From an uncultured Methylomirabilota bacterium (GTDB lineage: Bacteria; Methylomirabilota; Methylomirabilia; Methylomirabilales; 2-02-FULL-66-22), in NCBI GenBank assembly GCA_963845565.1, contig CAWJSJ010000002.1:384001-448000 (forward strand): 64,000 bases of DNA, given 5' to 3'. Every line of letters begins with the position of its first letter. Within the stretch, counting starts at the first letter, position 1. The notes under the pieces were generated by a model, which did not search any database, was not told where the DNA came from, and worked only from the letters and a program-made list of their open reading frames with translations. A program made the position numbers and the translations under genes. Shown here piece after piece: positions 1 to 64,000 of the stretch.

Positions 1-1
1 C

Positions 2-91
2 ATCGTCCTGGGCGCGTTCCCGCTGCTGTACTTCCTGATCAAGACGTTCCCACGATTGCGGCAGGTGGGATCGCTGGGCGGGAAAAGGTAA
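2..91 (+). CDS. 3' end of a probable membrane protein, truncated by the window edge
   Basis: Open frame IVLGAFPLLYFLIKTFPRLRQVGSLGGKR, stop TAA at 89-91; hydrophobic stretch followed by a basic tail. Confidence 0.5.
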   Translation: MVLGAFPLLYFLIKTFPRLRQVGSLGGKR

Positions 92-133
92 AGGACTCCC
101 GAGCTTCTCAGGCGCCAAGGGCCCATTTTCGCG

Positions 134-279
134 CAGGTTGCTCAAAAAGGCCCAGATGCAAGGCGGTTGGCCGAAGGCCGAGCGAGGCGTACTGGAGGTA
201 CGCCGCAGCGAGTGCCGAGGCCGGCGGGGTACCCATCCAAAGGATGGGTCCTCGCAGGTGGGCCTTTTTCAGCAGCCTG
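134..279. repeat. Palindromic MITE/REP-like element, family 1, copy 1
   Basis: Terminal inverted repeats CAGGTTGCTCAAAAAGGCCCA / TGGGCCTTTTTCAGCAGCCTG; internal hairpins GCGTAC-tggag-GTACGC and ACCCATCC-aaa-GGATGGGT; homologous copy at 5648-5772. Confidence 0.85.
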
Positions 280-1717
280 TCAAAACTGGTGGCCGATCTC
301 CATATAGAAGAGACTCCCCTCGTTTCCCATTCCATATTCGAAGCTGATGATTGTGGCGAGATTCCACGCGATTCGAAGGCCCAGCCCGCCGGCGGCCTTC
401 CAGTCATTCAGGCTGAACTGTCCGACCTTGTCGAACACTCGGCCCGCATCCACAAACGGCACCAGCATGGGCTTGAAGTGCTGGCCCAGTACGCTGAAAT
501 CCAGGAGGCTCCACCGGAGCTCGAGACTCCCGTGCATCGCCACGTTGCCCACGAATCGGTTCCCGTAATACCCGCGGAGTGTCCGCCAGCCGCCCAACCC
601 CTCCTTGCGTTCATTCTCCGGAGTCGCCAGGCTGGGGATGGCGAAGAACGGCGTGTCCCCAAAGTGGGCCGAGTAGACGGCGTTTCCCGCCAGCACGAGC
701 CGCGCGAGACTCGGAAGCAGCGGGTAATATCCTTGGAGCCCAACCGTCACGTGGCCGAAAGCCGAATCCGCCCCAAGCCAACGCGTGGTTCCTTGGAATA
801 GCACCTGGCCGAGGACGCCCGAGGTCGGGTCGGGCTCGTAGTCCCGCGTATCGTAGGTGAGCCCCACGCGAAGCAGATTCAACCACCCCCCATCAAAGCC
901 CTGAATCGTGCCGTTCTGGTAGTCTGCCCTGAGCTTCGTCTCCTGATTGGTCGGCCCCGTCCACGACCGCACCGGTGTAATCCCGCACATTCACGCGGGA
1001 GATCTGGAAGCCCAACAGCGGCCGCAGCAGTCCGCCCAGGTAGTCTCGCTCCACGTTGACGACAAATGCGAACTGCCGCCGATCGTAGTAGTTGTAACGC
1101 GCCCAGGTCTTGCCTCCGCGGTTTTCCTGCAACGCGTCGAAGTAGTCGTTGGCTCGTGCGTACGTCACCCCCGGCGTCCCGGGGAAGCTCAACGGGCCGA
1201 GCGTCCCCACGCCGACGCCGAAGTAATTCTCGAATTCGTACACGAAATATGCCCCGGAGGCTCGTACCCGCCACGCCGAGTCGTCGATGTAGGGTTGATC
1301 GTATTCGAGGAGGTATTCCTGGCGACCCTTGGTGCCGAAGGCGAGCGTGGCGTTGATCTTCTTCCGGTAGGGGGCGTACCAGAAGAATGGACTGTCTTTG
1401 GAGCCGTTATCGTACCACTGGACGGATCCGCCGTACACCACACCGCTCTCCGGCGTCACGCCGATCAGCGGCAACCCGGTGAAATACGCCCCCTCGCGCT
1501 TGTCCTTCAACAGAAGCTCGGGGATCGGCCGCCTGTTGCGCATGACCTCCGGCGGCGACGGGATGGTGGCGACCGACGGCTCCGGGCGCTCTGCAGCCGC
1601 GTCATCTCCCGCGGCAAGGCACGATGATGGATCGCCGGCGAGCCACAGGAGCACCGCCACGAGCAGGCGGCCCCACCTCGCGTCCTGCCGCAGAGCGCGG
1701 TGCCGGAGGCAGCGCAC
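280..1717 (-). CDS. Omp85/BamA-TamA family outer-membrane beta-barrel, one frameshift near 950
   Basis: ORFs 893..1900 and 280..990 join. Signal-like N-terminus from GTG 1717; TYDTRD and GGWRTLRGYYGNRFVG (VRGY-like) motifs; C-terminal aromatic ...EIGHQF. Confidence 0.8.
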
Positions 1718-1857
1718 GGCTCGACCTTTCGGAGAAGGGTGAATGGATGCGACGGTCGTTCGAACCTGCGGAAGATCGCGCGGCGCGCGAGCGATTGTCA
1801 AGGGCAATTCGCCCGAAGCGGAGTTCATCCTGCGCGGAACGCGCTCGGAGGCAACGC

Positions 1858-2358
1858 TCAGACGTCGGGCGGGTCGGGCCGGCGTCGCGTTCGATGCCAC
1901 GCCTCGTGGATCAGCCCCGCGGCAAGCGAGACCGCGGCGCGGGCGCGTCCTCGGAGGCGCATTCCTGCCCCCTCCAGTCGTTGCATCCGGCCTTCCCGTA
2001 CCCGCGCCACGACACGTCCCACCAGTTCATCGGCGGGTACCGGCGGATCGAGCCGGGAGGCGCCATCCCCCTTGGTGAGCAGGCGCCAGCCCTGTCGCGA
2101 CGGCCAACGACCAACGAATCGATGAATGACCGGGCCGGCCGTATTCACTCGGACCACGACGTCCCCCACCCGCATCTCCGCCGCCGTCATCGGGACCAGC
2201 CGCACTCGATCGCCGTCGCGCAGCCAGGGGCGCATGCTGATCCCCCGCACGGGAATCTCGACCGGTTTCCCCTCGGCGGTCAAATCGCGGAGCAGGATCG
2301 CCAGGAGGGCGGGGCGGAATTCCTCCGGCGCGGCCAGGGGAGACGTCACGCTTTCCAC
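1858..2358 (-). CDS. S24/S26 family peptidase (signal-peptidase-like)
   Basis: Motifs RGISMRPWLRDGD, GDVVV, VIHRFVG, LLTKGD and LVGRVV. Confidence 0.75.
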   Translation of the reverse strand: MESVTSPLAAPEEFRPALLAILLRDLTAEGKPVEIPVRGISMRPWLRDGDRVRLVPMTAAEMRVGDVVVRVNTAGPVIHRFVGRWPSRQGWRLLTKGDGASRLDPPVPADELVGRVVARVREGRMQRLEGAGMRLRGRARAAVSLAAGLIHEAWHRTRRRPDPPDV

Positions 2359-3004
2359 TTTCGGAAGAACAGCGCCTGGCGCTTGATGTCTTCCGTCTTC
2401 GCGGTGAGGGCCCGGAGCCGCTCCTCGGAGAGCGGCGTGAAATCCCGTGCGATCCGCACGTTCTCTTCCAGGTGGGCCACCGTGTCGCAGCCGACGATCA
2501 CCGTGCTGACGGGGAGTGACAGAACGTACTGCATTGCCTCTTTCATCGTGAGCGTGCCGCTGCGGGTCGCGCGCTCGAACTCGCGCTGCGTCTCCGGCGG
2601 GGGTGGTGTCCAGCCGGACAGGGTGCGACCGCGCGCCGGGATCTTCATCCCGATGATCCCCAGCTCTTGCTCCAGCGCCAGTCGAGGTAATGCACTCTCA
2701 GGTCAATCGCGCGGTTCACGATGGCGAACACCTGGTCTTCCATGTTGGGTTTCTCGATGGTCGCCTGCCCGCCCAAGCCGAAGATCCCGACCCGGTGTCC
2801 CGTCTTGCCGAGATTCCGCGTCGGCATCGCCGCAAACGTCCGCTCGTTGAAGGGCACGCCCGATGGCGCCTTCGGGACATCCGCCTCGCCACGGGACACC
2901 TGGTACCCCACCGTCACCCCAACCGCGCCCGCCACGGCGGTCTCGAACTCGCGGCGGCTCGCACCCTGTTTCTCAGTGCCACTGGTCGGTTCTTGCTCCC
3001 TCAT
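2346..3004 (-). pseudogene. Tat-exported aldo/keto reductase with a large internal deletion and frameshift
   Basis: SRREF Tat-like leader, then MPTRNLGKTG...NRAIDLRVHYLD; jumps near 2680 to ...GIIGMKIPARG...VSTVIVGCDTVAHLEENV; the central catalytic region is missing. Confidence 0.75.
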
Positions 3005-3348
3005 GCCCCCCCTCCCTCTATTGCGCGGATCGCACGCACACCCCGTGGTGTCCCTATACCGGAGACCGACTGGCGTGTCAAGGCCGGGGCGATCCGCCCG
3101 GCGTGTGGTCGCAACCGTGAAGAGGTTCACGACGGGGGACAACGTGCGTGGCGGACGGCTTCGACGCGGTCGGTAACGTCTCCGAGGCGAGAGCGCCTTG
3201 CGCGGACGGCGTTAGGGTGGCACGATCACGATGGTCCGACGTGTGCCGCGGCCTCGACTCCGCCTGACCGCGCCTCGGGCGGTCCCGGCTACCAGCGGGG
3301 TGCCGGCGCGTCGCTTCTGACTGAACACTTCAGCAAAGGGAGAGGAGC

Positions 3349-3930
3349 ATGGCATTCACACTGCGCATTGGCGACAAGGCCCCGGATTTCGAGCTGCCGG
3401 CCACCGACGGGAAGAGCTACGGCTTGGCGGATTTCGCCGGGGCGAAGGCGCTGGTGGTCTTCTTCACCTGCAACCACTGCCCGTTCGTCCTGGGATCGGA
3501 CGAAGTGACGCGTGCCACCGCCGATCGCTACAAGGGCAAGGGCGTGGCGTTCATCGGGATCAACTCCAACAGCGAGATCACCCATCCGAACGACGACTTC
3601 GCCCATATGGTGGAACGGATGAAGACCCAACGCTTTCCGTGGGTGTATGCGCGCGACAAGTCCCAGGCCGTGGCGCAGGCCTACGGGGCGCTCCGGACCC
3701 CGCACTTCTACGTGTTCGATCAGAACCGTCGGCTCGTCTACACGGGCCGAGGCGTGGACAACCCGCGCAACTCGGCCCAGAGCACCGTCAACGATCTCGA
3801 ACGGGCGCTGGACGACCTGCTGGCGGGGCGGCCGGTCCGGACGCCGCTGACCAACCCCATCGGCTGCAACGTGAAGTGGGAGGGCAAAGACGCCCACTGG
3901 ATGCCGGCGGAGGCATGCGATCTGGTCTGA
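3349..3930 (+). CDS. AhpC/TSA-like thioredoxin family protein
   Basis: [17 protein letters not shown] (CxxC) and IGCNVKW motifs; AGGAG RBS. Confidence 0.9.
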
Positions 3931-3963
3931 CGAGAACGTCAGGAGAAAGGCGGCGGAAAAGCG

Positions 3964-4758
3964 CTACTTCTCTTCTCCGTGGCTCTCCCCGCCGGCCCAT
4001 GCCGGGCCCTGGATGAAGGCACCGCCGTCCACGGTGAGGACGGTGCCGGCGACGTAGGCGGCCTCGTCCGAGGCCAGAAAGGCCGCGGCGTTGCCGATGT
4101 CCTCGGGGCTGCCCAACCGACCAAGCGGCAGCTTCTTGCCCTCCCGATACAGCGCCTCGTCCGGATACCAGGTGCGCTCGCCGGGCGTGTCGGTCCAGCC
4201 GGGCTCGATCAGGTTCACGCGGATCCCCTGCCACATCAGTTCGTTGGCGGCGGACAGGACCAGCATGTGCCCGCCCGCCTTGGCGGTGTTGTAATCGATC
4301 GCCCCCTTGAAGGGCAGCCGGGCGTGAGGCGAGGAGATGTAGATGATGGAGCCTTTGGCCTGCCGCGCGACCATCTGACGAGCCACCACCTGGAGGACAT
4401 GAAACACCCCCACGATGCCGACGTCGATCGCCCGCCGCAGGTCTTCTTCCTTGGTTTCCAGAAGGTTCTGGCGCACGCTGGTCACGGCGTTGGCCACCAA
4501 GATATCGATCGCTCCCAGGCCGGCAGTGCACTCGCCAACCATCCGCTCGACGGCGCTCCGATCGCTGACATCCGCCTGCACCGGAAGCGCCCGACGGCCC
4601 ATGGCCCGAACGGAACCGGCCACCTCGGCACCAGCGGAAGCGGAACTCCGATAGTTGACGCAGACATCGGCGCCGGCCTTGGCCAGGGCCAGGGCCACAC
4701 CCCGACCGATACCCCGGGCGGCGCCGGTCACCAGGGCCACCTTTCCGGACAGCGACAT
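3964..4758 (-). CDS. SDR family oxidoreductase
   Basis: TGAARGIG and YNTAK (YxxxK) motifs; C-terminal VDGG. Confidence 0.92.
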   Translation of the reverse strand: MSLSGKVALVTGAARGIGRGVALALAKAGADVCVNYRSSASAGAEVAGSVRAMGRRALPVQADVSDRSAVERMVGECTAGLGAIDILVANAVTSVRQNLLETKEEDLRRAIDVGIVGVFHVLQVVARQMVARQAKGSIIYISSPHARLPFKGAIDYNTAKAGGHMLVLSAANELMWQGIRVNLIEPGWTDTPGERTWYPDEALYREGKKLPLGRLGSPEDIGNAAAFLASDEAAYVAGTVLTVDGGAFIQGPAWAGGESHGEEK

Positions 4759-4762
4759 GACG

Positions 4763-5581
4763 TTAGCCTCCTCCGCGACAGGGGTGGTAGATGAAGCGCT
4801 CACCGCGCGCCATGTAATGGCATGGCTGCTCGGGATGGAAACGCGCCAGGTATTCGAAGAGGTGGCCGGGGTTCTCCGCGTTCCCGGCGAAGAGGTCCCA
4901 GTGGGCCGGGATCAGGAGCTTCACGCCGGCCGCGGCGGCCAAGTCTGCGGCTTCACGGACGCCGAGATTCCCGATGATGTCCCGCTTGGTGCGGAAATAG
5001 TCCAGCCCGTTGATCGGTGCCAGCAGCACGTCCACCTGTCGTTCACGGAGCCGCTCGATCAAGCCGTCGTACATCACCGTGTCGCCGGTGTGGCAGAGCG
5101 TGATCCCGTCCAGTCGGACGATGTAGCCCTGGAAGCGGTGGCCGCCCTCCGCATCCACGAGCCGGTCGTGGGCCGCCGGGATGGGCCAGATCTCCACGTC
5201 CTTGATCCGAAACGGCTTGTCGGCCCGGCTGCCCACCACCCGCGCGGACGGCACCGCCTCCGTTGCCTGTGGGACGCACACCTCCGGCACCACGACAACC
5301 GCGGCGGGCGAGGCTTCGGCGAGCGGCTTTAGCGTCCAGGGGTCGAGGTGATCGATGTGGTCGTGCGTGCAGAAGACGAGATCCAGACCGCGCAGCTCCG
5401 CCGGTTGCACGAACGGCGGATACGATCGGTTCACGTTCCCCGGATAATCCGACAGATACAGATCGAACCCGAGGGTGCGCCCCTGCCCCTTGACCACGAA
5501 ACTGAGCTGGCCGAGCCACCAGATGGCCACCGCGCCCGACGGAACGACGGTGGAGCGAATCTCCGCGGCGATGTCGCGCAC
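4763..5581 (-). CDS. MBL-fold metallo-hydrolase (UlaG-like)
   Basis: WWLGQLSF, THDHIDHLD (HxHxDH), HTGDT and IPAHWDLF motifs. Confidence 0.88.
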   Translation of the reverse strand: MRDIAAEIRSTVVPSGAVAIWWLGQLSFVVKGQGRTLGFDLYLSDYPGNVNRSYPPFVQPAELRGLDLVFCTHDHIDHLDPWTLKPLAEASPAAVVVVPEVCVPQATEAVPSARVVGSRADKPFRIKDVEIWPIPAAHDRLVDAEGGHRFQGYIVRLDGITLCHTGDTVMYDGLIERLRERQVDVLLAPINGLDYFRTKRDIIGNLGVREAADLAAAAGVKLLIPAHWDLFAGNAENPGHLFEYLARFHPEQPCHYMARGERFIYHPCRGGG

Positions 5582-5647
5582 AGGAAAACCTCCAGAAAGG
5601 ACCCGTCCTCAGGAAACCAACAGGTCAGCGAAAAACCTGTCCTCAAC

Positions 5648-5772
5648 CAGGCCGCTCAAAACGGGCCAGCTGCAAGGCGGCACGCCGCAGCCCGAGCGAG
5701 GCGTACTGGAGGTACGTCGCAGCGAGTGGCGAGGCGGGCCAACGCAGCAGATGCGCCGTTTTCAGCGGCCTG
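5648..5772. repeat. Palindromic MITE/REP-like element, family 1, copy 2
   Basis: CAGGCCGCTCAAAACGG...CCGTTTTCAGCGGCCTG; core GAGCGAGGCGTACTGGAGGTACG(C/T)CGCAGCGAGTG shared with 134-279. Confidence 0.85.
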
Positions 5773-7846
5773 TCGGCCGCATCCACACCGCCGTATCATG
5801 AAACGCCCCGCCGCCATAGGGCGGAATCGGATCGTCGCCGACCAGCGTGTTGATCCCGACCCCGCCCGCGAAGTCGCCACTAGGCCAGATGCCTTCCACG
5901 ACGACCGTCCCCGGCAGCAAGCCGTCGAAGCGGCGCGCGTGAACGATCACGGCTCCGCGGGCATTGCCGATTTCGACGGGGCCTCCGTCCACGACTCCCA
6001 GCCGATCGGCATCGTCGGGATGGATCAGCGCCGTCGGCCGCTTTTCGCGCGCCCGCGACCCGGGCGTCTCGGTGAACGAGGTGTTGAGGAATCGTCGGGC
6101 CGGCGAGGTCACCAGGCGGAACGGCCGGTCGTCCGTCGCCGCGTCAATGATGTCCCACTGGTCAGGCAGCCGCGGCATGCGCTGCCAGTCCGATCCGGCG
6201 GTCGACCAGTCGGGCGCAAAGTGGAACTTCTTGTCAGGCGTACCGAATCCGTCCAGGAAGTGGGCCTCCCGGAACGGCAGCGCCGCATCCTCCCAGTGAC
6301 GTTCCAGGACGGTCTTGGCGTCCGGCCAACCGGAGGTACGAAGCGTCCAGTCGATCAGTTCCATCGCGCTCATCTCGAAGCCGGGATGCCGCGCCCCCAG
6401 CCGACGCGCCAGGCCCTGCAGGACCTCGTGATTCGACCGACACTCGCCGGGCGGCTCGACCAGCTTCGGCCCGACCTGTATGTGGCTGTGCCCTCCAGCC
6501 TGATACAGGTCGTCGTGCTCCAGGAACATCGTCGCCGGCAGCACCACGTCGGCGTACCGGGCCGTCTCGGTCAGGAACTGCTCGTGCACGACTGTGAACA
6601 GGTCCTCCCGCGCCAAGCCCTGGCGCACCCGGCTGGAGTCCGGCGCCACCACGGCCGGGTTGGTGTTCTGGATCAGCATGGCGGCAACCGGCGGCCCTCC
6701 CTTGAGCGCCCGCGCATCCCCCGCCAGGGCGGCCCCGATGAGACACATGTCGATCTCGCGAGTGCTCTTGTCCAGGGCGTCCAGCCCCTCGATCATGGTC
6801 TTGTTCCAGTGGTACGCGGACCGGTTGCTCCAGAAGGCGCCCCCGGCCTCGTGTTGCCATGCCCCCGTGACCGCCGGGAGGCAGGTGACCGCGTGCATCG
6901 CCGCGGCGCCGTTCCGCGACCGCGTGAATCCGTACCCGACTCGGATGTAGGCTCGCTGGGTAGTGTTGTAGAGCGTCGCGAAGGCTTCGATTTCTTCGAC
7001 CGAGAGTCCGGTGATCGCCGCCGCCCAGGCCGGGCCGCGAGCCGCGAGGTGGGCCTCCAGGTCGGCGGGAAGGTCGGTATAGCGCCCCAGGTACGCGCGG
7101 TCGGCGTGTCCGTCCCGGAACGCGCAATGCATCACCGCGCACGCCAGCGCGGCATCCGTCCCGGGCCGGAGGCACAGGAAACGATCGGCGACCGCCGCCG
7201 TGGGGCTTCGGTAGCAGTCCACCACCACCAGCGCGGCGCCGCGCTCCTGCCGCGCCCGCGTGACGTGCGTCATCACGTTGACCTGGGTGGACACCGGATT
7301 GCCGCCCCACACCACGATCAGGTCGGCCTTCGCCATCTCGCGCGGGTCGGGGCCGACGAACCGGCCGGTGCCGGCGATCCAGCCCGCCTCGGCGGACCCG
7401 GTGCAGATCGTCTTCTTCTGGCGGGAGTACCGCATGACGTGGCGCAACCGGTTGATGCCGTCGCGCATCACCAGGCCCATCGTCCCGGCGTAATAGTACG
7501 GCCACACGGCTTCGGATCCGTATTGGGCCGTCACCGCCCGAAACCGGCCGGCGATGCGATCCAGGGCCTCGTCCCAGTCGATGGCACGGAACTGCCCGGC
7601 GCCCTTCGGCCCGGTGCGAAGCAGCGGCTGCGTGAGCCGATCCGGGTGATGGATCCGCTCGGCGTACCGACCGACCTTCTCGCAGATCACGCCGGCGGTG
7701 TAGCTGTTCGCCTTGGCGCCGTGTAGCCGGCCGATGCGGCGGCCGTCCAGCACCTCGACCTCGAGGGCGCAAGTGGACGGGCAATCGTGCGGGCAGGCGG
7801 AGTGGCGGATGGCGGAAGCGCCGGTGGATGCTGTCCCGAACACCAT
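5762..7846 (-). CDS. Molybdopterin (bis-MGD) oxidoreductase family protein
   Basis: CPHDCPSTC Fe-S motif, ETARYADVVLPAT, C-terminal molybdopterin dinucleotide-binding domain (FLNTSF, IHPDDA). Confidence 0.92.
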   Translation of the reverse strand: MVFGTASTGASAIRHSACPHDCPSTCALEVEVLDGRRIGRLHGAKANSYTAGVICEKVGRYAERIHHPDRLTQPLLRTGPKGAGQFRAIDWDEALDRIAGRFRAVTAQYGSEAVWPYYYAGTMGLVMRDGINRLRHVMRYSRQKKTICTGSAEAGWIAGTGRFVGPDPREMAKADLIVVWGGNPVSTQVNVMTHVTRARQERGAALVVVDCYRSPTAAVADRFLCLRPGTDAALACAVMHCAFRDGHADRAYLGRYTDLPADLEAHLAARGPAWAAAITGLSVEEIEAFATLYNTTQRAYIRVGYGFTRSRNGAAAMHAVTCLPAVTGAWQHEAGGAFWSNRSAYHWNKTMIEGLDALDKSTREIDMCLIGAALAGDARALKGGPPVAAMLIQNTNPAVVAPDSSRVRQGLAREDLFTVVHEQFLTETARYADVVLPATMFLEHDDLYQAGGHSHIQVGPKLVEPPGECRSNHEVLQGLARRLGARHPGFEMSAMELIDWTLRTSGWPDAKTVLERHWEDAALPFREAHFLDGFGTPDKKFHFAPDWSTAGSDWQRMPRLPDQWDIIDAATDDRPFRLVTSPARRFLNTSFTETPGSRAREKRPTALIHPDDADRLGVVDGGPVEIGNARGAVIVHARRFDGLLPGTVVVEGIWPSGDFAGGVGINTLVGDDPIPPYGGGAFHDTAVWMRPTGR

Positions 7847-7937
7847 GTTGCTTTCCTCTCTATTCTATCCGCGGACGCTGCGCCAAGTGCGGCGCAAGTG
7901 CCAGCGGGATAATGGCCCCTCGACGGTACAGGCCGCC

Positions 7938-8044
7938 TTAGGAGCCGTTACGAAATAACTTGGCCATTTTTCTGTAATTTCGTTACGGCTCCTTATGCCG
8001 TCCTTGAATTTCGCCGGTCAAGGCATGCTTTGACGACGGCTCAG
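7938..8044 (+). repeat. Double-hairpin repeat, family 2, copy 1
   Basis: TTAGGAGCCGTTACGAAAT-N20-ATTTCGTTACGGCTCC-TTAT-GCCGTC...GACGGC-TCAG. Confidence 0.95.
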
Positions 8045-9489
8045 GTGACCAGCGGCAGGCGCACGGTGAACGTGCTGCCGACGCCGAGCGTGCTCTCCAC
8101 CTGGATCGTCCCCTGGTGGGCCTCGGCGATGGTTTTGGCGATGCACAACCCCAGGCCCGTCCCGCCCGCCTCGCGCGACCGCGCGCCGTCCACCCGGTAG
8201 AACCGATCGAAGATTCGCGGCAGCGCCTCGGGTGGGACACCGACGCCCGTGTCCCGGACCGAGATCTCCGCGAACTCCTCCGGGGACACGCCCGCCGCCG
8301 GCACGCCGTCCTCTTCGCGCTTGGCGGCCCGAAGGGCCAGGTCCACGCGCCCCCCCGACGGCGTGTACTTCACGGCGTTATCGACCAGATTGAGCAAGAG
8401 CTGTCTGAGTCGCTGCTCGTCCCCCTGCACGATCAGGGGCTCCACGCTCTGGATGCCGACCTGTACCCCCCGGGCCTGCCCTAGCACCATGCCCTGCCTG
8501 GCGGCGTCCTCCAACAGCCGATCCAACTCCACCGGGCCCCGCTCCCAGCGCAGCGCCCCCGCATCCGACCGGGACAGCATCAGCAGGTCATCCACCAGCC
8601 GCGCCATCCGCCCCACCTCTTCCAGGGCGCTTACCAGGACGCGCTGGTACTCAGCCGGCTCGCGCGCACTGCGCAGGGCGACCTCGATCTCGCCCTTCAG
8701 GATCGTGAGCGGGGTCCGCAGCTCGTGCGACGCATCCGCGGAGAAGCGGCGCACCTGGGCGAAACCGGCCTCCAGGCGGGCCAGCATCTCATTCAGCGTT
8801 CGGGCGAGCCGCCCGAGCTCGTCGTTTGTCTCGGCTCCCTCCAGGCGTTCGGCCAGGCGTTCGGCTTCGATGCGCCGGGCGGCCTGCGTCATCTGATCCA
8901 CGGGCCGGAGCACCCGCCGCGCCAGGAGCCATCCGCCGCCGCCCGCCAAGAGCAGTCCCAGGGGGGTCAGTGTGGCGAGGGCCCAGAGGAAATGCCGCCG
9001 CTCTCGAACGAGCCCCTCCAGCGACATGCCCACCTGGAGCACGTTGACGATCTGCCCCCGCAACACGATGGGAAAGGTGAAGACCCGCAGCGGGTACCCG
9101 CCGTCGTTCGGCAGCGTCTCGAACGTCCCGTACCCTTCCGTCGCGTTCTTCAGGGCCTTGGGGCTGATGGCAACCGGAGGGTTCTGGAGTCGGGGCAGGC
9201 GGGGGTCCACCTCGCCGCGGGGATCCAGGAACTGGTAGAAGCGGTCTGCAAAGTTCGACCCGAAGTATCGGCGCAGCAGCTCGTTCATGTCCGGCGGCAC
9301 GAATTCGGTGGCGGTCTGCGCTGCGGCCTGCGCGGCGGCCCTGGCGACGCGCTCCAGTGTGCCGTCCGCATCGTTCCACAGCCCGCGCATCAAGAGCCCG
9401 TAGGCCACCGTGCCCAAGACGAGCACCGTCGCGGCCAGGATCCCGGTGTACCAGAGCGTCATCCGCGCCCGGATCGAGAGTCGCCTCAT
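8041..9489 (-). CDS. Sensor histidine kinase (CusS/heavy-metal type)
   Basis: Two TM helices, HAMP, SADASHELRTPL H-box, N/G boxes (NLVDNAVKY, GTGLGL). Confidence 0.93.
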   Translation of the reverse strand: MRRLSIRARMTLWYTGILAATVLVLGTVAYGLLMRGLWNDADGTLERVARAAAQAAAQTATEFVPPDMNELLRRYFGSNFADRFYQFLDPRGEVDPRLPRLQNPPVAISPKALKNATEGYGTFETLPNDGGYPLRVFTFPIVLRGQIVNVLQVGMSLEGLVRERRHFLWALATLTPLGLLLAGGGGWLLARRVLRPVDQMTQAARRIEAERLAERLEGAETNDELGRLARTLNEMLARLEAGFAQVRRFSADASHELRTPLTILKGEIEVALRSAREPAEYQRVLVSALEEVGRMARLVDDLLMLSRSDAGALRWERGPVELDRLLEDAARQGMVLGQARGVQVGIQSVEPLIVQGDEQRLRQLLLNLVDNAVKYTPSGGRVDLALRAAKREEDGVPAAGVSPEEFAEISVRDTGVGVPPEALPRIFDRFYRVDGARSREAGGTGLGLCIAKTIAEAHQGTIQVESTLGVGSTFTVRLPLVT

Positions 9490-10184
9490 CTCGACTCTCG
9501 GCTCTCTGGTCTCGGCTCGGCTTGCAACACATAGCCGGTGCCGCGTACCGTGTGGAGCAGCTTCGGCTCTCGGCCCGCGTCGACCTTCTTCCGCAGGTAG
9601 TTCACGTACACGTCGATCACGTTGGTCCCGGAGTCGAAATCGTAATCCCAGACGTGCTCGGCGATCATCGTCCGGGTGAGGACCCGGCCGGGATTGCGCA
9701 GGAAATACTCCAGGAGGGCGAACTCGCGGTTGGTAAGGGTAATGGGCTCGCCGCCGCGGGCGACCGAGTGCGTCGCGGGGTCCAGAACCAAATCGGCGAT
9801 CTGGAGCTTCGGCGTGCGTGCATCGGCCCGCCGCCGCAGGAGGGCCCGGACGCGCGCGAGCAGCTCCGCGAATGCGAAAGGCTTGGTCAGATAATCGTCT
9901 GCCCCGGCGTCCAGCCCCTGCACCTTGTCCTCCACGGTGTCTCGCGCGGTCAGGAGCAGCACCGGCGTGGTCAACTTCTCCTGCCGCAGCTCTCGCAACA
10001 CCTGGAATCCCGGCTTCTTCGGCAGCATGACGTCCAGGATGATCAGGTCGTGGAGCCGGTCCAGACCCATAAAGAGGCCGGCCTCGCCGTCGGGGGCCAC
10101 GTCCACCGCGTAGCCCTCCTCCTCCAATCCTTTATGGATGAAGCTGGCGACTTTCTTGTCGTCCTCCACCAGGAGAATCCGCAT
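9486..10184 (-). CDS. OmpR-family response regulator (CusR-like)
   Basis: MRILLVEDD, LDVMLP, GADDYLTKPF and HTVRGTGY motifs; ATGA overlap with the kinase. Confidence 0.95.
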   Translation of the reverse strand: MRILLVEDDKKVASFIHKGLEEEGYAVDVAPDGEAGLFMGLDRLHDLIILDVMLPKKPGFQVLRELRQEKLTTPVLLLTARDTVEDKVQGLDAGADDYLTKPFAFAELLARVRALLRRRADARTPKLQIADLVLDPATHSVARGGEPITLTNREFALLEYFLRNPGRVLTRTMIAEHVWDYDFDSGTNVIDVYVNYLRKKVDAGREPKLLHTVRGTGYVLQAEPRPESRESR

Positions 10185-10219
10185 GACACCCCCCACGTGA
10201 CGCACGCGACGCGCGGCGT

Positions 10220-10618
10220 CTATGCTCGGCTCTCGGGTCTCGGGTCTCGGGTCTTTCGTCTCGCCGCCGCATCGTGGCTGGCGGTCACCACGGTGTGAAT
10301 GCCGCCCCGGACGTAGAAATCGCCGGCCACGGTCATATGCCGCGGTCGGGTCGCGCTGACCAGATCGTCCAGGATGGCGTTGGTCACCGCCTCATGGAAG
10401 TGGCCCTCGTTTCGGAACGACCACAGGTACAGCTTCAACGACTTCAGCTCCACGCAGAGCCGGTCGGGTACGTAGCGGATGCGGAGTGTGGCGAAGTCCG
10501 GTTGGCCGGTCATCGGGCACAGGCACGTGAACTCCGCGCACTCGAAGCTGATCTCGTAATCCCGCCCTGGGTTGGGGTTGGGAAAGGTCTCCAGGCGCTT
10601 GGCAGGTTTCGTTGGCAC
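10220..10618 (-). CDS. queF: preQ1 synthase (7-cyano-7-deazaguanine reductase)
   Basis: [15 protein letters not shown], QueF motif [16 protein letters not shown] and VRGGI. Confidence 0.95.
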
Positions 10619-10628
10619 ATCGGTCTCC

Positions 10629-10734
10629 TTAGGAGCCGTTACGAAATAGGTTGGCCATTGTTTGAGATTTCGTTACGGCTCCTTATGCCGTTCCCGGAAT
10701 TTTTCCGGTCAATTATTCTATGACAACGGCTTAG
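10629..10734 (+). repeat. Double-hairpin repeat, family 2, copy 2
   Basis: Identical first-hairpin arms, 19-nt loop; ends AACGGC-TTAG, overlapping the DoxX stop. Confidence 0.95.
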
Positions 10735-11198
10735 CGGCGCCGGCTCCGCCAGCCGTCCACTCCCCAGTAATCCCCCGCGGCGCCGATCAAGACGACCAGC
10801 AGGAGGATGATGAAGTCCTTGTCGTGGGCCGCGGCGGGATTGGCCCAGCCCTTGGCGAACAGATAGTTTCCGACCATAAAGATCCCGACGCTGGCAGAGC
10901 ACCGGGTCATCGCGCCCAGGATCAGCGCGGCGCCCGCCAGCGTCTCGCCCAGCGAAGTCAGGACGGCGAAGAGGTGCTCGTGAGGGATGACCACTGTGGC
11001 GAGCCACTCCTTGTACCAGGCATGCGGGGTCCCCTCGGCGAACCGCTGGAGCTGTGGAAGCAGCACCCCGCCCTGCAGGAAACCCCGCTGGATCTTCGCG
11101 ATCCCCGTCATCACCAGCCAATAGCCGACGTAGAGGCGCGCCACCACCAGGGCAATCCCGGGCATGTGCGCGGCCCACCCACTCGCGAGACGAGACAT
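10731..11198 (-). CDS. DoxX family membrane protein
   Basis: ARLYVG...GIAKI, GETLAGAALILGAMTR and GAAGDYWGVD motifs; four TM helices. Confidence 0.85.
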   Translation of the reverse strand: MSRLASGWAAHMPGIALVVARLYVGYWLVMTGIAKIQRGFLQGGVLLPQLQRFAEGTPHAWYKEWLATVVIPHEHLFAVLTSLGETLAGAALILGAMTRCSASVGIFMVGNYLFAKGWANPAAAHDKDFIILLLVVLIGAAGDYWGVDGWRSRRR

Positions 11199-11637
11199 GG
11201 CACCCCCCTCCTACCAGGGGCGAGGATCGCTCAGCACCCGCGTGATCTCATCCTTGGTGTGGAGCGATGGTGGATGCACGGGGCCCCTCGGGGTCTTGCG
11301 ATTTGCACGCCTGGAGGCAAGGATACACCGGGTATGCCTCAACGGCAACCCGCCGGTTGCTCTCGCTCCGTCGCCAGGGCGCGAAGGCGATTGCCTGGAA
11401 ACCCGGTTTTGTCGTATGATGAGGCGTTGTCGCCGTCGGTTTCCCGCGCGGGATGCCGGCGCCGACCCCCCTCCGGCCGCAAGATCGGCCGCAAGATCGT
11501 GCTTGACGCCGGCGTGGAGAGGCAATACCTTCGTGTCCGTTTCGCCGGGCGATCCCGGCATCAACTCGCACAGGGGCAGCTCGCGGTGGGAAGCAGGCCG
11601 CCTGCGTGCACGGCGGCCGACGGGCCGAGGAGTGATC

Positions 11638-12531
11638 ATGAAGATCAGTTGTTGTTGGCTGTTCGCGATTTCCAAGTACGGCTACCCGCCAAGCCTTCCC
11701 AACACCCATCGAGCGCTCGCAGAGATTGCCGCCCTTGGGTTCACGAGCGTCGAACTCGAAGGGGTGGGCGAAGAGAACCTCCGCGCCGTGTCCGAGGCGC
11801 GCCAGGATCTCAAGGCGCGCTGCGACGGCCTGGGACTCAAGGTCGTGAATTTCTGTCCGGTTCTCCCGGACTTGGTCCATCCGGAGAAGGCCCGGCGGAT
11901 CCAGGCCCTGGACCTCTTCAAGCTGGGGGTCGAGACGGCAAACTTCTTCGGCTGCGAGATGGTGCAGACGATCAGCTCCACCCCGCCCCTGGCGTTTGTG
12001 GGCGACGCGCCCTACAAGGATGCCCTGGCCTACGGTCAGCGGTATCAGGTGAAGGTGGACCCGGCCTTTAGCTGGGATTCCCTGTGGGGTTGGCTCACCG
12101 ACAGCATGGGGGCCTGTGCCGACGAGGCCGATCGGGCCGGGCTCAGACTGTGCCTGGAGCCGCGCGTCGGGGAGATCATCAGCAACACCGACGGGCTTCT
12201 GCGCCTCATGGAGGCGGTGGACTCGGACAACTTCGGCGCCGTGCTGGATACCGGCCACCTGAATGCCCAGAAAGAGATTCTGCCGCTCAGCGTCGAGAAG
12301 CTGGGGAGCCGGATCTACTACGTCCATGCCTCGGACAACGACGGCCAGACCAACCAGCACCTCGCGCCCGGCCGAGGCACCGTGGACTGGGACGGCGTCT
12401 TCGCGGCCCTCAAGAAGCACGGCTTCTCCGGGCATGTGGCCGTGGACGTGGGCAACGTCCCCGACGTGGACGCCCAGTACAAAGAATCCAAGGCGTTCCT
12501 CGAGAGCCTGGCGTCGCGCCTGGGTCTTTAG
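11638..12531 (+). CDS. Sugar phosphate isomerase/epimerase (AP_endonuc_2 TIM barrel)
   Basis: LCLEP, LDTGH, HASDNDG and HLAPGRG motifs; GAGGAG RBS. Confidence 0.88.
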   Translation: MKISCCWLFAISKYGYPPSLPNTHRALAEIAALGFTSVELEGVGEENLRAVSEARQDLKARCDGLGLKVVNFCPVLPDLVHPEKARRIQALDLFKLGVETANFFGCEMVQTISSTPPLAFVGDAPYKDALAYGQRYQVKVDPAFSWDSLWGWLTDSMGACADEADRAGLRLCLEPRVGEIISNTDGLLRLMEAVDSDNFGAVLDTGHLNAQKEILPLSVEKLGSRIYYVHASDNDGQTNQHLAPGRGTVDWDGVFAALKKHGFSGHVAVDVGNVPDVDAQYKESKAFLESLASRLGL

Positions 12532-12745
12532 CCGGCCGCCGATGTGACGACCTGGCCATCCGGCAATCGGGCACCCGCCCGATTGCCGGATGGCCTTCTG
12601 ACATCTCGCACCCCTTCTTCGCTCTCCACACTCGGCTCTTGGCTCTCGGCTCTCTTCGCTCGTTCCCCCTTGCGCACTCCGTCTTGCCCTGCTAGCGTTC
12701 CCGTCGTATCCGGTGCCGATCTCGACCCATGCTTGAGGGGGTGCC

Positions 12746-12997
12746 GTGCCGTTTGCTTTTTACGAACGCCTGACGCGACACCAGCAGCGAGTGTATCGGC
12801 AAAGCGACGGTGTGGCCCACGTCGCTCTCCCGCGCGCGTCTGACCTTCGCCCTGTGACGGACACCCTCCACCTGGAGTACGATCTGCTGGGTCTCGCCGA
12901 CTCTTTTCACACCGAGGGCTTCTACCAGCGCGAGTCGAGCCTTGTGCGGCAACTCCTCTCGCCGGTGCCGGACAGGACGGCGCGCCCCGATGCCTGA
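12746..12997 (+). CDS. Hypothetical protein, possibly an internally deleted remnant
   Basis: AGGGG RBS; overlaps the start of the TPR gene; N-terminus MPFAFYERL and C-terminus DSFHTEGFYQRESSL look like family-conserved ends. Confidence 0.5.
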   Translation: MPFAFYERLTRHQQRVYRQSDGVAHVALPRASDLRPVTDTLHLEYDLLGLADSFHTEGFYQRESSLVRQLLSPVPDRTARPDA

Positions 12998-13475
12998 TGC
13001 GGATCGGCGCGAGCGCGCCATCGAGTTGTGGCAGCAGGCCTACGCCTGCCAGATGCGGAAGGAACTGGACGAGGCGGTCGAGTTGTACCAGGAGTCCCTC
13101 GCCCTCTTCCCGACGGCGGAAGCGCATACCTTCCTGGGGTGGACGTACAGCTTCCAGGGGCGGCTGGACGAGGCGATTGCCGAGTGCCGCAAGGCGATCG
13201 CCCTGGATCCCGACTTCGGCAATCCCTACAACGATATCGGGGTGTATCTGATCGAGCGGGGGGACCTGCAGGGGGCCATCCCGTGGCTGGAGCGGGCCAA
13301 ACGCGCGCCACGCTACGAGCCGCGGCACTTCCCGTATCTGAATCTGGGCCGAATCTACCTTCGGCAGGCGCAGTGGCCCGAGGCGCTGCGCGAACTGGAA
13401 GCCGCAGCGCGCCTCGCGCCCGGCGATCCGGGGACGCGCAAGATGCTCCACGAGCTTCGCGCGCGTTTTAACTGA
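12990..13475 (+). CDS. Tetratricopeptide repeat protein
   Basis: TPR units AHTFLGW...AIALDP, PYNDIGV and PYLNLGRIY. Confidence 0.9.
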   Translation: MPDADRRERAIELWQQAYACQMRKELDEAVELYQESLALFPTAEAHTFLGWTYSFQGRLDEAIAECRKAIALDPDFGNPYNDIGVYLIERGDLQGAIPWLERAKRAPRYEPRHFPYLNLGRIYLRQAQWPEALRELEAAARLAPGDPGTRKMLHELRARFN

Positions 13476-13493
13476 CCGCGGCTTCGGCCGCGG

Positions 13494-13601
13494 GGCAATT
13501 CGGCAACTAGGCGATTTGGCCATTCGGCACGTGGGCCCCCAATTGCCAGTCGCCAGTCGCCCAGTTGCCCAGTTGCCGATTCACCAAGTTCCCCGATCGC
13601 C
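13494..13601. repeat. Degenerate 7-8-nt tandem repeats in inverted arrangement
   Basis: GGCAATTC/GGCAACTA/GGCGATTT... facing TTGCCAG/TCGCCAG/TTGCCCAG units. Confidence 0.6.
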
Positions 13602-13619
13602 TACTCACGGAGACCCCCG

Positions 13620-16600
13620 ATGACCGCGTCCACGGACCCCTCCCGTCAAACCAACCGACTGATCCACGAGACCAGTCCGTATCTTCTCCAGCACGCCCAC
13701 AACCCGGTGGACTGGTATCCCTGGGGTGCGGAGGCGCTGGCGCGAGCCAAGGCCGAGAACAGACCGATTTTGCTCAGCATCGGCTATTCGGCGTGCCATT
13801 GGTGCCACGTGATGGAGCGCGAATCATTCGAGGATGAGGCCGTCGCATCCCTCATGAACCGGCACTTCGTGAACATCAAGGTGGACCGCGAAGAGCGTCC
13901 CGACCTGGACGACATTTACATGGCCGCCACGCTGGCGCTGAACCACGGACAGGGCGGCTGGCCCATGACGGTGTTCCTCACCCCGGATCAGCGGCCGTTC
14001 TTCGCGGGGACCTACTTCCCCCCGCGGGACGGATTCGGGCGGCCCGGCTTCTCGACCCTCCTCACCCAGATCGCCGATCTGTGGGATCGGCGGCGGCCCG
14101 ACCTCGTCCTGCAGGCGGAGACGCTCACCGCGCACCTCCGCGAGCGGGCCGTGTCCGTCCCGGGTGGAAACGTCGGCGAGGCGGAGATACGTGCCGCCGT
14201 GCAGGAACTGGCCGCCGGGTTCGACCCGACCTACGGGGGATTCGGGCCCGCGCCCAAGTTCCCCCCGGCCGCGCAGATCTCGCTTCTCCTCCGACACCAC
14301 CGGCGGACCGGTGACGCTGCCGCCCTGGCCATGGCGACCAAGACCCTGGATGGCATGGCCCAGGGCGGGATGTATGACCAGATCGGCGGCGGCTTTGCCC
14401 GCTACTCCACGGATGAGCGGTGGCTGGTCCCCCACTTCGAGAAGATGCTGTACGACAACGCCCTGCTCGCGAAGACCTTCCTGGAGGGCTACCAGGTCAC
14501 GGGGGGCGCCTTCTATGCCCGGATCGCCCGCGAGATCCTGGAGTACATCCTGCGGGAGATGGTCGGCCCCGAGGGCGGGTTCTATTCGGCGACCGATGCC
14601 GACTCGGAGGGCGAGGAGGGCAAGTTCTTTGTCTGGACGCCGGCCGAGGTGGAGGCGGTCCTGGGCCCCGAAGAGGGCGGCCGGCTCTGCGCCTTTTTCG
14701 ACATCACCGACGAAGGCAACTGGGAGGGCAAGAGCATCCCGCATACGCCGCGCTCCGTGGAGCGTGTCGCCGCCCGTCTCGGGGTCGCCGTGGAGGCATT
14801 CCGAAAGAGCCTGGAGGACGGCCGGGCTCGGCTGTACGAGGCCCGCCGACAGCGGGTTCCGCCCGGGTTGGACGACAAGGTCCTCACGGCCTGGAACGGG
14901 ATGATGCTGGGGGCGATGGCGGAGGGCGCGCGGGTCCTCGGTGAGTCCCGCTATCTGGCGGCCGCCGCGCGCGCGGCGGATTTTCTGTTGGCCGTACTGC
15001 GGCGGCCCGACGGCCGGCTGCTCCGGACCTATCGCGCGGGGAAGGCCCACCTGGAAGCGTATCTCGAAGACTATGCCTTCCTGGCCGAAGGCCTTGTGGA
15101 CCTGTACGAGGCGGGCGGCGACAGTCGCTACCTCCGGGACGCCACGGGCCTTGCCGAGCGAATCCTGGCGGACTTCGGGGATCGGGCGGGCGGTTTCTTC
15201 GATACAGCGCAGGACCACGAGGCGCTCATCGTCCGGCACAAGGACGGCGCCGACGGCGCCGTCCCCAGCGCCAACGCCGTGGCCGCCTCGGTGCTCGCCC
15301 GGCTGTCCTGCCACCTGGACCGAGCCGACTTCCGGGAAGCCGCCGTCGGCGCCATCCAGGCCTACGGCCGGCCCATCGGCCAGCACCCGCGGGCCTTCTG
15401 CCGGAGTCTGGCGGTCGTGGACTTTCTCTTGGAGGGTCCGGTCGAGGTGGCCCTCGTCGGGGCGCCCGGTGCGGTGGGATTCGAGGCGCTCCGCGGCGCT
15501 CTCGCCCGACAGTTTCTTCCCAACCGGATCATCGCGCACCACGACCCTGCCGGTACGCCGACACCCGACTTGCCGCTGCTGCGCGGGAAGAGCCTCGTCG
15601 ATGGGAAGGCGGCGCTCTACATCTGCCGGAACTTCGCCTGCCAGACGCCGGTGACGGATCCCGCGAACCTGGCTCCGGCGCTGGATGCTCGGACGGGCGC
15701 GGCGCCCGACCAGGCGCGGGCCGGCATCGCGGCGCGGCTGGCGGGGCGGGCCACTGCCGAACGCACGGCGGCGCGCGCGGCTCGGTTCGTCGCCGCAGGT
15801 CTCGTGCAGGGCTACGGCCCCCTCGGGAGCACCGGCCTCGCCGTCAGCCGCCTCGGTTTCGGCTGCTACCGCGTGGACGACGAGACGCCCGACCATCGCG
15901 CCGCCTTGATCCAGGCCCTCCTCGATGGCTGCAACCTCATCGACACCTCGACGAACTATATGGACGGGGAGAGCGAGCGGCTGGTGGGCTCGGTCTTCGC
16001 CGAGCTCTCCCGCGACGGCCGCGTCGCCCGGGAGGAAGTGGTGGTCGTCTCCAAGATCGGCTACGTCCAGGGCCAGAACCTCGCCCTGGCCAAGGAGCGC
16101 GAGGCGGCAGGCACCCCGTTTCCGGAAATGGTCAAGTACCTGGACGGCTGCTGGCACTGCATCCATCCGGAGTTCTTGCAGGATCAACTCGCCCGCTCGC
16201 TGGAGCGCCTGCAACTCGACAGTCTGGATGTCTGCCTGCTCCATAATCCGGAGTATTTCTTTTCGGACGCGAAGCACCGGCGGACGGGGCGGACCGACGC
16301 GTTGCGCGACGAGTTCTACCGCCGTCTCCGCGATGCCTTTGCCTTCTTCGAAACCCAGGTGGCCGCGGGGCGGATCGGCTGGTACGGTGTCTCCTCCAAC
16401 ACGGCGGGGATCCGACCGGAGGATCCGGAAGCCACCTCGCTCTCACGGATGCTGGAGGCCGCCGTGGCGGCGGGCGGCCCGGATCACCATTTCCGGGTCG
16501 TGCAGGCGCCCTTGAACCTCTTCGAATCCGGCCCGGTCCGTCAGCCGAACACCGGCCCGGAGGCGAGCCGCACGCTCTCGGCGTTGGCGGCCGAGGTGGG

Positions 16601-17276
16601 GATCGCAGTGCTCACGAACCGCCCCCTCAACGCCTACGCCGGGCAGACGCTGATTCGCCTGGCCGACGTCCCGGAGATCGAAGAGATGGGAGCCGCAGCG
16701 CCTGACGAGGCGCTGGCGCAGGTGGCCGCCCTGGAGGAAGAGTTTCGCGCCACCATCGGTTCGCGCTTGCGCGTGCCCGACGGCGGGGCCTCGCCCAACG
16801 ATTGGTTCCGCTGGGCGGATCAGCTCCGCGCCATGACCGGGCAGCTCCAGGGGCTGGACCACTGGCAGCAGGTCGAAGAACACATGATCTCGCCGGCGGT
16901 CGGCCAGCTCGTCCAGATGCTGGACCAGTCCTTGAGCGGACCGATCCAGGAAACCTGGCGGTCCTGGCTGGAGCGGTACCTCCCGGCGCTCGACCTCCTG
17001 CTCCAGGCCTTCCGCGCCCGGGCGGCTCGGCAGAGCCAGGCGATGAGCAACCGCGTGACCGCCGGGCTGAACCCGCTCCTCCCGCTCGCTCGGCGGGGCG
17101 AGTCCTTGTCCCGGAAATCGCTCTGGGTCCTGGCCAGCACCCCGGGCGTGAGCACGGTCCTCCTGGGCATGCGGCATCCCGACTACGTGTCGGACGGCAT
17201 GGAGATCCTGAAGTGGGCGCCGCTGGGGGATTCCCGAAAGATCTATGACGCGATGGCTGAGGTCCGCGCGGGCTGA
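13620..17276 (+). CDS. YyaL/SPATA20 thioredoxin + six-hairpin domain protein fused to an aldo/keto reductase
   Basis: N-terminal [43 protein letters not shown]-terminal [23 protein letters not shown]. Confidence 0.9.
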
Positions 17277-17393
17277 GTCCGCCCGCAGGATGGGCGCGGG
17301 AGCCGTTCCCGCGTTCCATCGGGCGCCCGAGCCGTTCCGGGCGCCCTGAGCCTGACCGGCGCCGTCCGGTCATCACCAAGGAGGGGGAACAGC

Positions 17394-18236
17394 ATGGCAA
17401 AGAAGGCGTTGCTCGTTGGCATCAACCGGTACAGGATCCCCGGCGCTGATCTGCGCGGCTGCGTTAACGACGTGAAGAACCTGCGGACCGTTCTCACCAC
17501 ATACTGCGGCTTCGCCGGAAAGGACATCAAGACCCTCACGGATTACGCTGCCACCACCAAGGCGATGCGGGACGCCATCGCGGCACTGGTGAAGGGCGCC
17601 AAGAAGGGGGACGTCCTGCTCTTGCACTACTCCGGCCACGGCGCCAACGTCCCCGACAAGAACGGCGACGAGGCCGACCGGCGTGACGAGATCCTCTGCC
17701 CCACCGACCTCGACTGGAAGGACCCGCTTCTCGACGATTGGCTGCGCACAACGTTTGACCGGTTGCCGGCCGGCGTGAACTTCACGGTCATCATGGACTG
17801 TTGCCACTCGGGCACCAACACCCGTGCCATCCTGCCCCCGGACGCGCCGGTCATCCCCCGCTACCTGCCAAACCCGTGGGATTTGATGGCCACGGAATCC
17901 GGCCGGAATCTCAGGGGCAAGGTGAAGGGGAGTCTGCGCCGGTCCACGCCCGCGCGCCGGAAGAAGGACATCGTAGCCGTGAACATCCCGGAGGTGCTCG
18001 TCACGGGCTGCCGCGACACGCAGACCTCGGCCGACGCGGAGATCGGCGGCTCGTTCAACGGCGCCCTCACCTACAACCTGGTCGCCGCGATCAAGGCGGC
18101 CCGCGGCAAACTCACGTATCGCGAACTCCACGCCGGCACCGTGAAACGCCTCAAGAAGGGCGGGTTCTCGCAGGTCCCCCAGCTTGAAGGCCGCGCTCCG
18201 AATCTTGATCGTCCCTTCCTGTCGCCCCTGGCGTGA
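17394..18236 (+). CDS. Metacaspase/orthocaspase (peptidase C14)
   Basis: ALLVGINRY and LRGCVND; catalytic dyad YSGHG (His 17637) and DCCHSG; NGALTY and QVPQLEG. Confidence 0.93.
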   Translation: MAKKALLVGINRYRIPGADLRGCVNDVKNLRTVLTTYCGFAGKDIKTLTDYAATTKAMRDAIAALVKGAKKGDVLLLHYSGHGANVPDKNGDEADRRDEILCPTDLDWKDPLLDDWLRTTFDRLPAGVNFTVIMDCCHSGTNTRAILPPDAPVIPRYLPNPWDLMATESGRNLRGKVKGSLRRSTPARRKKDIVAVNIPEVLVTGCRDTQTSADAEIGGSFNGALTYNLVAAIKAARGKLTYRELHAGTVKRLKKGGFSQVPQLEGRAPNLDRPFLSPLA

Positions 18237-18344
18237 CGCGATCCGGCCCCCGGACGGCAGCCCGTCCGGGGGCGCCCCTGCAGGACGCCGCTCCTGGGCG
18301 TCGCATCCACGTGGCTCCGGCCACGTCTCCGCGGGAGGGCCGCC

Positions 18345-21300
18345 ATGCCGCGCATCAAGAAACCATGGACCTGTCTGTTCTACCTCTGTGGGGACAACTA
18401 CCTGGCGTCGTGCGTTGAGGACGACTTTCGGGAAATCTGTGCGGCGGGCGCCTCGCCGGACACGCATATCGCTCTCCAGCTCGACCGACCCACCGGGGCG
18501 GCCCGTTATCTGTTCCCCGAGCGGGGACAACGGCGGGCGCCGGCGCCCGACCGCACGCTGGGCAACGTCAACACCGGCGACCCGAACGCCGCCATCGACT
18601 TCCTTACCTGGGGGATGCGTGAGTGTCCGTCCACCCGCCTGGCGGTGATCCTGTCCGGTCCCGGCCTTCCCACCATGCCCGCGGAGGGCGGGGGCGCAGA
18701 CCCAACCCAGCAGGAGCTGTTCACCCTCTTCCCCGATGAGACCTCCAAGGACGCCCTGAACGCAGCCGAGCTGCGCCATCTCTTCCAGGAATCCCTTCGG
18801 CGCGCCCGGCGGAAGCGGGTGGACGTCGTCGGCCTGGATTCTTGCTCCCACGCCTTCTTGGAGGTGGCCTACCAGCTCGAAGGCCTGGCCGACGTCCTGG
18901 TGGCGTCGCAGACCTTCCTTCCCGGCGAGGGGTGGCCGTACCAGCGCCTCTTGAATGCCTGGCGGCGGCGGCATCCCACCGACGCCGAGAGCCTGGCGCG
19001 GCTCCTGGTCTCCGAAACGATCGCCGCCTACCGGCAGCAAAAGGCTCCGCCACGGATCGCCCTCTCGGCCATCAACCTGCGGGCACTGGACCAGGTGGCC
19101 CGCTCCCTGGATACCCTCACGCTGGGGATGATGCAGTGTCTGGGCGACAAGGCGGTCCTCGGCGCGCTGCAGGACACGCGCCGGCAGTCCCAGGGGATCG
19201 AGCAGCCCCACAACGTGGACCTGATCGAGATCCTCACGCTGGCCGAGCGGATGCTCCGCCGCCGGCACGCCAGGGCCTCCAACGCCTTCGGCGAGAAGGC
19301 ACGGGCGGCCGCCCTGGCGGACCTCATTACCCGGACGCTCGCGGTGATCCGGGGCGAGGGGGGCGGCCCGCCGCTCGTCCTGGCCAACGAATCGCTGACA
19401 GAACAGCCACTTCATGGGGTCTCGATCCATTTCGCCAAGAACCTGGCCGGGTCGAACTACCTCGACCTTCGGTTCGCGCGCAAGGTCCACTGGGCCGCGC
19501 TCCTCGGCGGGATGAATCTGATCGAGGATCACCCCCGGGCCCTGTGGCGGCTGGTGAGCGCCCTCATGGCGGACACCGGCGGCGCCACCCGACAGGAGTT
19601 GATCGGCCTGATGCTGGGGCCGGATTCCGTCATGGAGAGCCTGAAGACGCAGTTTCGTGCCCTGGAGTCCCCGCCCTGCTTCACCCTCTCCCTGGAGCGG
19701 CGCGACGATCTGGTCCAGGCCGAGGCCGCACCCGCACGCGTGGAGGCCCAACGCCTGTACCGGCTGCGCCTGGAAGGAACAGACGCCGGCGCGACCGTTG
19801 CCGAGAGCACCTGCCGCGTGAACCAGCGCACCTTTGACACGGTCCTCTCCCGGCTGGAACGCGTCCTGAACGACCCCACCGCCGACGCGGAGGCCCTCCC
19901 GCAGATCGTGTCCCTCGGACGAACCCTCTGGGAAGACCTCATGTCCGATGTGGGGGCGCGGCTCCATACCGCCGCGGCCCCGGTACCCTTGTGCGAGGCC
20001 GGGGAGTCCGACGAGGCGGCGGGAGATCACAGCGCGCCGCACCTTCGCCTCCAGATCGCGGCGGAACTGATGCGCCACCCGTGGGAGCTGTTGCATGACG
20101 GGGAGGAGCTGCTCGGGCTCCGCTACGCCCTGGGCCGCCAGGTGTTCATGAACGCACCGACCCTGCGGCAGGCGCGGCGTCGGACGGCGCCGGCGATTCG
20201 CGTCCTGGTCATCGGCGACCCCGCCTTTTCCCCCGCCTTCCTGGATGACCTCCGCCGCCAGAAGCGGCCGGTCCCCCCACAGCTCCCCGCGGCGCGCGCC
20301 GAGGCCCAGCGAGTCGTCCAAGAGTTCGAGCGACTGCGGGATGAATTGGCCGGCCTCCCGCCGCTGCAGGTCGAGGCGGTGGTGGGCGAAGCCCTCAGCG
20401 TGACCGAGATGCGCGAGCGGTTACGCGACGGCTATCACATCATCCACTTCGCCGGCCACGGCGTCTTCCGGAGGGGCGACCCCGAGACGAGCGCCTGGCT
20501 GCTCTCCGACGGGGAGCTCTGGGCGCGAGAGATCCGGAACACCTTGGCAGGACTGGAGGAGCCGCCCTGGCTCATCTTCGCCAACGCCTGCGAGGCCGGG
20601 ATGGACGCCGGGACGCCGGCCAGCCGCTACCAGGGGGACGTCTTCGGCCTGGCCACCGCCTGCATCAACCAGGGCGTGGCGGCGTATATCGCTCCACTCT
20701 GGCCGGTGCAGGATGTCTTGGCGGCCGACCTCGCCGCCGAGTTCTACCGGGAGCTGGTCTTGTATCGCACCAGCGTCGGGGAGGCGTTGCGCCGGGCGAA
20801 GGTCCGTGCTCGCGGGGGCAAGAGTGGCGGAGATGCTCGGCAGCTCACCTGGGCCAGTTTCGTCCTCTACGGGGATCCGACCCAGCAGCTGCTGCGAAGC
20901 CTGTGGTCGGGGTCCGCCCAGCCGGCCAAGCCGACACAGGCGGCGCCCGCCTCCCGGACCTCGGAAGAGCAGGTCCGGGCATTGGTGGCGGGCCCGGGGA
21001 TGCGGAGCCTGCGGACCGATGGGACGCGCGGTGCGCCCGGCCTCCCGGCGGGCGAGGTGGCTCTGCAGTTGGTCGAAAAGAACGGGGTGCGCTTCTGGCA
21101 GGCCCTCTCGGGCGACGAGGTGCGCCCGCTCGGGATCGGGGCCAAGCTATCCGACGGGGCAGCCGCAGGAGACCGCGGTCTCCTGGATGTCCTTCGCGTC
21201 GTGGGAACCTGGGCCGTGGGAACGGTCACCGGAAGAACGCAGAGCCTGATCACCGCCCTGGCCCGACAGTACGATCAGGACACCGTCCCCGAGCAGCGTC

Positions 21301-22256
21301 TCCTCCGGATCGGCTCCGACCGCAAGGGCGCGCCGCTCGGACCCCCGCCGTGGTCGTGGCTCCAGGGCGCCGCGCAGCCGGGCCAGACGGATCGAGTCCT
21401 GCTCTTCATCCACGGCACCTTCAGCCAGACCAGCGTCCCGGTGGCCGACTTCTCGCCGGGATTCCTGGCCTGGGCCGGCCGCACCTACCGCGCCGTCCTT
21501 GGTTTCGACCACTGGACGTTGTCGCTCGCCCCGGAGGACAACGCCACGCTCCTCTGGAACCTTCTCGATCCCGCCCTGCGCGCCGGGCATCGCCTGGACA
21601 TCATCACCCACAGCCGGGGCGGCCTGGTGGCCCGCGCCTTCGTGGAGCTGCTGGACCATGGCGAGGCGGTCCGCCGCGTGATCTTCGTCGGCACGCCCAA
21701 TGCGGGCACCAATCTGGCCAACCCGAAGAGCTGGGGCGCGGCGGCGGACATCCTCATCAATCTTGCCCCCATCAGCGCCCCGTTCGCCAAGCTGAGCGGC
21801 CTCTTGGCGCGGCTTCTCATCACCAAGGCCGAGGGCCGCATCCCCGGCCTCCAGGCGCAGAACCCCAGCGCCGTGGGGCCCGACGACTTCCTCGGTCGCA
21901 TCCAGGGGCCGACGACACTGCCCCAGGGAGTGAGCTACGGCGCCGTCGCCGCCAGCTTCGAGCCCGAGCCGGGCGGCTTCGACCCCAAGCATCTTCTGGC
22001 GCAGGCGGGCGACGCGGGCGCGGATGCGTTCTACGGGCACCCCAACGACCTGGTTGTGGACACGGGCAGCGTCTGGTCCGTGGACGCCGAGCCGGATTAC
22101 ACCCTGGACACCGCCAGCCGGGTGGTCCAGCGCGTCCTGCTCTTCAACCCCGAGGGCCGGGGGGTGGGCCAGGTGGTCCGGAAACGCGGCGTCCACCACA
22201 ACAATCTCTTCGCCATGCCCGAAACCATGGCCTTCCTGCAGGCCGAGCTGGCATGA
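18345..22256 (+). CDS. Clostripain-like (C11) + CHAT protease + alpha/beta-hydrolase fusion, 1303 aa
   Basis: C11: WTCLFYLCGDN, NTGDP, LDSC..LEVAY, GWPY. CHAT: PWELL, HFAGHG, NACEAG, WASFVLYGDP. Hydrolase: FIHGTFS, THSRGG, GTPNAGT, NDLVV, terminal His. Confidence 0.88.
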   Translation: MPRIKKPWTCLFYLCGDNYLASCVEDDFREICAAGASPDTHIALQLDRPTGAARYLFPERGQRRAPAPDRTLGNVNTGDPNAAIDFLTWGMRECPSTRLAVILSGPGLPTMPAEGGGADPTQQELFTLFPDETSKDALNAAELRHLFQESLRRARRKRVDVVGLDSCSHAFLEVAYQLEGLADVLVASQTFLPGEGWPYQRLLNAWRRRHPTDAESLARLLVSETIAAYRQQKAPPRIALSAINLRALDQVARSLDTLTLGMMQCLGDKAVLGALQDTRRQSQGIEQPHNVDLIEILTLAERMLRRRHARASNAFGEKARAAALADLITRTLAVIRGEGGGPPLVLANESLTEQPLHGVSIHFAKNLAGSNYLDLRFARKVHWAALLGGMNLIEDHPRALWRLVSALMADTGGATRQELIGLMLGPDSVMESLKTQFRALESPPCFTLSLERRDDLVQAEAAPARVEAQRLYRLRLEGTDAGATVAESTCRVNQRTFDTVLSRLERVLNDPTADAEALPQIVSLGRTLWEDLMSDVGARLHTAAAPVPLCEAGESDEAAGDHSAPHLRLQIAAELMRHPWELLHDGEELLGLRYALGRQVFMNAPTLRQARRRTAPAIRVLVIGDPAFSPAFLDDLRRQKRPVPPQLPAARAEAQRVVQEFERLRDELAGLPPLQVEAVVGEALSVTEMRERLRDGYHIIHFAGHGVFRRGDPETSAWLLSDGELWAREIRNTLAGLEEPPWLIFANACEAGMDAGTPASRYQGDVFGLATACINQGVAAYIAPLWPVQDVLAADLAAEFYRELVLYRTSVGEALRRAKVRARGGKSGGDARQLTWASFVLYGDPTQQLLRSLWSGSAQPAKPTQAAPASRTSEEQVRALVAGPGMRSLRTDGTRGAPGLPAGEVALQLVEKNGVRFWQALSGDEVRPLGIGAKLSDGAAAGDRGLLDVLRVVGTWAVGTVTGRTQSLITALARQYDQDTVPEQRLLRIGSDRKGAPLGPPPWSWLQGAAQPGQTDRVLLFIHGTFSQTSVPVADFSPGFLAWAGRTYRAVLGFDHWTLSLAPEDNATLLWNLLDPALRAGHRLDIITHSRGGLVARAFVELLDHGEAVRRVIFVGTPNAGTNLANPKSWGAAADILINLAPISAPFAKLSGLLARLLITKAEGRIPGLQAQNPSAVGPDDFLGRIQGPTTLPQGVSYGAVAASFEPEPGGFDPKHLLAQAGDAGADAFYGHPNDLVVDTGSVWSVDAEPDYTLDTASRVVQRVLLFNPEGRGVGQVVRKRGVHHNNLFAMPETMAFLQAELA

Positions 22257-22265
22257 GGCCTCGAA

Positions 22266-23393
22266 TCAGGTGCGCGTCGGCGTGATCCCCGTGACCTTCC
22301 CGGTCACCTCGTACCGGGCGAGCGCCGGCGGGTCGAAGACAATCCCATGGCCCGGGCGGGCGGGAGGCCCGATCTCGCCCTTGACGACCCGGATCGGCTC
22401 GGCCAGGACGCCGAGGTCGGTGAGCGACCCGCCCTGAAGATCCTCCAGGATCAACCCGTTCGGGACGGCGCAGAGCGCGTGGACCGAGAGCTCCATCATG
22501 AAGTGGGGCGCCACCGGCAGGTTGAAGCTCTCCGCCAGCTTCGCGATCTTGAGCCATTCCGTGAACCCGCCCACCCGCGGGACGTCCGCCTGGACCACGT
22601 CCACCGCCCCCGCCCGGATGTAATCGGCGAACTCGTACCGGGTGTAGAGCGTCTCGCCCACGGCGACCGGCACGCCCGCTTCCTGTCGGACGTGCGCGTG
22701 GCCGGCTCGATCGTCGGCGAGCAGCGGCTCCTCGATCCAGCAGGGATCGAAGGGTTTCAGCAGGCCCACCCGCCGGACCGCGTCGGCCGCCGTCCACTTC
22801 TGGTTGGCGTCCAGCATCAGCCGGACACCGGGCCCGATCAGTCGGCGCACCGCGGCGACCCGCGCCACGTCCTCGTGCGGATCGTCCCGACCCACCTTCA
22901 TCTTCACGGCGCGGTAGCCCTGCGCCAGGAACCCTCGCATCTGGTCGAGCAACGGCTCGCCGTCGAGGTGGGCGTTGATGCCGCTCCCGTAGGCGGGGAT
23001 GCGATCCCGGAACCCGCCGAGCAGCCGGGACAATGGCACCCCGGCCTTCTGGGCGAGGATGTCCCAGAGGGCGATGTCGATCGTCGCCAGGGCGAAGCGC
23101 GTCATGCCGCCCGAGCCGAGCGCGTGCAGCTCCCACCAGCAGCGCGTCCAGATCCGCTCCAAGTCCACGGGGTCGGCCCCGAGGACGAGCGGGGCGAGAT
23201 AGGTGCCGACGAGTTCCCGGACGGCCGTCCCGCCGATGCCGAGCGTGTATGCAAAACCTGTCCCCGTGATCCCGGCGTCGGTGGTGACGGTGGTCACGAC
23301 GAATTCCCAGTGCGAGATGCGCTGGATCGAATCCTGGATCTGCACGGTCGGCGGGATGCGGTAGAGTCGAGCCTCGATCCCCGTGATACGCAT
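22266..23393 (-). CDS. Mandelate racemase/muconate lactonizing enzyme family protein
   Basis: DIALWDI, KMKVG, LMLDANQ, WIEEPL and AVGETLY motifs. Confidence 0.92.
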   Translation of the reverse strand: MRITGIEARLYRIPPTVQIQDSIQRISHWEFVVTTVTTDAGITGTGFAYTLGIGGTAVRELVGTYLAPLVLGADPVDLERIWTRCWWELHALGSGGMTRFALATIDIALWDILAQKAGVPLSRLLGGFRDRIPAYGSGINAHLDGEPLLDQMRGFLAQGYRAVKMKVGRDDPHEDVARVAAVRRLIGPGVRLMLDANQKWTAADAVRRVGLLKPFDPCWIEEPLLADDRAGHAHVRQEAGVPVAVGETLYTRYEFADYIRAGAVDVVQADVPRVGGFTEWLKIAKLAESFNLPVAPHFMMELSVHALCAVPNGLILEDLQGGSLTDLGVLAEPIRVVKGEIGPPARPGHGIVFDPPALARYEVTGKVTGITPTRT

Positions 23394-23574
23394 GGACGGG
23401 CCTCCTTGTCGGGTAGGGTGGTCGCGGTGCCTGACGGGCGACAGGCGCCAGACTATGGGCGGGCCTCGGTCCTGTCAAGATGCATCACCCCGTGGCGGCT
23501 CCCACGTTTTCCACTGCGTCTCGCCTTGGCTCCTCGCACCCCCGTTTCCGGGTCGCGGAGCGCTGCGAACGTCC

Positions 23575-23602
23575 TTGACAGGCACCCCAGCGGTGGTAGG
23601 CT
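23575..23602 (+). promoter_or_regulatory. Candidate sigma70 promoter for the GMP synthase subunit gene
   Basis: TTGACA-16 nt-TAGGCT. Confidence 0.45.
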
Positions 23603-23765
23603 CACGGGCATTCGCCGGACACCGTGAAGCGCCGCGGGTCGGGTCGCAGGGCCAGCGCCAGGAATGGTCTCACGGGCCGCCATTCTCCCCGCCCTCACGA
23701 TGTGGACGGCCCTTCTGACCCTCGCCACCGCGGGCGACCGCCGTGCCCGCCCAACCGGAGGAGAC

Positions 23766-24734
23766 ATGATGGAGACTCAAGAGATCAAGCTCAAGGACCT
23801 CGACCCGCGGGCGTTCATCATGGTGCAGGTTGAATGCATCCGGGCCGCGGTGGGCGGAGGGACCGCCGTGGTGGCCCTCTCCGGCGGCGTGGATTCCTCG
23901 GTGGTGACGATGCTCGCCCATCGGGCGCTCGGCTCGCGCCTCACGGCCTACTTCATCGAGAATGGGATCATGCGGGCCGGTGAACCTCAAACCATTGTGG
24001 CGGCCTTCAAGCGGCTCGGCGTCCGCGTGCAACTGGTGGACGCCAAGGCGCAGTTCTTCAAGGCCCTGAAGGGGATCACCGACCCGGAGGCGAAGCGCGA
24101 GGCCATCACCCAGACCTTCTACAAGACGGTCTTCGGCCCGCTGGTCAAAAAGAGCGGAGCGAAACATCTCCTCCAGGGGACGATCTACACCGACGTGGAG
24201 GAGACCATGGCCGGCATCAAGCGACAGCACAACGTCCTGGCTCAACTCGGAATCGATACCAAGAAAGTGTACGGCTACCAGGTGTTGGAACCCGTCATCG
24301 AGCTTCGCAAGACGGGTGTCCGCGCGGTCGGAAAAGCCTTGGGTCTGCCCAAGGCGATCTACCATCGTCCGCCCTTCCCCGGCCCGGCCCTCGCCGCCCG
24401 GGTGATCGGCGAGGTCACCCCCGAGCGGATTGCCACGGTCCGCGCGGCCACCGCGATCGTCGAGGACGAACTGCGGCGCTCCGGCGCCTTCCAGTGCCTG
24501 GCGATCCTCCATGAGGACCGGGTGACCGGGATCCGCCGGGGCAAGCGGGAATTCGGCCACCAGATCGAGGTCCGCTGCTGGGAGAGCACCGACGCGGTCA
24601 TCGCCACCCCGACACCGCTTACCTGGCCCAAGTTGCAGAAGCTGGCACAACGCCTCACCGCCGAAGTCGACGGGGTCGTCTCGGTGACCTATAACATTGC
24701 ATCCAAACCGCCCTCCACGATCGAGGCCGTGTAG
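23766..24734 (+). CDS. guaAB: GMP synthase ATP-pyrophosphatase subunit only (split GuaAB type)
   Basis: PP-loop SGGVDSS, LQGTIYTD, IKRQHNV, PFPGPALAARV and KPPSTIE; no glutamine amidotransferase domain; GGAGGAG RBS. Confidence 0.85.
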   Translation: MMETQEIKLKDLDPRAFIMVQVECIRAAVGGGTAVVALSGGVDSSVVTMLAHRALGSRLTAYFIENGIMRAGEPQTIVAAFKRLGVRVQLVDAKAQFFKALKGITDPEAKREAITQTFYKTVFGPLVKKSGAKHLLQGTIYTDVEETMAGIKRQHNVLAQLGIDTKKVYGYQVLEPVIELRKTGVRAVGKALGLPKAIYHRPPFPGPALAARVIGEVTPERIATVRAATAIVEDELRRSGAFQCLAILHEDRVTGIRRGKREFGHQIEVRCWESTDAVIATPTPLTWPKLQKLAQRLTAEVDGVVSVTYNIASKPPSTIEAV

Positions 24735-24801
24735 CACAGCGCAGCCGCCGGCCAGGAACGCCAGACCGATCCCGGTAACGGGTCAGACGGGGGAACACGC
24801 G

Positions 24802-25977
24802 ATGCCAAACAGCGGGGAGAAGCCGTTCGAGTTCCGGGTGCCAGGGACGATCCACGTCGGCGTCGGGAGCCATGAGCGAGTGGCGGCCGAGGCGGCGCGG
24901 GTCGGCGCGGGCAATGTCCTGGTCGTCACCGACGCCAACGTGCGCGCCACGCCGACGGCGGGGAAGGTGATCGAGCAGTTGTCCCAGGCCGGTTTATTGC
25001 GAGGCGTGTTCAGCGACATCCCGGGCGAGCCGACGACCACCGAGGTGGAGCAGGGCCTGAGCCTTCTCCGGAAGGCCCGGGCGGACACTGTGGTGGCCGT
25101 CGGGGGTGGGAGCGTGATCGACACCGCCAAGGCCGTCGCCGTCATGGCCACCAACGACGGCGTCATTGCGGATTATCTGGGCGCGGGCAAGGTCAAGAAG
25201 CCCAAGCTTCCCCTGGTGGTCGTCAACACGACCGCGGGGACGGGAAGCGAGGTGACGCGTTTTGCGATCATCACCGACCCCGCGACCAGCGTCAAGATGC
25301 TCATCGCCGACCCCCATCTGATCCCCGAGGTGGCGATCGACGATCCGCTCCTCACCGTCACCTGCCCGCCGCTCGTGACGGCCTCCACCGGCCTGGATGC
25401 CCTGACCCACGCCATCGAGGCGTACATCTCGGTGCGGGCCACCGCCCTCTCGGACGTCTTGGCCCTCTCGGCGATCAAGCAGATCGGCCAATCCATTCGC
25501 GCGGCGTTCAAGAACGGGAAGGACCTCGCCGCCCGAATTCCCATGCACATCGCCTCGCTGGAGGCCGGGATGGCCTTCTCCAACGCCTCGGTCGCCCTGG
25601 TCCACGGGATGGCGCGGCCGATCGGCGCCTACTTCCACGCGGCCCACGGCATCTCGAATGCCGTGCTCCTCCCGCACGTCATGGCCTGGAGCATGTCGGA
25701 GGCACGGGGACGTTTCGCCGACATCGCGCGTGCTCTTGGCGTGGACACGGCCGGCCTCACCGAGAAACAGGCCGCGGAGCGCGCGGTGGCCGAGGTGCGC
25801 TCCCTCTGCCAGGACCTCCAGATCCCCGGCCTCACGGGGCTCGGCATCGACCCCGACAAGCTGATGGCCCTCGCCCCCACGATGGCCAAGGACGCCCTCG
25901 CCAGCGGCAGCCCCGGGAACAATCCCCGCCTCCCCACGGTGGAGGAGATCGTGGAGCTGTACCGGAAGGCGCTGTAG
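24802..25977 (+). CDS. Iron-containing alcohol dehydrogenase
   Basis: GGGSVID, TTAGTGSEVT, DALTHAIE, LVHGMA and HG..NA motifs. Confidence 0.93.
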   Translation: MPNSGEKPFEFRVPGTIHVGVGSHERVAAEAARVGAGNVLVVTDANVRATPTAGKVIEQLSQAGLLRGVFSDIPGEPTTTEVEQGLSLLRKARADTVVAVGGGSVIDTAKAVAVMATNDGVIADYLGAGKVKKPKLPLVVVNTTAGTGSEVTRFAIITDPATSVKMLIADPHLIPEVAIDDPLLTVTCPPLVTASTGLDALTHAIEAYISVRATALSDVLALSAIKQIGQSIRAAFKNGKDLAARIPMHIASLEAGMAFSNASVALVHGMARPIGAYFHAAHGISNAVLLPHVMAWSMSEARGRFADIARALGVDTAGLTEKQAAERAVAEVRSLCQDLQIPGLTGLGIDPDKLMALAPTMAKDALASGSPGNNPRLPTVEEIVELYRKAL

Positions 25978-26033
25978 AGACGAAGATTCGCTCGGTGTCG
26001 TTCAACGGGACCCCCCCGCGCGCTTCGAGAGTG

Positions 26034-29000
26034 ATGCCCATGACGGACTGGGACCAGGCCGATGCCCGACTCACGGCGCTCCTCCGCGCCAATCAGGCGG
26101 TCGGGTCCTCGCTGGACCTGACGCGCGTTCTGGAGGCGATCGTCCAGCAGGCCGCCGCGATTTCCGCCGCGCCCATCGTCCGACTGTTCCTCCTGGAGGG
26201 AGAGTCTCAACTCCTTCGCGGCCGGGTGAGCGTGGGCTTCCCGCTGGACGTGGACGGGGGCCTGGCCATTCCGGTGGGCCGCAGCCTCTCCGGGCAGGTG
26301 GCGATCACCGGGGAGCCGCTGGCGGTCGCCGATACGCGGGACGACCCGCGCACCTTTTACCCAGCCCATATCGACCCCTACGGCGTTGTCTCCTACCTGG
26401 GGCTGCCGGTGAAGCGCCCGGGCCGGCTCTTCGGCGTCCTGGTCTTCAATACGCCCGCTCCGCGGAGCTATGCGTCGGACGAGATCGCCTACCTGCGCGC
26501 CTTCGCCGACCAGGCCGCCATCGCCCTGGAGAACGCCCAGCTCTACGACGCGGCCCAGCGCGAGCTGGCCGACCGGGCACGGGTCGAGGCGGCCTTGCAG
26601 CGGTTTCGCCTGGTGGCCGACGAGGCGCGCGACATCATGCTCTTCGTGGGCAAAGACGAGCGGATCGTCGACGCGAACCGGGCCGCCGTGGCGGCCTACG
26701 GCTATGCCCGGGAGCACTTGCTGACCCTCACCATCCACGATCTCCGGGCGCCCGAGACTCACGCCCTGACCGCCGCCCAGCTGGCCCAGGCGAGAGCCGA
26801 GGGCCTCCTCTTCGAAACCGTGCACCGCCGCCGGGACGGCAGCACCTTCCCGGTGGAGGTGAGCTCCCGCGGCTCGAGCGTGGGCGGGGAGCTCGTGCTC
26901 CTGAGCGTCATCCGGGACATCACGGCCCGCAAGCAGGCGGAGGCCGTTCTCGGCCAGCGGAACCGCCATCTCGAGGCGGTCCGGGCCGTGAGCGAGGAGA
27001 TTACCCGCGAGCTCGACCTCACGCCGCTCCTGCAGCTCATCATTGCGCGGGCCACCCACCTCGTCGGCGCTGCCGCGGAACGGTCTTACTGTGGAGAAGC
27101 GGAGCAGGCCTCGTCGTCCCCGGTGCCTGGCACGGGATGGGGAGTGGCGCCGGGACATGCGCTCCGGCCTAGGGGAGGGGATCGTGGGGAAATCGCCGCA
27201 GACGGCCAGGGTCATCGCCAACGATTACCCAACGCGGCCCTTCGCCATGCTGGCACTCTCGCGCGAATGCAGATCACCGCTGCCATCGGAGAACCGCTCT
27301 TGTACCGGGACCGGCTCATCGGCGTCCTCACGGTCGAGTCAGAGGGAACTCGGGCAGCAGTTTCACCTCGCAGGACCAGGAGCTCCTCCGCCTCTTCGCC
27401 ACGCAGGCCGCGATTGCCATCGAAAACGCGAGGCTCCACGAGGCCGCCGTGCGGCGGGGGGCCGAACTGGAGACGCTCCTCGCCGCGACGCGCTCCGTCA
27501 TGTCCGGCCTGGATCTCCAGACAATCCTGGACCGGATTGTGGCCGAGGCGCACCGCATCTCCGGGGCCCCGCACGTCAAGATCTTGTTGCTCGACCGGCC
27601 CGCCGGCGTCCTCCGCGTCGGCGCGGCCCGCGGGACGGCGCACCGCCCGGGTGAGACGCTCTCCCTCGACCGGGGACTCTCCGCCCACGTGGTCCGATCC
27701 GGCGAGCCCCTGTACGTCGCGCAGTGTGCCGAGGACCCGCGGAACCTCAAGGCCGCACGGGACCGCTCCCTCGGCATGCAGGCTTATCTTGGCTTGCCCA
27801 TCACGCGCGGGACCGAGATCCTGGGGGTGCTCACCTTTAACACCACGACCCCCAAAGCGTTCAGCCCGGCCGAGTTGGCCTACCTCACCTCGTTTGCCGC
27901 TCAGGCGGCCATCGCCATCGAGAACGCCCGCCTCTTCGCGGAGCTGCACGATTCGTACGCGCGCCTGCAGGCGGCCCAGGCGGAGCTCGTCCGCTCCGAG
28001 AAGCTCCGCGGGCTCGGCCAGATGGCGGCGGGGATCGCGCACGATCTGAATAACGTGTTGGCGGCGATCCTGGGTCAGGTGGAGCTGGTCAAGTTGGGCG
28101 ACGTGCCCCTCGACCTCCAGGAGAATCTTCGCACCCTGGAGACCGCTGCCGCCGATGGGGCCCAGGTCGTCCGCCGGCTCCAGGACTTCGCCCGCCAGCG
28201 GGCCAGCTCGCCGCTGGTCGCGCTCGCGCTGCCTCCCGTGGTCCAGGAGGCCCTGGACATCACGGCGCCCCGTTGGAAGGACGACGTCCAGCGCCGGGGC
28301 CACACTATCCAGATCCGCGTTGCCCTGGGCGGGCTGCCGCCGATCTTGGGCCACGCGCCCGAGATCCGCGAGGCGCTCACGAACGTGATCTTCAATGCCG
28401 TGGATGCGATGCCCGAGGGCGGGGCGTTGACCGTCACCGGCACGGCGACCGCGGACGAGGTGTGCCTGCATGTGGCGGACACCGGGGTCGGGATGCCGGA
28501 GGCAGTCCGCCAGAAGGTCTTCGAACCCTTCTTCACCACCAAGGGGGTCAAAGGTACCGGGCTCGGCCTCTCCGTGGTCTACGGGATCATGGAGCGCCAC
28601 GGCGGGCGCGTCACGGTGGCCTCCCGGCCCGGGGAGGGGACCACGATCACCCTGCAGTTTCAGGCGGCGTCCACCACCCCCCCAGGGACGGCCCCGGATC
28701 GCCCGCCCGTCCACCGGCCGGCCCGGCGCATCCTGCTGATAGACGATGAGGCGGCAGTGCGCCATACGATGGCTGCCCTCCTGCGGGCCGGCGGACAGAC
28801 CGTCCAGGTGGCGGAGAGCGGACCCGCCGGGCTCGCGTACCTGGCCGACGCGCTGCCAGACCTCGTGCTGACCGACCTGGGGATGCCGGAGATGTCCGGG
28901 GTGGAGCTCGCCCGACGCGTGAAGGCCGCCCACCCGCGGCTGCCCGTGGTGCTCCTGACGGGCTGGGGGGATACGCCAACGCTGTCGGCGGATGACCGCT

Positions 29001-29098
29001 CAGCCATCGACCGGGTGCTCGGGAAGCCCGTCCGCATGGCGGAGCTCCTCCGGGTGGTGGCCGAGCTGACTGGGACCGAAGAAACAGGAAGCCCCTGA
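26034..29098 (+). CDS. Hybrid sensor kinase GAF-PAS-GAF-GAF-HisKA-HATPase-REC, with several frameshifts at ~27070-27380
   Basis: FADQAAIALENA GAF ends, RRDGSTFPVE PAS, GIAHDLNN, PFFTTK..GTGLGL and LTDLGMP; the second GAF is split across frames. Confidence 0.82.
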
Positions 29099-29123
29099 GC
29101 GCGGCAGATGTGCTTGGCAGTGG

Positions 29124-29229
29124 TTAGGAGCCGTTACGAAATTACTGGTCCATTTTTTTCAATTTCGTTACGGCTCCTTATGCCGTTCCCGAATTTCTCC
29201 GGTCAAGTTATTCTTTAACAACGGCTTAG
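29124..29229 (+). repeat. Double-hairpin repeat, family 2, copy 3
   Basis: Identical first-hairpin arms, 19-nt loop, TTAG at both ends. Confidence 0.95.
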
Positions 29230-29392
29230 CGTCGGGGTTGCGGACTCTCTGATCACTCAATCAAGTTAAGGGCGTCACCTAATACGACCCGCCACCGAAT
29301 TGCACGACCGTTGTCTCGTTGCTCGCCGTCGGGGACACGCTCATCCTCCCACCTGTCGCCTGTATCCTCGCAGAGAGTCCGGCTTAGGAGAT

Positions 29393-29436
29393 TCTCATCC
29401 CACTTTCATGGCCCTCTCATCCCCGCACAGTACAGT
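29393..29436 (+). promoter_or_regulatory. 11-bp-periodic TYTCAT direct repeats plus -10 box (OmpR/PhoB-type site)
   Basis: TCTCAT (29393), TTTCAT (29404), TCTCAT (29415), then CCCCGCACAG-TACAGT. Confidence 0.5.
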
Positions 29437-29510
29437 GCGGGCCAGAGAGTGACGGGCCCCGGACCCGAACACATCTCGCAACCCAACAACTCTTTTCAGG
29501 AGGAACGACA

Positions 29511-29873
29511 ATGAAGACGTTCACATCGCTCATGGCCGGCCTGGCTGCCGTTGCGGTCTTCGCGGGCTCGAGCTTTGCCCAGACCCCGAAGCCGGCGACG
29601 CCGCAGGCAACCCCGGCGCCCGCTCCGGCTGCGCAGGCCCCGGCCAAGCCCGCCGCGGCGAAGGACATCACTGGCGAGTTTGTCTCCATCGACAAGACCG
29701 CCAAGATCGTCATCGTGAAGCACGTCGTGGACCAGAAGGCCTCCCAGATGACGCTTAGCGTGGACGAGGCGATGCTCACCACGCTGGGCCAACTCAAGGC
29801 GGGTGACAAGATCAAGATCACCTACGAAGAGATGGGCGGGAAGTTCATCGCCAAGACGATCGCCAAAGCTTAG
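29511..29873 (+). CDS. Small secreted protein with a Pro/Ala linker and a probable OB-fold-like domain
   Basis: AGGAGG RBS, signal peptide ending SFA, ITGEFVSID...LKAGDKIKITY. Confidence 0.8.
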   Translation: MKTFTSLMAGLAAVAVFAGSSFAQTPKPATPQATPAPAPAAQAPAKPAAAKDITGEFVSIDKTAKIVIVKHVVDQKASQMTLSVDEAMLTTLGQLKAGDKIKITYEEMGGKFIAKTIAKA

Positions 29874-29977
29874 GAGCCGTTACGAAATAGCTTGGCCTTC
29901 TTTTGTGATTTCGTTACGGCTCCTTATGCCGTTTCGGGAATTTCTCGGGTCAAGTTATTTTTTTGACAACGGCTGAG
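29870..29977 (+). repeat. Double-hairpin repeat, family 2, copy 4
   Basis: Its leading TAG is the stop codon of 29511..29873. Confidence 0.95.
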
Positions 29978-30152
29978 CACCATCGGTTTGCTCCGCAGGG
30001 CGCCCGGGGTCCGGGCCCCGAGTGCCCTGCGGAACCTCCCTTGCCCCCGCGGGGCGGCCAGCCAGGGGAGGGAGCAGGTCTCCCGCCGCACGGTTCCTGC
30101 CGGAGTGCTCAGCAAGATCGGGAGGCCTCTTCGCATGCGAAAGGAGGACCGC

Positions 30153-30254
30153 ATGTCGTGGTTGTGGGTGGTGTCCCTGGTTGTTGCGGTGGTGCTCGGT
30201 GCGAATCTCGGCATCTTCTTGATGGCACTGATTCAAGTGAGCGACCGAAGCTAG
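30153..30254 (+). CDS. Small single-TM peptide (33 aa)
   Basis: AAGGAGGA RBS; MSWLWVVSLVVAVVLGANLGIFLMALIQVSDRS. Confidence 0.55.
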   Translation: MSWLWVVSLVVAVVLGANLGIFLMALIQVSDRS

Positions 30255-30294
30255 CCGAAGACCCGAGTGCAATCCGATCGCAAGGAGAGCATTA

Positions 30295-32172
30295 ATGAAC
30301 TGCGCCCCTGGTGTATCGTCGCTCCAACCACCCCCCCCACAACGAGTCTCCCTCACCACACTTTGGGCGCTTCTCCGCCCCTACTGGTTCTCCGAGGAAC
30401 GCTGGGGGGCGCGGGGCCTGCTGGCCCTGGTCGTTGGCCTCAACCTCGCCGGCGTCTTCCTGTCGGTGCTGCTCGCGCTCTGGAATCGGCAGTTCTTTGA
30501 TGCGCTCCAAGGGAAGGACTATTCCGCATTCCTCGCCCTGCTGGTTCGGTTCGGCGGGCTGGCGGCTCTCTACATCCTGGCAGCGGTCTTCGCGCTCTAC
30601 CTCAACCAGCTGCTGCAGATTCGCTGGCGGCGCTGGCTCACCGGACAGTACTGCCGTGACTGGCTCACCGATCGGTCCTACTACCTGCTGCAGCTCGGCC
30701 AGTCGGGCGTCGAGAACCCGGAGCAGCGCATCCAGGACGACATCGGGATCGTCGCCAACCTCAGCCTGGATCTTTTGACCGGCCTGATCAACGCCGTCGC
30801 CACCCTCGGGTCGTTCCTGCTGATGCTGTGGACCCTGTCCGGAGCGCTCCGCCTGCACGTTGCGGGCTATGACCTGGCGATCCCCGGCTATATGGTGTGG
30901 GTGGCCATCCTGTATGCGGCCCTGGGGACGCTTGCCACCCACTTCGTCGGCCGATCGCTGATCGGGATCAACTTCGACCTGCAGCGCTACGACGCCGAGT
31001 TCCGCTTTCGCATGATCCGCATCCGTGAGAACGCCGAGAGCGTCGCGCTCTATGGCGGGGAATCGGATGAGCAGGAACACTTGAAGGCGTCGTTCGGCCA
31101 CATCTGGCGAACCTGGTGGCGCTTGATGAAGGCGCAGAAGCGGCTGACCTTCTTCACGGCCGGATACGGCCAGCTGGCGGTGATCTTCCCGATCCTCGTT
31201 GCAGCGCCGCGCTATTTCTCGGGCGCGATCTCCCTCGGCGGGCTGACGCAGACCTCTCTTGCCTTTGGGCGCGTCCAGTCGTCGCTGAGCTGGTTTGTCG
31301 ACGCGTACCCCCGTATCGCCCAGTGGACGGCGAGCGTCAACCGCCTGATCGGGTTCGGCGAGGCACTGGCCCGCGCCAAAGCGCTTCCGACCTCCGCGGC
31401 GGCGATCCGGATGCGCCCGTCCCCGGTTCCCGATCTGGTCGTCGACGGTCTGAATCTTCGCCTACCCGATGGTCGGAGCATCCTCGACGATGCATCCTTA
31501 CAGATAGACGCCGGGGATCGTGTGTTGGTCAGCGGCCCCTCGGGCTCCGGCAAGAGCACGCTGTTCCGGGCGCTCGCCGGAATCTGGCCGTACGGCGCCG
31601 GGACAGTGGCGTTCCCGGAAGGCCGGCGGGTGTTGTTTCTGCCGCAGCGGCCCTACCTGCCGATCGCTCCCTTGCGCGAGGCGCTCAGCTATCCGGATCG
31701 GCCGGAAGGGCACACCGACGCCGAGCTTCGGCAGGCGCTCATCGACTCCCGGTTGCCGCACCTGCTCGATCGTCTGGACGAGCAGGCCAATTGGTCGCTC
31801 GAACTGTCGGGCGGTGAACAGCAGCGGATCGGCTTCGCGCGGGTCTTCCTGTATCGGCCCGACTGGCTCTTCCTGGACGAGGCCACGTCGGCGCTGGACG
31901 AGGACACCGAGCAGGCGCTCTACGCGCTGGTCCGGAATCGGTTTCCCGGCATCACCCTGATCTCGATTGCCCACCGGGAGGCTGTGGCGAAATACCACCG
32001 GCGGCGGCTCACGCTCCGCCCCGAGACCCGGTCTATCGAGGACGACGCGTGCTGGCCGGTGGCGGCTGACGCCGCCACCGCGTTTCGCGAGGACGCCGAC
32101 GAGACACAGGGCCCGGCGCGCCGAGAGGATCATCCTGCCACAGTGCAGGATGGGCAACTCGTAAGCGCATGA
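30295..32172 (+). CDS. Fused ABC permease/ATPase, YddA/BclA (ABCD-like) family
   Basis: NPEQRIQDD, RIRENAESVA, GPSGSGKST, LSGGEQQR and FLDEATSALD motifs. Confidence 0.92.
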   Translation: MNCAPGVSSLQPPPPQRVSLTTLWALLRPYWFSEERWGARGLLALVVGLNLAGVFLSVLLALWNRQFFDALQGKDYSAFLALLVRFGGLAALYILAAVFALYLNQLLQIRWRRWLTGQYCRDWLTDRSYYLLQLGQSGVENPEQRIQDDIGIVANLSLDLLTGLINAVATLGSFLLMLWTLSGALRLHVAGYDLAIPGYMVWVAILYAALGTLATHFVGRSLIGINFDLQRYDAEFRFRMIRIRENAESVALYGGESDEQEHLKASFGHIWRTWWRLMKAQKRLTFFTAGYGQLAVIFPILVAAPRYFSGAISLGGLTQTSLAFGRVQSSLSWFVDAYPRIAQWTASVNRLIGFGEALARAKALPTSAAAIRMRPSPVPDLVVDGLNLRLPDGRSILDDASLQIDAGDRVLVSGPSGSGKSTLFRALAGIWPYGAGTVAFPEGRRVLFLPQRPYLPIAPLREALSYPDRPEGHTDAELRQALIDSRLPHLLDRLDEQANWSLELSGGEQQRIGFARVFLYRPDWLFLDEATSALDEDTEQALYALVRNRFPGITLISIAHREAVAKYHRRRLTLRPETRSIEDDACWPVAADAATAFREDADETQGPARREDHPATVQDGQLVSA

Positions 32173-32184
32173 GCCGGCATCACA

Positions 32185-32361
32185 CTATGGCGGGTTCTTC
32201 GTCTGGCACTCCTTGGCAGCCTCGATGTTGGTGAGCTCGACCTTATCCTTCCACAACGTCTGAACCCAGATGCCGTCGGTGTCGGCGCCGACGATGGTCC
32301 AAGCCTCCCCAGCCAGCAGGGCCAGTCCAAACATTAGGGCGGCGAGCCTGGGCCACCCCAT
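32185..32361 (-). CDS. Small putative secreted peptide (58 aa)
   Basis: AAGGGGA RBS; signal-like N-terminus MGWPRLAALMFGLALLAGEA. Confidence 0.4.
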   Translation of the reverse strand: MGWPRLAALMFGLALLAGEAWTIVGADTDGIWVQTLWKDKVELTNIEAAKECQTKNPP

Positions 32362-32904
32362 CGTCAATCCCCTTTTCGGTCGCTCCCGGGCCTTCGGCAA
32401 CCCGGGTTCACTGGGATTGCGCCGAAGGGCGACGCTGGCCGGCGGAATCCTGTGGGCCGACGCAGAATTCCGTCGGCCAGGACCAATCCGCCCACCACGA
32501 ACCCCACTGCCGAGAGGAGCATGACCAGGGTCATGACAACCGTGAGGACACTCACGGCGTGACGCCTTTCTCCTCAGCAGGGCCGGACGGCCAGAAGCCG
32601 GCCGTGCCCGACAGGGCCCCAATCCAGCCGCGATTGCACACCCTCCACAAGGGGCGCTGGAAGCGCAAGCGAAGGTCGCACTGCAGCTCGTGCGGAGCCG
32701 CGACGCGCAGGGGCGCGTGGGGGCGCCTGTCGGATCCGATGCCGGAGATCAGGAACCGATTCCAGGCCAAAAAGGCGCTCACGTGCGGAGTTGGTAGCGC
32801 AGGACGGGAGACCGAAGTGAGGAGGAGATCGTCCGACGGTAAGGGATCTGGGGAGGCATGACTTCACGGGATTCGAGGATGGCTTCCATCCGGGCTCTTC
32901 TGCA

Positions 32905-32946
32905 GTGCGGGGCCGCGTCGCGGTAACCGGCAACGCGACCCCGCAC
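32905..32946 (-). terminator. GC-rich hairpin downstream of htrA
   Basis: GTGCGGGGTCGCGTTGC...GCGACGCGGCCCCGCAC; no U-tract. Confidence 0.5.
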
Positions 32947-32960
32947 CCAGTCGGTGCCGC

Positions 32961-34460
32961 CTACTTCTGCTCCAGGGCGGCAAACAGGCTGGCCTCTCCG
33001 CGCTTGAGGAGCACGAGGAGGGATCCGCCCTCCGCCTTCTGCGCCAGGGCCTGCGCCTCGGTAACGGAGGTCACCTTGTGGCGGTTCACCTCGAGGATGA
33101 CATCACCCGCCCGAAGGCCGGCCCGTTCGGCCGGGCTGTCGGGCTTCACGCCTGCCACCAGCACGCCTTCACCGGCGGCCACGCCGGCTCGCTGCGCCGT
33201 CCGGGCGTCCAGGTCGCGGAGCGCCAGGCCCCACTTGCCCTGGGCCGGCTCTGCCTGGCTGCCCTTCTCGGTCTCGGCGCGCTCCCCCGGCATCCGCCCG
33301 ACCTTCACGGACAGGGTCTGGTCGGAGCCATTGCGCACGATTTTCACGGGGACCGACTTGTCAACCGGCGTCTCCGCCACGAGGGCCGGCAGGTTCCCCA
33401 CCTCCGTCACGCCCTTACCGTCGAAACTCACGATCACGTCGCCGCGCTTGATGCCGGCCGCCTCAGCCGGGCCGCCCTTGGTCACGTCCGCCACCAGGGC
33501 ACCCTTGGCCTCCTTGAGGTTCAAGCTCTTCGTCAGCTCCGGGGTGAGGGGCTGGATGTTCACACCCAGATAGCCGCGAGTCACCGCACCCTTGCTCTCC
33601 AGTTGGGGCAGGATCGCCTTGACCATGTTCACGGCCACTGCGAAGCCGATCCCCTGGCCGTTGGGGATGATGGCCGTGTTGATCCCGACCACCTCGCCCT
33701 TCAGGTTGAAGAGCGGCCCGCCCGAGTTACCAGGATTGATCGGGGCGTCCGTCTGGATGAAATCGTCATACGGCCCAGCGCCGATGACCCGATTCTTGGC
33801 GCTGACGATTCCGGCCGTGACCGTATTGCTCAGGCCGAACGGGTTTCCCACCGCCATGACCCCCTCACCGACCCGCAGCCGCTCCGAGTCGCCCAGGCTG
33901 GCCACGGTGAGGGTCTCTTTGGGCTCGATCTTGACCAGGGCGATGTCCGTTTTGGGATCCCGCCCGATGACCTTGGCCGAATACTCCTTCTTGTTGGCGA
34001 GGGTCACTGTGACCTCTGTGGCGCCCTCGACCACGTGGTTGTTGGTCACGACGTGCCCGTCTTTGCTGATGATGAAGCCGCTCCCCGCCCCCTGCTGTCG
34101 ATGCTCCCGGGGCGCCTGCGGCATCTGCCCCTCGAAGAACTTGTCCATGAAGTCACCGAAGGGAGAATTCTGTCCAGGCTCTTCTGGTCTCATGAAGTTT
34201 CGACCGCCGGTTCGTTCCACCTTGGTGACCTTGATGTTCACGACACTGTTCCCTACCTGTTCCACCAGATCCGCGAGATCAGACGAAGCCGCGGCCCGCG
34301 CCGCGACCGCAGGCGCGACCGCGCTGCCGATCGCCCCGGCAGGGGTCAGTTTTCCACCGGCCAACCCCGCGCCTAACCCGCTCCCCACCAGGAGCGCGGC
34401 TGCCACAACGATCATGACGCCCTTCCGGGCCATTGCCCATTGCTTGCCCATCTGCCACAT
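32961..34460 (-). CDS. htrA: DegP/HtrA (Do family) serine protease with two PDZ domains
   Basis: GSGFII, TNNHVV, DIAL and QTDAPINPGNSGGPL motifs; GGAGG RBS. Confidence 0.95.
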   Translation of the reverse strand: MWQMGKQWAMARKGVMIVVAAALLVGSGLGAGLAGGKLTPAGAIGSAVAPAVAARAAASSDLADLVEQVGNSVVNIKVTKVERTGGRNFMRPEEPGQNSPFGDFMDKFFEGQMPQAPREHRQQGAGSGFIISKDGHVVTNNHVVEGATEVTVTLANKKEYSAKVIGRDPKTDIALVKIEPKETLTVASLGDSERLRVGEGVMAVGNPFGLSNTVTAGIVSAKNRVIGAGPYDDFIQTDAPINPGNSGGPLFNLKGEVVGINTAIIPNGQGIGFAVAVNMVKAILPQLESKGAVTRGYLGVNIQPLTPELTKSLNLKEAKGALVADVTKGGPAEAAGIKRGDVIVSFDGKGVTEVGNLPALVAETPVDKSVPVKIVRNGSDQTLSVKVGRMPGERAETEKGSQAEPAQGKWGLALRDLDARTAQRAGVAAGEGVLVAGVKPDSPAERAGLRAGDVILEVNRHKVTSVTEAQALAQKAEGGSLLVLLKRGEASLFAALEQK

Positions 34461-34530
34461 TGTGTATCCTCCTTTGGCCAGGTGAGTGCTGCCGGGGACA
34501 ACCCCCAGCGTCGCCTCGGAGGATAGCGCG

Positions 34531-34574
34531 GATGTATGTGACGGGGATGAACGCAGAATGAGAATTGCTTAACC
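34531..34574 (-). promoter_or_regulatory. TCAT repeat motif upstream of htrA, similar to 29393-29436
   Basis: Minus strand ATTCTCAT-tctgc-GTTCAT-CCCCGTCACA-TACATC. Confidence 0.45.
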
Positions 34575-34627
34575 CGGACAGATCGCGTGGCAACCAATAG
34601 GCCAGCCGCGCTGCGCTCAGGAACTGG

Positions 34628-34715
34628 AGCTGTTGTCGCCCCTCTTCTGCCCGGGCCCCTGCGGATCTCCCCCTTTGCGCCTTCGTTCGCCCTGCCTCGA
34701 TTCGCAGCGGCGCTC
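34628..34715 (+). repeat. Direct repeat family 3, copy A
   Basis: AGCTGTTGTCGCCCCTC...CCCTTTGCGCCTTCGTTCGCCCTGCCTCGATTCGCAGCGGCGCTC. Confidence 0.9.
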
Positions 34716-34847
34716 TCTTCTTTCCCGTTGGCAGCCGTGTCTGGGGTGTCGGATACTCCCCCGCATCCCGCGGGTGCGGGGCGGCCGGCGCCCCGATCAT
34801 CGCGCGGACCCCGAAAAGCAAAGTCCTATCACTCATTCTCCTGGTGG

Positions 34848-35645
34848 TCACGCCACCAAGCCCACGCGGCGCAAGAACGCCGCGTCTTTCTCCATGCCGG
34901 GCGCCATTTCGTCCGGAAGGTTGTGCGGCTCAAGGGAGATCGGCCCCGCATACCCGTCCTGCCGAAGCCGATCCGCGAGACCCGTCCAGTTCACCGCCCC
35001 GGTCCCTAACGGCACGCAGATTACGTTTCCCCCTGCTCGATGGAGGACCCGCTTCTGGTCCCCGTGCACTTGCGGGAGGTACCGGGCGGAGTCCTTCGCA
35101 TGCATGTGGAAGATGTGCGCTTTCACGAGCTCGTAGGCATAGGGAAACCCCTCAACCCCCGCGTTGTAGTAGTTGTCGGGGTCGTAGTTGACGCCGAGCC
35201 GGGGATGATCTACCGCCCGGACGATAGCCAGGAGATCCTCAGGCTGCCTGGTCATGCGAATAACTTGGTTCTCCATCGCGATCCGGATGTGTGCATAATC
35301 GGACTGCTCCAAGAGTTCGCACACCATGCGCCGGAAGGCCTCCAGGCTGCCCGCGCGGCTCATGTCTGCCCGCTCCACCGCGTCATCGAACACAACAACG
35401 ATCGGAGACTCGATCATCTGGGCGACCTTCATGGCTGCGGCGAGCTCCGAGGTGGCACAGTTGACGTGGATACCCAGGCCGCGCTCCACGAGTTCGCGGC
35501 GAACTCGCTCGTTTCCATCCCGCGCGATCCGCGACACGGCCAACTCCACGAATCGAGCTTTCAGCGCCGCCGCGAGCTCGCAGATCTTCTCCACCGGCCA
35601 GTGCGGGTATTCCCCTCCATTGATACCGAGCGGACTGAGCGCCAT
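34848..35645 (-). CDS. Sugar phosphate isomerase/epimerase
   Basis: IAMEN, YDPDN, HMHAKD, PLGTGAVNW and ISLEPH motifs. Confidence 0.85.
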   Translation of the reverse strand: MALSPLGINGGEYPHWPVEKICELAAALKARFVELAVSRIARDGNERVRRELVERGLGIHVNCATSELAAAMKVAQMIESPIVVVFDDAVERADMSRAGSLEAFRRMVCELLEQSDYAHIRIAMENQVIRMTRQPEDLLAIVRAVDHPRLGVNYDPDNYYNAGVEGFPYAYELVKAHIFHMHAKDSARYLPQVHGDQKRVLHRAGGNVICVPLGTGAVNWTGLADRLRQDGYAGPISLEPHNLPDEMAPGMEKDAAFLRRVGLVA

Positions 35646-35895
35646 GTGCGTCTCCTTTTTCCAGGCATGGAGTTCAAGGGCCTCAGGAGTCTACCATCCC
35701 ACCTGCTCGTTGACCGTCGCCCCACGAGGGCGCTCCACCGACAACGACATCATCCCGCGCGTGCGTGCTGGCCCTCCCACCTCGGCGGTGCGTCCCAATT
35801 CGGGGTTCAGAAGATTCGGCAGGCATCTCCGAGACTCTGGAATCCGAAGAGGCATGGGGCCTCATGAGAGCTCCCCTTCCGGGGCAGACCAAGGC

Positions 35896-36864
35896 CTAGC
35901 CATTCTTCGTGTACAGATGGCAGGCAACCCAATGGTCCGGTTCGATCTCGACGAGGTCCGGGTCGACCTGACCGCAGATCTCCATGGCCTGTGGACAGCG
36001 CATCTGGAAACGGCAGCGCGGCGGCGGGTCCAGGGGGCTGGGCACGTCGCCAACGAGCGCGGGAGGCCGTGGCGGGGCATCGGGGTCAGCCACTGGGGCC
36101 GACGCGAGCAAGCCTTGAGTGTACGGGTGGAGCGGACTCGCGTAGAGCGCGCCACTCGGCGCCACCTCCATGATCCGCCCCAGGTACATCACCGCGACCC
36201 GTGTGCTGAAGTGTTCGACCACGGCGAGGTTGTGGGCAATGAACAGGTACGTCAACCCGAGAGATCCGCTGAGGTCCGCCATCAGGTTCAGGATCTGCGC
36301 CTGGATCGACACGTCCAGCGAGGACACCGGCTCGTCGGCGATGATGAAATCGGGGTTGAGGGCCAATGCGCGAGCAATGGCCACTCGCTGGGCCTGTCCG
36401 CCTGAGAGCTGATGGGGATAGCGTCGCGCATGATCGAGGTCCAACCCCACCAAACGGAGAAGCTCGGCGACGCGCTCCCTCCGCTCGGCCTTGGAGCCGA
36501 CGCCGTGAATATCCAGTGGGTCACGGATGGCCTGGCCAATGGCAACTCGTGGGTCAAGCGAGCCATGCGGGTTCTGGAAGATGATCTGCATGCGGCGGCG
36601 AAGACGCCGCATGGCGTCTCCGGGCAATGCTGTGAGATCCTGTCCATCGAAAAGAACGCGCCCCGAGGTCGGTTTCTCCAGGTGAAGGATCGCGCGGCCC
36701 AGGGTGGATTTGCCACACCCGCTCTCCCCGACCAGGGCGAGGATCTCATTGCGGCGGATCGTCAGGCTGACCCGATCAACCGCGTGGAGGACGGCGCGTC
36801 GGCCCGTCGGCCCGCGAACGGAGAAGAACTTGCACAGATCCTCCGCCGCGACCAGATCTGTCAC
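35896..36864 (-). CDS. Peptide ABC transporter ATPase (OppF/DppF-like)
   Basis: GESGCGKST, YPHQLSGGQ, DEPVSSLD, HPYT and VACH motifs. Confidence 0.92.
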   Translation of the reverse strand: MTDLVAAEDLCKFFSVRGPTGRRAVLHAVDRVSLTIRRNEILALVGESGCGKSTLGRAILHLEKPTSGRVLFDGQDLTALPGDAMRRLRRRMQIIFQNPHGSLDPRVAIGQAIRDPLDIHGVGSKAERRERVAELLRLVGLDLDHARRYPHQLSGGQAQRVAIARALALNPDFIIADEPVSSLDVSIQAQILNLMADLSGSLGLTYLFIAHNLAVVEHFSTRVAVMYLGRIMEVAPSGALYASPLHPYTQGLLASAPVADPDAPPRPPALVGDVPSPLDPPPRCRFQMRCPQAMEICGQVDPDLVEIEPDHWVACHLYTKNG

Positions 36865-37840
36865 GGTTCCTCCGCCAGGGGGAAATGGCACCGTACCTGG
36901 CGCCCGCCGCCTGCAGACACGAGAAGCGGCTCCTCGGCGCCGCAGCGTGTCTCGGCTCGCGGACACCGAGGTGCAAAGCGGCAGCCCACGGGGAGAGCGC
37001 GGAGGTCCGGGGGTTGACCAGGGATCTGTTCCAGCCTGTCCCGTTTGTGACCGAGGCGCGGCATCGAGTTCAGTAGTCCCGCGGTGTAGGGGTGGCGCGG
37101 TGCCCGGAACAGGTCTCGCGTCCCACTCGATTCCATCACCTGACCGGCGTACATCACGACGACGCGATCGCACATCTGCGCCGTGATGGCCAGATCGTGG
37201 GTGATAAGAATGATGGCCGTTTTCAGTTCCTGGCGGATGGTTCGGAGCAGATCCAGGATCTGCGCTTGCACGCTCACGTCGAGGGCCGTGGTGGGCTCGT
37301 CGGCGATCAGCAACGAAGGTTGACCGGCCAACCCCATGCCGATCATGACTCGCTGGGCCATGCCACCGCTGAATTGGTGGGGATAGGCGCGGATCTGGGA
37401 CTTCGGGCTGGGATCCTCACCCGTTCCAGAACCTCTACGCTGGCAGTCGTGACATTGCCTGTCCGAAGATGAGGATGCGCCCGAAACACCTCAGCGATGT
37501 GGTTCCCCACGGTGAACACGGGATCGAGGGCCGTCATGGGATTCTGGAAGATCATCGCCATCTCGCTTCCCCGCAGAGCCCGGATCTCGCGGTCGGACAT
37601 GGACAGGATGTCTCGTCCCTTGAACAGAATCCGGCCGGCGGCGATGCGACCGGGCGGTCGGACCAGTCGCATCAGCGCGAGGGTGGTGACCGACTTGCCG
37701 CAGCCGCTCTCGCCAACCAGCCCTACGATCTCGCCGCGGGAGACGGTGAAAGAGACACCGTCGGCCGCGCGGACCGCCCCCTGGAGCGTCGGAAACTCAA
37801 CGCGGAGATCGGAGACGTCCAAGAGGATGTCCTCGCGCAT
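36861..37840 (-). CDS. Peptide ABC transporter ATPase (OppD/DppD-like), frameshift near 37400
   Basis: GESGCGKS in 37343..37840; DEPTTALD and GCRFAPRC in 36861..37361. Confidence 0.85.
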
Positions 37841-37844
37841 CCTT

Positions 37845-38756
37845 CTATACCTTCAGGCGCGGATCTAATACATCGCGCAGCCAGTCAGCCACCACGTTGA
37901 TGCTCAACACCGTGAGCGTGATTGCCACTCCGGGAAACGTGACCACCCACCAGGCGCCGCCGAGAAGATAGGTGCGTCCGTCCGCCAGCATGACGCCCCA
38001 ACTGACAGTGGGAGGCTGGATTCCCAGCCCGAGGAACGACAGCGACGATTCCAGCGTGATAATGCCGGCCAGTTCGAGGGAACCTACCACAATCACGGCA
38101 CTCAGAAGATTCGGCAGGACGTGCTGCAGGATGATGCGCCAGTCGCGAGCGCCCATGGCTCGATAGGCCTGGATGAACTCTCGCTCGCGTAGGGAGAGGG
38201 TTTGGCCTCTCGCCAGCCGGGCATACACCACCCATCCGTAGAGTGCCAGGACGAGCACGACGTTTTGGGTGCTGGTCCCAATGACCACGATGATCGCAAT
38301 CGCAAGCAGGACGTACGGGATCGACAGTTGGACATCCGCGATCCGCATGATCCAGTCGTCCACTCGCCCACCGTAGTAGCCGGCCAGGAGCCCGATGGTC
38401 ACCCCGATGGTCCCGGAGATGACGAGCGCGCTGAGGGCGACGATAAGAGAGATTCGTGCGCCGTAGATAACCCTCGAAAGGATGTCCCGCCCCAGTTGAT
38501 CCGTGCCGAGCGGATGCGACCCGTTGCCCCCCAGCATCCATCCGGGAGGCTTGAGGCGCAAAGTGATTTCTTGGTCGTTGGGCTTATGCGGGGCCAGGTA
38601 CGACGGAAACAGGGCACAGATCACGATCATGGCCAGGATCAGGAACGCCAGCAGCACGAGCACATCCCCACTCTGGACGCGCGATAATCGGTGGCCGGTC
38701 ACCGCTCTCACCGCCGCACCGGGCGCCGTGGGGTTGGGCGTTCGCGGTCCGCTCAT
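37845..38756 (-). CDS. Peptide ABC permease (DppC-like)
   Basis: HPLGTDQLGRD, HVLPN and LSFLGLG motifs. Confidence 0.93.
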   Translation of the reverse strand: MSGPRTPNPTAPGAAVRAVTGHRLSRVQSGDVLVLLAFLILAMIVICALFPSYLAPHKPNDQEITLRLKPPGWMLGGNGSHPLGTDQLGRDILSRVIYGARISLIVALSALVISGTIGVTIGLLAGYYGGRVDDWIMRIADVQLSIPYVLLAIAIIVVIGTSTQNVVLVLALYGWVVYARLARGQTLSLREREFIQAYRAMGARDWRIILQHVLPNLLSAVIVVGSLELAGIITLESSLSFLGLGIQPPTVSWGVMLADGRTYLLGGAWWVVTFPGVAITLTVLSINVVADWLRDVLDPRLKV

Positions 38757-39673
38757 GAGTAGCGAATCCTGGGATCGAGAAAGCCGTACAGTAGGTCCAC
38801 CACGAGGTTGAGGGCAATGAACATCCCAGAGGCCAGAACGACGGCGGCCTGGACCACGGGGAAATCCCGCTCGTGGATCGCCATGACGGTGTAGTGACCG
38901 ATTCCCGGCCAGCCGAAGATCGTCTCGGTGATCACCGCGCCGCCCAGCATATAGCCGAACTGCAAGGCCGCAATGGTGACGACCGGGAGCGATGCGTTCT
39001 TGAGGGCGTGCTTGCCCACGACGAGGGCCTCCCAGAGTCCGCGGGCCCTCGCCGCCAGAATGTAGTCCTGGTTCAGCACGTCCACCAGGCTGGAACGCAC
39101 CAGACGGGTGATGCGCGCCAAGGGGTAGAGGGCCAGGGTGGCGGCTGGGAGGATCAGGTGCTGGATCCCGCCAGCCCCGCCGGCCGGCAGCCAGCGGAGA
39201 CCGACCGCGAAGACGAGGATCATGAGAAGGCCCACCCAGAAGATGGGCATCGATTGGCCGACCATGGTGAGCAGCATGAGCATTCGGTCCAGCAGCGACC
39301 CCCTGAACGTCGCCGACACCAAGCCCAGCGGCAGCGACAACGTCAACGCGATGACCAGGGACAGGAGCGCCAGCTGAACGGTGAATCCGACGCGCCGAAG
39401 CACAAGTCGCATGGCGGGCTCGCCGGACCGCAGAGATTTTCCCAGGTCGCCGCGCACCGCTCCCGCGAGGAAACGCGCGTACTGGATCGGCACAGGCTGA
39501 TCGAATCCGAGCTCGTGTCGTAACTGTTCGAGCTCGGTCTGGGCGGCGGGCGTGCCAGCCAGCAGCACCGCGACGGGATCACCGGTCAGATAGAGCAGAC
39601 CGAATACCACCGTGGCCACCGCCCAGTAGGTAATCGCGGCGAGAACAAGACGCCGCCGGAGGTATCGCCACAT
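38753..39673 (-). CDS. Peptide ABC permease (DppB-like)
   Basis: GDLGKS, ARARGL, HALKNA, GAVITETIFGWPG and LDPRI motifs. Confidence 0.93.
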   Translation of the reverse strand: MWRYLRRRLVLAAITYWAVATVVFGLLYLTGDPVAVLLAGTPAAQTELEQLRHELGFDQPVPIQYARFLAGAVRGDLGKSLRSGEPAMRLVLRRVGFTVQLALLSLVIALTLSLPLGLVSATFRGSLLDRMLMLLTMVGQSMPIFWVGLLMILVFAVGLRWLPAGGAGGIQHLILPAATLALYPLARITRLVRSSLVDVLNQDYILAARARGLWEALVVGKHALKNASLPVVTIAALQFGYMLGGAVITETIFGWPGIGHYTVMAIHERDFPVVQAAVVLASGMFIALNLVVDLLYGFLDPRIRYS

Positions 39674-39764
39674 GGAATGCCTTCCTGCTACGGCCAAACC
39701 GCGTTACAAATCGGCGACGCGCTCTTGCCCTTCGGCATTCAGCGGGGTTCCCGCCGCGGCGACA

Positions 39765-39803
39765 CAGGCGAGCCCTCCGGAGATGTCACAGAGGGCTCGC
39801 CTG
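39765..39803 (-). terminator. Intergenic hairpin after the substrate-binding protein gene
   Basis: CAGGCGAGCCCTC / GAGGGCTCGCCTG, perfect 13-bp stem. Confidence 0.55.
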
Positions 39804-39857
39804 GCCTAACGCGGAAACACTCACGCCAGAGAGATCGCCTCACCGGCGGCCTGCACC

Positions 39858-41405
39858 CTACGCAGTCATCGTGGCGAACTGCAGGTGCATCCGCTCGTAC
39901 GGAGTTGGGTTCCACTGCAGCTTCTTGTTGACCCCGTAGATGTGCTCCTCATCGTACAGGAACAACCATGGACAGTACTCGTCCACCACGTACTTCTCGA
40001 ACTCCTGCGCGATGGGGACGCGCTTCGCCGGGTCGACCTCGTGCCGCAGCCGATCCAGCAGGCCGTCCATCTTGTCGTTGTAGGAATACTTGTACAGGCC
40101 CTTGGACCAGAATGGGACCTGCCATTCGTACGACGGGTCCAGCCACAGCGGTCCGACGGACCACATGTTCATTCCGGTGGCTTTCTGCGTGGTGTAGAGC
40201 GACGAGACAGTATTGAACTCGCCACCCTTCTGGTTAAACCGGATGCCGACCTTGGCCGCCATGCCCACGATGGCCGTGGCCACATCCTTGTCATTCAGCC
40301 ACCGCCCGATAGGATGGTTGTAGTCGAGGTCGATCCCATTGGGGTAACCGGCCTGCGTCAGCAGTTTCTTGGCCTGTTCCGGATCGTACTTGTAGCCCAC
40401 CAGCTTCTCCGGTGCATCCCCGATGTAGCCGGGTTTGTTGATCCCCTTCGCTGGGTACGCATGCCCGCCCAAGACGTTCTTGACGATGGAGTCGACGTCG
40501 ATGGCGTAGTTGATGGCCTTCCGCACAAGTGGGTTGTCGGTGGGCGGCACGAAGCAGTTGAAGAAGCAGTAGACGCGGCGCAGGGCCCGGACGGTTCGGA
40601 CGTCGGCCGTCCGCTGGATCCGGCTGATCAACTCGGGAGACACGCCGATGATCAGATCGGCCTCGCCGGTTTCGAGGAGCGCGACCCGGGTCGCCGTCTC
40701 TGGCTGTGCCCGGAAGGTGAGTGCCTGGATCTGTGGCTTGGGGCCCCAATACGTGGGATTGGCCTCGAACTTGATGTGCACGCCTTCTTGCCAGTCGACG
40801 AAACGATAGGGACCACTGCCGATGGGCTTCCTGCCAAAGCGGGCCTTGCCGCCGGACTCGACATAGTACTTGGGGGGCAGGAAAAAGAAAAACGCGGTGG
40901 AAGCCGGCGTGGCCGCGTAGGCCCCTTCAGTCACGATGTCGAAGCTGAGCTTGTCGACCGGGACGACTTCCTTGATGTGCGCCATGAAGGGCGCCGCCAT
41001 CCCCTTGTTGCCCTTGATGGTCTCTATGCTGAACTTGGCGACTTCGGAGTTGATCTCCTCCCCGTTGGAGAACTTGAGGCCCGGCCGGAGGTAGAACCGC
41101 CACCGGTCGGGGGTCTTGCTCTCCCAGCGCTCACACAGGAGCGGCTCCAGCTTCATAACCTTTTGGGCGGCGTCGTACTTATACACCGCCGGCGTTTCGA
41201 GCATGTGGAGGTACAGGTTCCCGGCATTAGCGTTGGTATCCATCGAGGGATCGAGGGACTGGGGCCACGCGGTTTGTACGACCACGACCGGCTTGCCGGG
41301 GGCGGCGGCGGCCCGAGCGCGGCCGGTGTGTCCGGCAATCATCGCCCCACCGGCGCCCATGGCCGTCAAACGAAGAAATTCCCGACGGGTAGTCTTCCTG
41401 CTCAT
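39858..41405 (-). CDS. Family 5 ABC substrate-binding protein with a Tat signal
   Basis: TRREFL, PIGSGPY, VRKAINYAID and YDPEQAKKLL motifs. Confidence 0.92.
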   Translation of the reverse strand: MSRKTTRREFLRLTAMGAGGAMIAGHTGRARAAAAPGKPVVVVQTAWPQSLDPSMDTNANAGNLYLHMLETPAVYKYDAAQKVMKLEPLLCERWESKTPDRWRFYLRPGLKFSNGEEINSEVAKFSIETIKGNKGMAAPFMAHIKEVVPVDKLSFDIVTEGAYAATPASTAFFFFLPPKYYVESGGKARFGRKPIGSGPYRFVDWQEGVHIKFEANPTYWGPKPQIQALTFRAQPETATRVALLETGEADLIIGVSPELISRIQRTADVRTVRALRRVYCFFNCFVPPTDNPLVRKAINYAIDVDSIVKNVLGGHAYPAKGINKPGYIGDAPEKLVGYKYDPEQAKKLLTQAGYPNGIDLDYNHPIGRWLNDKDVATAIVGMAAKVGIRFNQKGGEFNTVSSLYTTQKATGMNMWSVGPLWLDPSYEWQVPFWSKGLYKYSYNDKMDGLLDRLRHEVDPAKRVPIAQEFEKYVVDEYCPWLFLYDEEHIYGVNKKLQWNPTPYERMHLQFATMTA

Positions 41406-41815
41406 CGGCTCCTCCTCTCCCTTTGCGGAACCCGAAAGCGTTGTATCGAGAACAGCGCGTACTCGTCGGCACCGAAGTGTGTTTAGTAACCACCTCCCCT
41501 GCTGGCGTCGCTACACCTATCGGCCAACCGTTGATGCGATCGCACGGAACTCTCGAAGGTCGAGCAGTGGCATGACCCCGGCTGTCGGTCGTCGCCGATC
41601 CCGCCAGGCAGGACCCATTGCCGGGAAGCTGGCGAAGGCGATCGCCCACGGGAGCGATCTCGTCTAGAGACGACAAATCCGTTTCAGATACATCGTCAAG
41701 CCCGGCGGAGAGGGAAACCGCTCGACGCGTGGAGTGTATGCGTGCATGCTGTCCCTTGTCAACGACCAGCGCCAGCGCACCGCCCGTCTGTGCCCGCGCT
41801 CATCGAGAGACACCA

Positions 41816-43407
41816 TTAGCACTCCTCGAGCCCGCCGTCGCCTCTCGGATCGGACGCGCCGCTCGCTTTCCCCGTGTCTTCTCGGATCCACTTCTACCAG
41901 GCACGCCCGGCCGCCGTACAGATCTTCGCGCAACCGGTATCCGCAGAGCTGGAGGTCCTTTCGGACGTCGAGGGGGAAGAAGCCGTCCACCCGCAGCTCT
42001 TTAGGGTCGTTCTCGCAGTGGATACGGGCGCTTGCCACCGCCGCCGAGGGTGAGACGCCGAAATCGACGATGCCGACGATGACGTGGGCCATGGAACTGG
42101 TCTTCCGTCCGCCGTGAGGCGAGCCCAGCGCCATGCGTACCTTGTCATCCTGGAACATGATGGTGGGCCCACCCCCAGATATGGGGCGCTTTCCGGGGAC
42201 AACGGAGTTGACGTGCCCAGGACGGGGATCGAACATCGACATCCCGTTGTTGTACATGAACCCGAGACCGGGAGTCACGACGCCCGAGCCGTAGCACACG
42301 GTGTGAGTCATGCTCACGGCGGACCCTTCATCGTCATAGGTCGTCACCTGAGTCGTGCCGGCGAGAGCAGAGGGCGGAAAGGTTGACCTGCGCGGCACGT
42401 CGCCGATCCGGGCTCTCAGGTCGGCTGCGTGCTCCTTGGATACCAGGAGTTCGAACAGCGAGGGGCTGAAGCCGGGCTCGATAAACCGGGTCCGCTCGGC
42501 GAAGACCAGATACAGGGCGCGGGCCATGAGGTCGTAGTAGGCCGCGGTGCCCTGCCCCAAGGACCGAAGATCGTATCCCTCAAGGACGTTGAGCAACGTG
42601 ATCAGCAGAGCACCAATGGCGGGCGGGGGATCGGTGGCAATGGTTAGTCCACGATAACTGCCCCGGAGGGGTTTCCGTATCTCGGCCCGACACTCGGCGA
42701 GATCGCGAGCCGTGACCGGCGCCCCGTTCCGTGCCAGGTCTTCCGCCATCCTGCACCCGATCTCTCCCGTGTAAAAGTCGTCAGGCCCTGCCGTGGCGAG
42801 GCGTCGAAGGGTGCGCGCCAACTTGGGTTGAACAAGCCGCTCGCCGATGTGATCGACCCGACCGTTGACCGTGAAGACGTCGGCACAAGCCTTCGTGACC
42901 GAGAGCATCCGGGCGCCATCGAACGGACAGGACGTTTGCTGGACGGACGCTCGGCCCGCCAGTACTGATGCATGTAAGGATAGACCGTGAAGCCCTCCTC
43001 CGCGTATCGAATGGCGGGCTGAGGATGGTCGCCCACGAGACGCGGCCGCTGCCGAACGCTTCGAAGGCGGTCTGCGTGCCTCGAACGAATGTGGGGACCA
43101 AGATGGAATCATACCCGAAGAAGATGTCTCCAGGCTGGGCGCCGACGAACATGTCGGGGCGGGCGGCGGATCCGGCCCGGTCGAGGAAATCGACGATCAC
43201 GTTGCGGCCGGTAGGCGCGTGGAAGAGGTTCATCACACCCGTTGCCGCGATGGTTGTCATGGCCGGAGAGACCACGGTCTGCGCGTATGCGGTCGCCAGA
43301 GCCGCGTCGACGGCCGAGCCCCCTTTGCGGAAGATCTCGGCCCCCGCCTCGGCGGCGAGGGGTTCCGGGCATACGACAATTCGGTTCAACGTCCCCTCCC
43401 GGACCAA
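41816..43407 (-). CDS. ggt: Gamma-glutamyltransferase family protein, several frameshifts
   Basis: GGSAVDAALA, AEEGF, GTTQV (Thr nucleophile), GFMYNNGM, PGKRP and terminal GASDPRG spread over three frames. Confidence 0.8.
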
Positions 43408-43480
43408 CCGTGTCCCGACCGCAGTGCGCGCACGATCCGATGGATGACTCGCCGCGCTCTGGGTGCCGCGCGACAGCCTC

Positions 43481-44473
43481 TTATGCTTTCGCGACCCGCT
43501 CGAATTCGGCGAAGACCTCGGCAGGATCGATCGGGCGCTTCACCAGTCCTTGTGCGTACTCCTCCTCGCAGAGGGTCTTGATGAGAGCCCCGTTTGTTTC
43601 CACCCCGTTGGATTGCCAATCGCCTCCGAACATCCGGATGGCCTCTTCGATCTCCTCCTCCATCCATGGGGTCGTCTCTGCCAGGCCTCGTCGCCGCTCC
43701 TGCCACCGCAGCTTGGATCGTTCCAGTGCGCCGTAAAGGCTGCGTGCCACCCAGGGGTAGCGCTCGAAGGTGTCCCGCCGGAGCACGACGATGTGGTGGG
43801 CGGGGTAGATTCCGGTGCGTGCGTAATAGTCCTTCTCGACTCGGCGATAATCTGGATAGAGCCTCACCGTCGGGCCGCCGACCCCGACGTAGCTCCGGGG
43901 GGGCGCCGGGCTCATCATGGCGTCCAGTTCGCCGGACACCAGCATGGCCTCCAGGGTGCGGCCCGGCGGCGTCGGACGCACGTGGGTGGGCAGATCCGTC
44001 TGGGGTTTATGGTGGGCGGCATCGCGACCCGAGTCGTCCATTGGGCCGACCAGCCATTCGATTCGGTCGAGGCTGACCCCCTCCTCTCGGAGCGCTGCCC
44101 GCGTCCACGTGTTGCCCGTGGTCTTCCAGGCATTGAGGCCAATGCGCTTGCCCTCCAAGTCTTTCCCGGACCGCAGGCCGCTGTCGCGCCGCACGTAGAT
44201 GCAGCGATGCCGGAACCCGCGGTAGGCGAAGAAGGGAATCCCGACGAGACCACGCTCGCCTCGCGACAAGCCGATCAGGTAGAGGCTGAAGGAGTACTCC
44301 CCCGCCTCGACTGCCGGACTGGAGAGGAATCGGACCTGGGCCCCGCCACCGGCCATCGTATCCGCCACCCGGTCGAGCGTGAGGGCGATACCCTCGGCAG
44401 CCACATCGCCACAGGCCAGGGGAGCCAGGTAATCATAGTCCTTGCCCACATAGGTGATCGCCACTTCTTGCAC
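43481..44473 (-). CDS. 4,5-dihydroxyphthalate decarboxylase-like / PBP2-fold protein
   Basis: GIPFF..RGFRH..IYV, DLEGKRIG, YYARTGIYP..H and C-terminal QGL..RPI motifs. Confidence 0.75.
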   Translation of the reverse strand: MQEVAITYVGKDYDYLAPLACGDVAAEGIALTLDRVADTMAGGGAQVRFLSSPAVEAGEYSFSLYLIGLSRGERGLVGIPFFAYRGFRHRCIYVRRDSGLRSGKDLEGKRIGLNAWKTTGNTWTRAALREEGVSLDRIEWLVGPMDDSGRDAAHHKPQTDLPTHVRPTPPGRTLEAMLVSGELDAMMSPAPPRSYVGVGGPTVRLYPDYRRVEKDYYARTGIYPAHHIVVLRRDTFERYPWVARSLYGALERSKLRWQERRRGLAETTPWMEEEIEEAIRMFGGDWQSNGVETNGALIKTLCEEEYAQGLVKRPIDPAEVFAEFERVAKA

Positions 44474-44540
44474 GGTATCCCCCTTCCGATGCTGCGGCGA
44501 AAATCCGCGGACAGCATCTATGTGCCGCGCTTGGGTCGGC

Positions 44541-45993
44541 TCAGATTCCCGCATAGTTATAAAGCAGGTCGACGCAGAAGCGTTCGGTTTCGGCCGATCC
44601 CGGCACCTTGCCGTCGCCCTCAACCACATAGAACTCGTTGCTGGTCGCCGCACGGTCTCCATACCCCAGAGCGGAGTTACGCAATGCCGGAATTCCCAGC
44701 GCCTTGGGTATGTGTGCCCAAGGTCCCCCGAAGGCGACCATCGGCCAGATCACCGCGGGATACCCATACGCCTCCAAGGTCTTGAGGGTGGCCTGCACGA
44801 CGTCCGCGTGCGGATCGGTTTGTCCCCAGTTGTAGGCACCGTATACGTGAATGCGAATGTCCCTGAACCCCTCGCGGTCCAAGTGCGCCCGCAACTTGTC
44901 GAGGATCTCCTGGGCATCCATGTCGGTGATCATGCGGAGGTCTAGCGTTGCAACGGCAGAATGCGGCAACAAGAATGATTTGCTGCCTGGGCCGATATAC
45001 CCACTTCGCAGGCCGCTAATATTAATCGAGGGGGCGTACAGGTATTCTTCCAAGACCCGTTTGCCCGTCAGGTCGCCCTTGAAGACTTTGACGGGAGCAC
45101 TGGGTGACAGGCCGGGAATGATCGTGTTGGGATCGCTATCGCCAAAGCGGTCCTGCAGTCTTTGGAGCAATGCGCGCTCTGCGGCCCCGATGGTCTTTCG
45201 TTCGTCAAAGACGTGCTCCAACCCCGGCACCACCAGCCGCGTGCCATCTGGCGTTGTCAACGTGGCAAGGGCATGGATCAGTCGCCACGCCGGACTGTCC
45301 ACAATCGCATTGGTGGCGCTATGCACCGACCCGCCGATGGGGCCGCGTCCCCAGGCGTCACCGCTGGCCTCCAGTTCAAGATAGATCAGCCCCTTGAAAC
45401 CCAGGACGACCGAGACTTCCCCTTTGGCATTTTGCGACGCGCCAGGACTCAGCAGGGCCTGGGCCTCTTTCAGGCGGTCTTTGTACACATCGGCCAGCTT
45501 GAGATAATTACAGCTCCCGAGGATTTCCGCGCCTTCGATCAGGAAGAGGACGTTGACGGGTAACCTGCCCTCGACGGTCTTGATGGACTGCAGAGCGTTC
45601 AGCCATGTCTGCAGCGGACCCTTGGATGCGCGCGCGCCCCGGCCCAGGATCACACGCTTGTACGGAGCCATCTCGACCAGTTCGGCCCCAAAGGGCGGCC
45701 AATCCCATGTCTCGTGACCCACCGGACGGACATCATAATGCGAATAGTACAAGATGGTCTTCTGCGCGCCGCTGTCCAGCCTCCCCCAAACACCCGGATA
45801 GGCATCGCCGACCTCGACCAAAGCGGTTTCCTGGCATCCAACCTCGGCGAGATGCTGGCGGACCAGTTCTGCGCACTCGCGCAGGCCCAGGGTCTCCAAG
45901 CTCACACTCGGCTGCCGGACGAGCTCTCCGGATCTTGCCGGTGTGGGCGTCCAGATGTTGGTCTATGTATTCGTAGATGCGTTGACGCGCCAT
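44541..45993 (-). CDS. M20/M25/M40 metallopeptidase, frameshift near 45910
   Basis: YSHYDVRP, GRGA..SKG, LIEGAEILGS and HSAT motifs; N-terminus MARQRIYEYID is in another frame. Confidence 0.8.
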
Positions 45994-46114
45994 CGGTCGC
46001 CCTCCCTTCGGGGCCGACACGCCCGAATCCGCGCCCATCGGCGATTGGGAGGCCGGCGCGGCCGAGCGAGCGACGTTCCGTGACAGAGTTCTCCCTTCGA
46101 ATGCCCGACTCCGG

Positions 46115-47148
46115 TCAATACATAAGGTCCGGATTCAGCACGTTCTGTAACTGCTCTCCGGCCAGATAACGGCGCAGGTTTTCGCAGAACAGATCGGTAA
46201 TCCTTCGGTTTTCCCGGTCGCTTGTGCTGGCCGAATGCGGACTGATGAGCACGTTCGGCATTCCCCAGAGCGGGCTGCCCGGAGGAAGAGGCTCCTCGGT
46301 GAACACATCCAATGCGGCGCCACCTAGGTGGCCGGAACGAAGCGCCTCAACGAGGGCGGACTCATCGACTACAGCGCCACGTGCTGTGTTGATGAAGAAG
46401 GCCCCGCGTGGCAGGGCTGCCAACTCTTTCACGCCGATCAGCTTCTCCGTTTGCGGCGTATGGGGCACCATCAACACGAGAACATCCGTCTGGCGCAACA
46501 TCGCCGGAAGACGGTCGAGATCGTAATAGTGATCCACGATGTCGGGCGAAGATTTCAGGTCGGTGCCGATGACGATCATGCCGAGGGCGCGGCACATGCG
46601 GGCGATCTCTGCCCCACGCGTCCTAGGCCCACGATCGCCAATGTTCGCCCCTCCAGGTCGGTGCCCGCGTACCGCTCCCAATGCCGCCGGGGTTGGGCCC
46701 CGATCATACGCATGGCGCCCTTGTAGTGCATCAGCACTGCCATGATCACAAATTCTGCCAATGGTCTGCGGTGCACGCCGCTGGCCGTTGTCATGATGGT
46801 GTTTGGCATGCGGGTGGCATACCCGTTGTCCTTGACGAGAGGGCCGATCCCCGCACTGGTAGCTTGGATCCATCGCGCATTGGGGGCCAGGTCCGGCAGA
46901 TCCGCCCGATGCGTCGGATCAAAATCGAACAGGATTTCCGCCTGAGCGAGAAGCTTTTGCCAGCGTTGTTCTTGTTCCGGAGTTCGCTGGTAGATGGGGT
47001 CGCCGTTGTGGTCGGCGGCATAGCGCGGAGGGCGCAACAGGTCCGGTTCATAGAGCACGGTGAGTCGGTCATCGACCTGACGGATGCGCGCGACCTGTTC
47101 AGGCTCCAGGTAGCTGCAAATCAAGACCGTGTGCGTGGGTGCGTTCAC
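46115..47148 (-). CDS. D-2-hydroxyacid dehydrogenase, frameshift near 46610
   Basis: WIQATSAG, GLGRVG, INTARG, LDVF..EPLP and ISPHSA motifs. Confidence 0.85.
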
Positions 47149-47648
47149 GAGTTCCTCCCCAAGGTGTTGCGGTTTCTTTTGGGCCTTTTCAGGAAAACAT
47201 ATCACGCTACCGATCAGGCCTGGCGCTTGAGAAATCCCTGAACCGTCGCCGCAGAGGGTTGAAAGACTCGACTGAAAGGAGATGCTCACTGAGAAGAAGA
47301 AGTTGTCGCGGCTCGCCCATGTGTCCTGCCTACCTCGCGCCACAAGGCGCTGCGGATCCGGGGGCCACAGCCCAGGACGGGCGTTGAGTATCTGCCGAGC
47401 CCTGCGCACGTGTCAAGCAGGAACCCGTTGAATGCAGAAAGGGGCAGCGCACGGCAAGCCTCCCCAACGGAAACGCCACCGGGCTCCCCGCCATCTCCGT
47501 CCCGACGGTTTCACGAGAACGGGGTGCCCACGGGATTCAGTTCATGGGGAGGCCGTACGACGAGAACGGCATCATCGCGGCGGCCAGCGCGTACAGACCC
47601 TGACCGACTGGCACGCCGGCATCCCCCGGGAACGTTGGAATATCGAGG

Positions 47649-47724
47649 AGCGTGTCGTCGCTTCTGCCCTGGCTCCTGCTGCGCTTTCCCTTTGTGCCTT
47701 CGTTCGCCCCGCCTCGATTCGCAG
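47649..47724 (+). repeat. Direct repeat family 3, copy B
   Basis: Core CCCTTTGTGCCTTCGTTCGCCCCGCCTCGATTCGCA; 35/36 identical to copy C. Confidence 0.9.
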
Positions 47725-47825
47725 GGGAGAGACCAACTTGGCTTTCGCGCCAATTCATCAATGGTTTCGGGTGCTCTAGGCGAGACTCGCACCATTCGTC
47801 CGACTGTTGGCCCTGTGGGGGCAAC

Positions 47826-48890
47826 CTAATTATGAGCGATTTGTTTGAGGAAAACGGGTAACACTCTCTTGTTCTGAGTGATGGTGATCACGCCGTTGCT
47901 TTGCAACCACGTTTCCACCGCCAGACGCCGGGCGGTTTCGGCTTGACGCTGGGTGTGCACCGCCCGGGCCTGAATGAGCGTCCGGGTCAGTTCGTTGATT
48001 GCATCGAAGATCTCCCTTCGCGTGCGACGAGTATACGCCTGCCGCGCTGACCTCGCATCCTGAAACACCCTGCAGGCAACGTGCCCCTCGAGGCAGCGGC
48101 GGGGGCGATGGTTCAGGGCGTGTGCCAACCCCTCCGCCCAGACCTGCACCTGGGACTCCGGGACGGGGCCATGGGCGAGGATCTGCTCCACCAGCGGCGT
48201 TTTCAGTTCCCGGACCGCGCATTCCATCCCGCCGTTGTAGGGCGGGTACTGGGGGGGCGAGTTCAGCGGCAGGACCAGGTAACGGGCCAGGACCTCATCG
48301 ACCGCTCGCTGATTGAGATTGGACCCGTTGTCGCGCTTGAGCACCAGCGGCGGTCCATGCTGCAAGAACAGCTGTTCCAGGCGCACGGCCACGGTTTCTC
48401 CCAAGACCCGCTCGCCTACCCAGGGGGTGAACTTATAGCGCGAGGCGAGATCCTGCACTTGGTGCAGATGCAAGGTGTGGTGGGCGAACCTCGCCAACTC
48501 CGCGTCGTCCAGCGACCAGACCAGGCCGGGAACGTGCCAAGTGATGTGGCGTAATGCGGCCTGGCGCTGCTGGGCCAGCTCCCGCCGCACCGTCTCGGTC
48601 AGCGCCTGCAGCTCGCGCCGGGAGATCTGCGTGTGGTACTGCCGGTACACGGCCCCGACGCCCCGGCTGCGCTGGCGGCCATGGTGCAGGCCGTACAAGT
48701 CCCCGTGCAGCTCCTCCAGGGTCAGGGGCGCCACCTTCTTGGGACCCGGCCGGAAGACGGCCGGCTGGCCACGCTCCAGGCGGTGCTTCCACCGCCGGAA
48801 GCTCCCATACGGCACCCCCAGGAATCGGCAGAGGCGTCGGTACGGCCAGCGCACCTGGCGCTTCAGTTGGGTCAGGGTCGTCACCACCAT
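47826..48890 (-). CDS. DDE integrase 2 (IS3 OrfB-like)
   Basis: VWSLDD, QDLASRY, KRDNGS, PPYNGGME and LNHRPR motifs; stop lies inside the left IR. Confidence 0.85.
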   Translation of the reverse strand: MVVTTLTQLKRQVRWPYRRLCRFLGVPYGSFRRWKHRLERGQPAVFRPGPKKVAPLTLEELHGDLYGLHHGRQRSRGVGAVYRQYHTQISRRELQALTETVRRELAQQRQAALRHITWHVPGLVWSLDDAELARFAHHTLHLHQVQDLASRYKFTPWVGERVLGETVAVRLEQLFLQHGPPLVLKRDNGSNLNQRAVDEVLARYLVLPLNSPPQYPPYNGGMECAVRELKTPLVEQILAHGPVPESQVQVWAEGLAHALNHRPRRCLEGHVACRVFQDARSARQAYTRRTRREIFDAINELTRTLIQARAVHTQRQAETARRLAVETWLQSNGVITITQNKRVLPVFLKQIAHN

Positions 48891-48900
48891 GGCGGCCACC

Positions 48901-49237
48901 TCAGGCGTTTTTTTTATCCGGCTGCGCCAACCGCTGCCGGATCCGCTCCGTCTGCTCGCAGGACGTCGAGCTTCGCCTGCAACTCCTGGGTCTGGCGCTG
49001 GAGCGCTGCCTTCTCCGGGTCGAGGGGCCGCGGCGGGCGCCCGTGGTCCCGATTGCCCAGTGCCTTCACCATCGCCGCCAAGGCCCGTCGCTCCCACTTG
49101 TAATACGTCTTGCGGGAGATCCCCAGTTGCCGGGCGGCTTCCTGGGCACTCACCACCCCGCTCCGCACCTGCATGATCAGCTGCGCCCGCTGCCGGGCCA
49201 AGGCTTGCTGGTGAGGGCTGGGTTGCGGATCGCTCAT
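48901..49237 (-). CDS. HTH + coiled-coil protein 2 (OrfA-like), probable 1-nt insertion near 48958
   Basis: GGAGGA RBS, EAARQLGISRKTYYKWE; removing one C gives ...LEQTERIRQRLAQPDKKNA-stop across an A8 run. Confidence 0.75.
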
Positions 49238-50801
49238 CGCGGAATCCTCCTGCCCCGCGGGGATGGTCTACTTGGCCGGCGGCGGGGCTTTCGGTTCCTG
49301 CAGCTTGGCCAGCCGTTTCTCCAGTCTGGCCATGCGGCCCTTCTGCTGCACCGCCTGGCGCGCCAGCAGCCGCTCCAGTTTCGGGCTCAGCGCGGCTCCC
49401 GGTTCGAGGCGCGTCTGCGACTCCAGCGCCTTGAGCATCGCCGCTAGCGCCCGCTCCTCCCAGTGGGAGAGCACCTTCGGGCTGATCGCCAGCTCCTGGC
49501 AGACTTCCGCCGGGCGCCGCCGCTCGGTCCAGATCGACAGCACCGCCTGCACTCGCTGCTGGGCATTGTACGGCAGCGGCTCCTTCTTGGCTTTGATTTC
49601 CGTGCTCATGGGCTCCTCCTTCCAGGTCGTAGGTGACCTCCTGCTGCGGCCGCGGCTCCGCGCCATCGACGAGCATCTTCACTTGGCCCTTCTCGGCCCG
49701 GATCACCACCGATTGCTCACCCATCCGTCCCACCATGTAGAACGGACTGCGCGGTTGCCCCCGCAGCGCCAGTTCCAGCACGTTGTCCTGAATGCCGCGC
49801 TCGATGACCTGCCGCAGCTCCTGGGCGATCGCGAAGAAGCGATCGGCCGGGCACAACCCCTCCAGGGACTGATGGGGCCGCCGGTGGTTGTAGTGCTTCA
49901 CCCAGAGCCGGATCCGCTCGCCGGCCGACTCGAAGCTGTCGAACTGCGCGCGCACCAGGAACTCCTCCCAGATGGTTTTCCAGAAGCGTTCGATCTTGCC
50001 CAGCGTCATGGGATGGTGCGGGCGGCTCTTGATGTGGTGCACCCGCTCCTTCCGCAACTCCGCCTCGAACCGGGTGGTCCCGCGCCAGCTCGAGTACTGG
50101 CGGCCCTGATCGGAGAGCATCTCTTTGGGCACGCCGTACTCCGCCACCGCCCGGCGGTACACCTCCAGCACGTGCTCCGCCGTCTGGCTGCGGAACACGT
50201 CCAGCCCCACCACGTAGCGGGAGTGATCGTCGAGAAAGCCGATGAGATAGGCGTTCTTGCCGCCCAGCCGGAAGGTGAAGATGTCGGTCTGCCACATCTG
50301 GTTGGGCGTGGCGCGCTCGAAGAAGCGCGGCTGAGGGGGGTTACGCTGGGGTTTGGGGCGAGGTGTCTTGAGGAGCTGGTGCTCGTGTAAGGTGCGGCGC
50401 ACCGTCTCCCGGCTCACCGGCAGAAACAGCACGCGCCGCAGGAACTGGCTGATTTTCTGGATCCCCACGTCGGGATGGCGCCGCTTGAGGTCGACGACTT
50501 TCGTCTTCACCGCCGGGGCCACTTTCGGCCGCTGACGGTTCGGACGTGTCGGCTTCGACTGCAAGCCCGCTTCCCCCTGGGCGCGGTACACCCTCACCCA
50601 CTTGCCCAACGTACTGTGGCCCACGCCCATTTCGCGGGCGACCTGCTCCACGGGGAAGCCTTCCTCCAGGCATAACTGCACCGCTTTGCGCCGGACCTCG
50701 AACGGGTGGGAGTGAGCGTGCGGACGCGTTGACCGCCGCCCCGCCCCCCGCGGGGGATGAGTCCTCTTCCTCTTCCCTTGACCCTCGCTGATCCGTTCCA
50801 T
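48914..50801 (-). CDS. IS481-like DDE transposase 1 (HTH-HTH-rve) with a long low-complexity tail; 3' end uncertain
   Basis: AAAGGAG RBS; VAREMGVGHSTLGKW, PNQMWQTD, DDHSR, SDQGRQY, GKIERF and YNHRRPHQSL motifs. Confidence 0.85.
49268..49609 (-). CDS. HTH + coiled-coil protein 1
   Basis: AAGGAGGAG RBS; EVCQELAISPKVLSHWEERALAAM. Confidence 0.8.
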   Translation of the reverse strand: MSTEIKAKKEPLPYNAQQRVQAVLSIWTERRRPAEVCQELAISPKVLSHWEERALAAMLKALESQTRLEPGAALSPKLERLLARQAVQQKGRMARLEKRLAKLQEPKAPPPAK

Positions 50802-50897
50802 CGGTAACACTCCTTTCGGTTCCTCCTGGGAACCCCGGCGTTGGAGTGTCACCCGTCTTCCTCAAGGACTTTTGCTCATGATCTGGTCGTTAGCCCA

Positions 50898-50983
50898 AGC
50901 TGTGTCGCCCCTCTGCCCTGGCTCCTGCGGCATGCTCCCCCTTTGTGCCTTCGTTCGCCCCGCCTCGATCCGCAACGGCGCTC
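50898..50983 (+). repeat. Direct repeat family 3, copy C, abutting the right end of the element
   Basis: AGCTGTGTCGCCCCTCTGCCC...CGATCCGCAACGGCGCTC. Confidence 0.9.
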
Positions 50984-51049
50984 GCGCTTGACACCTTTGG
51001 CCGCCTGGGGCATGCTCGCGACGATTCGCTTCGCAGGGGGATACACCGG

Positions 51050-52079
51050 ATGGCCCGAACGATTCGGCAGATCAGGAAGGTCGAGCTGCACCAGCACGTG
51101 GATGGGTCCATCCCACCCCGGACCGTCTGGCGGCTGATGAAGGGCCACGGGCTCAACCCGGTGCCCACGCTCCGCGAGATGCGGCGGCTGCTCCAGCTCC
51201 AGGAGGACGAGACGGGCTCGCTCCTGGCCTACCTGGACAAGTTCCACTATCCGCTCTGGATCACGCAGTTCTACGAGAACATCGACCGCGTGACGCTCGA
51301 TATCGTGGAAGCGGCATACGGCCACGGCGTGCGACTGCTGGAGCTGCGCTATGCGCCGGCGATTCACACCTACGGAGGGCTCACGCCCCGACAGGCGATC
51401 CGGGCCGTCCTCTCGGGCATGAACACGGCGGTCCGGCGCCACCCCGACCTGGAGATCGGCCTCATCATCATCTCCATGCGCCAGCACGGGCCGCACATCG
51501 CCAAGATCATCGCGCGCCAGGCGCTGGCCGAGGCCCAGCACCTGCACGATCGGGCGGGGGTGGTGGGCTTCGATCTTGCGGGGGCGGAGCGGGGCAACCC
51601 GCCCCGGCTGTTCCGCGACGCGTACGAGATCGCGCGGCGAGGCGGTCTTGGCCTCACCGTGCATGCGGGCGAGGACGAGGGGCCGGAGAACATCTGGGAG
51701 GCGATCGATCTCTTGGGCGTCGACCGGATCGGCCATGGTTGCTCAGCCGTGCGGGACCGGAAGCTGCTCCGCCGTCTTGCCCGTGACCGCATCCTGGTGG
51801 AATGCTGCATTGCGTCGAACTATCAGACCGGCGCGGTGGCGCGGGGGACGCCCCACCCGATTCACGCTTTTCTGGAACAGGGGATCCCCGTCGCCATCTG
51901 CACGGATAACACCACGGTGAGCGGAACCGACCAGACCCGCGAGTGCCGGTTTCTTCTCGACCGCCTCACCGTCAAGGAGATCGAGGCGATCCATCGCGAC
52001 GCGACGATATCAGAGCTTCATCCGGCGGGCGGCGGACCTCGTGGAGCGGGGCCGGCGGGCGCCGGCGCCCCGCGCGTGA
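51050..52079 (+). CDS. add: Adenosine deaminase, likely frameshift near 52010
   Basis: ELHQHVDGS, ELRYAP, GFDLAG, HAGE, RIGHG and TDN motifs; TTGACA-17-CATGCT upstream. Confidence 0.88.
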
Positions 52080-52143
52080 CCGGACTCCGGGCGGACGGAG
52101 CCGTTTCCAAGACAACACAGACCGCATCAAGAGGAGTCGCACC

Positions 52144-53052
52144 ATGCCCCAGAAGATCGGCGTCGTCGGCATCGGCATCATGGGCCAGCGGATGTGCAGA
52201 AACCTCGTCAAGGCGGGCTTCCCGGTGGTGGCCCACGATCTGAGCCCGACGGCAAGTCAACTGGCCGCCGCGTTGGGTGCGGGCTTCGCGGCCGACCTCC
52301 CCTCCTTGGCCCGCCAGGCGGACGTCGTCCTCTTGAGCTTGCCCGGTCCCCCGCAGGTCCTCGCGGTGACCGAGGGTCCGCAGGGTCTGCTCGCGCACCT
52401 CCGGCCCGGCGCCCATCTCTGCGACGCCAGCACCGTGGACCCCGGCACCTCTCGCAGGGTCTACGAGGCGGCCCGCGCCAAAGGGATCCATGCCCTGGAC
52501 TGCCCGGTGAGCGGCGGCCCCACCGGCGCCGAGGCCGGAACGCTGACCATCATGGTCGGCGGCGACGCGGCGGCGCTGGAGGCGGTGCGGCCGGTCCTCG
52601 CGGCCATCGGGAAGAAGGTCGTCCACTGCGGCCCCCCGGGCGCCGGCCAGGGGGCCAAGCTGGTCAACCAGGCGCTGGTGGCGATTCACACGGTGTCGGC
52701 GTTCGAGGCGCTCCTGGTGGGCCGCAAGCTCGGCCTTGATCTGGACACGATGGTGTCGATCCTGCGCACCAGTTCCGGCGGCACATGGCTCCTGGAGAAT
52801 CATCTCCGGATCAAGGCCCTGGCCGGGGATTTCGAACCCGGCTTCGCGCTCAACCTGCTCTTCAAGGATCTGAACTTGTTCCTGCAGACGGCCACCGAGG
52901 CGCAGGCGCCCGCCCTGATCGCCGCCTCGACGCTTCAACTGTACAACGCCGCGCGCGCGGCCGGCGGCGGCTTGCGAGATCAGACGGTGGTAGCCAAAGA
53001 GATGGAGAAATTGGCCCAGGTCGAGCTCGGCACGTTGACGCCGGATCGGTAA
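52144..53052 (+). CDS. 3-hydroxyisobutyrate dehydrogenase / tartronate semialdehyde reductase family
   Basis: GIGIMG, DCPVSGG, GTLTIMVGG, KLVNQ and KDL motifs. Confidence 0.9.
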   Translation: MPQKIGVVGIGIMGQRMCRNLVKAGFPVVAHDLSPTASQLAAALGAGFAADLPSLARQADVVLLSLPGPPQVLAVTEGPQGLLAHLRPGAHLCDASTVDPGTSRRVYEAARAKGIHALDCPVSGGPTGAEAGTLTIMVGGDAAALEAVRPVLAAIGKKVVHCGPPGAGQGAKLVNQALVAIHTVSAFEALLVGRKLGLDLDTMVSILRTSSGGTWLLENHLRIKALAGDFEPGFALNLLFKDLNLFLQTATEAQAPALIAASTLQLYNAARAAGGGLRDQTVVAKEMEKLAQVELGTLTPDR

Positions 53053-53154
53053 GCCGTTGTCAACGAATAACGTGACCGGAGAAATTCGGGAACGGCATAA
53101 GGAGCCGTAACGAAATCGCAAACAATGGACCCGTGATTTCGTAACGGCTCCTAA
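53050..53154 (-). repeat. Double-hairpin repeat, family 2, copy 5 (reverse orientation)
   Basis: TAA-GCCGTT...AACGGC-ATAA-GGAGCCGTAACGAAAT-N19-ATTTCGTAACGGCTCC-TAA; the first TAA is the upstream gene stop. Confidence 0.95.
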
Positions 53155-53211
53155 GCACGCGGCGGGCGCGAGCACGCCCGGTACCCAGGGTTGCCCACAC
53201 GGAGCAAGCCA

Positions 53212-54006
53212 ATGCGAACGCGCAAGCTGGAACTGTTGCGACCAGAAGAGATCCTGGACGAGATGCAGCGGTGCCCGGCGGTCTATCTGCCGCTGGCGCC
53301 GCTCGAGTGGCACGGGCCGCACCTGCCCTACGGCGTGGACCCGCTGATCGCGTCCGCGCTGGCCGTCCGCCTGGCGGATCGGTTGGGCGGGCTCGTGCAC
53401 CCGTGCCTGCCCCTGGGAAGCGAGCGGGAGCGGGACCCCGCGACGCTCCAGAATCTTGGGTTCGACGGCAGCGAATGGATCGTCGGGATGGATTTCCCCG
53501 CGAACAGCCTGCCGAGCCTCTACCTGCCCGAGGAGGTCCTGGCCATCGTGGTCCGCCACCAGATCGTGCTGCTCGCCAGGATGGGCTTTCGCCATGTCGT
53601 CCTGGTGAATGGTCACGGGGGCCGAAATCACGTCGCCGCACTCAAGCGGATCGCCGCCGAGTTCTCGGCCGAGGGTCGGTGCCAGGTCCACTACGTCTTC
53701 ACGTTCCCCGAGGGCGCGGGGACCTGGTCGCGGCGCCACCACGCCTCGACCGATGAGACGGCAGTGATGATGTATCTTCAGCCAGAGACGGTGCGAACGG
53801 CGGCGCTGCCGCCGCCGGGCCAGCCGATCCGGGCGAAGGACTTCGCCGTGGTGGATGACGATGCCTTCTCGGGCAAGACGCTGCCGAAGGGCACCCTCAC
53901 GGAGGATCCGCGGACCGCGACGGCCGCTCTGGGCGAGGACCATTTGGCCGCGGCGGTCGAGGCGGCCGTCGCCCTGCTTGGGGACCGACTGGCCTCTTCC
54001 GCGTGA
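53212..54006 (+). CDS. Creatininase family amidohydrolase
   Basis: EWHGPHLPYGVD, NGHGGRN and HA...ET motifs. Confidence 0.88.
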   Translation: MRTRKLELLRPEEILDEMQRCPAVYLPLAPLEWHGPHLPYGVDPLIASALAVRLADRLGGLVHPCLPLGSERERDPATLQNLGFDGSEWIVGMDFPANSLPSLYLPEEVLAIVVRHQIVLLARMGFRHVVLVNGHGGRNHVAALKRIAAEFSAEGRCQVHYVFTFPEGAGTWSRRHHASTDETAVMMYLQPETVRTAALPPPGQPIRAKDFAVVDDDAFSGKTLPKGTLTEDPRTATAALGEDHLAAAVEAAVALLGDRLASSA

Positions 54007-54043
54007 ACCGCGGCTTGGCTTCCTGGGGAAGCCGGACTCATTC

Positions 54044-54148
54044 TTAGGAGCCGTTACGAAATAACCTATACATCTCTTTCTATTTCGTTACGGCTCCTTA
54101 TGCCGTTTCGGAATGTCTCCGCTCAACTAATTTTTTGACAACGGCTTG
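54044..54148 (+). repeat. Double-hairpin repeat, family 2, copy 6
   Basis: Identical first-hairpin arms, 19-nt loop. Confidence 0.95.
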
Positions 54149-54183
54149 CGAGGATTGCGACCCGCCGACCAACGGGAGGAACC

Positions 54184-55317
54184 ATGGCCAACATGACCCA
54201 TCGAGAACGAGTCTTGGCGGCATTGAACCATCGGCAACCGGATCGCGTACCGCTGGACCTCGGCGCCACCCGCTCCACATCCATCGTCGTCCAGGCCTAC
54301 GAGCGGCTCAACCGCCACCTGGGCTCGACCGAGCCGCCGCGCATCTTCAGCAAGTGGCTGAACATCGCCCACCCGAGCCAGGCCATGCTCCAGCGCTTCG
54401 ACATCGACACCCGGAGCGTGGGCCAGGGCCCCCCCGACAACTGGCAGGACATCGTCTTCGCCGACGGCTCATACCAGGACGAATGGGGCGTGGTGCGCAG
54501 CCGCCCGGCGGGGTGCCTGTACTACGACCTGACCAAGTCCCCCTTTGCGGGAGAGGCGAGCGTGGCGGACCTGGACAGGCACCCCTGGCCCGACCCCCAC
54601 GACCCCGGTCGCTGCCGCGGCCTGAAGGAGGAGGCCCGGCGGCTGCGCCAGGAAACGGACTACGCCATCGCCCTCAACATGCCCGGCGGGGTGGTGACCC
54701 AGGCGCAGTTCCTGCGCGGTTTCGAGGACTGGTTCGCCGATCTCATCGCCGACCCCACCTTCTATCACGCCCTCCTGGAGCGGATCACCGACCTCTGGAT
54801 CGAGATGGCCAAGGACGAGCTCGACGCCGCAGGAGACTGCGCGGACTTCTGCTTCTTCGGGGACGACGTGGCCTTCCAGGACGGGCCCATGATGTCCATG
54901 GAGCTGTACCGGAAGATGGTGAAGCCCTATCACGCGCGGGTCTTCTCCTACCTCAAGTCCCGCTCGTCGGCCAAGATCCTCTACCACACCTGCGGCTCAG
55001 TCGCGCACCTCATCCCCGACCTGATCGAGCTGGGCGTGGACGCCCTCAACCCCATCCAGGTCTCCGCCAAGGGGATGGACACGAAGACCCTGAAGCGGGA
55101 GTTCGGCAAGGATATCTGCTTCTGGGGCGGCATTGACACGCAGCGGGTGCTGCCCTTCGGATCCGTCCAGGACGTGCAGGTTGAGGTCCGGCGGCGGGTC
55201 GAGGACCTGGGGCCGGACGGCTATTGCGTCTGCGCCGTGCACAACCTCCAGGCCGATGTCTCCCCCGAGAACATCTGCGCGATGTACGACGCCGCCCGGG
55301 AATACGGGCAGGCGTGA
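54184..55317 (+). CDS. Uroporphyrinogen decarboxylase / MtaA-CmuA methyltransferase family protein
   Basis: MTHRERV..AL.H..PDRVP, GDD, HTCG, LNPIQ, GGIDTQ and HNLQ motifs. Confidence 0.88.
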   Translation: MANMTHRERVLAALNHRQPDRVPLDLGATRSTSIVVQAYERLNRHLGSTEPPRIFSKWLNIAHPSQAMLQRFDIDTRSVGQGPPDNWQDIVFADGSYQDEWGVVRSRPAGCLYYDLTKSPFAGEASVADLDRHPWPDPHDPGRCRGLKEEARRLRQETDYAIALNMPGGVVTQAQFLRGFEDWFADLIADPTFYHALLERITDLWIEMAKDELDAAGDCADFCFFGDDVAFQDGPMMSMELYRKMVKPYHARVFSYLKSRSSAKILYHTCGSVAHLIPDLIELGVDALNPIQVSAKGMDTKTLKREFGKDICFWGGIDTQRVLPFGSVQDVQVEVRRRVEDLGPDGYCVCAVHNLQADVSPENICAMYDAAREYGQA

Positions 55318-55351
55318 CCCAGGCCGAGAGCCGGAGTCATTCATCCCGTGA

Positions 55352-55436
55352 ATTTCTTGTGCGTCTTGTGCTTCTTGTGGCTAATGAGCGTTTCCCTCGT
55401 GCCATCTGTGAAATCTGCGCAATCCGTGGTTTCGTG
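55352..55436 (+). repeat. Degenerate 9-nt tandem repeats
   Basis: TTTCTTGTG-CGTCTTGTG-CTTCTTGTG and ATCTGTGAA-ATCTGCGCA-ATCCGTGGT. Confidence 0.55.
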
Positions 55437-55515
55437 GATTCCGCGGCGTCTCGGCGGATCACGGTCTTCGGGTTCGGGCGGGTCATCCGCGAGACGCTGA
55501 AGGGGGACGGAGAAC

Positions 55516-56160
55516 ATGTCGGATCGTGATCTCGTGCAGGCACGCGTGCGGGAGCTGGCGGGGCGGGACTGGGATCTCGGAAGCATCGAGGCGCGCTACC
55601 GGACGCTCCTGGCCGAGGGAATCCCCCTGCGGCGGCTCGACCGGCAGGTCGTTCTCTCCTGGCAGGCCGAGCTCCTGGACCGGGTCCAGCGCCGGGCCGA
55701 GGAGTACGAATACCTCACCCACAGCTGAGCCCGCGGGGCCGCTCTTCCCGTGATGGAAGAGTTCGGGCTGGGGAGCATGGCGATGCTCAAGGGCCTCTCT
55801 CCGTTTCCCGGCTTCGGCGCCACCGGGTCGGTTTGCGGCGCGGTGGGCGGAGGACTGTTCGTCCTCGGCCTCTATTTCGGAAGCGATGATCCGACGGATT
55901 ACCGGGCCACGGGCGCGGCCATGACCGCCGCCCGGGATTTCATCTCGCGCTTCGAGGCGGTCCTCGCCTCGACCCTCTGCCCCAAGATTCAGGAAGACAT
56001 GATCTTCGGCCGCTACATGGACGCCCGGGCCAGCCGGGAGAACTTCGAGGCCTTCCAGCGCGAGCTGGGTTACGCCAAGTGCGCCCTCCCCGCCGGCGTC
56101 GGGGCCCGCCTCGCGGCCGAGATCATCATCGAGAGCATGGAGGGAAACCGCTCCCGGTAG
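55516..56160 (+). CDS. C_GCAxxG_C_C family redox protein, predicted selenoprotein (UGA 55726-55728)
   Basis: ORFs 55516..55728 and 55750..56160 are in frame; UGA falls where the first Cys is expected, ahead of VCGAVGG, LCPKI and KC; SECIS-like hairpin follows. Confidence 0.82.
55728..55769 (+). promoter_or_regulatory. Bacterial SECIS-like hairpin
   Basis: Upper stem GCTCTTCC-CGTGAT-GGAAGAGT, lower stem AGCCCG/CGGGCT; loop starts 20 nt after the UGA with G at loop position 2. Confidence 0.7.
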
Positions 56161-56262
56161 ATTCATGTTGCTGCCTGCTCCGTGCGTTTCTCCTGAGCTT
56201 CCGCCGCAGATCCTGGCGCGTGCGCAGGGTCGCGACGGCCTGCCGAGGCCCGGGGCGGGGCG

Positions 56263-57261
56263 TTAGGGCGTGACGATGCCCTTGAGGTATCCCGGCGGCG
56301 GAGTGACGAGCGCCTGGAACCCCTTCGCCGTCTCCTCCAGCGAGTAGCGGTGCGTGATCAACCGCTCCAGCGGGTAGAGGCCTCCGGCGACGGCCTGCAT
56401 GGCGATCTCCATGTCCCGCCGCTGGTCCGGCGAATACTCCGGGTGCAGGCTGAGGATCACGGGCGCCCGGGGACCCCACAGGCTGAGGTCGTAGACGTCC
56501 GGCACCGCATGGTAACCATACAGGACGACGACGCCGGGAGGGGGGCCGGTGCGGATGACCTGACTGGTCAGGGTCACGCCGGCAGGCTTCCCGATCCCCT
56601 CGAAGGCCACGTCGCACATCCGGCCGCGGGTGATCGACCTCACCTCCTGGATGACGTCGGTTCGACGGGGGTTCACGGCGGCCGTCGCCCCCAGCGTCTT
56701 CGCCAGCTCCAGCCGGTCGTCCAGCACGTCGCAGGCGATGATCTCCCCCAGGCCCCGGGAGGCGAGATTGGCGATCACCACGAGCCCCATGAAGCCGCAG
56801 CCGGCCACGAAGGCATGGTCGCCGAACCTGATCTGCGAGTAGCGGACGATGCTGGCGCAGCACTTGAGCGGCTCCCCGAGGCAGAGCTCCAGCGGGAGCG
56901 TCTCCGGAACCTTGACCACCTCCGTGAAGAATTCCTGACTGGCGAAATCGACGGTGGCGTACTCGGCGAAGCTCTTCCGGAATCCGAGACCGGTCACGCG
57001 ATCGCCGGGCGCGAAACCGTGCACGGCGCGTCCCACCTCCGTCACGACGCCCGCGGGCTCGTGGCCCAGCATCAGGGGATAGCTGACCGGCTGCCCGGTC
57101 CACATGGTTCCCGTGCCCAGGTATCGGCCCAGTTCGCTGTGGCACAGTCCGCAGGCTGTGATTCGGACCCGCATCTGGGTGGGAGAGAGTGCGGGGAGCT
57201 CGATCTCCTGGATCTCCATCCGTGCCGGTCCGACCACGACCGCCGCCTTCGTCTTCATCAT
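56263..57261 (-). CDS. Zinc-binding medium-chain dehydrogenase
   Basis: CGLCHSE, LGHEPAG, GDRV, GCGFMG and LITHRY motifs. Confidence 0.9.
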   Translation of the reverse strand: MMKTKAAVVVGPARMEIQEIELPALSPTQMRVRITACGLCHSELGRYLGTGTMWTGQPVSYPLMLGHEPAGVVTEVGRAVHGFAPGDRVTGLGFRKSFAEYATVDFASQEFFTEVVKVPETLPLELCLGEPLKCCASIVRYSQIRFGDHAFVAGCGFMGLVVIANLASRGLGEIIACDVLDDRLELAKTLGATAAVNPRRTDVIQEVRSITRGRMCDVAFEGIGKPAGVTLTSQVIRTGPPPGVVVLYGYHAVPDVYDLSLWGPRAPVILSLHPEYSPDQRRDMEIAMQAVAGGLYPLERLITHRYSLEETAKGFQALVTPPPGYLKGIVTP

Positions 57262-57339
57262 TCCTCCTTGCTTGAGCAGACCAGCGTCCAGAACCGCCAC
57301 CCTCCAAGCGTCGGTTAGCCGACTACTCCCGGGTCGCGG

Positions 57340-58323
<984 letters not shown>

Positions 58324-58498
58324 GGGTCCTCCTCGGGCGATCGCCCGCGCGGGCTTGTCCTCGTGCACGACGCTATGTATAAGGGGGCGCTTGCATTGTC
58401 AAGGGCAAAGGGGTAGAGAGAACATGGCGCCGTCATCTCGAGGCATCCGGTTCGAATTGTCGTAGGGGTGTTTTTTGCATCGCATGAATGGAGGGCGC

Positions 58499-59284
58499 AT
58501 GAACATCGTCGATAGCTTTCGACTGGATGGCCGCGTGGCGCTGGTCACGGGGGCGGGCAAGGGGATCGGCGAAGGGATCGCGATCGGCCTGGCCGAGGCG
58601 GGGGCCGATCTCGCGCTGCTGGCTCGAACCCGCTCGGATCTCGATCGCGTGGCGGATCGGGTGCGCGCGCTCGGTCGGCGGGCGCTCGTAGTTCCCTGCG
58701 ATGTGGGGGACGTCGCGGCGATTCCCTCCGCGGTCCAGCAGATCGTGGACGGCTTCGGACGGCTCGACATCCTGGTCAACTGCGCCGGCATCCAGCGCCG
58801 CATGACCGTCCTGGAGGCCACCGTCGAGGGCTGGGAGCAGGTGATCAACACCAATCTGCGTAGCGTTTACTTCATGACCCAAGCGGCCGGCAAGGTCATG
58901 GTCGGGCAGCGGCGCGGCAAGGTCATCAGCATCTCCTCCATGACGGCCTACCGCGGTTTCCATATGATCTCGCCCTACGGGATCTCCAAGGCGAGCATCG
59001 CCAATTTCACCAAATACCTCGCGGTGGAGTGGGCTCCCCACAACATCCAGGCAAATGCGATCGCCCCCGGCTGGATCGAGACCCCCATGACCGCCCAGAT
59101 GGGTGCCGAACGCGTCCAGTGGGTTCGCGAGCACGTCCCCCAGGGGAAGTTCGGCCAACCGCGTGACGTCGCCGGCCTGGCGGTTTTCCTTGCCAGCCCA
59201 GCCTCGGACTACATCACCGGCCAAACCATCCCAGTGGATGGCGGCTTCCTGGCCGGAAATCCGTGGCCGACGGCACAAACCTAA
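58499..59284 (+). CDS. SDR oxidoreductase (KduD/gluconate dehydrogenase-like)
   Basis: TGAGKGIG, YGISK, EWAPHNIQAN and VDGG motifs. Confidence 0.9.
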   Translation: MNIVDSFRLDGRVALVTGAGKGIGEGIAIGLAEAGADLALLARTRSDLDRVADRVRALGRRALVVPCDVGDVAAIPSAVQQIVDGFGRLDILVNCAGIQRRMTVLEATVEGWEQVINTNLRSVYFMTQAAGKVMVGQRRGKVISISSMTAYRGFHMISPYGISKASIANFTKYLAVEWAPHNIQANAIAPGWIETPMTAQMGAERVQWVREHVPQGKFGQPRDVAGLAVFLASPASDYITGQTIPVDGGFLAGNPWPTAQT

Positions 59285-59544
59285 CCCGGTGTGGTTCGGA
59301 TCGTCTCTCGGAGTCGCTGGGTAATCCGGTTGACGTCTTCCGCCTTTCGGTTGAAAACCTCCGCGGTGGGTTGGAGGCCGTCCACCTGGGCCTCACCCAG
59401 CAACTCGTCCACCAGCCCCTGCACCGCCGGCGGGAGCTCATCCCGGTTCCGGCGCAGGAAGCCCAGCGTGCGATCGAGCCCCTGGCGGCTCTGGCCCATC
59501 ATCTCCCGCGCCTGCTCCAACTCCTGCGGCGCCTGCGTCCACAT
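59281..59544 (-). CDS. Helical hypothetical protein or 3' gene fragment
   Basis: 87-aa ORF with GC3-rich codons and amphipathic helices; no clear RBS. Confidence 0.35.
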   Translation of the reverse strand: MWTQAPQELEQAREMMGQSRQGLDRTLGFLRRNRDELPPAVQGLVDELLGEAQVDGLQPTAEVFNRKAEDVNRITQRLRETIRTTPG

Positions 59545-59613
59545 GGCGATCCTGGCGGCGATCAGCCACAGGAAGTCGGATCTCCGCCCGGGACACCCCC
59601 GCCCGCGATCCGC

Positions 59614-60891
59614 CTACTGCAGGAACAGCTTCGGTAGGACCAGGGTGAACCAGGGGATGTAGGTGATCACCAGGAGTCCCAGAAACAGGATCACAAGGTA
59701 CGGGGCCATGAACTTGGTGGAGTCCACGATGTTGAGCTTGGCGATGGCGCAGGCGATGAAGAGGGCCACGCCGATGGGCGGCAGGAACACCCCGATCCCG
59801 ATGGAGGCAATGATCAGGATCCCGTAATGCAGCGGGTCGATCCCGAACTGCATGGCGATGGGGTACATCACCGGGACGAAAACGATCATCGCCGGGAGCC
59901 CCTCCAGGACGGCCCCAAATACGACGAAGATGATATTACTGAGTAGCAGGAAGAACCAGGGCGAGCTCGAGATGCCCATCACCAGCGTGGCGATGCCCTG
60001 CGGCACCCGCTCCACGGTCATGACCCAGGAAAAGGCGGTGGCGCAGCCGATGAGGAGCATGCACATGGCGGTGTTGACGGTGCTGGCCAGGATGATCTTG
60101 GGCAGGTCTGCGACCGCGATCCGTTTGTAGATGGCCATCCCGACGAAGGCGGAATAGAGCACCGCGATGACGGCCGCTTCGGTGACGGTGGTGATCCCGC
60201 CGAAGATCGCCCCGAAGATGATCCCGGGCATCACCATGGCGATCACGCCGTCCCCGATGGCGCGCCAGCGCTCCGCCCAGGAGGCCTTGGCTTCCCGCGG
60301 GATGCCGAGCTGGCCGGCTTTCCAGTAGATGTAGCCCCCCAGTCCCAACCCAATGACGATGGCCGGCAGGAACCCGGCCACGAACATCGCCCCGATGGAC
60401 TGGTTGGTCATGCTGGCCAGGACGATCATGAAGATGCACGGGGGCACCAGGATGCCCATGGCCGTGGCCGCGCTGATGATGGCGACGGCCTCGCCCTTCT
60501 TGTAGCCCGCCCGCTCCATGGGGGCGATGAGCAGCGACCCGATGGCCGAGATGTCGGCGGCGGTGGAGCCCGAGATGCCGGAGAACAGGTACTCCCCCAC
60601 CAGCACCACCAAGCCCAGCCCGCCCCTGATGTGCCCGACCATGACCTTGGCCAGGTGCACCAATTTCTCGGAGATGCCCGCCCGCTCCATCAATTCGCCC
60701 GCCAGGATGAAGAAGGGGATGGCCATGAGCGGGAACGAGTCCATGCCCGAGACCATCTGGGTGACGACTGCGTTGATGGGCGCCTTCCCGCCCCACAGGA
60801 TGGCGACGGCGGCGGCCAGGCCCATGGCGATCGAGACGGGGGTGGCGATGGCCACGAGGGCGACGAACGCGACGACCAACGGAACGATCAT
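59614..60891 (-). CDS. dctM: TRAP transporter large permease
   Basis: SFPLMAIPFFILAG, FSGISGS..AD and GIDPLHYG motifs. Confidence 0.93.
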   Translation of the reverse strand: MIVPLVVAFVALVAIATPVSIAMGLAAAVAILWGGKAPINAVVTQMVSGMDSFPLMAIPFFILAGELMERAGISEKLVHLAKVMVGHIRGGLGLVVLVGEYLFSGISGSTAADISAIGSLLIAPMERAGYKKGEAVAIISAATAMGILVPPCIFMIVLASMTNQSIGAMFVAGFLPAIVIGLGLGGYIYWKAGQLGIPREAKASWAERWRAIGDGVIAMVMPGIIFGAIFGGITTVTEAAVIAVLYSAFVGMAIYKRIAVADLPKIILASTVNTAMCMLLIGCATAFSWVMTVERVPQGIATLVMGISSSPWFFLLLSNIIFVVFGAVLEGLPAMIVFVPVMYPIAMQFGIDPLHYGILIIASIGIGVFLPPIGVALFIACAIAKLNIVDSTKFMAPYLVILFLGLLVITYIPWFTLVLPKLFLQ

Positions 60892-61373
60892 GCGGTCCTC
60901 CCCGCTCGCATCGCGGCCCAGGTGCGGGCCACGAGCCTGAGGGTCTCCACGCCGATGAGGATGCATCCGACGGGGGCGGCGATGTAGACCCAACTCATGG
61001 GGATGTCCGTGGCAGTCGCCCGCGTCTCGCTGGTCAGCTCGATGACCGGGAGGCTGGCCCAGAAGACCACGCCCAGAAAGACGAGCACGCAGCCCTGCGC
61101 CATCAGCGCCAGCCGGTGGTGCCAGGCGGGCGACACGTAGCGCAAGAGCAGGTCCACCGCGATGTGGGCCTTGTGGCGCATGGTGATCGAGGCCCCCACG
61201 AAGGCCAGCCAGATGAAGAGATACCGGTCGGCTTCCTCCGCCCAGGGCAAGGCGTTGTTCAGCACGTACCGAAAGAAGACCCCCAGCGTCGTGACCGTGA
61301 CCATGGCGCCGAACAACCCCACGGCTGTCCAGTTGACGATGCCCTCGTAGATCGGCCAGATGCGCTGTCCCAT
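60888..61373 (-). CDS. dctQ: TRAP transporter small permease
   Basis: RYVLN..LPWAEE, HIAVD and four TM helices; ATGA overlap with dctM. Confidence 0.9.
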   Translation of the reverse strand: MGQRIWPIYEGIVNWTAVGLFGAMVTVTTLGVFFRYVLNNALPWAEEADRYLFIWLAFVGASITMRHKAHIAVDLLLRYVSPAWHHRLALMAQGCVLVFLGVVFWASLPVIELTSETRATATDIPMSWVYIAAPVGCILIGVETLRLVARTWAAMRAGRTA

Positions 61374-61471
61374 GTGTCCGCCTGATGCAGCGACGGGGCG
61401 CCGTGCGAGCGTTGATTTCGCTCGGCTCCGCCGTTTCAGCATCTCCGCGTCTCGCGGCTTGCCGCGCGGCG

Positions 61472-62512
61472 CTACGCCTCGCGGATCTTCTTGATCAAGT
61501 CGTTCCCCGCGTACTTGTCTCCCCACTCCTTGTAGAAGGGCTCGACCGCCTTCTGGAAGGCGACGCGATCGGGGCCCGTGAACGTCATCCCGGCGTCCTT
61601 CAGCTTCTGCTCGAAGGCCTTCTCGCTGATCGGGGCCTCCTTGCGCTGCCACTCCAAGGACTCCTTGCCTCCCTCCACGATGGCCTGCTGCACGTTCTTG
61701 GACAGCTTGGCGAACCAGCGCTCGCTGCACAGGAACGGGTTGGGGCAGAAGATGTGGCCCGTGTAGGCGGCGAACTTCGTCTGCTCGTGGAGCTTGGCGT
61801 TGAAGGCCGCCTCGCACTTGTTCTCGAAGCCCTCCACCACACCCATTTGCAGGGCGGTGTACAGCTCGCCCCACGGCACCGGGGTGGGGTTCGCCCCGAG
61901 GAACTGCATGCAGCGGACGTAGTTCTGCGCCTCGGGGACGCGGATCTTCAGGCCCTTCATGTCAGCGAGGCTGTTGATGGCCTTGGTCTTGGTGAAGATC
62001 TTGCGGAAGGTGGTGTCGTACACGGCGACGGTCCGCACCTTGGCCTTGTCCATGAGCTGCTTCTCTAGGTCCTGCCCGATCGGCCCGTCGAAGACTTTGT
62101 GGACGTGGTCCAGGTCGCGGAAGATGAAGGGCAGCTCGGTGCCGGCGTACTGCGGGACCATCATGGCCGGCGTCACGGTATCCCAGTTCCCGCCCTCAAG
62201 GTTGCCGAGTTGCATGCTTTCCCAGGTGACGCGGAGGCTTCCCAGGGCCGAGGTGGGGTAGATCTGCACTTCCAGCTCTCCGCCCGCCTTCTTCTCGGCG
62301 ATCTCCTTGAACTTGGTCGTCGCGCGGTGGATGATGTCCGCCTCGGTGAGGACGTGGGCCACCTTCATCGTCACCTTGGCGGCATTCGCCCCGCGCGGCC
62401 ACACGGCCGGTCCCACCGCAGCGGCGGCACCTGCCAGGGCAAGAAAACGACGCCGGGACAGCCCGTTATCGGGCCGAGCCAACGACTTGGACTTCCTCGG
62501 TGATGCGCCCAT
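61472..62512 (-). CDS. dctP: TRAP substrate-binding protein with a Tat signal
   Basis: SRRRFL, DMKGLKIRV and GANPTPVPWGELYTALQ motifs. Confidence 0.93.
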   Translation of the reverse strand: MGASPRKSKSLARPDNGLSRRRFLALAGAAAAVGPAVWPRGANAAKVTMKVAHVLTEADIIHRATTKFKEIAEKKAGGELEVQIYPTSALGSLRVTWESMQLGNLEGGNWDTVTPAMMVPQYAGTELPFIFRDLDHVHKVFDGPIGQDLEKQLMDKAKVRTVAVYDTTFRKIFTKTKAINSLADMKGLKIRVPEAQNYVRCMQFLGANPTPVPWGELYTALQMGVVEGFENKCEAAFNAKLHEQTKFAAYTGHIFCPNPFLCSERWFAKLSKNVQQAIVEGGKESLEWQRKEAPISEKAFEQKLKDAGMTFTGPDRVAFQKAVEPFYKEWGDKYAGNDLIKKIREA

Positions 62513-62715
62513 GGTCACCCTCCTTTGTTATCCCCGTGAGAGACGCCCCCCCTCAGACCGGTGAGCGGCGGCGGCCGGACCTGCCCATTCGCCGGCGCGC
62601 CGACCGGCGGATGGACCACGATGAGAATGTATCGGACCCTACCAGCACCTCGGAGCCCGTGTCAACGCGTCGCCGGCGCATGACCGCAGAACCGTACTAC
62701 CGCGGGGAGCCGGCG

Positions 62716-64000
62716 TCAGTTCCCTGCCAGGCGCACGCAGGCGAGCAACGCGGTCTCGTAGGCGCCGACATCGGGGAACGTCGGGAAACCGCGCAGGCCC
62801 AAGCAGTCATCCCGGCTGGGGTACGGGGTTGCCCCCGTGGCCTTCAGCACCGTCGCCACCAGCCGCTGAAAACCGCGGACGGCGGACGGCTCGCCCTGAA
62901 GCTGCGGAATGGCCAGGTCTTGGTCGGTCAAGCGGACAGAGCGCACCACGTCGCCTTCGGGCGTCGCCTTCGGCGCCATCAGCAGGTCCAGGATGAGTTT
63001 GCCTCCGGGCGGCTCGGCCCGGGAGGGATCGTCGATCCGCGCCACGGAGACCCCCGTGATGCCCTGCCAGGGCAGGTGGCCGATCTTCCCCTCCCGATTC
63101 TGCAGACGCAAGCCGCGCGCGTCGATGCCGACGGCCTGCATCGCAACCGGGAGCAGCCTCCATGAGGGCGCCGATTCCACCGTCTCCTCGCGCGCCGGCT
63201 CGGGCGTCGGCACCTCGAACGTCTGCGCGCCGCCCGCCGGTTCGTCCGGGGTCGGCTCGGGCGCGGATTCCGGCGCGAAGTCATGCCGGACGATGAATCC
63301 GGGTGTCGCTCCCTCCGCGGACGGCGTCTCCGCTTCCGACGAGGAGGCCGGCGCCTCCCCGACGGCCGGCATCGATGCGGTGAGCGACGTGGGTTCGAAG
63401 CCCGCCTCAGGAGGCGTAGCGGCAGGTGGCGGGGCCGCTGGACGGTCGCGACGGGCGGCGGCCATTAACTCCTCGGCGGCCCGCCGAAACTCCGGCGGCG
63501 CCGCAGGATCCCGGAGGGCTTCCTCCAAGAGCGTCGTGGCGGCGTCAGGCTGCTGGAAGAACTCCAGCATCAGCCGACCGTAGGCCACCAGGGCCTTCGG
63601 GCGCAACGGATCGACGGGCCAGGCCTCGATTCCCTTCTGATAGAGGTCGGCGGCCTCCGCGTGTCGCTCCTGCTTCTCCCGGTGGGCGGCGAGGGTCAGG
63701 AGGCTTCGCAGGGGAACCGCCACGTCCGGATGGGCGCGGCGATGCTCGTCGAACGCCGCCAGACCGCCGTCCATGTCCCGTGCCACCACGTAGGCGCTCA
63801 CCAGCCTCGCCGATTCCCGCCCCGCAGAGGCGGAATCTCCCGCTTGCGTGTAGGCCGCCACCAGGGCGGCGCGGGCCTCGATGCTGTTCGGGGTCTGTTT
63901 CAAGAGCGCCACCAGTTCACGGATGCCCGCTTCCGGTCCTCCACGATCCAGTTTTTCCAGCGCGGCGGTGAGCTGCTCGGATGGGCTCCAACTGGTCTTC
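62716..64000 (-). CDS. C-terminal part of a TPR-like helical repeat protein with a Pro/Glu linker
   Basis: Frame is open to the window edge; TPR-like helices, low-complexity linker and a globular C-terminal domain. Confidence 0.65.
   Translation of the reverse strand, partial: KTSWSPSEQLTAALEKLDRGGPEAGIRELVALLKQTPNSIEARAALVAAYTQAGDSASAGRESARLVSAYVVARDMDGGLAAFDEHRRAHPDVAVPLRSLLTLAAHREKQERHAEAADLYQKGIEAWPVDPLRPKALVAYGRLMLEFFQQPDAATTLLEEALRDPAAPPEFRRAAEELMAAARRDRPAAPPPAATPPEAGFEPTSLTASMPAVGEAPASSSEAETPSAEGATPGFIVRHDFAPESAPEPTPDEPAGGAQTFEVPTPEPAREETVESAPSWRLLPVAMQAVGIDARGLRLQNREGKIGHLPWQGITGVSVARIDDPSRAEPPGGKLILDLLMAPKATPEGDVVRSVRLTDQDLAIPQLQGEPSAVRGFQRLVATVLKATGATPYPSRDDCLGLRGFPTFPDVGAYETALLACVRLAGN

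Follow-up and report, generated by a model that had tools for sequence, protein, structure and literature searches.

A clostripain-like–CHAT–hydrolase fusion next to a metacaspase gene, likely a variant of bacterial protease-gated effector systems

Effectors gated by proteases are under active study in bacterial immunity, and several described systems use the protease classes considered here. A module combining a caspase with an alpha/beta hydrolase was predicted by Kaur et al. (PMC7159879), and LcHydrolase is activated by a C14 caspase that cuts it at two R↓G sites separated by 44 aa, with the substrate of such protease-activated alpha/beta hydrolases still open (Evans et al., bioRxiv 10.1101/2025.11.14.688446). 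CHAT proteases can activate C14 caspases, as SAVED-CHAT does with PCaspase in the Haliangium type III-B CRISPR system (Steens et al., bioRxiv 10.1101/2023.06.23.546230). CHAT and C14 proteases also occur in bacterial gasdermin operons (Johnson et al., bioRxiv 10.1101/2021.06.07.447441), and the words clostripain, hydrolase and lipase have 0 occurrences in the main text of that paper.

We analysed a window of 64,000 nucleotides from an uncultured Methylomirabilota bacterium, in which a C14 metacaspase gene (17394–18236, + strand, 280 aa) is followed, after a gap of 108 bp, by a second + strand gene (18345–22256, 1303 aa), both confirmed by an ORF check. Domain matches, homologues and a structure model indicate that the second gene encodes, in one chain, a putative pseudo-clostripain, a separase/Csx29-type CHAT protease, an Arg-Gly pro-region and a DUF7379 alpha/beta hydrolase. 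Its Pfam matches are Peptidase_C11 (aa 13–268, 3e-23), CHAT (aa 524–844, 3e-39) and DUF7379 (aa 1019–1174, 3e-35); those to PGAP1 and thioesterase families are weak and under the Pfam cut-off, and NCBIfam matches were likewise under cut-off. ORFs and Pfam agree with the gene pair described in an earlier, sequence-only reading, the positions it gave for the CHAT His/Cys and the hydrolase Ser match ours, and the hydrolase Asp and His candidates that it named are in place. It had also noted no evident signal peptide, and neither protein has a hydrophobic N-terminus (over the first 40 aa, the highest Kyte-Doolittle mean of any 19-residue stretch is 0.45 for the caspase and 0.54 for the fusion).

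A GC-rich hairpin of 12 bp lies directly 3' of the caspase stop codon (18246–18273, +; fold z −2.4 for the 111-nt spacer). It is common to loci L002, L003/L146 and L097, is absent from L098 and L018, and may serve to stabilise the mRNA or as an attenuator. A search of 17100–22500 found neither a sigma-70 promoter nor a terminator consensus. The locus resembles its host in G+C and is flanked in the window by a DUF255-aldo/keto reductase fusion and an enolase-family gene (Pfam). It contains no SAVED, inhibitor, sigma factor, kinase, CRISPR or CBASS genes and no STAND, WD40 or VMAP sensor; a gasdermin search of the bacterium's own genome gave 0 matches, and the control likewise matched nowhere. 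Contigs from sediment RNA libraries span both genes in close relatives, with DNA carry-over possible and level and strand not readable.

The stand-alone caspase (Pfam Peptidase_C14, 3e-31) has the features by which metacaspases (C14B) are recognised, i.e., C14 family membership, a His-Cys dyad (His82 at 17637, Cys137 at 17802) and an acidic S1 pocket. This basic-residue pocket consists of Cys23, Asp26, Ser80 and Asp135, spaced like Cys92, Asp95, Ser156 and Asp211 in TbMCA2. The best PDB matches are eukaryotic metacaspases (AtMC4, 4e-44 by profile). By spacing, three of the TbMCA2 calcium ligands map to Asp98, Asp114 and Asp115, and the fourth to Arg144 (17823–17825, +; catalytic Cys+7), which is invariant in 75/75 aligned caspases. 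Arg144 is a candidate for either an activating cut site or a calcium-replacing residue. A PCaspase cut at Cys+7 has 0 occurrences in the preprint and is not used as evidence.

The fusion begins with a clostripain (C11)-like domain and its C-terminal helical part (aa 1–392; 18345–19520, +), aligned to the solved C11 structure 6N9J and to four dyad-intact C11 proteins of related genomes; the structure model leaves out aa 1–359. The family match is found in Pfam (83 bits vs a cut-off of 25.8) and among PDB C11 entries too. In the alignment, the position of the catalytic His is occupied by Pro106 (18660), and only 1/107 homologues has this His, in a row that lacks the Cys. Cys167 is present here, leaving an incomplete His-Cys pair, and the Cys is kept in 59/111 homologues. 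The S1 residue Asp165 (two residues before the Cys, equivalent to PmC11 Asp177) is kept in 101/110 homologues and Asp17 in 105/106. The Arg-rich self-processing loop between His and Cys is shortened and lacks the Arg found in the four dyad-intact relatives. To judge from these residues, the domain is probably a pseudo-protease, and without its catalytic His, two of the three protease folds look active. The sequence-only reading had proposed three clan CD protease folds: the folds stand, but the idea of three active proteases was rejected on the 6N9J alignment and the homologues. Dyad-intact C11 proteases also exist as separate genes, filling the same upstream slot as the caspase in L177, L178 and L179.

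The protease module that follows (aa 441–856; 19665–20912, +; from Pfam, alignment and VIA-align) comprises an N-terminal subdomain and CHAT, and the model shows the two-subdomain separase/Csx29 fold (pLDDT 83). VIA-align superimposes it on separase 5FC2 (Z 24.4, rmsd 4.2, 314 aa), Csx29 7Y9X (Z 22.9) and SAVED-CHAT 8TL0 (Z 18.7). His705 (20457), Cys749 (20589) and Asp790 are each invariant in 121/121 homologues. Asp790, which aligns with a Ser in Csx29 and may be the equivalent of separase Asp2151, is a candidate partner for a P1 Arg. Pfam gave no TPR family on the fusion.

The chain ends in the DUF7379 domain, an alpha/beta hydrolase with a lipase fold (aa 981–1303; 21285–22253, +; from Pfam, alignment and VIA-align). 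Its VIA-align matches include BlEst2 (Z 19.9), the Streptomyces lipase 5H6B (19.5) and the phospholipase PlaB (18.5), and by profile it matches the putative lipase 7X2P (8e-10). A single-sequence fold of aa 836–1303 had a pLDDT of 35 and was not used. Ser1090 (21612) is found in 99/112 homologues (13/112 lack it) and Asp1235 (22047) in 107/110. There are two adjacent His residues, His1284 (22194) and His1285 (22197); all 97 Ser-intact rows reaching that position have His1285 and 95 have His1284, and the catalytic His is probably His1285. No paper on DUF7379 was found in the literature searched. An LcHydrolase look-alike chosen by eye (L056 12755–14734, C-terminus) scored only 25 bits against DUF7379, in the region of the nucleophile.

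Between CHAT and hydrolase are two predicted cut sites 49 aa apart, Arg895-Gly896 (21027–21032, +) and Arg944-Gly945 (21174–21179, +); the oxyanion motif follows them at distances of 127 and 78 aa. Both lie in flexible loops, which have low confidence in the model, and the VIA-align superpositions do not cover aa 857–980. With P0105 (DUF900) left out of the counts, 91/110 homologues have Arg-Gly in a 30-residue window at the first site (vs ~18% expected from composition) and 104/110 at the second (vs ~10%). Both motifs are present in 83/98 Ser-intact vs 2/12 Ser-lost homologues, a co-variation that spans 4 independent pairs and is non-significant after phylogenetic correction; six other linker residues are kept alike (5.86/6 in Ser-intact and 5.92/6 in Ser-lost homologues). 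Where DUF7379 occurs in a different architecture, Arg-Gly stands 72–104 aa before the oxyanion motif in 12/12 domains, and where a DUF900 hydrolase has been swapped in, Arg-Gly precedes it in 2/3 cases (L057 and P0129; not P0105). In the dyad-intact C11 neighbours, Arg-Gly also occurs where the self-processing loop lies, by alignment to the clostripain description (PMC4850288). The conserved motifs of the fusion are placed exactly where release of the hydrolase would need a cut, and one at Arg944-Gly945 would release aa 945–1303 (calculated 38.3 kDa).

Our preferred reading, to which we give an even chance, sees the fusion as a self-contained death effector under protease control, with C11 as its regulator or sensor and the caspase as an option. 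CHAT, preferring Arg, would cut Arg895-Gly and Arg944-Gly in its own chain, freeing the lipase-fold hydrolase, a 38-kDa effector, from its zymogen. The dead C11 pocket may bind a peptide with an Arg, be it from the fusion's own linker, from a product of cleavage or from a protein of an invader, and this binding would hold or trip CHAT. By analogy with SAVED-CHAT and PCaspase, CHAT may also activate the caspase in the vicinity of Arg144. The metacaspase would be an optional accessory amplifier or second output. The freed hydrolase would then damage membranes and kill or stall the infected cell. For DUF7379, this offers a specific hypothesis of how it is activated and predicts where the cuts fall, and a clostripain crippled family-wide yet keeping its substrate pocket is added as a candidate regulatory module.

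The C11–CHAT–hydrolase family has 120 homologues among the matches listed. Caspase and fusion co-occur in several phyla, but a caspase gene adjoins the fusion in only 8/30 informative full-length loci (those with <1.2 kb upstream were left out and L003 was dropped as a duplicate of L016). A close caspase lies elsewhere in 1/21 genomes without an adjacent one (mostly draft assemblies, completeness unstated), and in 10/21 the caspase profile matches no C14 protein at 1e-10. With the caspase so rarely adjacent or elsewhere, CHAT is the sole linked active protease in most carriers, and an obligate two-gene system was rejected. The two-gene proteolytic cascade releasing a lipase, as the sequence-only reading had it, therefore survives in part: the conserved architecture, the Arg-Gly placement and the lipase fold favour it, but the caspase is not an obligate member. 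The caspase is also kept beside hydrolase-less genes (9 loci). It is in the locus in 11/13 cases with the hydrolase dead or absent vs 6/24 with it intact, a co-variation of 5 independent pairs that, like that of motif and Ser, is non-significant after phylogenetic correction (median p 0.25, never reversed); this 37-locus count leaves out frameshifted L059, L068, L071 and L073, truncated L029 and Myxococcota rows. A commoner caspase without a working hydrolase is expected if both are alternative outputs of the C11-CHAT unit.

These counts bear on the opposite order of events, in which the metacaspase initiates, cuts the fusion's Arg-Gly motifs in trans and frees the hydrolase, with CHAT as a relay or acting on another target. 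The caspase S1 pocket suits basic residues, a C14 caspase cuts LcHydrolase at R↓G (Evans et al., bioRxiv 10.1101/2025.11.14.688446), and the caspase clade usually sits directly 5' of CHAT/hydrolase-family genes (36/55 informative metagenome loci, after leaving out the 25/80 with <600 bp downstream). The dyad-intact C11 genes of L177–L179 fit as well: they look like part of a general pattern in which an Arg-specific protease stands upstream. In most full-length loci, however, both motifs and the Ser are present although the caspase is not, and the genomes without a C14 match and the caspases retained beside hydrolase-less genes also count against this order, which we consider unlikely.

A role in defence is supported indirectly, by the neighbours of relatives and by patchy distribution. 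Gasdermin genes occur in L067, L073 and L145, beside hydrolase-less relatives and the same caspase clade, and relatives also adjoin TIR, TPR-S and patatin genes; 22/80 metagenome loci of the caspase clade contain TIR, TPR-S, patatin or gasdermin genes too. Only 2/20 same-genus genomes searched have an orthologue of the fusion, and in L096 it has been lost at the same chromosomal site. Around full-length loci, no defence-island context was found: 125 flanking genes from 27 loci are nearly all housekeeping, with scattered defence-like genes (125/168 planned genes, then 9 more; a raw count without a control set).

Housekeeping flanks, in this locus and in relatives, would suit a switch that is triggered by stress or development (e.g., calcium- or damage-sensing) and is not anti-phage; in slow-growing sediment bacteria, its proteolysis would serve lipid remodelling or the removal of proteins. 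Such a switch would also fit a single copy per genome, a tree that follows host phyla in part (Chloroflexota and Myxococcota clades), eukaryotic metacaspases as the closest solved caspase relatives and, DNA carry-over permitting, the RNA-library contigs spanning both genes. It is improbable, however, given the patchiness within the genus, the vacated site in L096, the gasdermin, TIR, TPR-S and patatin genes beside relatives, and an effector that is lost or swapped among homologues (a search for length variants turned up only hydrolase-less and DUF900 forms).

It is very doubtful that the Arg-Gly motifs are structural or binding elements of a multi-enzyme scaffold in which the hydrolase works attached and CHAT cuts outside substrates: in the model, a small beta subdomain contributes a conserved strand just after the second motif, which 8/12 Ser-lost homologues keep, but both motifs lie in low-confidence loops, the first persists although the linker around it is poorly conserved, and Arg-Gly is a proven cut site in the other caspase-hydrolase pair and marks the C11 self-processing loop position.

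Going beyond the self-cutting effector that we prefer, we tentatively raise the possibility of a bacterial immune receptor class, in which the dead clostripain, as a decoy or a sensor of Arg peptides, would turn on the separase-like protease fused to it, with interchangeable outputs (a tethered lipase zymogen, a metacaspase executioner and, in other lineages, gasdermin). Such a class may have arisen by fusion of an active clostripain gene with its CHAT neighbour, followed by loss of catalysis. If true, bacteria would have, in one polypeptide, a counterpart of the caspase cascades that pseudo-proteases regulate. The family also ties a bacterial metacaspase clade, near plant and fungal enzymes, to CHAT proteases, a linkage seen in Planctomycetota, Verrucomicrobiota, Acidobacteriota and the host's own order.

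In agreement with the sequence-only reading, which recognised no named system, PADLOC matched the caspase as a component only, left the fusion unmatched and named no system for the locus, and C11–CHAT–DUF7379 was not found as a named architecture in the literature searched. As in gasdermin operons, CHAT and C14 protease classes occur together, but no gasdermin is encoded in this locus. The fusion's aa 441–856 superimpose on the two-subdomain protease module of Csx29/TPR-CHAT (Craspase) and separase; unlike Craspase, there is no TPR solenoid or Cas7-11 partner, and the substrate is probably in the same chain. SAVED-CHAT/PCaspase shares the CHAT fold and a co-encoded C14 caspase, whereas the fusion has no SAVED, carries a pseudo-clostripain in the N-terminal sensor position and has a hydrolase fused behind. 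Clostripain (PmC11, PMC4850288) has the same S1 Asp and helical C-terminal domain; in contrast to it, the family studied here has lost the His throughout and the Cys in about half of its members, and the fusion has a shortened loop, no evident signal peptide and a fused CHAT. The DUF7379-LCAT-CHAT-TPR-S proteins (L110, L152, L177 and others) likewise combine DUF7379 and an Arg-Gly pro-region with CHAT, and the gene directly upstream of them is either of this caspase clade or an intact C11, but they have the opposite domain order, a second LCAT-type hydrolase, a TPR-S tail and no pseudo-C11. With LcCaspase-LcHydrolase, the locus shares a C14 gene adjoining a lipase-like alpha/beta hydrolase, two R-G sites ~45–50 aa apart and a zymogen logic. 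The differences are that DUF7379 is here fused behind pseudo-C11 and CHAT, that the caspase is stand-alone and optional, and that the R-G sites lie N-terminal of the oxyanion motif rather than, as judged by eye for LcHydrolase, inside the fold and after that motif. The fusion and its caspase are likely a variant of these protease-gated effector systems, a cut-to-activate switch for cell death or anti-phage defence.

The locus comprises two forward-strand genes: a stand-alone metacaspase-type protein of 280 aa (the caspase, window 17394..18236) and, 108 bp further on, a 1303-aa protein (the fusion, 18345..22256). Pfam places C14 on the first, and C11 (clostripain), CHAT and DUF7379 domains on the second. 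Both genes, and every residue named in the sequence-only reading, were confirmed in the sequence, and each gene is single-copy in its own genome. A same-order genome encodes a 45-50% identical protein labelled Candidatus Methylomirabilis, a whole-length search listed 120 homologues of the fusion, most sharing all three Pfam domains, and family loci occur in genomes of Planctomycetota, Verrucomicrobiota, Chloroflexota, Acidobacteriota and Myxococcota. Two of the 20 genomes of the host's genus searched hold an orthologue; one copy stops at 886 aa and lacks the hydrolase, and the other is in pieces. Family variants include hydrolase-less forms and three with a DUF900 hydrolase in the hydrolase slot. 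Around the locus, an upstream gene for a 1218-aa DUF255/thioredoxin–aldo/keto reductase fusion (window 13620-17276) stays beside the caspase in same-genus loci, a 12-bp hairpin 3' of the caspase stop codon (18246-18273) is retained in close relatives, and in genome G042 a RelA/SpoT-domain gene (L004:550-1269; PADLOC PDC-S33, 6e-30) lies just downstream of the orthologous locus.

Of the three clan CD protease folds named in the sequence-only reading, two look active and the C11 domain does not: when it is aligned with the solved C11 6N9J and with four C11 proteins of related genomes whose dyad is intact, Pro106 occupies the catalytic-His position. In the set of 121 sequences, 1 of the 107 rows filled at the catalytic-His position has a His, Cys is kept at its own position in 59 of 111, and the sole homologue with the His is without the Cys. 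The fusion also has a shortened version of the Arg-bearing loop of active C11 relatives. Judged by these residues, the domain is probably a pseudo-protease. Asp17 (105/106) and Asp165 (101/110) are kept in the homologue alignment, the latter's described counterpart in PmC11 being the S1 residue Asp177 (PMC4850288). With the protease dead yet its substrate pocket kept family-wide, the domain would most simply be a binding or regulatory module. Kaur et al. 2020, whose accessible text contains no occurrence of clostripain, proposed inactive peptidases as decoys or peptide binders in other conflict systems.

Four other loci hold clostripain-like genes that keep the dyad and show no evident signal peptide (L177:10405-11694, L178:5329-6603, L179:6473-7759 and L180:1380-2546). 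The first three, from related genomes, lie directly upstream of CHAT genes, and such separate genes are a plausible unfused ancestor of the fusion. One family member (L039:4276-10371) has a WD40-like beta-propeller inserted within its C11 domain.

CHAT is the predicted active core that stays constant in the family, with His705 and Cys749 conserved in 121/121 sequences. An AlphaFold2 model of aa 360-1303, built from 70 sequences (mean pLDDT 83, pTM 0.55), matches Csx29 and separase in Foldseek, and aa 441-856 align with separase 5FC2 (Z 24.4, rmsd 4.2, 314 residues). Separase is described as requiring a P1 Arg, which a conserved Asp grips. Asp790, a candidate counterpart of this residue, is invariant in the family, and Csx29 has Ser at the aligned position. 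The C-terminal part, aa 981-1303, can be aligned with lipases and one phospholipase (BlEst2, Z 19.9; 5H6B, Z 19.5; PlaB, Z 18.5), sequence profile matches were also obtained, and the Atlas neighbours are DUF7379 clusters. The predicted triad is Ser1090, Asp1235 and, probably, His1285.

Two Arg-Gly motifs lie between CHAT and the hydrolase, each in a low-confidence loop of the model. They are present in 91/110 homologues at 895 (about 18% expected) and 104/110 at 944 (about 10% expected). Both are retained in 83/98 homologues with the hydrolase Ser and 2/12 without it, a co-variation that on the tree amounts to four independent pairs, never opposite, and is not significant; other linker residues are unaffected by Ser loss. 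An Arg-Gly also stands 72-104 residues ahead of the oxyanion motif in 12/12 DUF7379 domains of another architecture.

The best solved relatives of the caspase are plant and fungal metacaspases. Its S1 residues are of the TbMCA2 type, and three of the four calcium ligands can be placed by spacing; where the fourth would stand, 75/75 aligned sequences have Arg144. The neighbouring pair of the proposed two-gene cascade recurs in other genomes, but not as a rule: counting our own locus, 30 full-length loci have 1.2 kb or more of sequence upstream of the fusion, and the caspase adjoins it in 8 of them and is present non-adjacently in two more. Adjacency requires eight changes on the tree, with rows of short upstream sequence scored as caspase-lacking. 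Of 21 genomes, mostly drafts, that lack an adjacent caspase, one carries a close caspase at another site; in 10 the search gave no match at 1e-10. A caspase is in the locus in 11/13 cases with the hydrolase dead or missing versus 6/24 with it intact, a trend of five independent pairs on the tree that is not significant. Starting from the caspase, the next gene is of the CHAT/hydrolase family in 36 of 55 informative metagenome loci, five belonging to this fusion family and 31 to other architectures (e.g., DUF7379-LCAT-CHAT-TPR-S). In L096, an 89% identical caspase occupies the same chromosomal site and the fusion gene is absent.

Related clusters combine similar parts. Genes for large DUF7379-LCAT-CHAT-TPR-S proteins (L110:6983-12472, L152:3760-9537, L177:5001-10241), a sister system carrying two hydrolases, lie downstream of a caspase from this clade or of a dyad-intact C11. 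Divergent protease clusters of Vicinamibacterales (L073:1-11260, L068, L070) carry on one strand a caspase, a gasdermin found only in L073, an unknown gene of 346 aa and one for DUF7379-CHAT-TPR-S; the opposite strand has another caspase plus a pseudo-C11-CHAT gene. L067:5005-10946 runs on one strand from gasdermin through a 670-aa protein (by eye hydrolase-like at its N-terminus, C14 at its C-terminus) to pseudo-C11-CHAT. Next to fusion genes with Ser-less hydrolases stand, directly after one, a C14 caspase with a C-terminal hydrolase (L056:12755-14734; by eye similar to LcHydrolase, a published caspase-activated hydrolase) and, divergent from another, an 800-aa caspase plus a PLD-domain gene (L051:3346-7541). 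Several companions are unannotated. A 286-352 aa family recurs in protease clusters (L063:4531-5391, L065:21-878, L068:5115-6170, L073:4357-5394), and two genes of about 280-295 and 95 aa recur directly upstream of the caspase (L151:3505-4737, L158, L159, L164, L174), all without a Pfam or PADLOC match. A helical-looking 258-aa protein with an N-terminal Arg-Gly, directly after CHAT-TPR-S genes (L143:11937-12713, L155, L160, L163, L174), is a candidate further protease-activated effector.

The anatomy, conservation and co-occurrence of the caspase and the fusion are direct observations; we infer all cleavage events, the trigger, which of the two proteases acts first and which lipid is attacked. 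The His-less C11 domain would most likely hold or trip CHAT, which would cut at Arg895 and Arg944 to give predicted pieces of 98, 4.9 and 38 kDa. The freed hydrolase would attack an ester substrate, probably a membrane lipid. The metacaspase, where present, would be switched on near Arg144, and would amplify the response or supply a second lethal output.

We consider a role in defence or programmed death fairly probable. Against it count the housekeeping neighbours (nearly all of 125 flanking genes at 27 loci; the scattered defence-like exceptions are a HigB pair, the gene of a Uma2 nuclease, one HerA-like gene and one PLD gene), the metabolic genes flanking our own locus and its host-like G+C. 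The family's patchiness, loss and effector swapping count toward it. Gasdermin genes adjoin hydrolase-less relatives in L067 and L073 (PADLOC 7e-63 and 2e-67) and the caspase clade in L145, and TIR, TPR-S, patatin or gasdermin genes occur in 22/80 caspase loci (labels taken from cluster representatives, contigs partly related). Johnson et al. (10.1101/2021.06.07.447441) describe C14 and CHAT as the most common gasdermin-linked proteases. In the PADLOC check that the sequence-only reading had proposed, the caspase matched, as a component only, and the fusion had no match.

That reading did not recognise the architecture as a named system, and our literature search found no paper that describes C11-CHAT-DUF7379, or any with DUF7379, in a library without most subscription journals. 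Clostripain is absent from the accessible text of Kaur et al. 2021, and neither clostripain nor CHAT was found in two Evans et al. supplements. What appears undescribed is the pseudo-clostripain-CHAT unit, together with the DUF7379 pro-region; the individual parts and the activation logic are already known. Steens et al. (10.1101/2023.06.23.546230) describe a CHAT protease that cleaves and activates a C14 caspase, which then kills by broad proteolysis. In the account of Evans et al. (bioRxiv 10.1101/2025.11.14.688446), a caspase activates LcHydrolase, whose substrate is given as unknown, by cutting it at two R↓G sites separated by 44 residues. By eye, those sites lie inside the fold, whereas the fusion's Arg-Gly motifs lie in front of it, and we therefore read the two as the same logic applied to a different hydrolase family.

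Follow-up and report, generated by a model that had tools for sequence, protein, structure and literature searches.

Genomic islets bounded by direct repeats possess junctions of the attL/attR type and are integrated in the Campbell manner. DDE transposases normally leave a target site duplication (TSD), since both ends of the element attack one staggered site; in the IS3 family this TSD is 3-4 bp long. Tn7 encodes a heteromeric transposase, TnsA+TnsB, of which TnsA is not a DDE enzyme, as well as TnsC, and leaves a 5-bp TSD. Ngan et al. 2024 (PMC11708052) describe TSD-less IS insertions at deletions and duplications, and give a 4-bp TSD for the established IS481 copies of strain SBW25.

The window, meaning the whole stretch of 64,000 nucleotides analysed here, harbours three copies of a repeat, A (34628-34715, + strand), B (47649-47727, +) and C (50898-50983, +), with pairwise identities of 85-88% (BLAST E <=4e-15). 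The original prediction had placed three co-oriented copies with a common core at these positions; position and strand were confirmed, and the core is present in all three. It had also seen no further copies in the window, which holds for the whole 5.36-Mb genome, where neither BLAST nor a profile HMM detected a fourth copy (next HMM match 8.9 bits, E=9). For random placement of three same-strand copies within 16.4 kb, p is about 7e-6. The repeats lie between an htrA/DegP-like protease gene on the left (32961-34460, -; Pfam Trypsin_2 and PDZ) and the adenosine deaminase-like gene add on the right (51050-52060, +; Pfam A_deaminase). The proposed order of repeat A, operon, repeat B, dual-integrase element and repeat C was recovered, except that B does not abut the element, from which it is separated by 86 bp (47728-47813). 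The element does end at 50897 with its terminal CA, and C starts on the next base. The TGT said to open each repeat is present in A, B and C, 3-4 bases inside the repeat instead of at its edge, and is missing from the copy in the metagenome contig L130.

Between A and B, the window encodes a cargo operon for uptake and breakdown (34848-47241, -), in which several ORFs are split by frameshifts. Its genes include a sugar-phosphate isomerase-like TIM barrel, gamma-glutamyltranspeptidase, M20 peptidase, 2-hydroxyacid dehydrogenase, and a peptide ABC transporter with two ATPases, two permeases and an SBP_bac_5 protein. The GC content is 0.60-0.65 over most of the block, compared with about 0.66 for the genome. 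Genome G006, which lacks the repeat, possesses a syntenic homologue of the cargo (73-79%) on contigs C27 and C170. The 3' remnant of an amidase gene (47464-47645, +) precedes B; in genome G009 the amidase is intact, and its end matches the remnant at 88-93% identity. After B follows segment X (47728-47813, +), which is cut by the element and corresponds to the start of the DNA found behind the repeat and promoter-like motif in L130 (84% over 93 bp); a search of 200 further genomes from the class gave no match to X.

The repeat itself is fairly ordinary and represents the clade's own intergenic DNA upstream of add. Next to C lies a promoter-like motif with TTGACA and the G-rich leader of add (50988-51045, +), which is common to the add genes of relatives lacking the repeat, as seen in the alignment with G004 and G005. 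A promoter function of this motif is putative, as its score in a consensus scan is under the threshold. Repeat A stops before the TTGACA motif, and B corresponds to the repeat minus the promoter-like part of roughly 55 bp.

Other identities of the repeat were considered and rejected. A structured RNA, riboswitch or tRNA fragment does not agree with the data: Rfam gave no match at gathering level (two chance eukaryotic matches at E >1), no tRNA was found, none of six folds revealed a stable hairpin (z-scores -0.63 to 1.37), and compensatory pairs were absent from an alignment of only six close sequences, in which the power to detect covariation is low. A coding sequence was discarded, as the frame is broken by indels between copies. 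For a dispersed REP or MITE repeat many copies in both orientations are expected, in contrast to three copies on one strand within 16.4 kb. An integron attC array was dismissed, with no palindromic hairpin in the repeat and no intI alongside. The genome contains a single IS copy, so that no IS pair surrounds the cargo as in a composite transposon.

The original prediction suggested looking for genomes in which htrA joins add through a single repeat, and this arrangement was found on contig L131 and in read sets. On L131 the flanks of the empty site are 98-99% identical to those of the window, with five mismatches in 594 bp for htrA and 99% identity for add. The corresponding joint from 34645 to 50912, a skip of 16,266 bp, occurs in two of four read sets, from two studies, the best read run being possibly the window's own source. 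Both alleles, filled and empty, are apparently present in one wetland data set. The repeat of the empty allele is A-like to the left and C-like to the right of a 7-bp block. Repeat A resembles it in the 5' half (2/22 differences) and is divergent in the 3' half (8/48), whereas C is divergent in the 5' half (6/22) and the same in the 3' half (0/48), the 5' counts resting on a gappy alignment. The putative crossover block, inside which the empty allele switches from A type to C type, lies at 34658-34664 (+) in A, with its counterpart at 50924-50930 (+) in C, and the offset between both equals the skip seen in the reads. Given that the empty allele has one copy with an A-type left and a C-type right part, A and C mark the two edges of an indel. 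The view of the repeats as att-like sites is upheld in so far as A and C behave as att-type junctions; the tie of such sites to the dual-integrase element is not.

On balance, we consider it probable that the repeat is intergenic sequence upstream of add and that a 16,266-bp block, absent from close strains, has A and C as its junctions; the block likely arrived in circular form, through one crossover performed by the host within this short homology. Close strains without the block possess one hybrid copy, which makes entry by recombination at the repeat likely. Deletion between A and C would yield the same hybrid pattern if the filled state were ancestral, as an old tandem accretion, and the empty allele derived from it. 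The divergence of about 13% between A and C is compatible with such a loss, and so is run X1, in which the empty joint has a depth of 15.3 compared with 3.6-6.6 for 98%-identical cargo pieces. Nevertheless, an ancestral filled state is unlikely, as an intact empty-type allele is found in the more distant L130, and in the relatives examined the cargo adjoins neither add nor htrA. The L130 copy, 94% identical and in another context, is empty-allele-like in both halves (1/22 and 2/48 differences), and the empty allele therefore seems to predate the separation of G000 from L131 (roughly 1%). Among the joints listed from the read-set contigs, from which rare variants drop out, there was no circle junction, and none of the read-set contigs listed bridged A and the cargo.

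The repeat is limited to one narrow clade and was absent from viral contigs, plasmids and phages. In three other genomes or contigs that carry it, it has four different neighbours on the left and several on the right, indicating that junctions were reshuffled through the repeat. In G009 an intact amidase gene is followed by a degenerate 5' part of the repeat; this amidase-to-repeat junction is common to G009 and the window, and the repeat-to-X junction is common to L130 and the window. Two 5' diagnostic bases are common to C, B and G009. The 3' half of A shows 11/48 differences from G009 and 8/48 from the empty allele, and is thus no nearer to G009, so that the donor allele is identified only in part. 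Four pattern matches in other genera proved to be unrelated sequence without HMM score, and three weak BLAST matches (E 0.004-0.009) were set aside. Near the right junction of G009 there is a recombinase gene which, judged from its translation, we take to be XerD-like. An integrative element at this place was rejected, as the G009 match ends short of the recombinase gene.

Reshuffling among these neighbours, together with left breakpoints clustered within a few bases, is also in agreement with a true att site, served by a site-specific recombinase encoded elsewhere and forming a small cassette array. The crossover interval of 7 bp has the typical overlap length of tyrosine recombinases, and the genome encodes three full-length tyrosine recombinase domains. 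However, this origin is improbable: none of the four genome matches to PF00589 is located in the window, the nearest on the contig being >1 Mb away, the 7-bp block has no inverted binding arms around an overlap of 6-8 bp (at most 4/11 matches over 27 framings), the repeat shows neither hairpin nor covariation, and it occurs in one narrow clade only. No tRNA target was found at the insert.

The lack of a nearby tyrosine recombinase, of inverted arms and of a hairpin supports the favoured host crossover. Against it counts that the switch occurred in the 7-bp block although identical blocks of 11 and 14 bp adjoin it. A stretch of 88 bp at about 85% identity is a poor RecA substrate. Furthermore, the left junctions of htrA, amidase and IS all fall within about 3 bp, a coincidence that a host crossover leaves unexplained. 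Under the host-crossover reading the direction would be insertion, not loss, and the enzyme would be host recombination instead of a dedicated recombinase. The incoming DNA would have been circular, derived from this same variable locus in a related strain, and B would already have been present in it as an older junction inside the block. The IS insertion would have replaced the DNA between X and C, as apparently at other sites, and for this reason the IS would abut C.

The dual-integrase element is an insertion sequence of 3,084 bp (47814-50897, -) with imperfect TG..CA inverted ends of about 52 bp, its ends being set where homology to relatives stops. It encodes the IS481-like DDE transposase Tnp1 (49620-50801, -; the conserved part, with a frame that in relatives continues over both HTH ORFs), the small HTH ORF 2 (49268-49666, -), the small OrfA-like HTH ORF 3 (48914-49237, -), and Tnp2 (47826-48890, -), a second rve-type DDE transposase of 354 aa with conserved D128, D187 and E223. 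In this copy, ORF 3 is one base longer near 48957-48959 than in other read sets. Two DDE genes and two HTH ORFs are the common layout in 33 relatives, a few of them with broken frames, and the family accounts for at least 1,006 protein clusters. The IS copy in G009 is 96% identical, and the repeat of that genome sits on another contig.

This IS is a separate, widespread and self-contained element with its own ends, and the repeats are not part of it. The original prediction had suggested that the repeats may serve the element as LTR-like sites or preferred targets for capture or delivery of cargo, and had called their TGT start typical of DDE substrate ends. In line with that reading, the terminal CA is directly followed by C, and all three repeats have a TGT close to their start; the reading is nonetheless very improbable. 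The element has its own inverted ends, its flank bias is confined to single bases, and the repeat is present at 0 of 89 related IS loci (nine from this genus and 80 from other phyla, many of the latter on short contigs). The proposed co-location of repeat and element fails in both directions, as copies in L130, L131 and contig C10 of G009 have no IS alongside; by the test set in the prediction itself, the reading is refuted. Nothing in the data pointed to capture or delivery of cassettes by the element via the repeats.

A TSD of >=4 bp was absent from all 53 complete IS copies, found across phyla and including six identical copies in one chromosome. The longest exact flank match was 0 bp in 40 copies, 1 bp in ten, 2 bp in two and 3 bp in one. 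In the four copies with both flanks nameable, these are different truncated genes, and deletion joints with synteny kept were found at L075 and L195. Complete relatives with flanks, searched to 5 kb, showed no long flanking duplication; this, and the 86 bp between B and the IS end, led us to reject the idea that the repeat is a long TSD left by the IS. Masking of TSDs by recombination between copies was discarded (no cross-pair match >3 bp in seven multi-copy genomes), as was masking by misplaced ends (shifts of -1 to +3 gave none >=4 bp). Genomes with several copies of the IS include OY969416.1 and NZ_AP021875.1. Clean blunt insertion was rejected too, as the joined flanks matched no contiguous homologue, barring one 70-bp match of 77%. 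Judged from these sequences, the IS likely replaces or deletes target DNA on insertion. The conservation of both DDE genes, together with the absence of duplications from all 53 copies, suggests a different joining chemistry or an obligatory adjacent deletion.

The IS could even have made the structure, if its two ends joined separate target points, the repeat start and the X end, giving a circle or a Dup-IS-Dup arrangement, the repeat copy of which later underwent recombination with the chromosome. The base directly past the IS end opens C, B begins at the homologous base, B and C have identical blocks of 17 and 31 bp in common, and the family lacks target duplications and is located on joints between different genes. 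PMC11708052 describes a TSD-less IS481 copy with one copy of a 59,943-bp duplication on either side. We regard this origin as unlikely, however: long flanking duplications are missing within 5 kb from the complete relatives with flanks, B and C differ at many positions while the IS and its G009 counterpart share 96% identity, and the presence of cargo after the repeat at A is left unexplained. An origin through the IS adds a cause to the favoured host crossover, the final step of which it does not contradict.

More broadly, and tentatively, the IS may represent an undescribed, widespread family with two different active DDE transposases and with each end joining its own target site. Every insertion would then replace, and sometimes circularise or duplicate, the DNA between, and leave no target duplication; here, the first base of C would be the point at which the 16-kb cargo circle was closed, followed by recombination into the chromosome.

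With regard to known systems, the locus resembles direct-repeat islets in that repeats bound it on either side, its empty site retains one hybrid copy, and its cargo is of slightly lower GC content. It differs in that the block has no integrase in or near it and no tRNA target, and in that the repeat is intergenic, about 88 bp long at about 85% identity, with a third internal copy. The mapped 16-kb catabolic block, gained or lost via 88 bp of imperfect intergenic homology without an integrase of its own, is a useful example but no novel type of system. The IS is the more unusual and weightier result and appears, from its sequence features, to be a promising variant. Similar to the IS481 family (NCBIfam NF033577), it has inverted ends of about 50 bp and a TGT..ACA-like IRR, and Tnp1 of two relatives passes the cut-off of 224 bits (240.8 and 237.1), a third being below it (206.4). 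Unlike IS481, it accommodates another DDE gene plus two HTH ORFs within a single pair of ends, is 3.1 kb instead of about 1.3 kb long, and lacks a TSD. Similar to the IS3 family (OrfA/OrfB, NF033516), it has TG..CA ends and an HTH ORF that an A-rich junction separates from the rve ORF behind it. Fusions of 469 aa occur naturally; together with the A-rich junction they are no more than suggestive of a programmed frameshift joining the OrfA/OrfB-type ORFs. The extra transposase and the missing TSD separate it from IS3, and Tnp2 gave 56.1 bits, 27.7 bits and no match to NF033516 (cut-off 160). Like Tn7, the IS is predicted to possess two catalytic proteins per element, but both are rve-type, and the IS has no ATPase gene. 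It is comparable to the cases of Ngan et al. (PMC11708052) as a TSD-less IS on a joint between non-adjacent sequences; those described there are occasional and concern ordinary single-transposase ISs, whereas here the pattern extends to 53 of 53 copies. If the proposed behaviour is true, the family would commonly give rise to deletions and rearrangements in bacteria of soils and sediments, and would provide a clean system for the question, raised in that paper, of the origin of TSD-less insertions at rearrangement joints.

Three same-strand copies of an intergenic repeat of the 88-bp type, A (34628-34715), B (47649-47727) and C (50898-50983), are present at the positions given in the original prediction. 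The copies are 85-88% identical, and no others were found in the genome of 5,364,654 bp by BLAST or with a profile HMM based on six copies, which extends the absence of further copies noted for the window to the whole genome. Their clustering is beyond chance (p about 7e-6). As noted there, C lies directly after the terminal CA of the insertion sequence (IS; 47814-50897, minus strand, 3,084 bp), and 86 bp (segment X, 47728-47813) separate B from the other IS end. Folding formed no hairpin in the repeat, its alignment contained no compensatory pairs, and no Rfam family or tRNA matched it.

Among 60 relatives, a convincing repeat match was detected in one (G009, E 6e-26); three further matches with E 0.004-0.009 were set aside. 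A pattern search of 250 phylum genomes found the repeat in one, after removal of four unrelated matches. Two metagenome contigs also carry it, and it was absent from the viral contigs, plasmids and phages searched, as well as upstream of add in the other add-bearing genus members. Given this narrow occurrence and its absence upstream of other add genes of the genus, the repeat is intergenic DNA specific to this clade, situated upstream of the promoter-like motif of add.

The window also harbours a REP-like repeat family of roughly 105 bp (7931-8044, 10622-10739, 29117-29234, 29863-29980 and 54037-54154, and inverted at 53047-53158), with many further copies over all six contigs among the matches listed. 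Another dispersed repeat (134-279 and 5648-5739), which has inverted ends, is abundant genome-wide, and in metagenome contig L130 a related sequence is found upstream of the 88-bp-type repeat. In the related genome G014, add is flanked by 36-bp direct repeats, 92% identical (L160:5626-5661 and 6802-6837). The ORF adjoining them, presumably similar to a REP-associated tyrosine transposase, had no Pfam match.

The predicted joint of htrA to add through a single repeat exists in metagenome contig L131, with 5 mismatches to the window in 594 bp of left flank and 1,987 of 2,001 columns identical in the right flank. Left of a 7-bp block, the L131 copy differs from A in 2 and from C in 6 of 22 columns, counts which depend on a gappy alignment, and right of the block it differs from C in 0 and from A in 8 of 48. 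Contigs skipping the 16,266 bp from A to C were present in two of the four read sets examined (X1 and X3, two studies; 24 runs are listed). Read set X1 also contains, at lower depth, cargo pieces of about 98% identity; the filled and the empty state may thus coexist there, and X1 could be the window's own source. No circle junction was found among the joints listed from the read sets, a listing that leaves out 85 joints, and no contig bridging A to the cargo among the pieces listed. L131 also has about 250 extra bases at window 53151-53155, matching dispersed repeat DNA elsewhere in the window's genome. Single-base indels at 42944, 47500-47534, 48957-48959 and 52006 interrupt ggt, the amidase remnant, the IS and add, respectively. 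Other read sets lack these indels, which are likely assembly errors.

The L130 copy, in a different context and about 94% identical, is of the empty type in both halves (1/22 and 2/48 differences). The empty allele therefore looks older than the split between this genome and L131, which favours insertion of the block, not its loss. Two diagnostic 5′ bases are common to C, B and G009. In G009 an intact amidase is followed by a degenerate repeat start, resembling the amidase remnant before B, and the order repeat, promoter-like motif, segment X in L130 resembles the DNA after B. The repeat is preceded by htrA, amidase, the IS or a flank common to L130 and G009, and followed by add, cargo, X or others, in several left/right combinations. 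Crossing over through the repeat would give such varied combinations. However, with 11/48 differences from G009 and 8/48 from the empty allele, the 3′ half of A is no nearer to G009, and the switch lies inside the 7-bp block despite longer identical blocks adjoining. A site-specific enzyme may act at the repeat, but the block lacks a recombinase and the 7 bp lack inverted arms. A and C are the junctions of an indel that has no integrase of its own and lies at ordinary intergenic homology.

In G009, L008:12500-18700 is a mosaic of 0.6-1.6 kb gene pieces matching scattered loci of the window's genome; several are bounded by a short inverted motif, a tRNA-like 3′ fragment occurs there, and a partial and a full repeat copy enclose a 2.1-kb piece. 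The cargo operon (34848-47241, minus strand) has a syntenic homologue (73-79%) in G006, a genome without the repeat, and is thus not dependent on the repeat. The region 26007-47463, including this htrA, has no orthologue in G009 (91% identical, 76% complete), so variability may extend beyond the A-C block. The window htrA has a paralogue of 78% identity elsewhere on contig C2.

Scanning GTDB species genomes with Tnp1 yielded 133 confirmed relatives and 80 loci. DNA homology with close element relatives ends at 47814 and 50897, where imperfect inverted repeats (TG..CA, about 52 bp) form the boundaries. The repeat was found by BLAST and HMM in none of the 80 loci, many of which are short contigs with limited flanks. 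BLAST matches there were due to the IS end within the query, plus two weak ones (E 0.03), one inside an IS locus but far from the element; the HMM gave a single 10-bit match (E 0.93). Within the genus, the element is present in 6 of 20 genomes, and none of nine element loci carries the repeat (flanks 1.5 kb; 15 kb for G009). The repeats had been proposed as ends or targets of the element, which this lack of co-location contradicts; their role as indel junctions is supported, so that the proposed interpretation holds in part.

The usual IS layout, seen in 33 relatives (a few copies with broken frames), comprises the IS481-like Tnp1, two HTH ORFs and Tnp2, for which database names are generic only. 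Both transposases retain a D-D-E triad, each in no fewer than 90% of the sequences aligned (33 and 32). The 1,008-aa ORF of the window results from one extra base near 48957-48959, missing in other read sets and likely an assembly error. In 30 of the 33 relatives the Tnp1 frame has no stop for at least 530 codons and enters the small HTH ORFs in another frame, even though protein conservation in the overlap is poor.

Both IS ends were recognised in 58 of the 80 loci; 12 that lacked a flank, or in which an end could not be assigned to TG/CA, were left out, and the remaining 46, six genus copies and the window copy make 53. Between the two flanks, the longest exact match measured 0 bp in 40 copies, 1 bp in 10, 2 bp in two and 3 bp in one, which is at chance level. 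Six identical copies on one chromosome showed no duplication, cognate or crosswise. Flank frames were scanned for 18 copies (56 of 57 candidate frames): both flanks were nameable in four, always as unrelated families, one flank in six, and the same family never occurred on both. A homologue reached the junction in 10 copies and continued for at least 106 aa in eight; its missing part was on the opposite flank in one of the eight (L075), misses being possible since three flanks are at most 1.6 kb and homologues 29-67% identical. At L075 about 27-40 codons are gone at the IS, apparently with most of what we take, from translation, to be a group II intron. At L195 a truncated NYN gene is linked by the IS to the final 9 codons of another gene, and both sides remain syntenic. 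The Tnp1-end flank favours A at -5 (25/53) and T at -1 (28/53).

Most simply, IS insertion is read as replacing a stretch of target; in this window, such replacement would account for the IS interrupting X at one end and adjoining C at the other. Replacement could be a single step, with two ends joining two sites, or arise when insertions are often followed by adjacent deletion. The papers listed in our search showed no description of a two-DDE IS family lacking TSD; the search did not extend to subscription papers, supplements and ISfinder, and a prior description is possible. In PMC11708052, single IS481 and IS5 insertions without TSD are reported at a duplication and a deletion, and adjacent deletion and recombination are named as usual causes of TSD-less insertions. 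The IS next to the repeats is a candidate for a new variant of DDE element.
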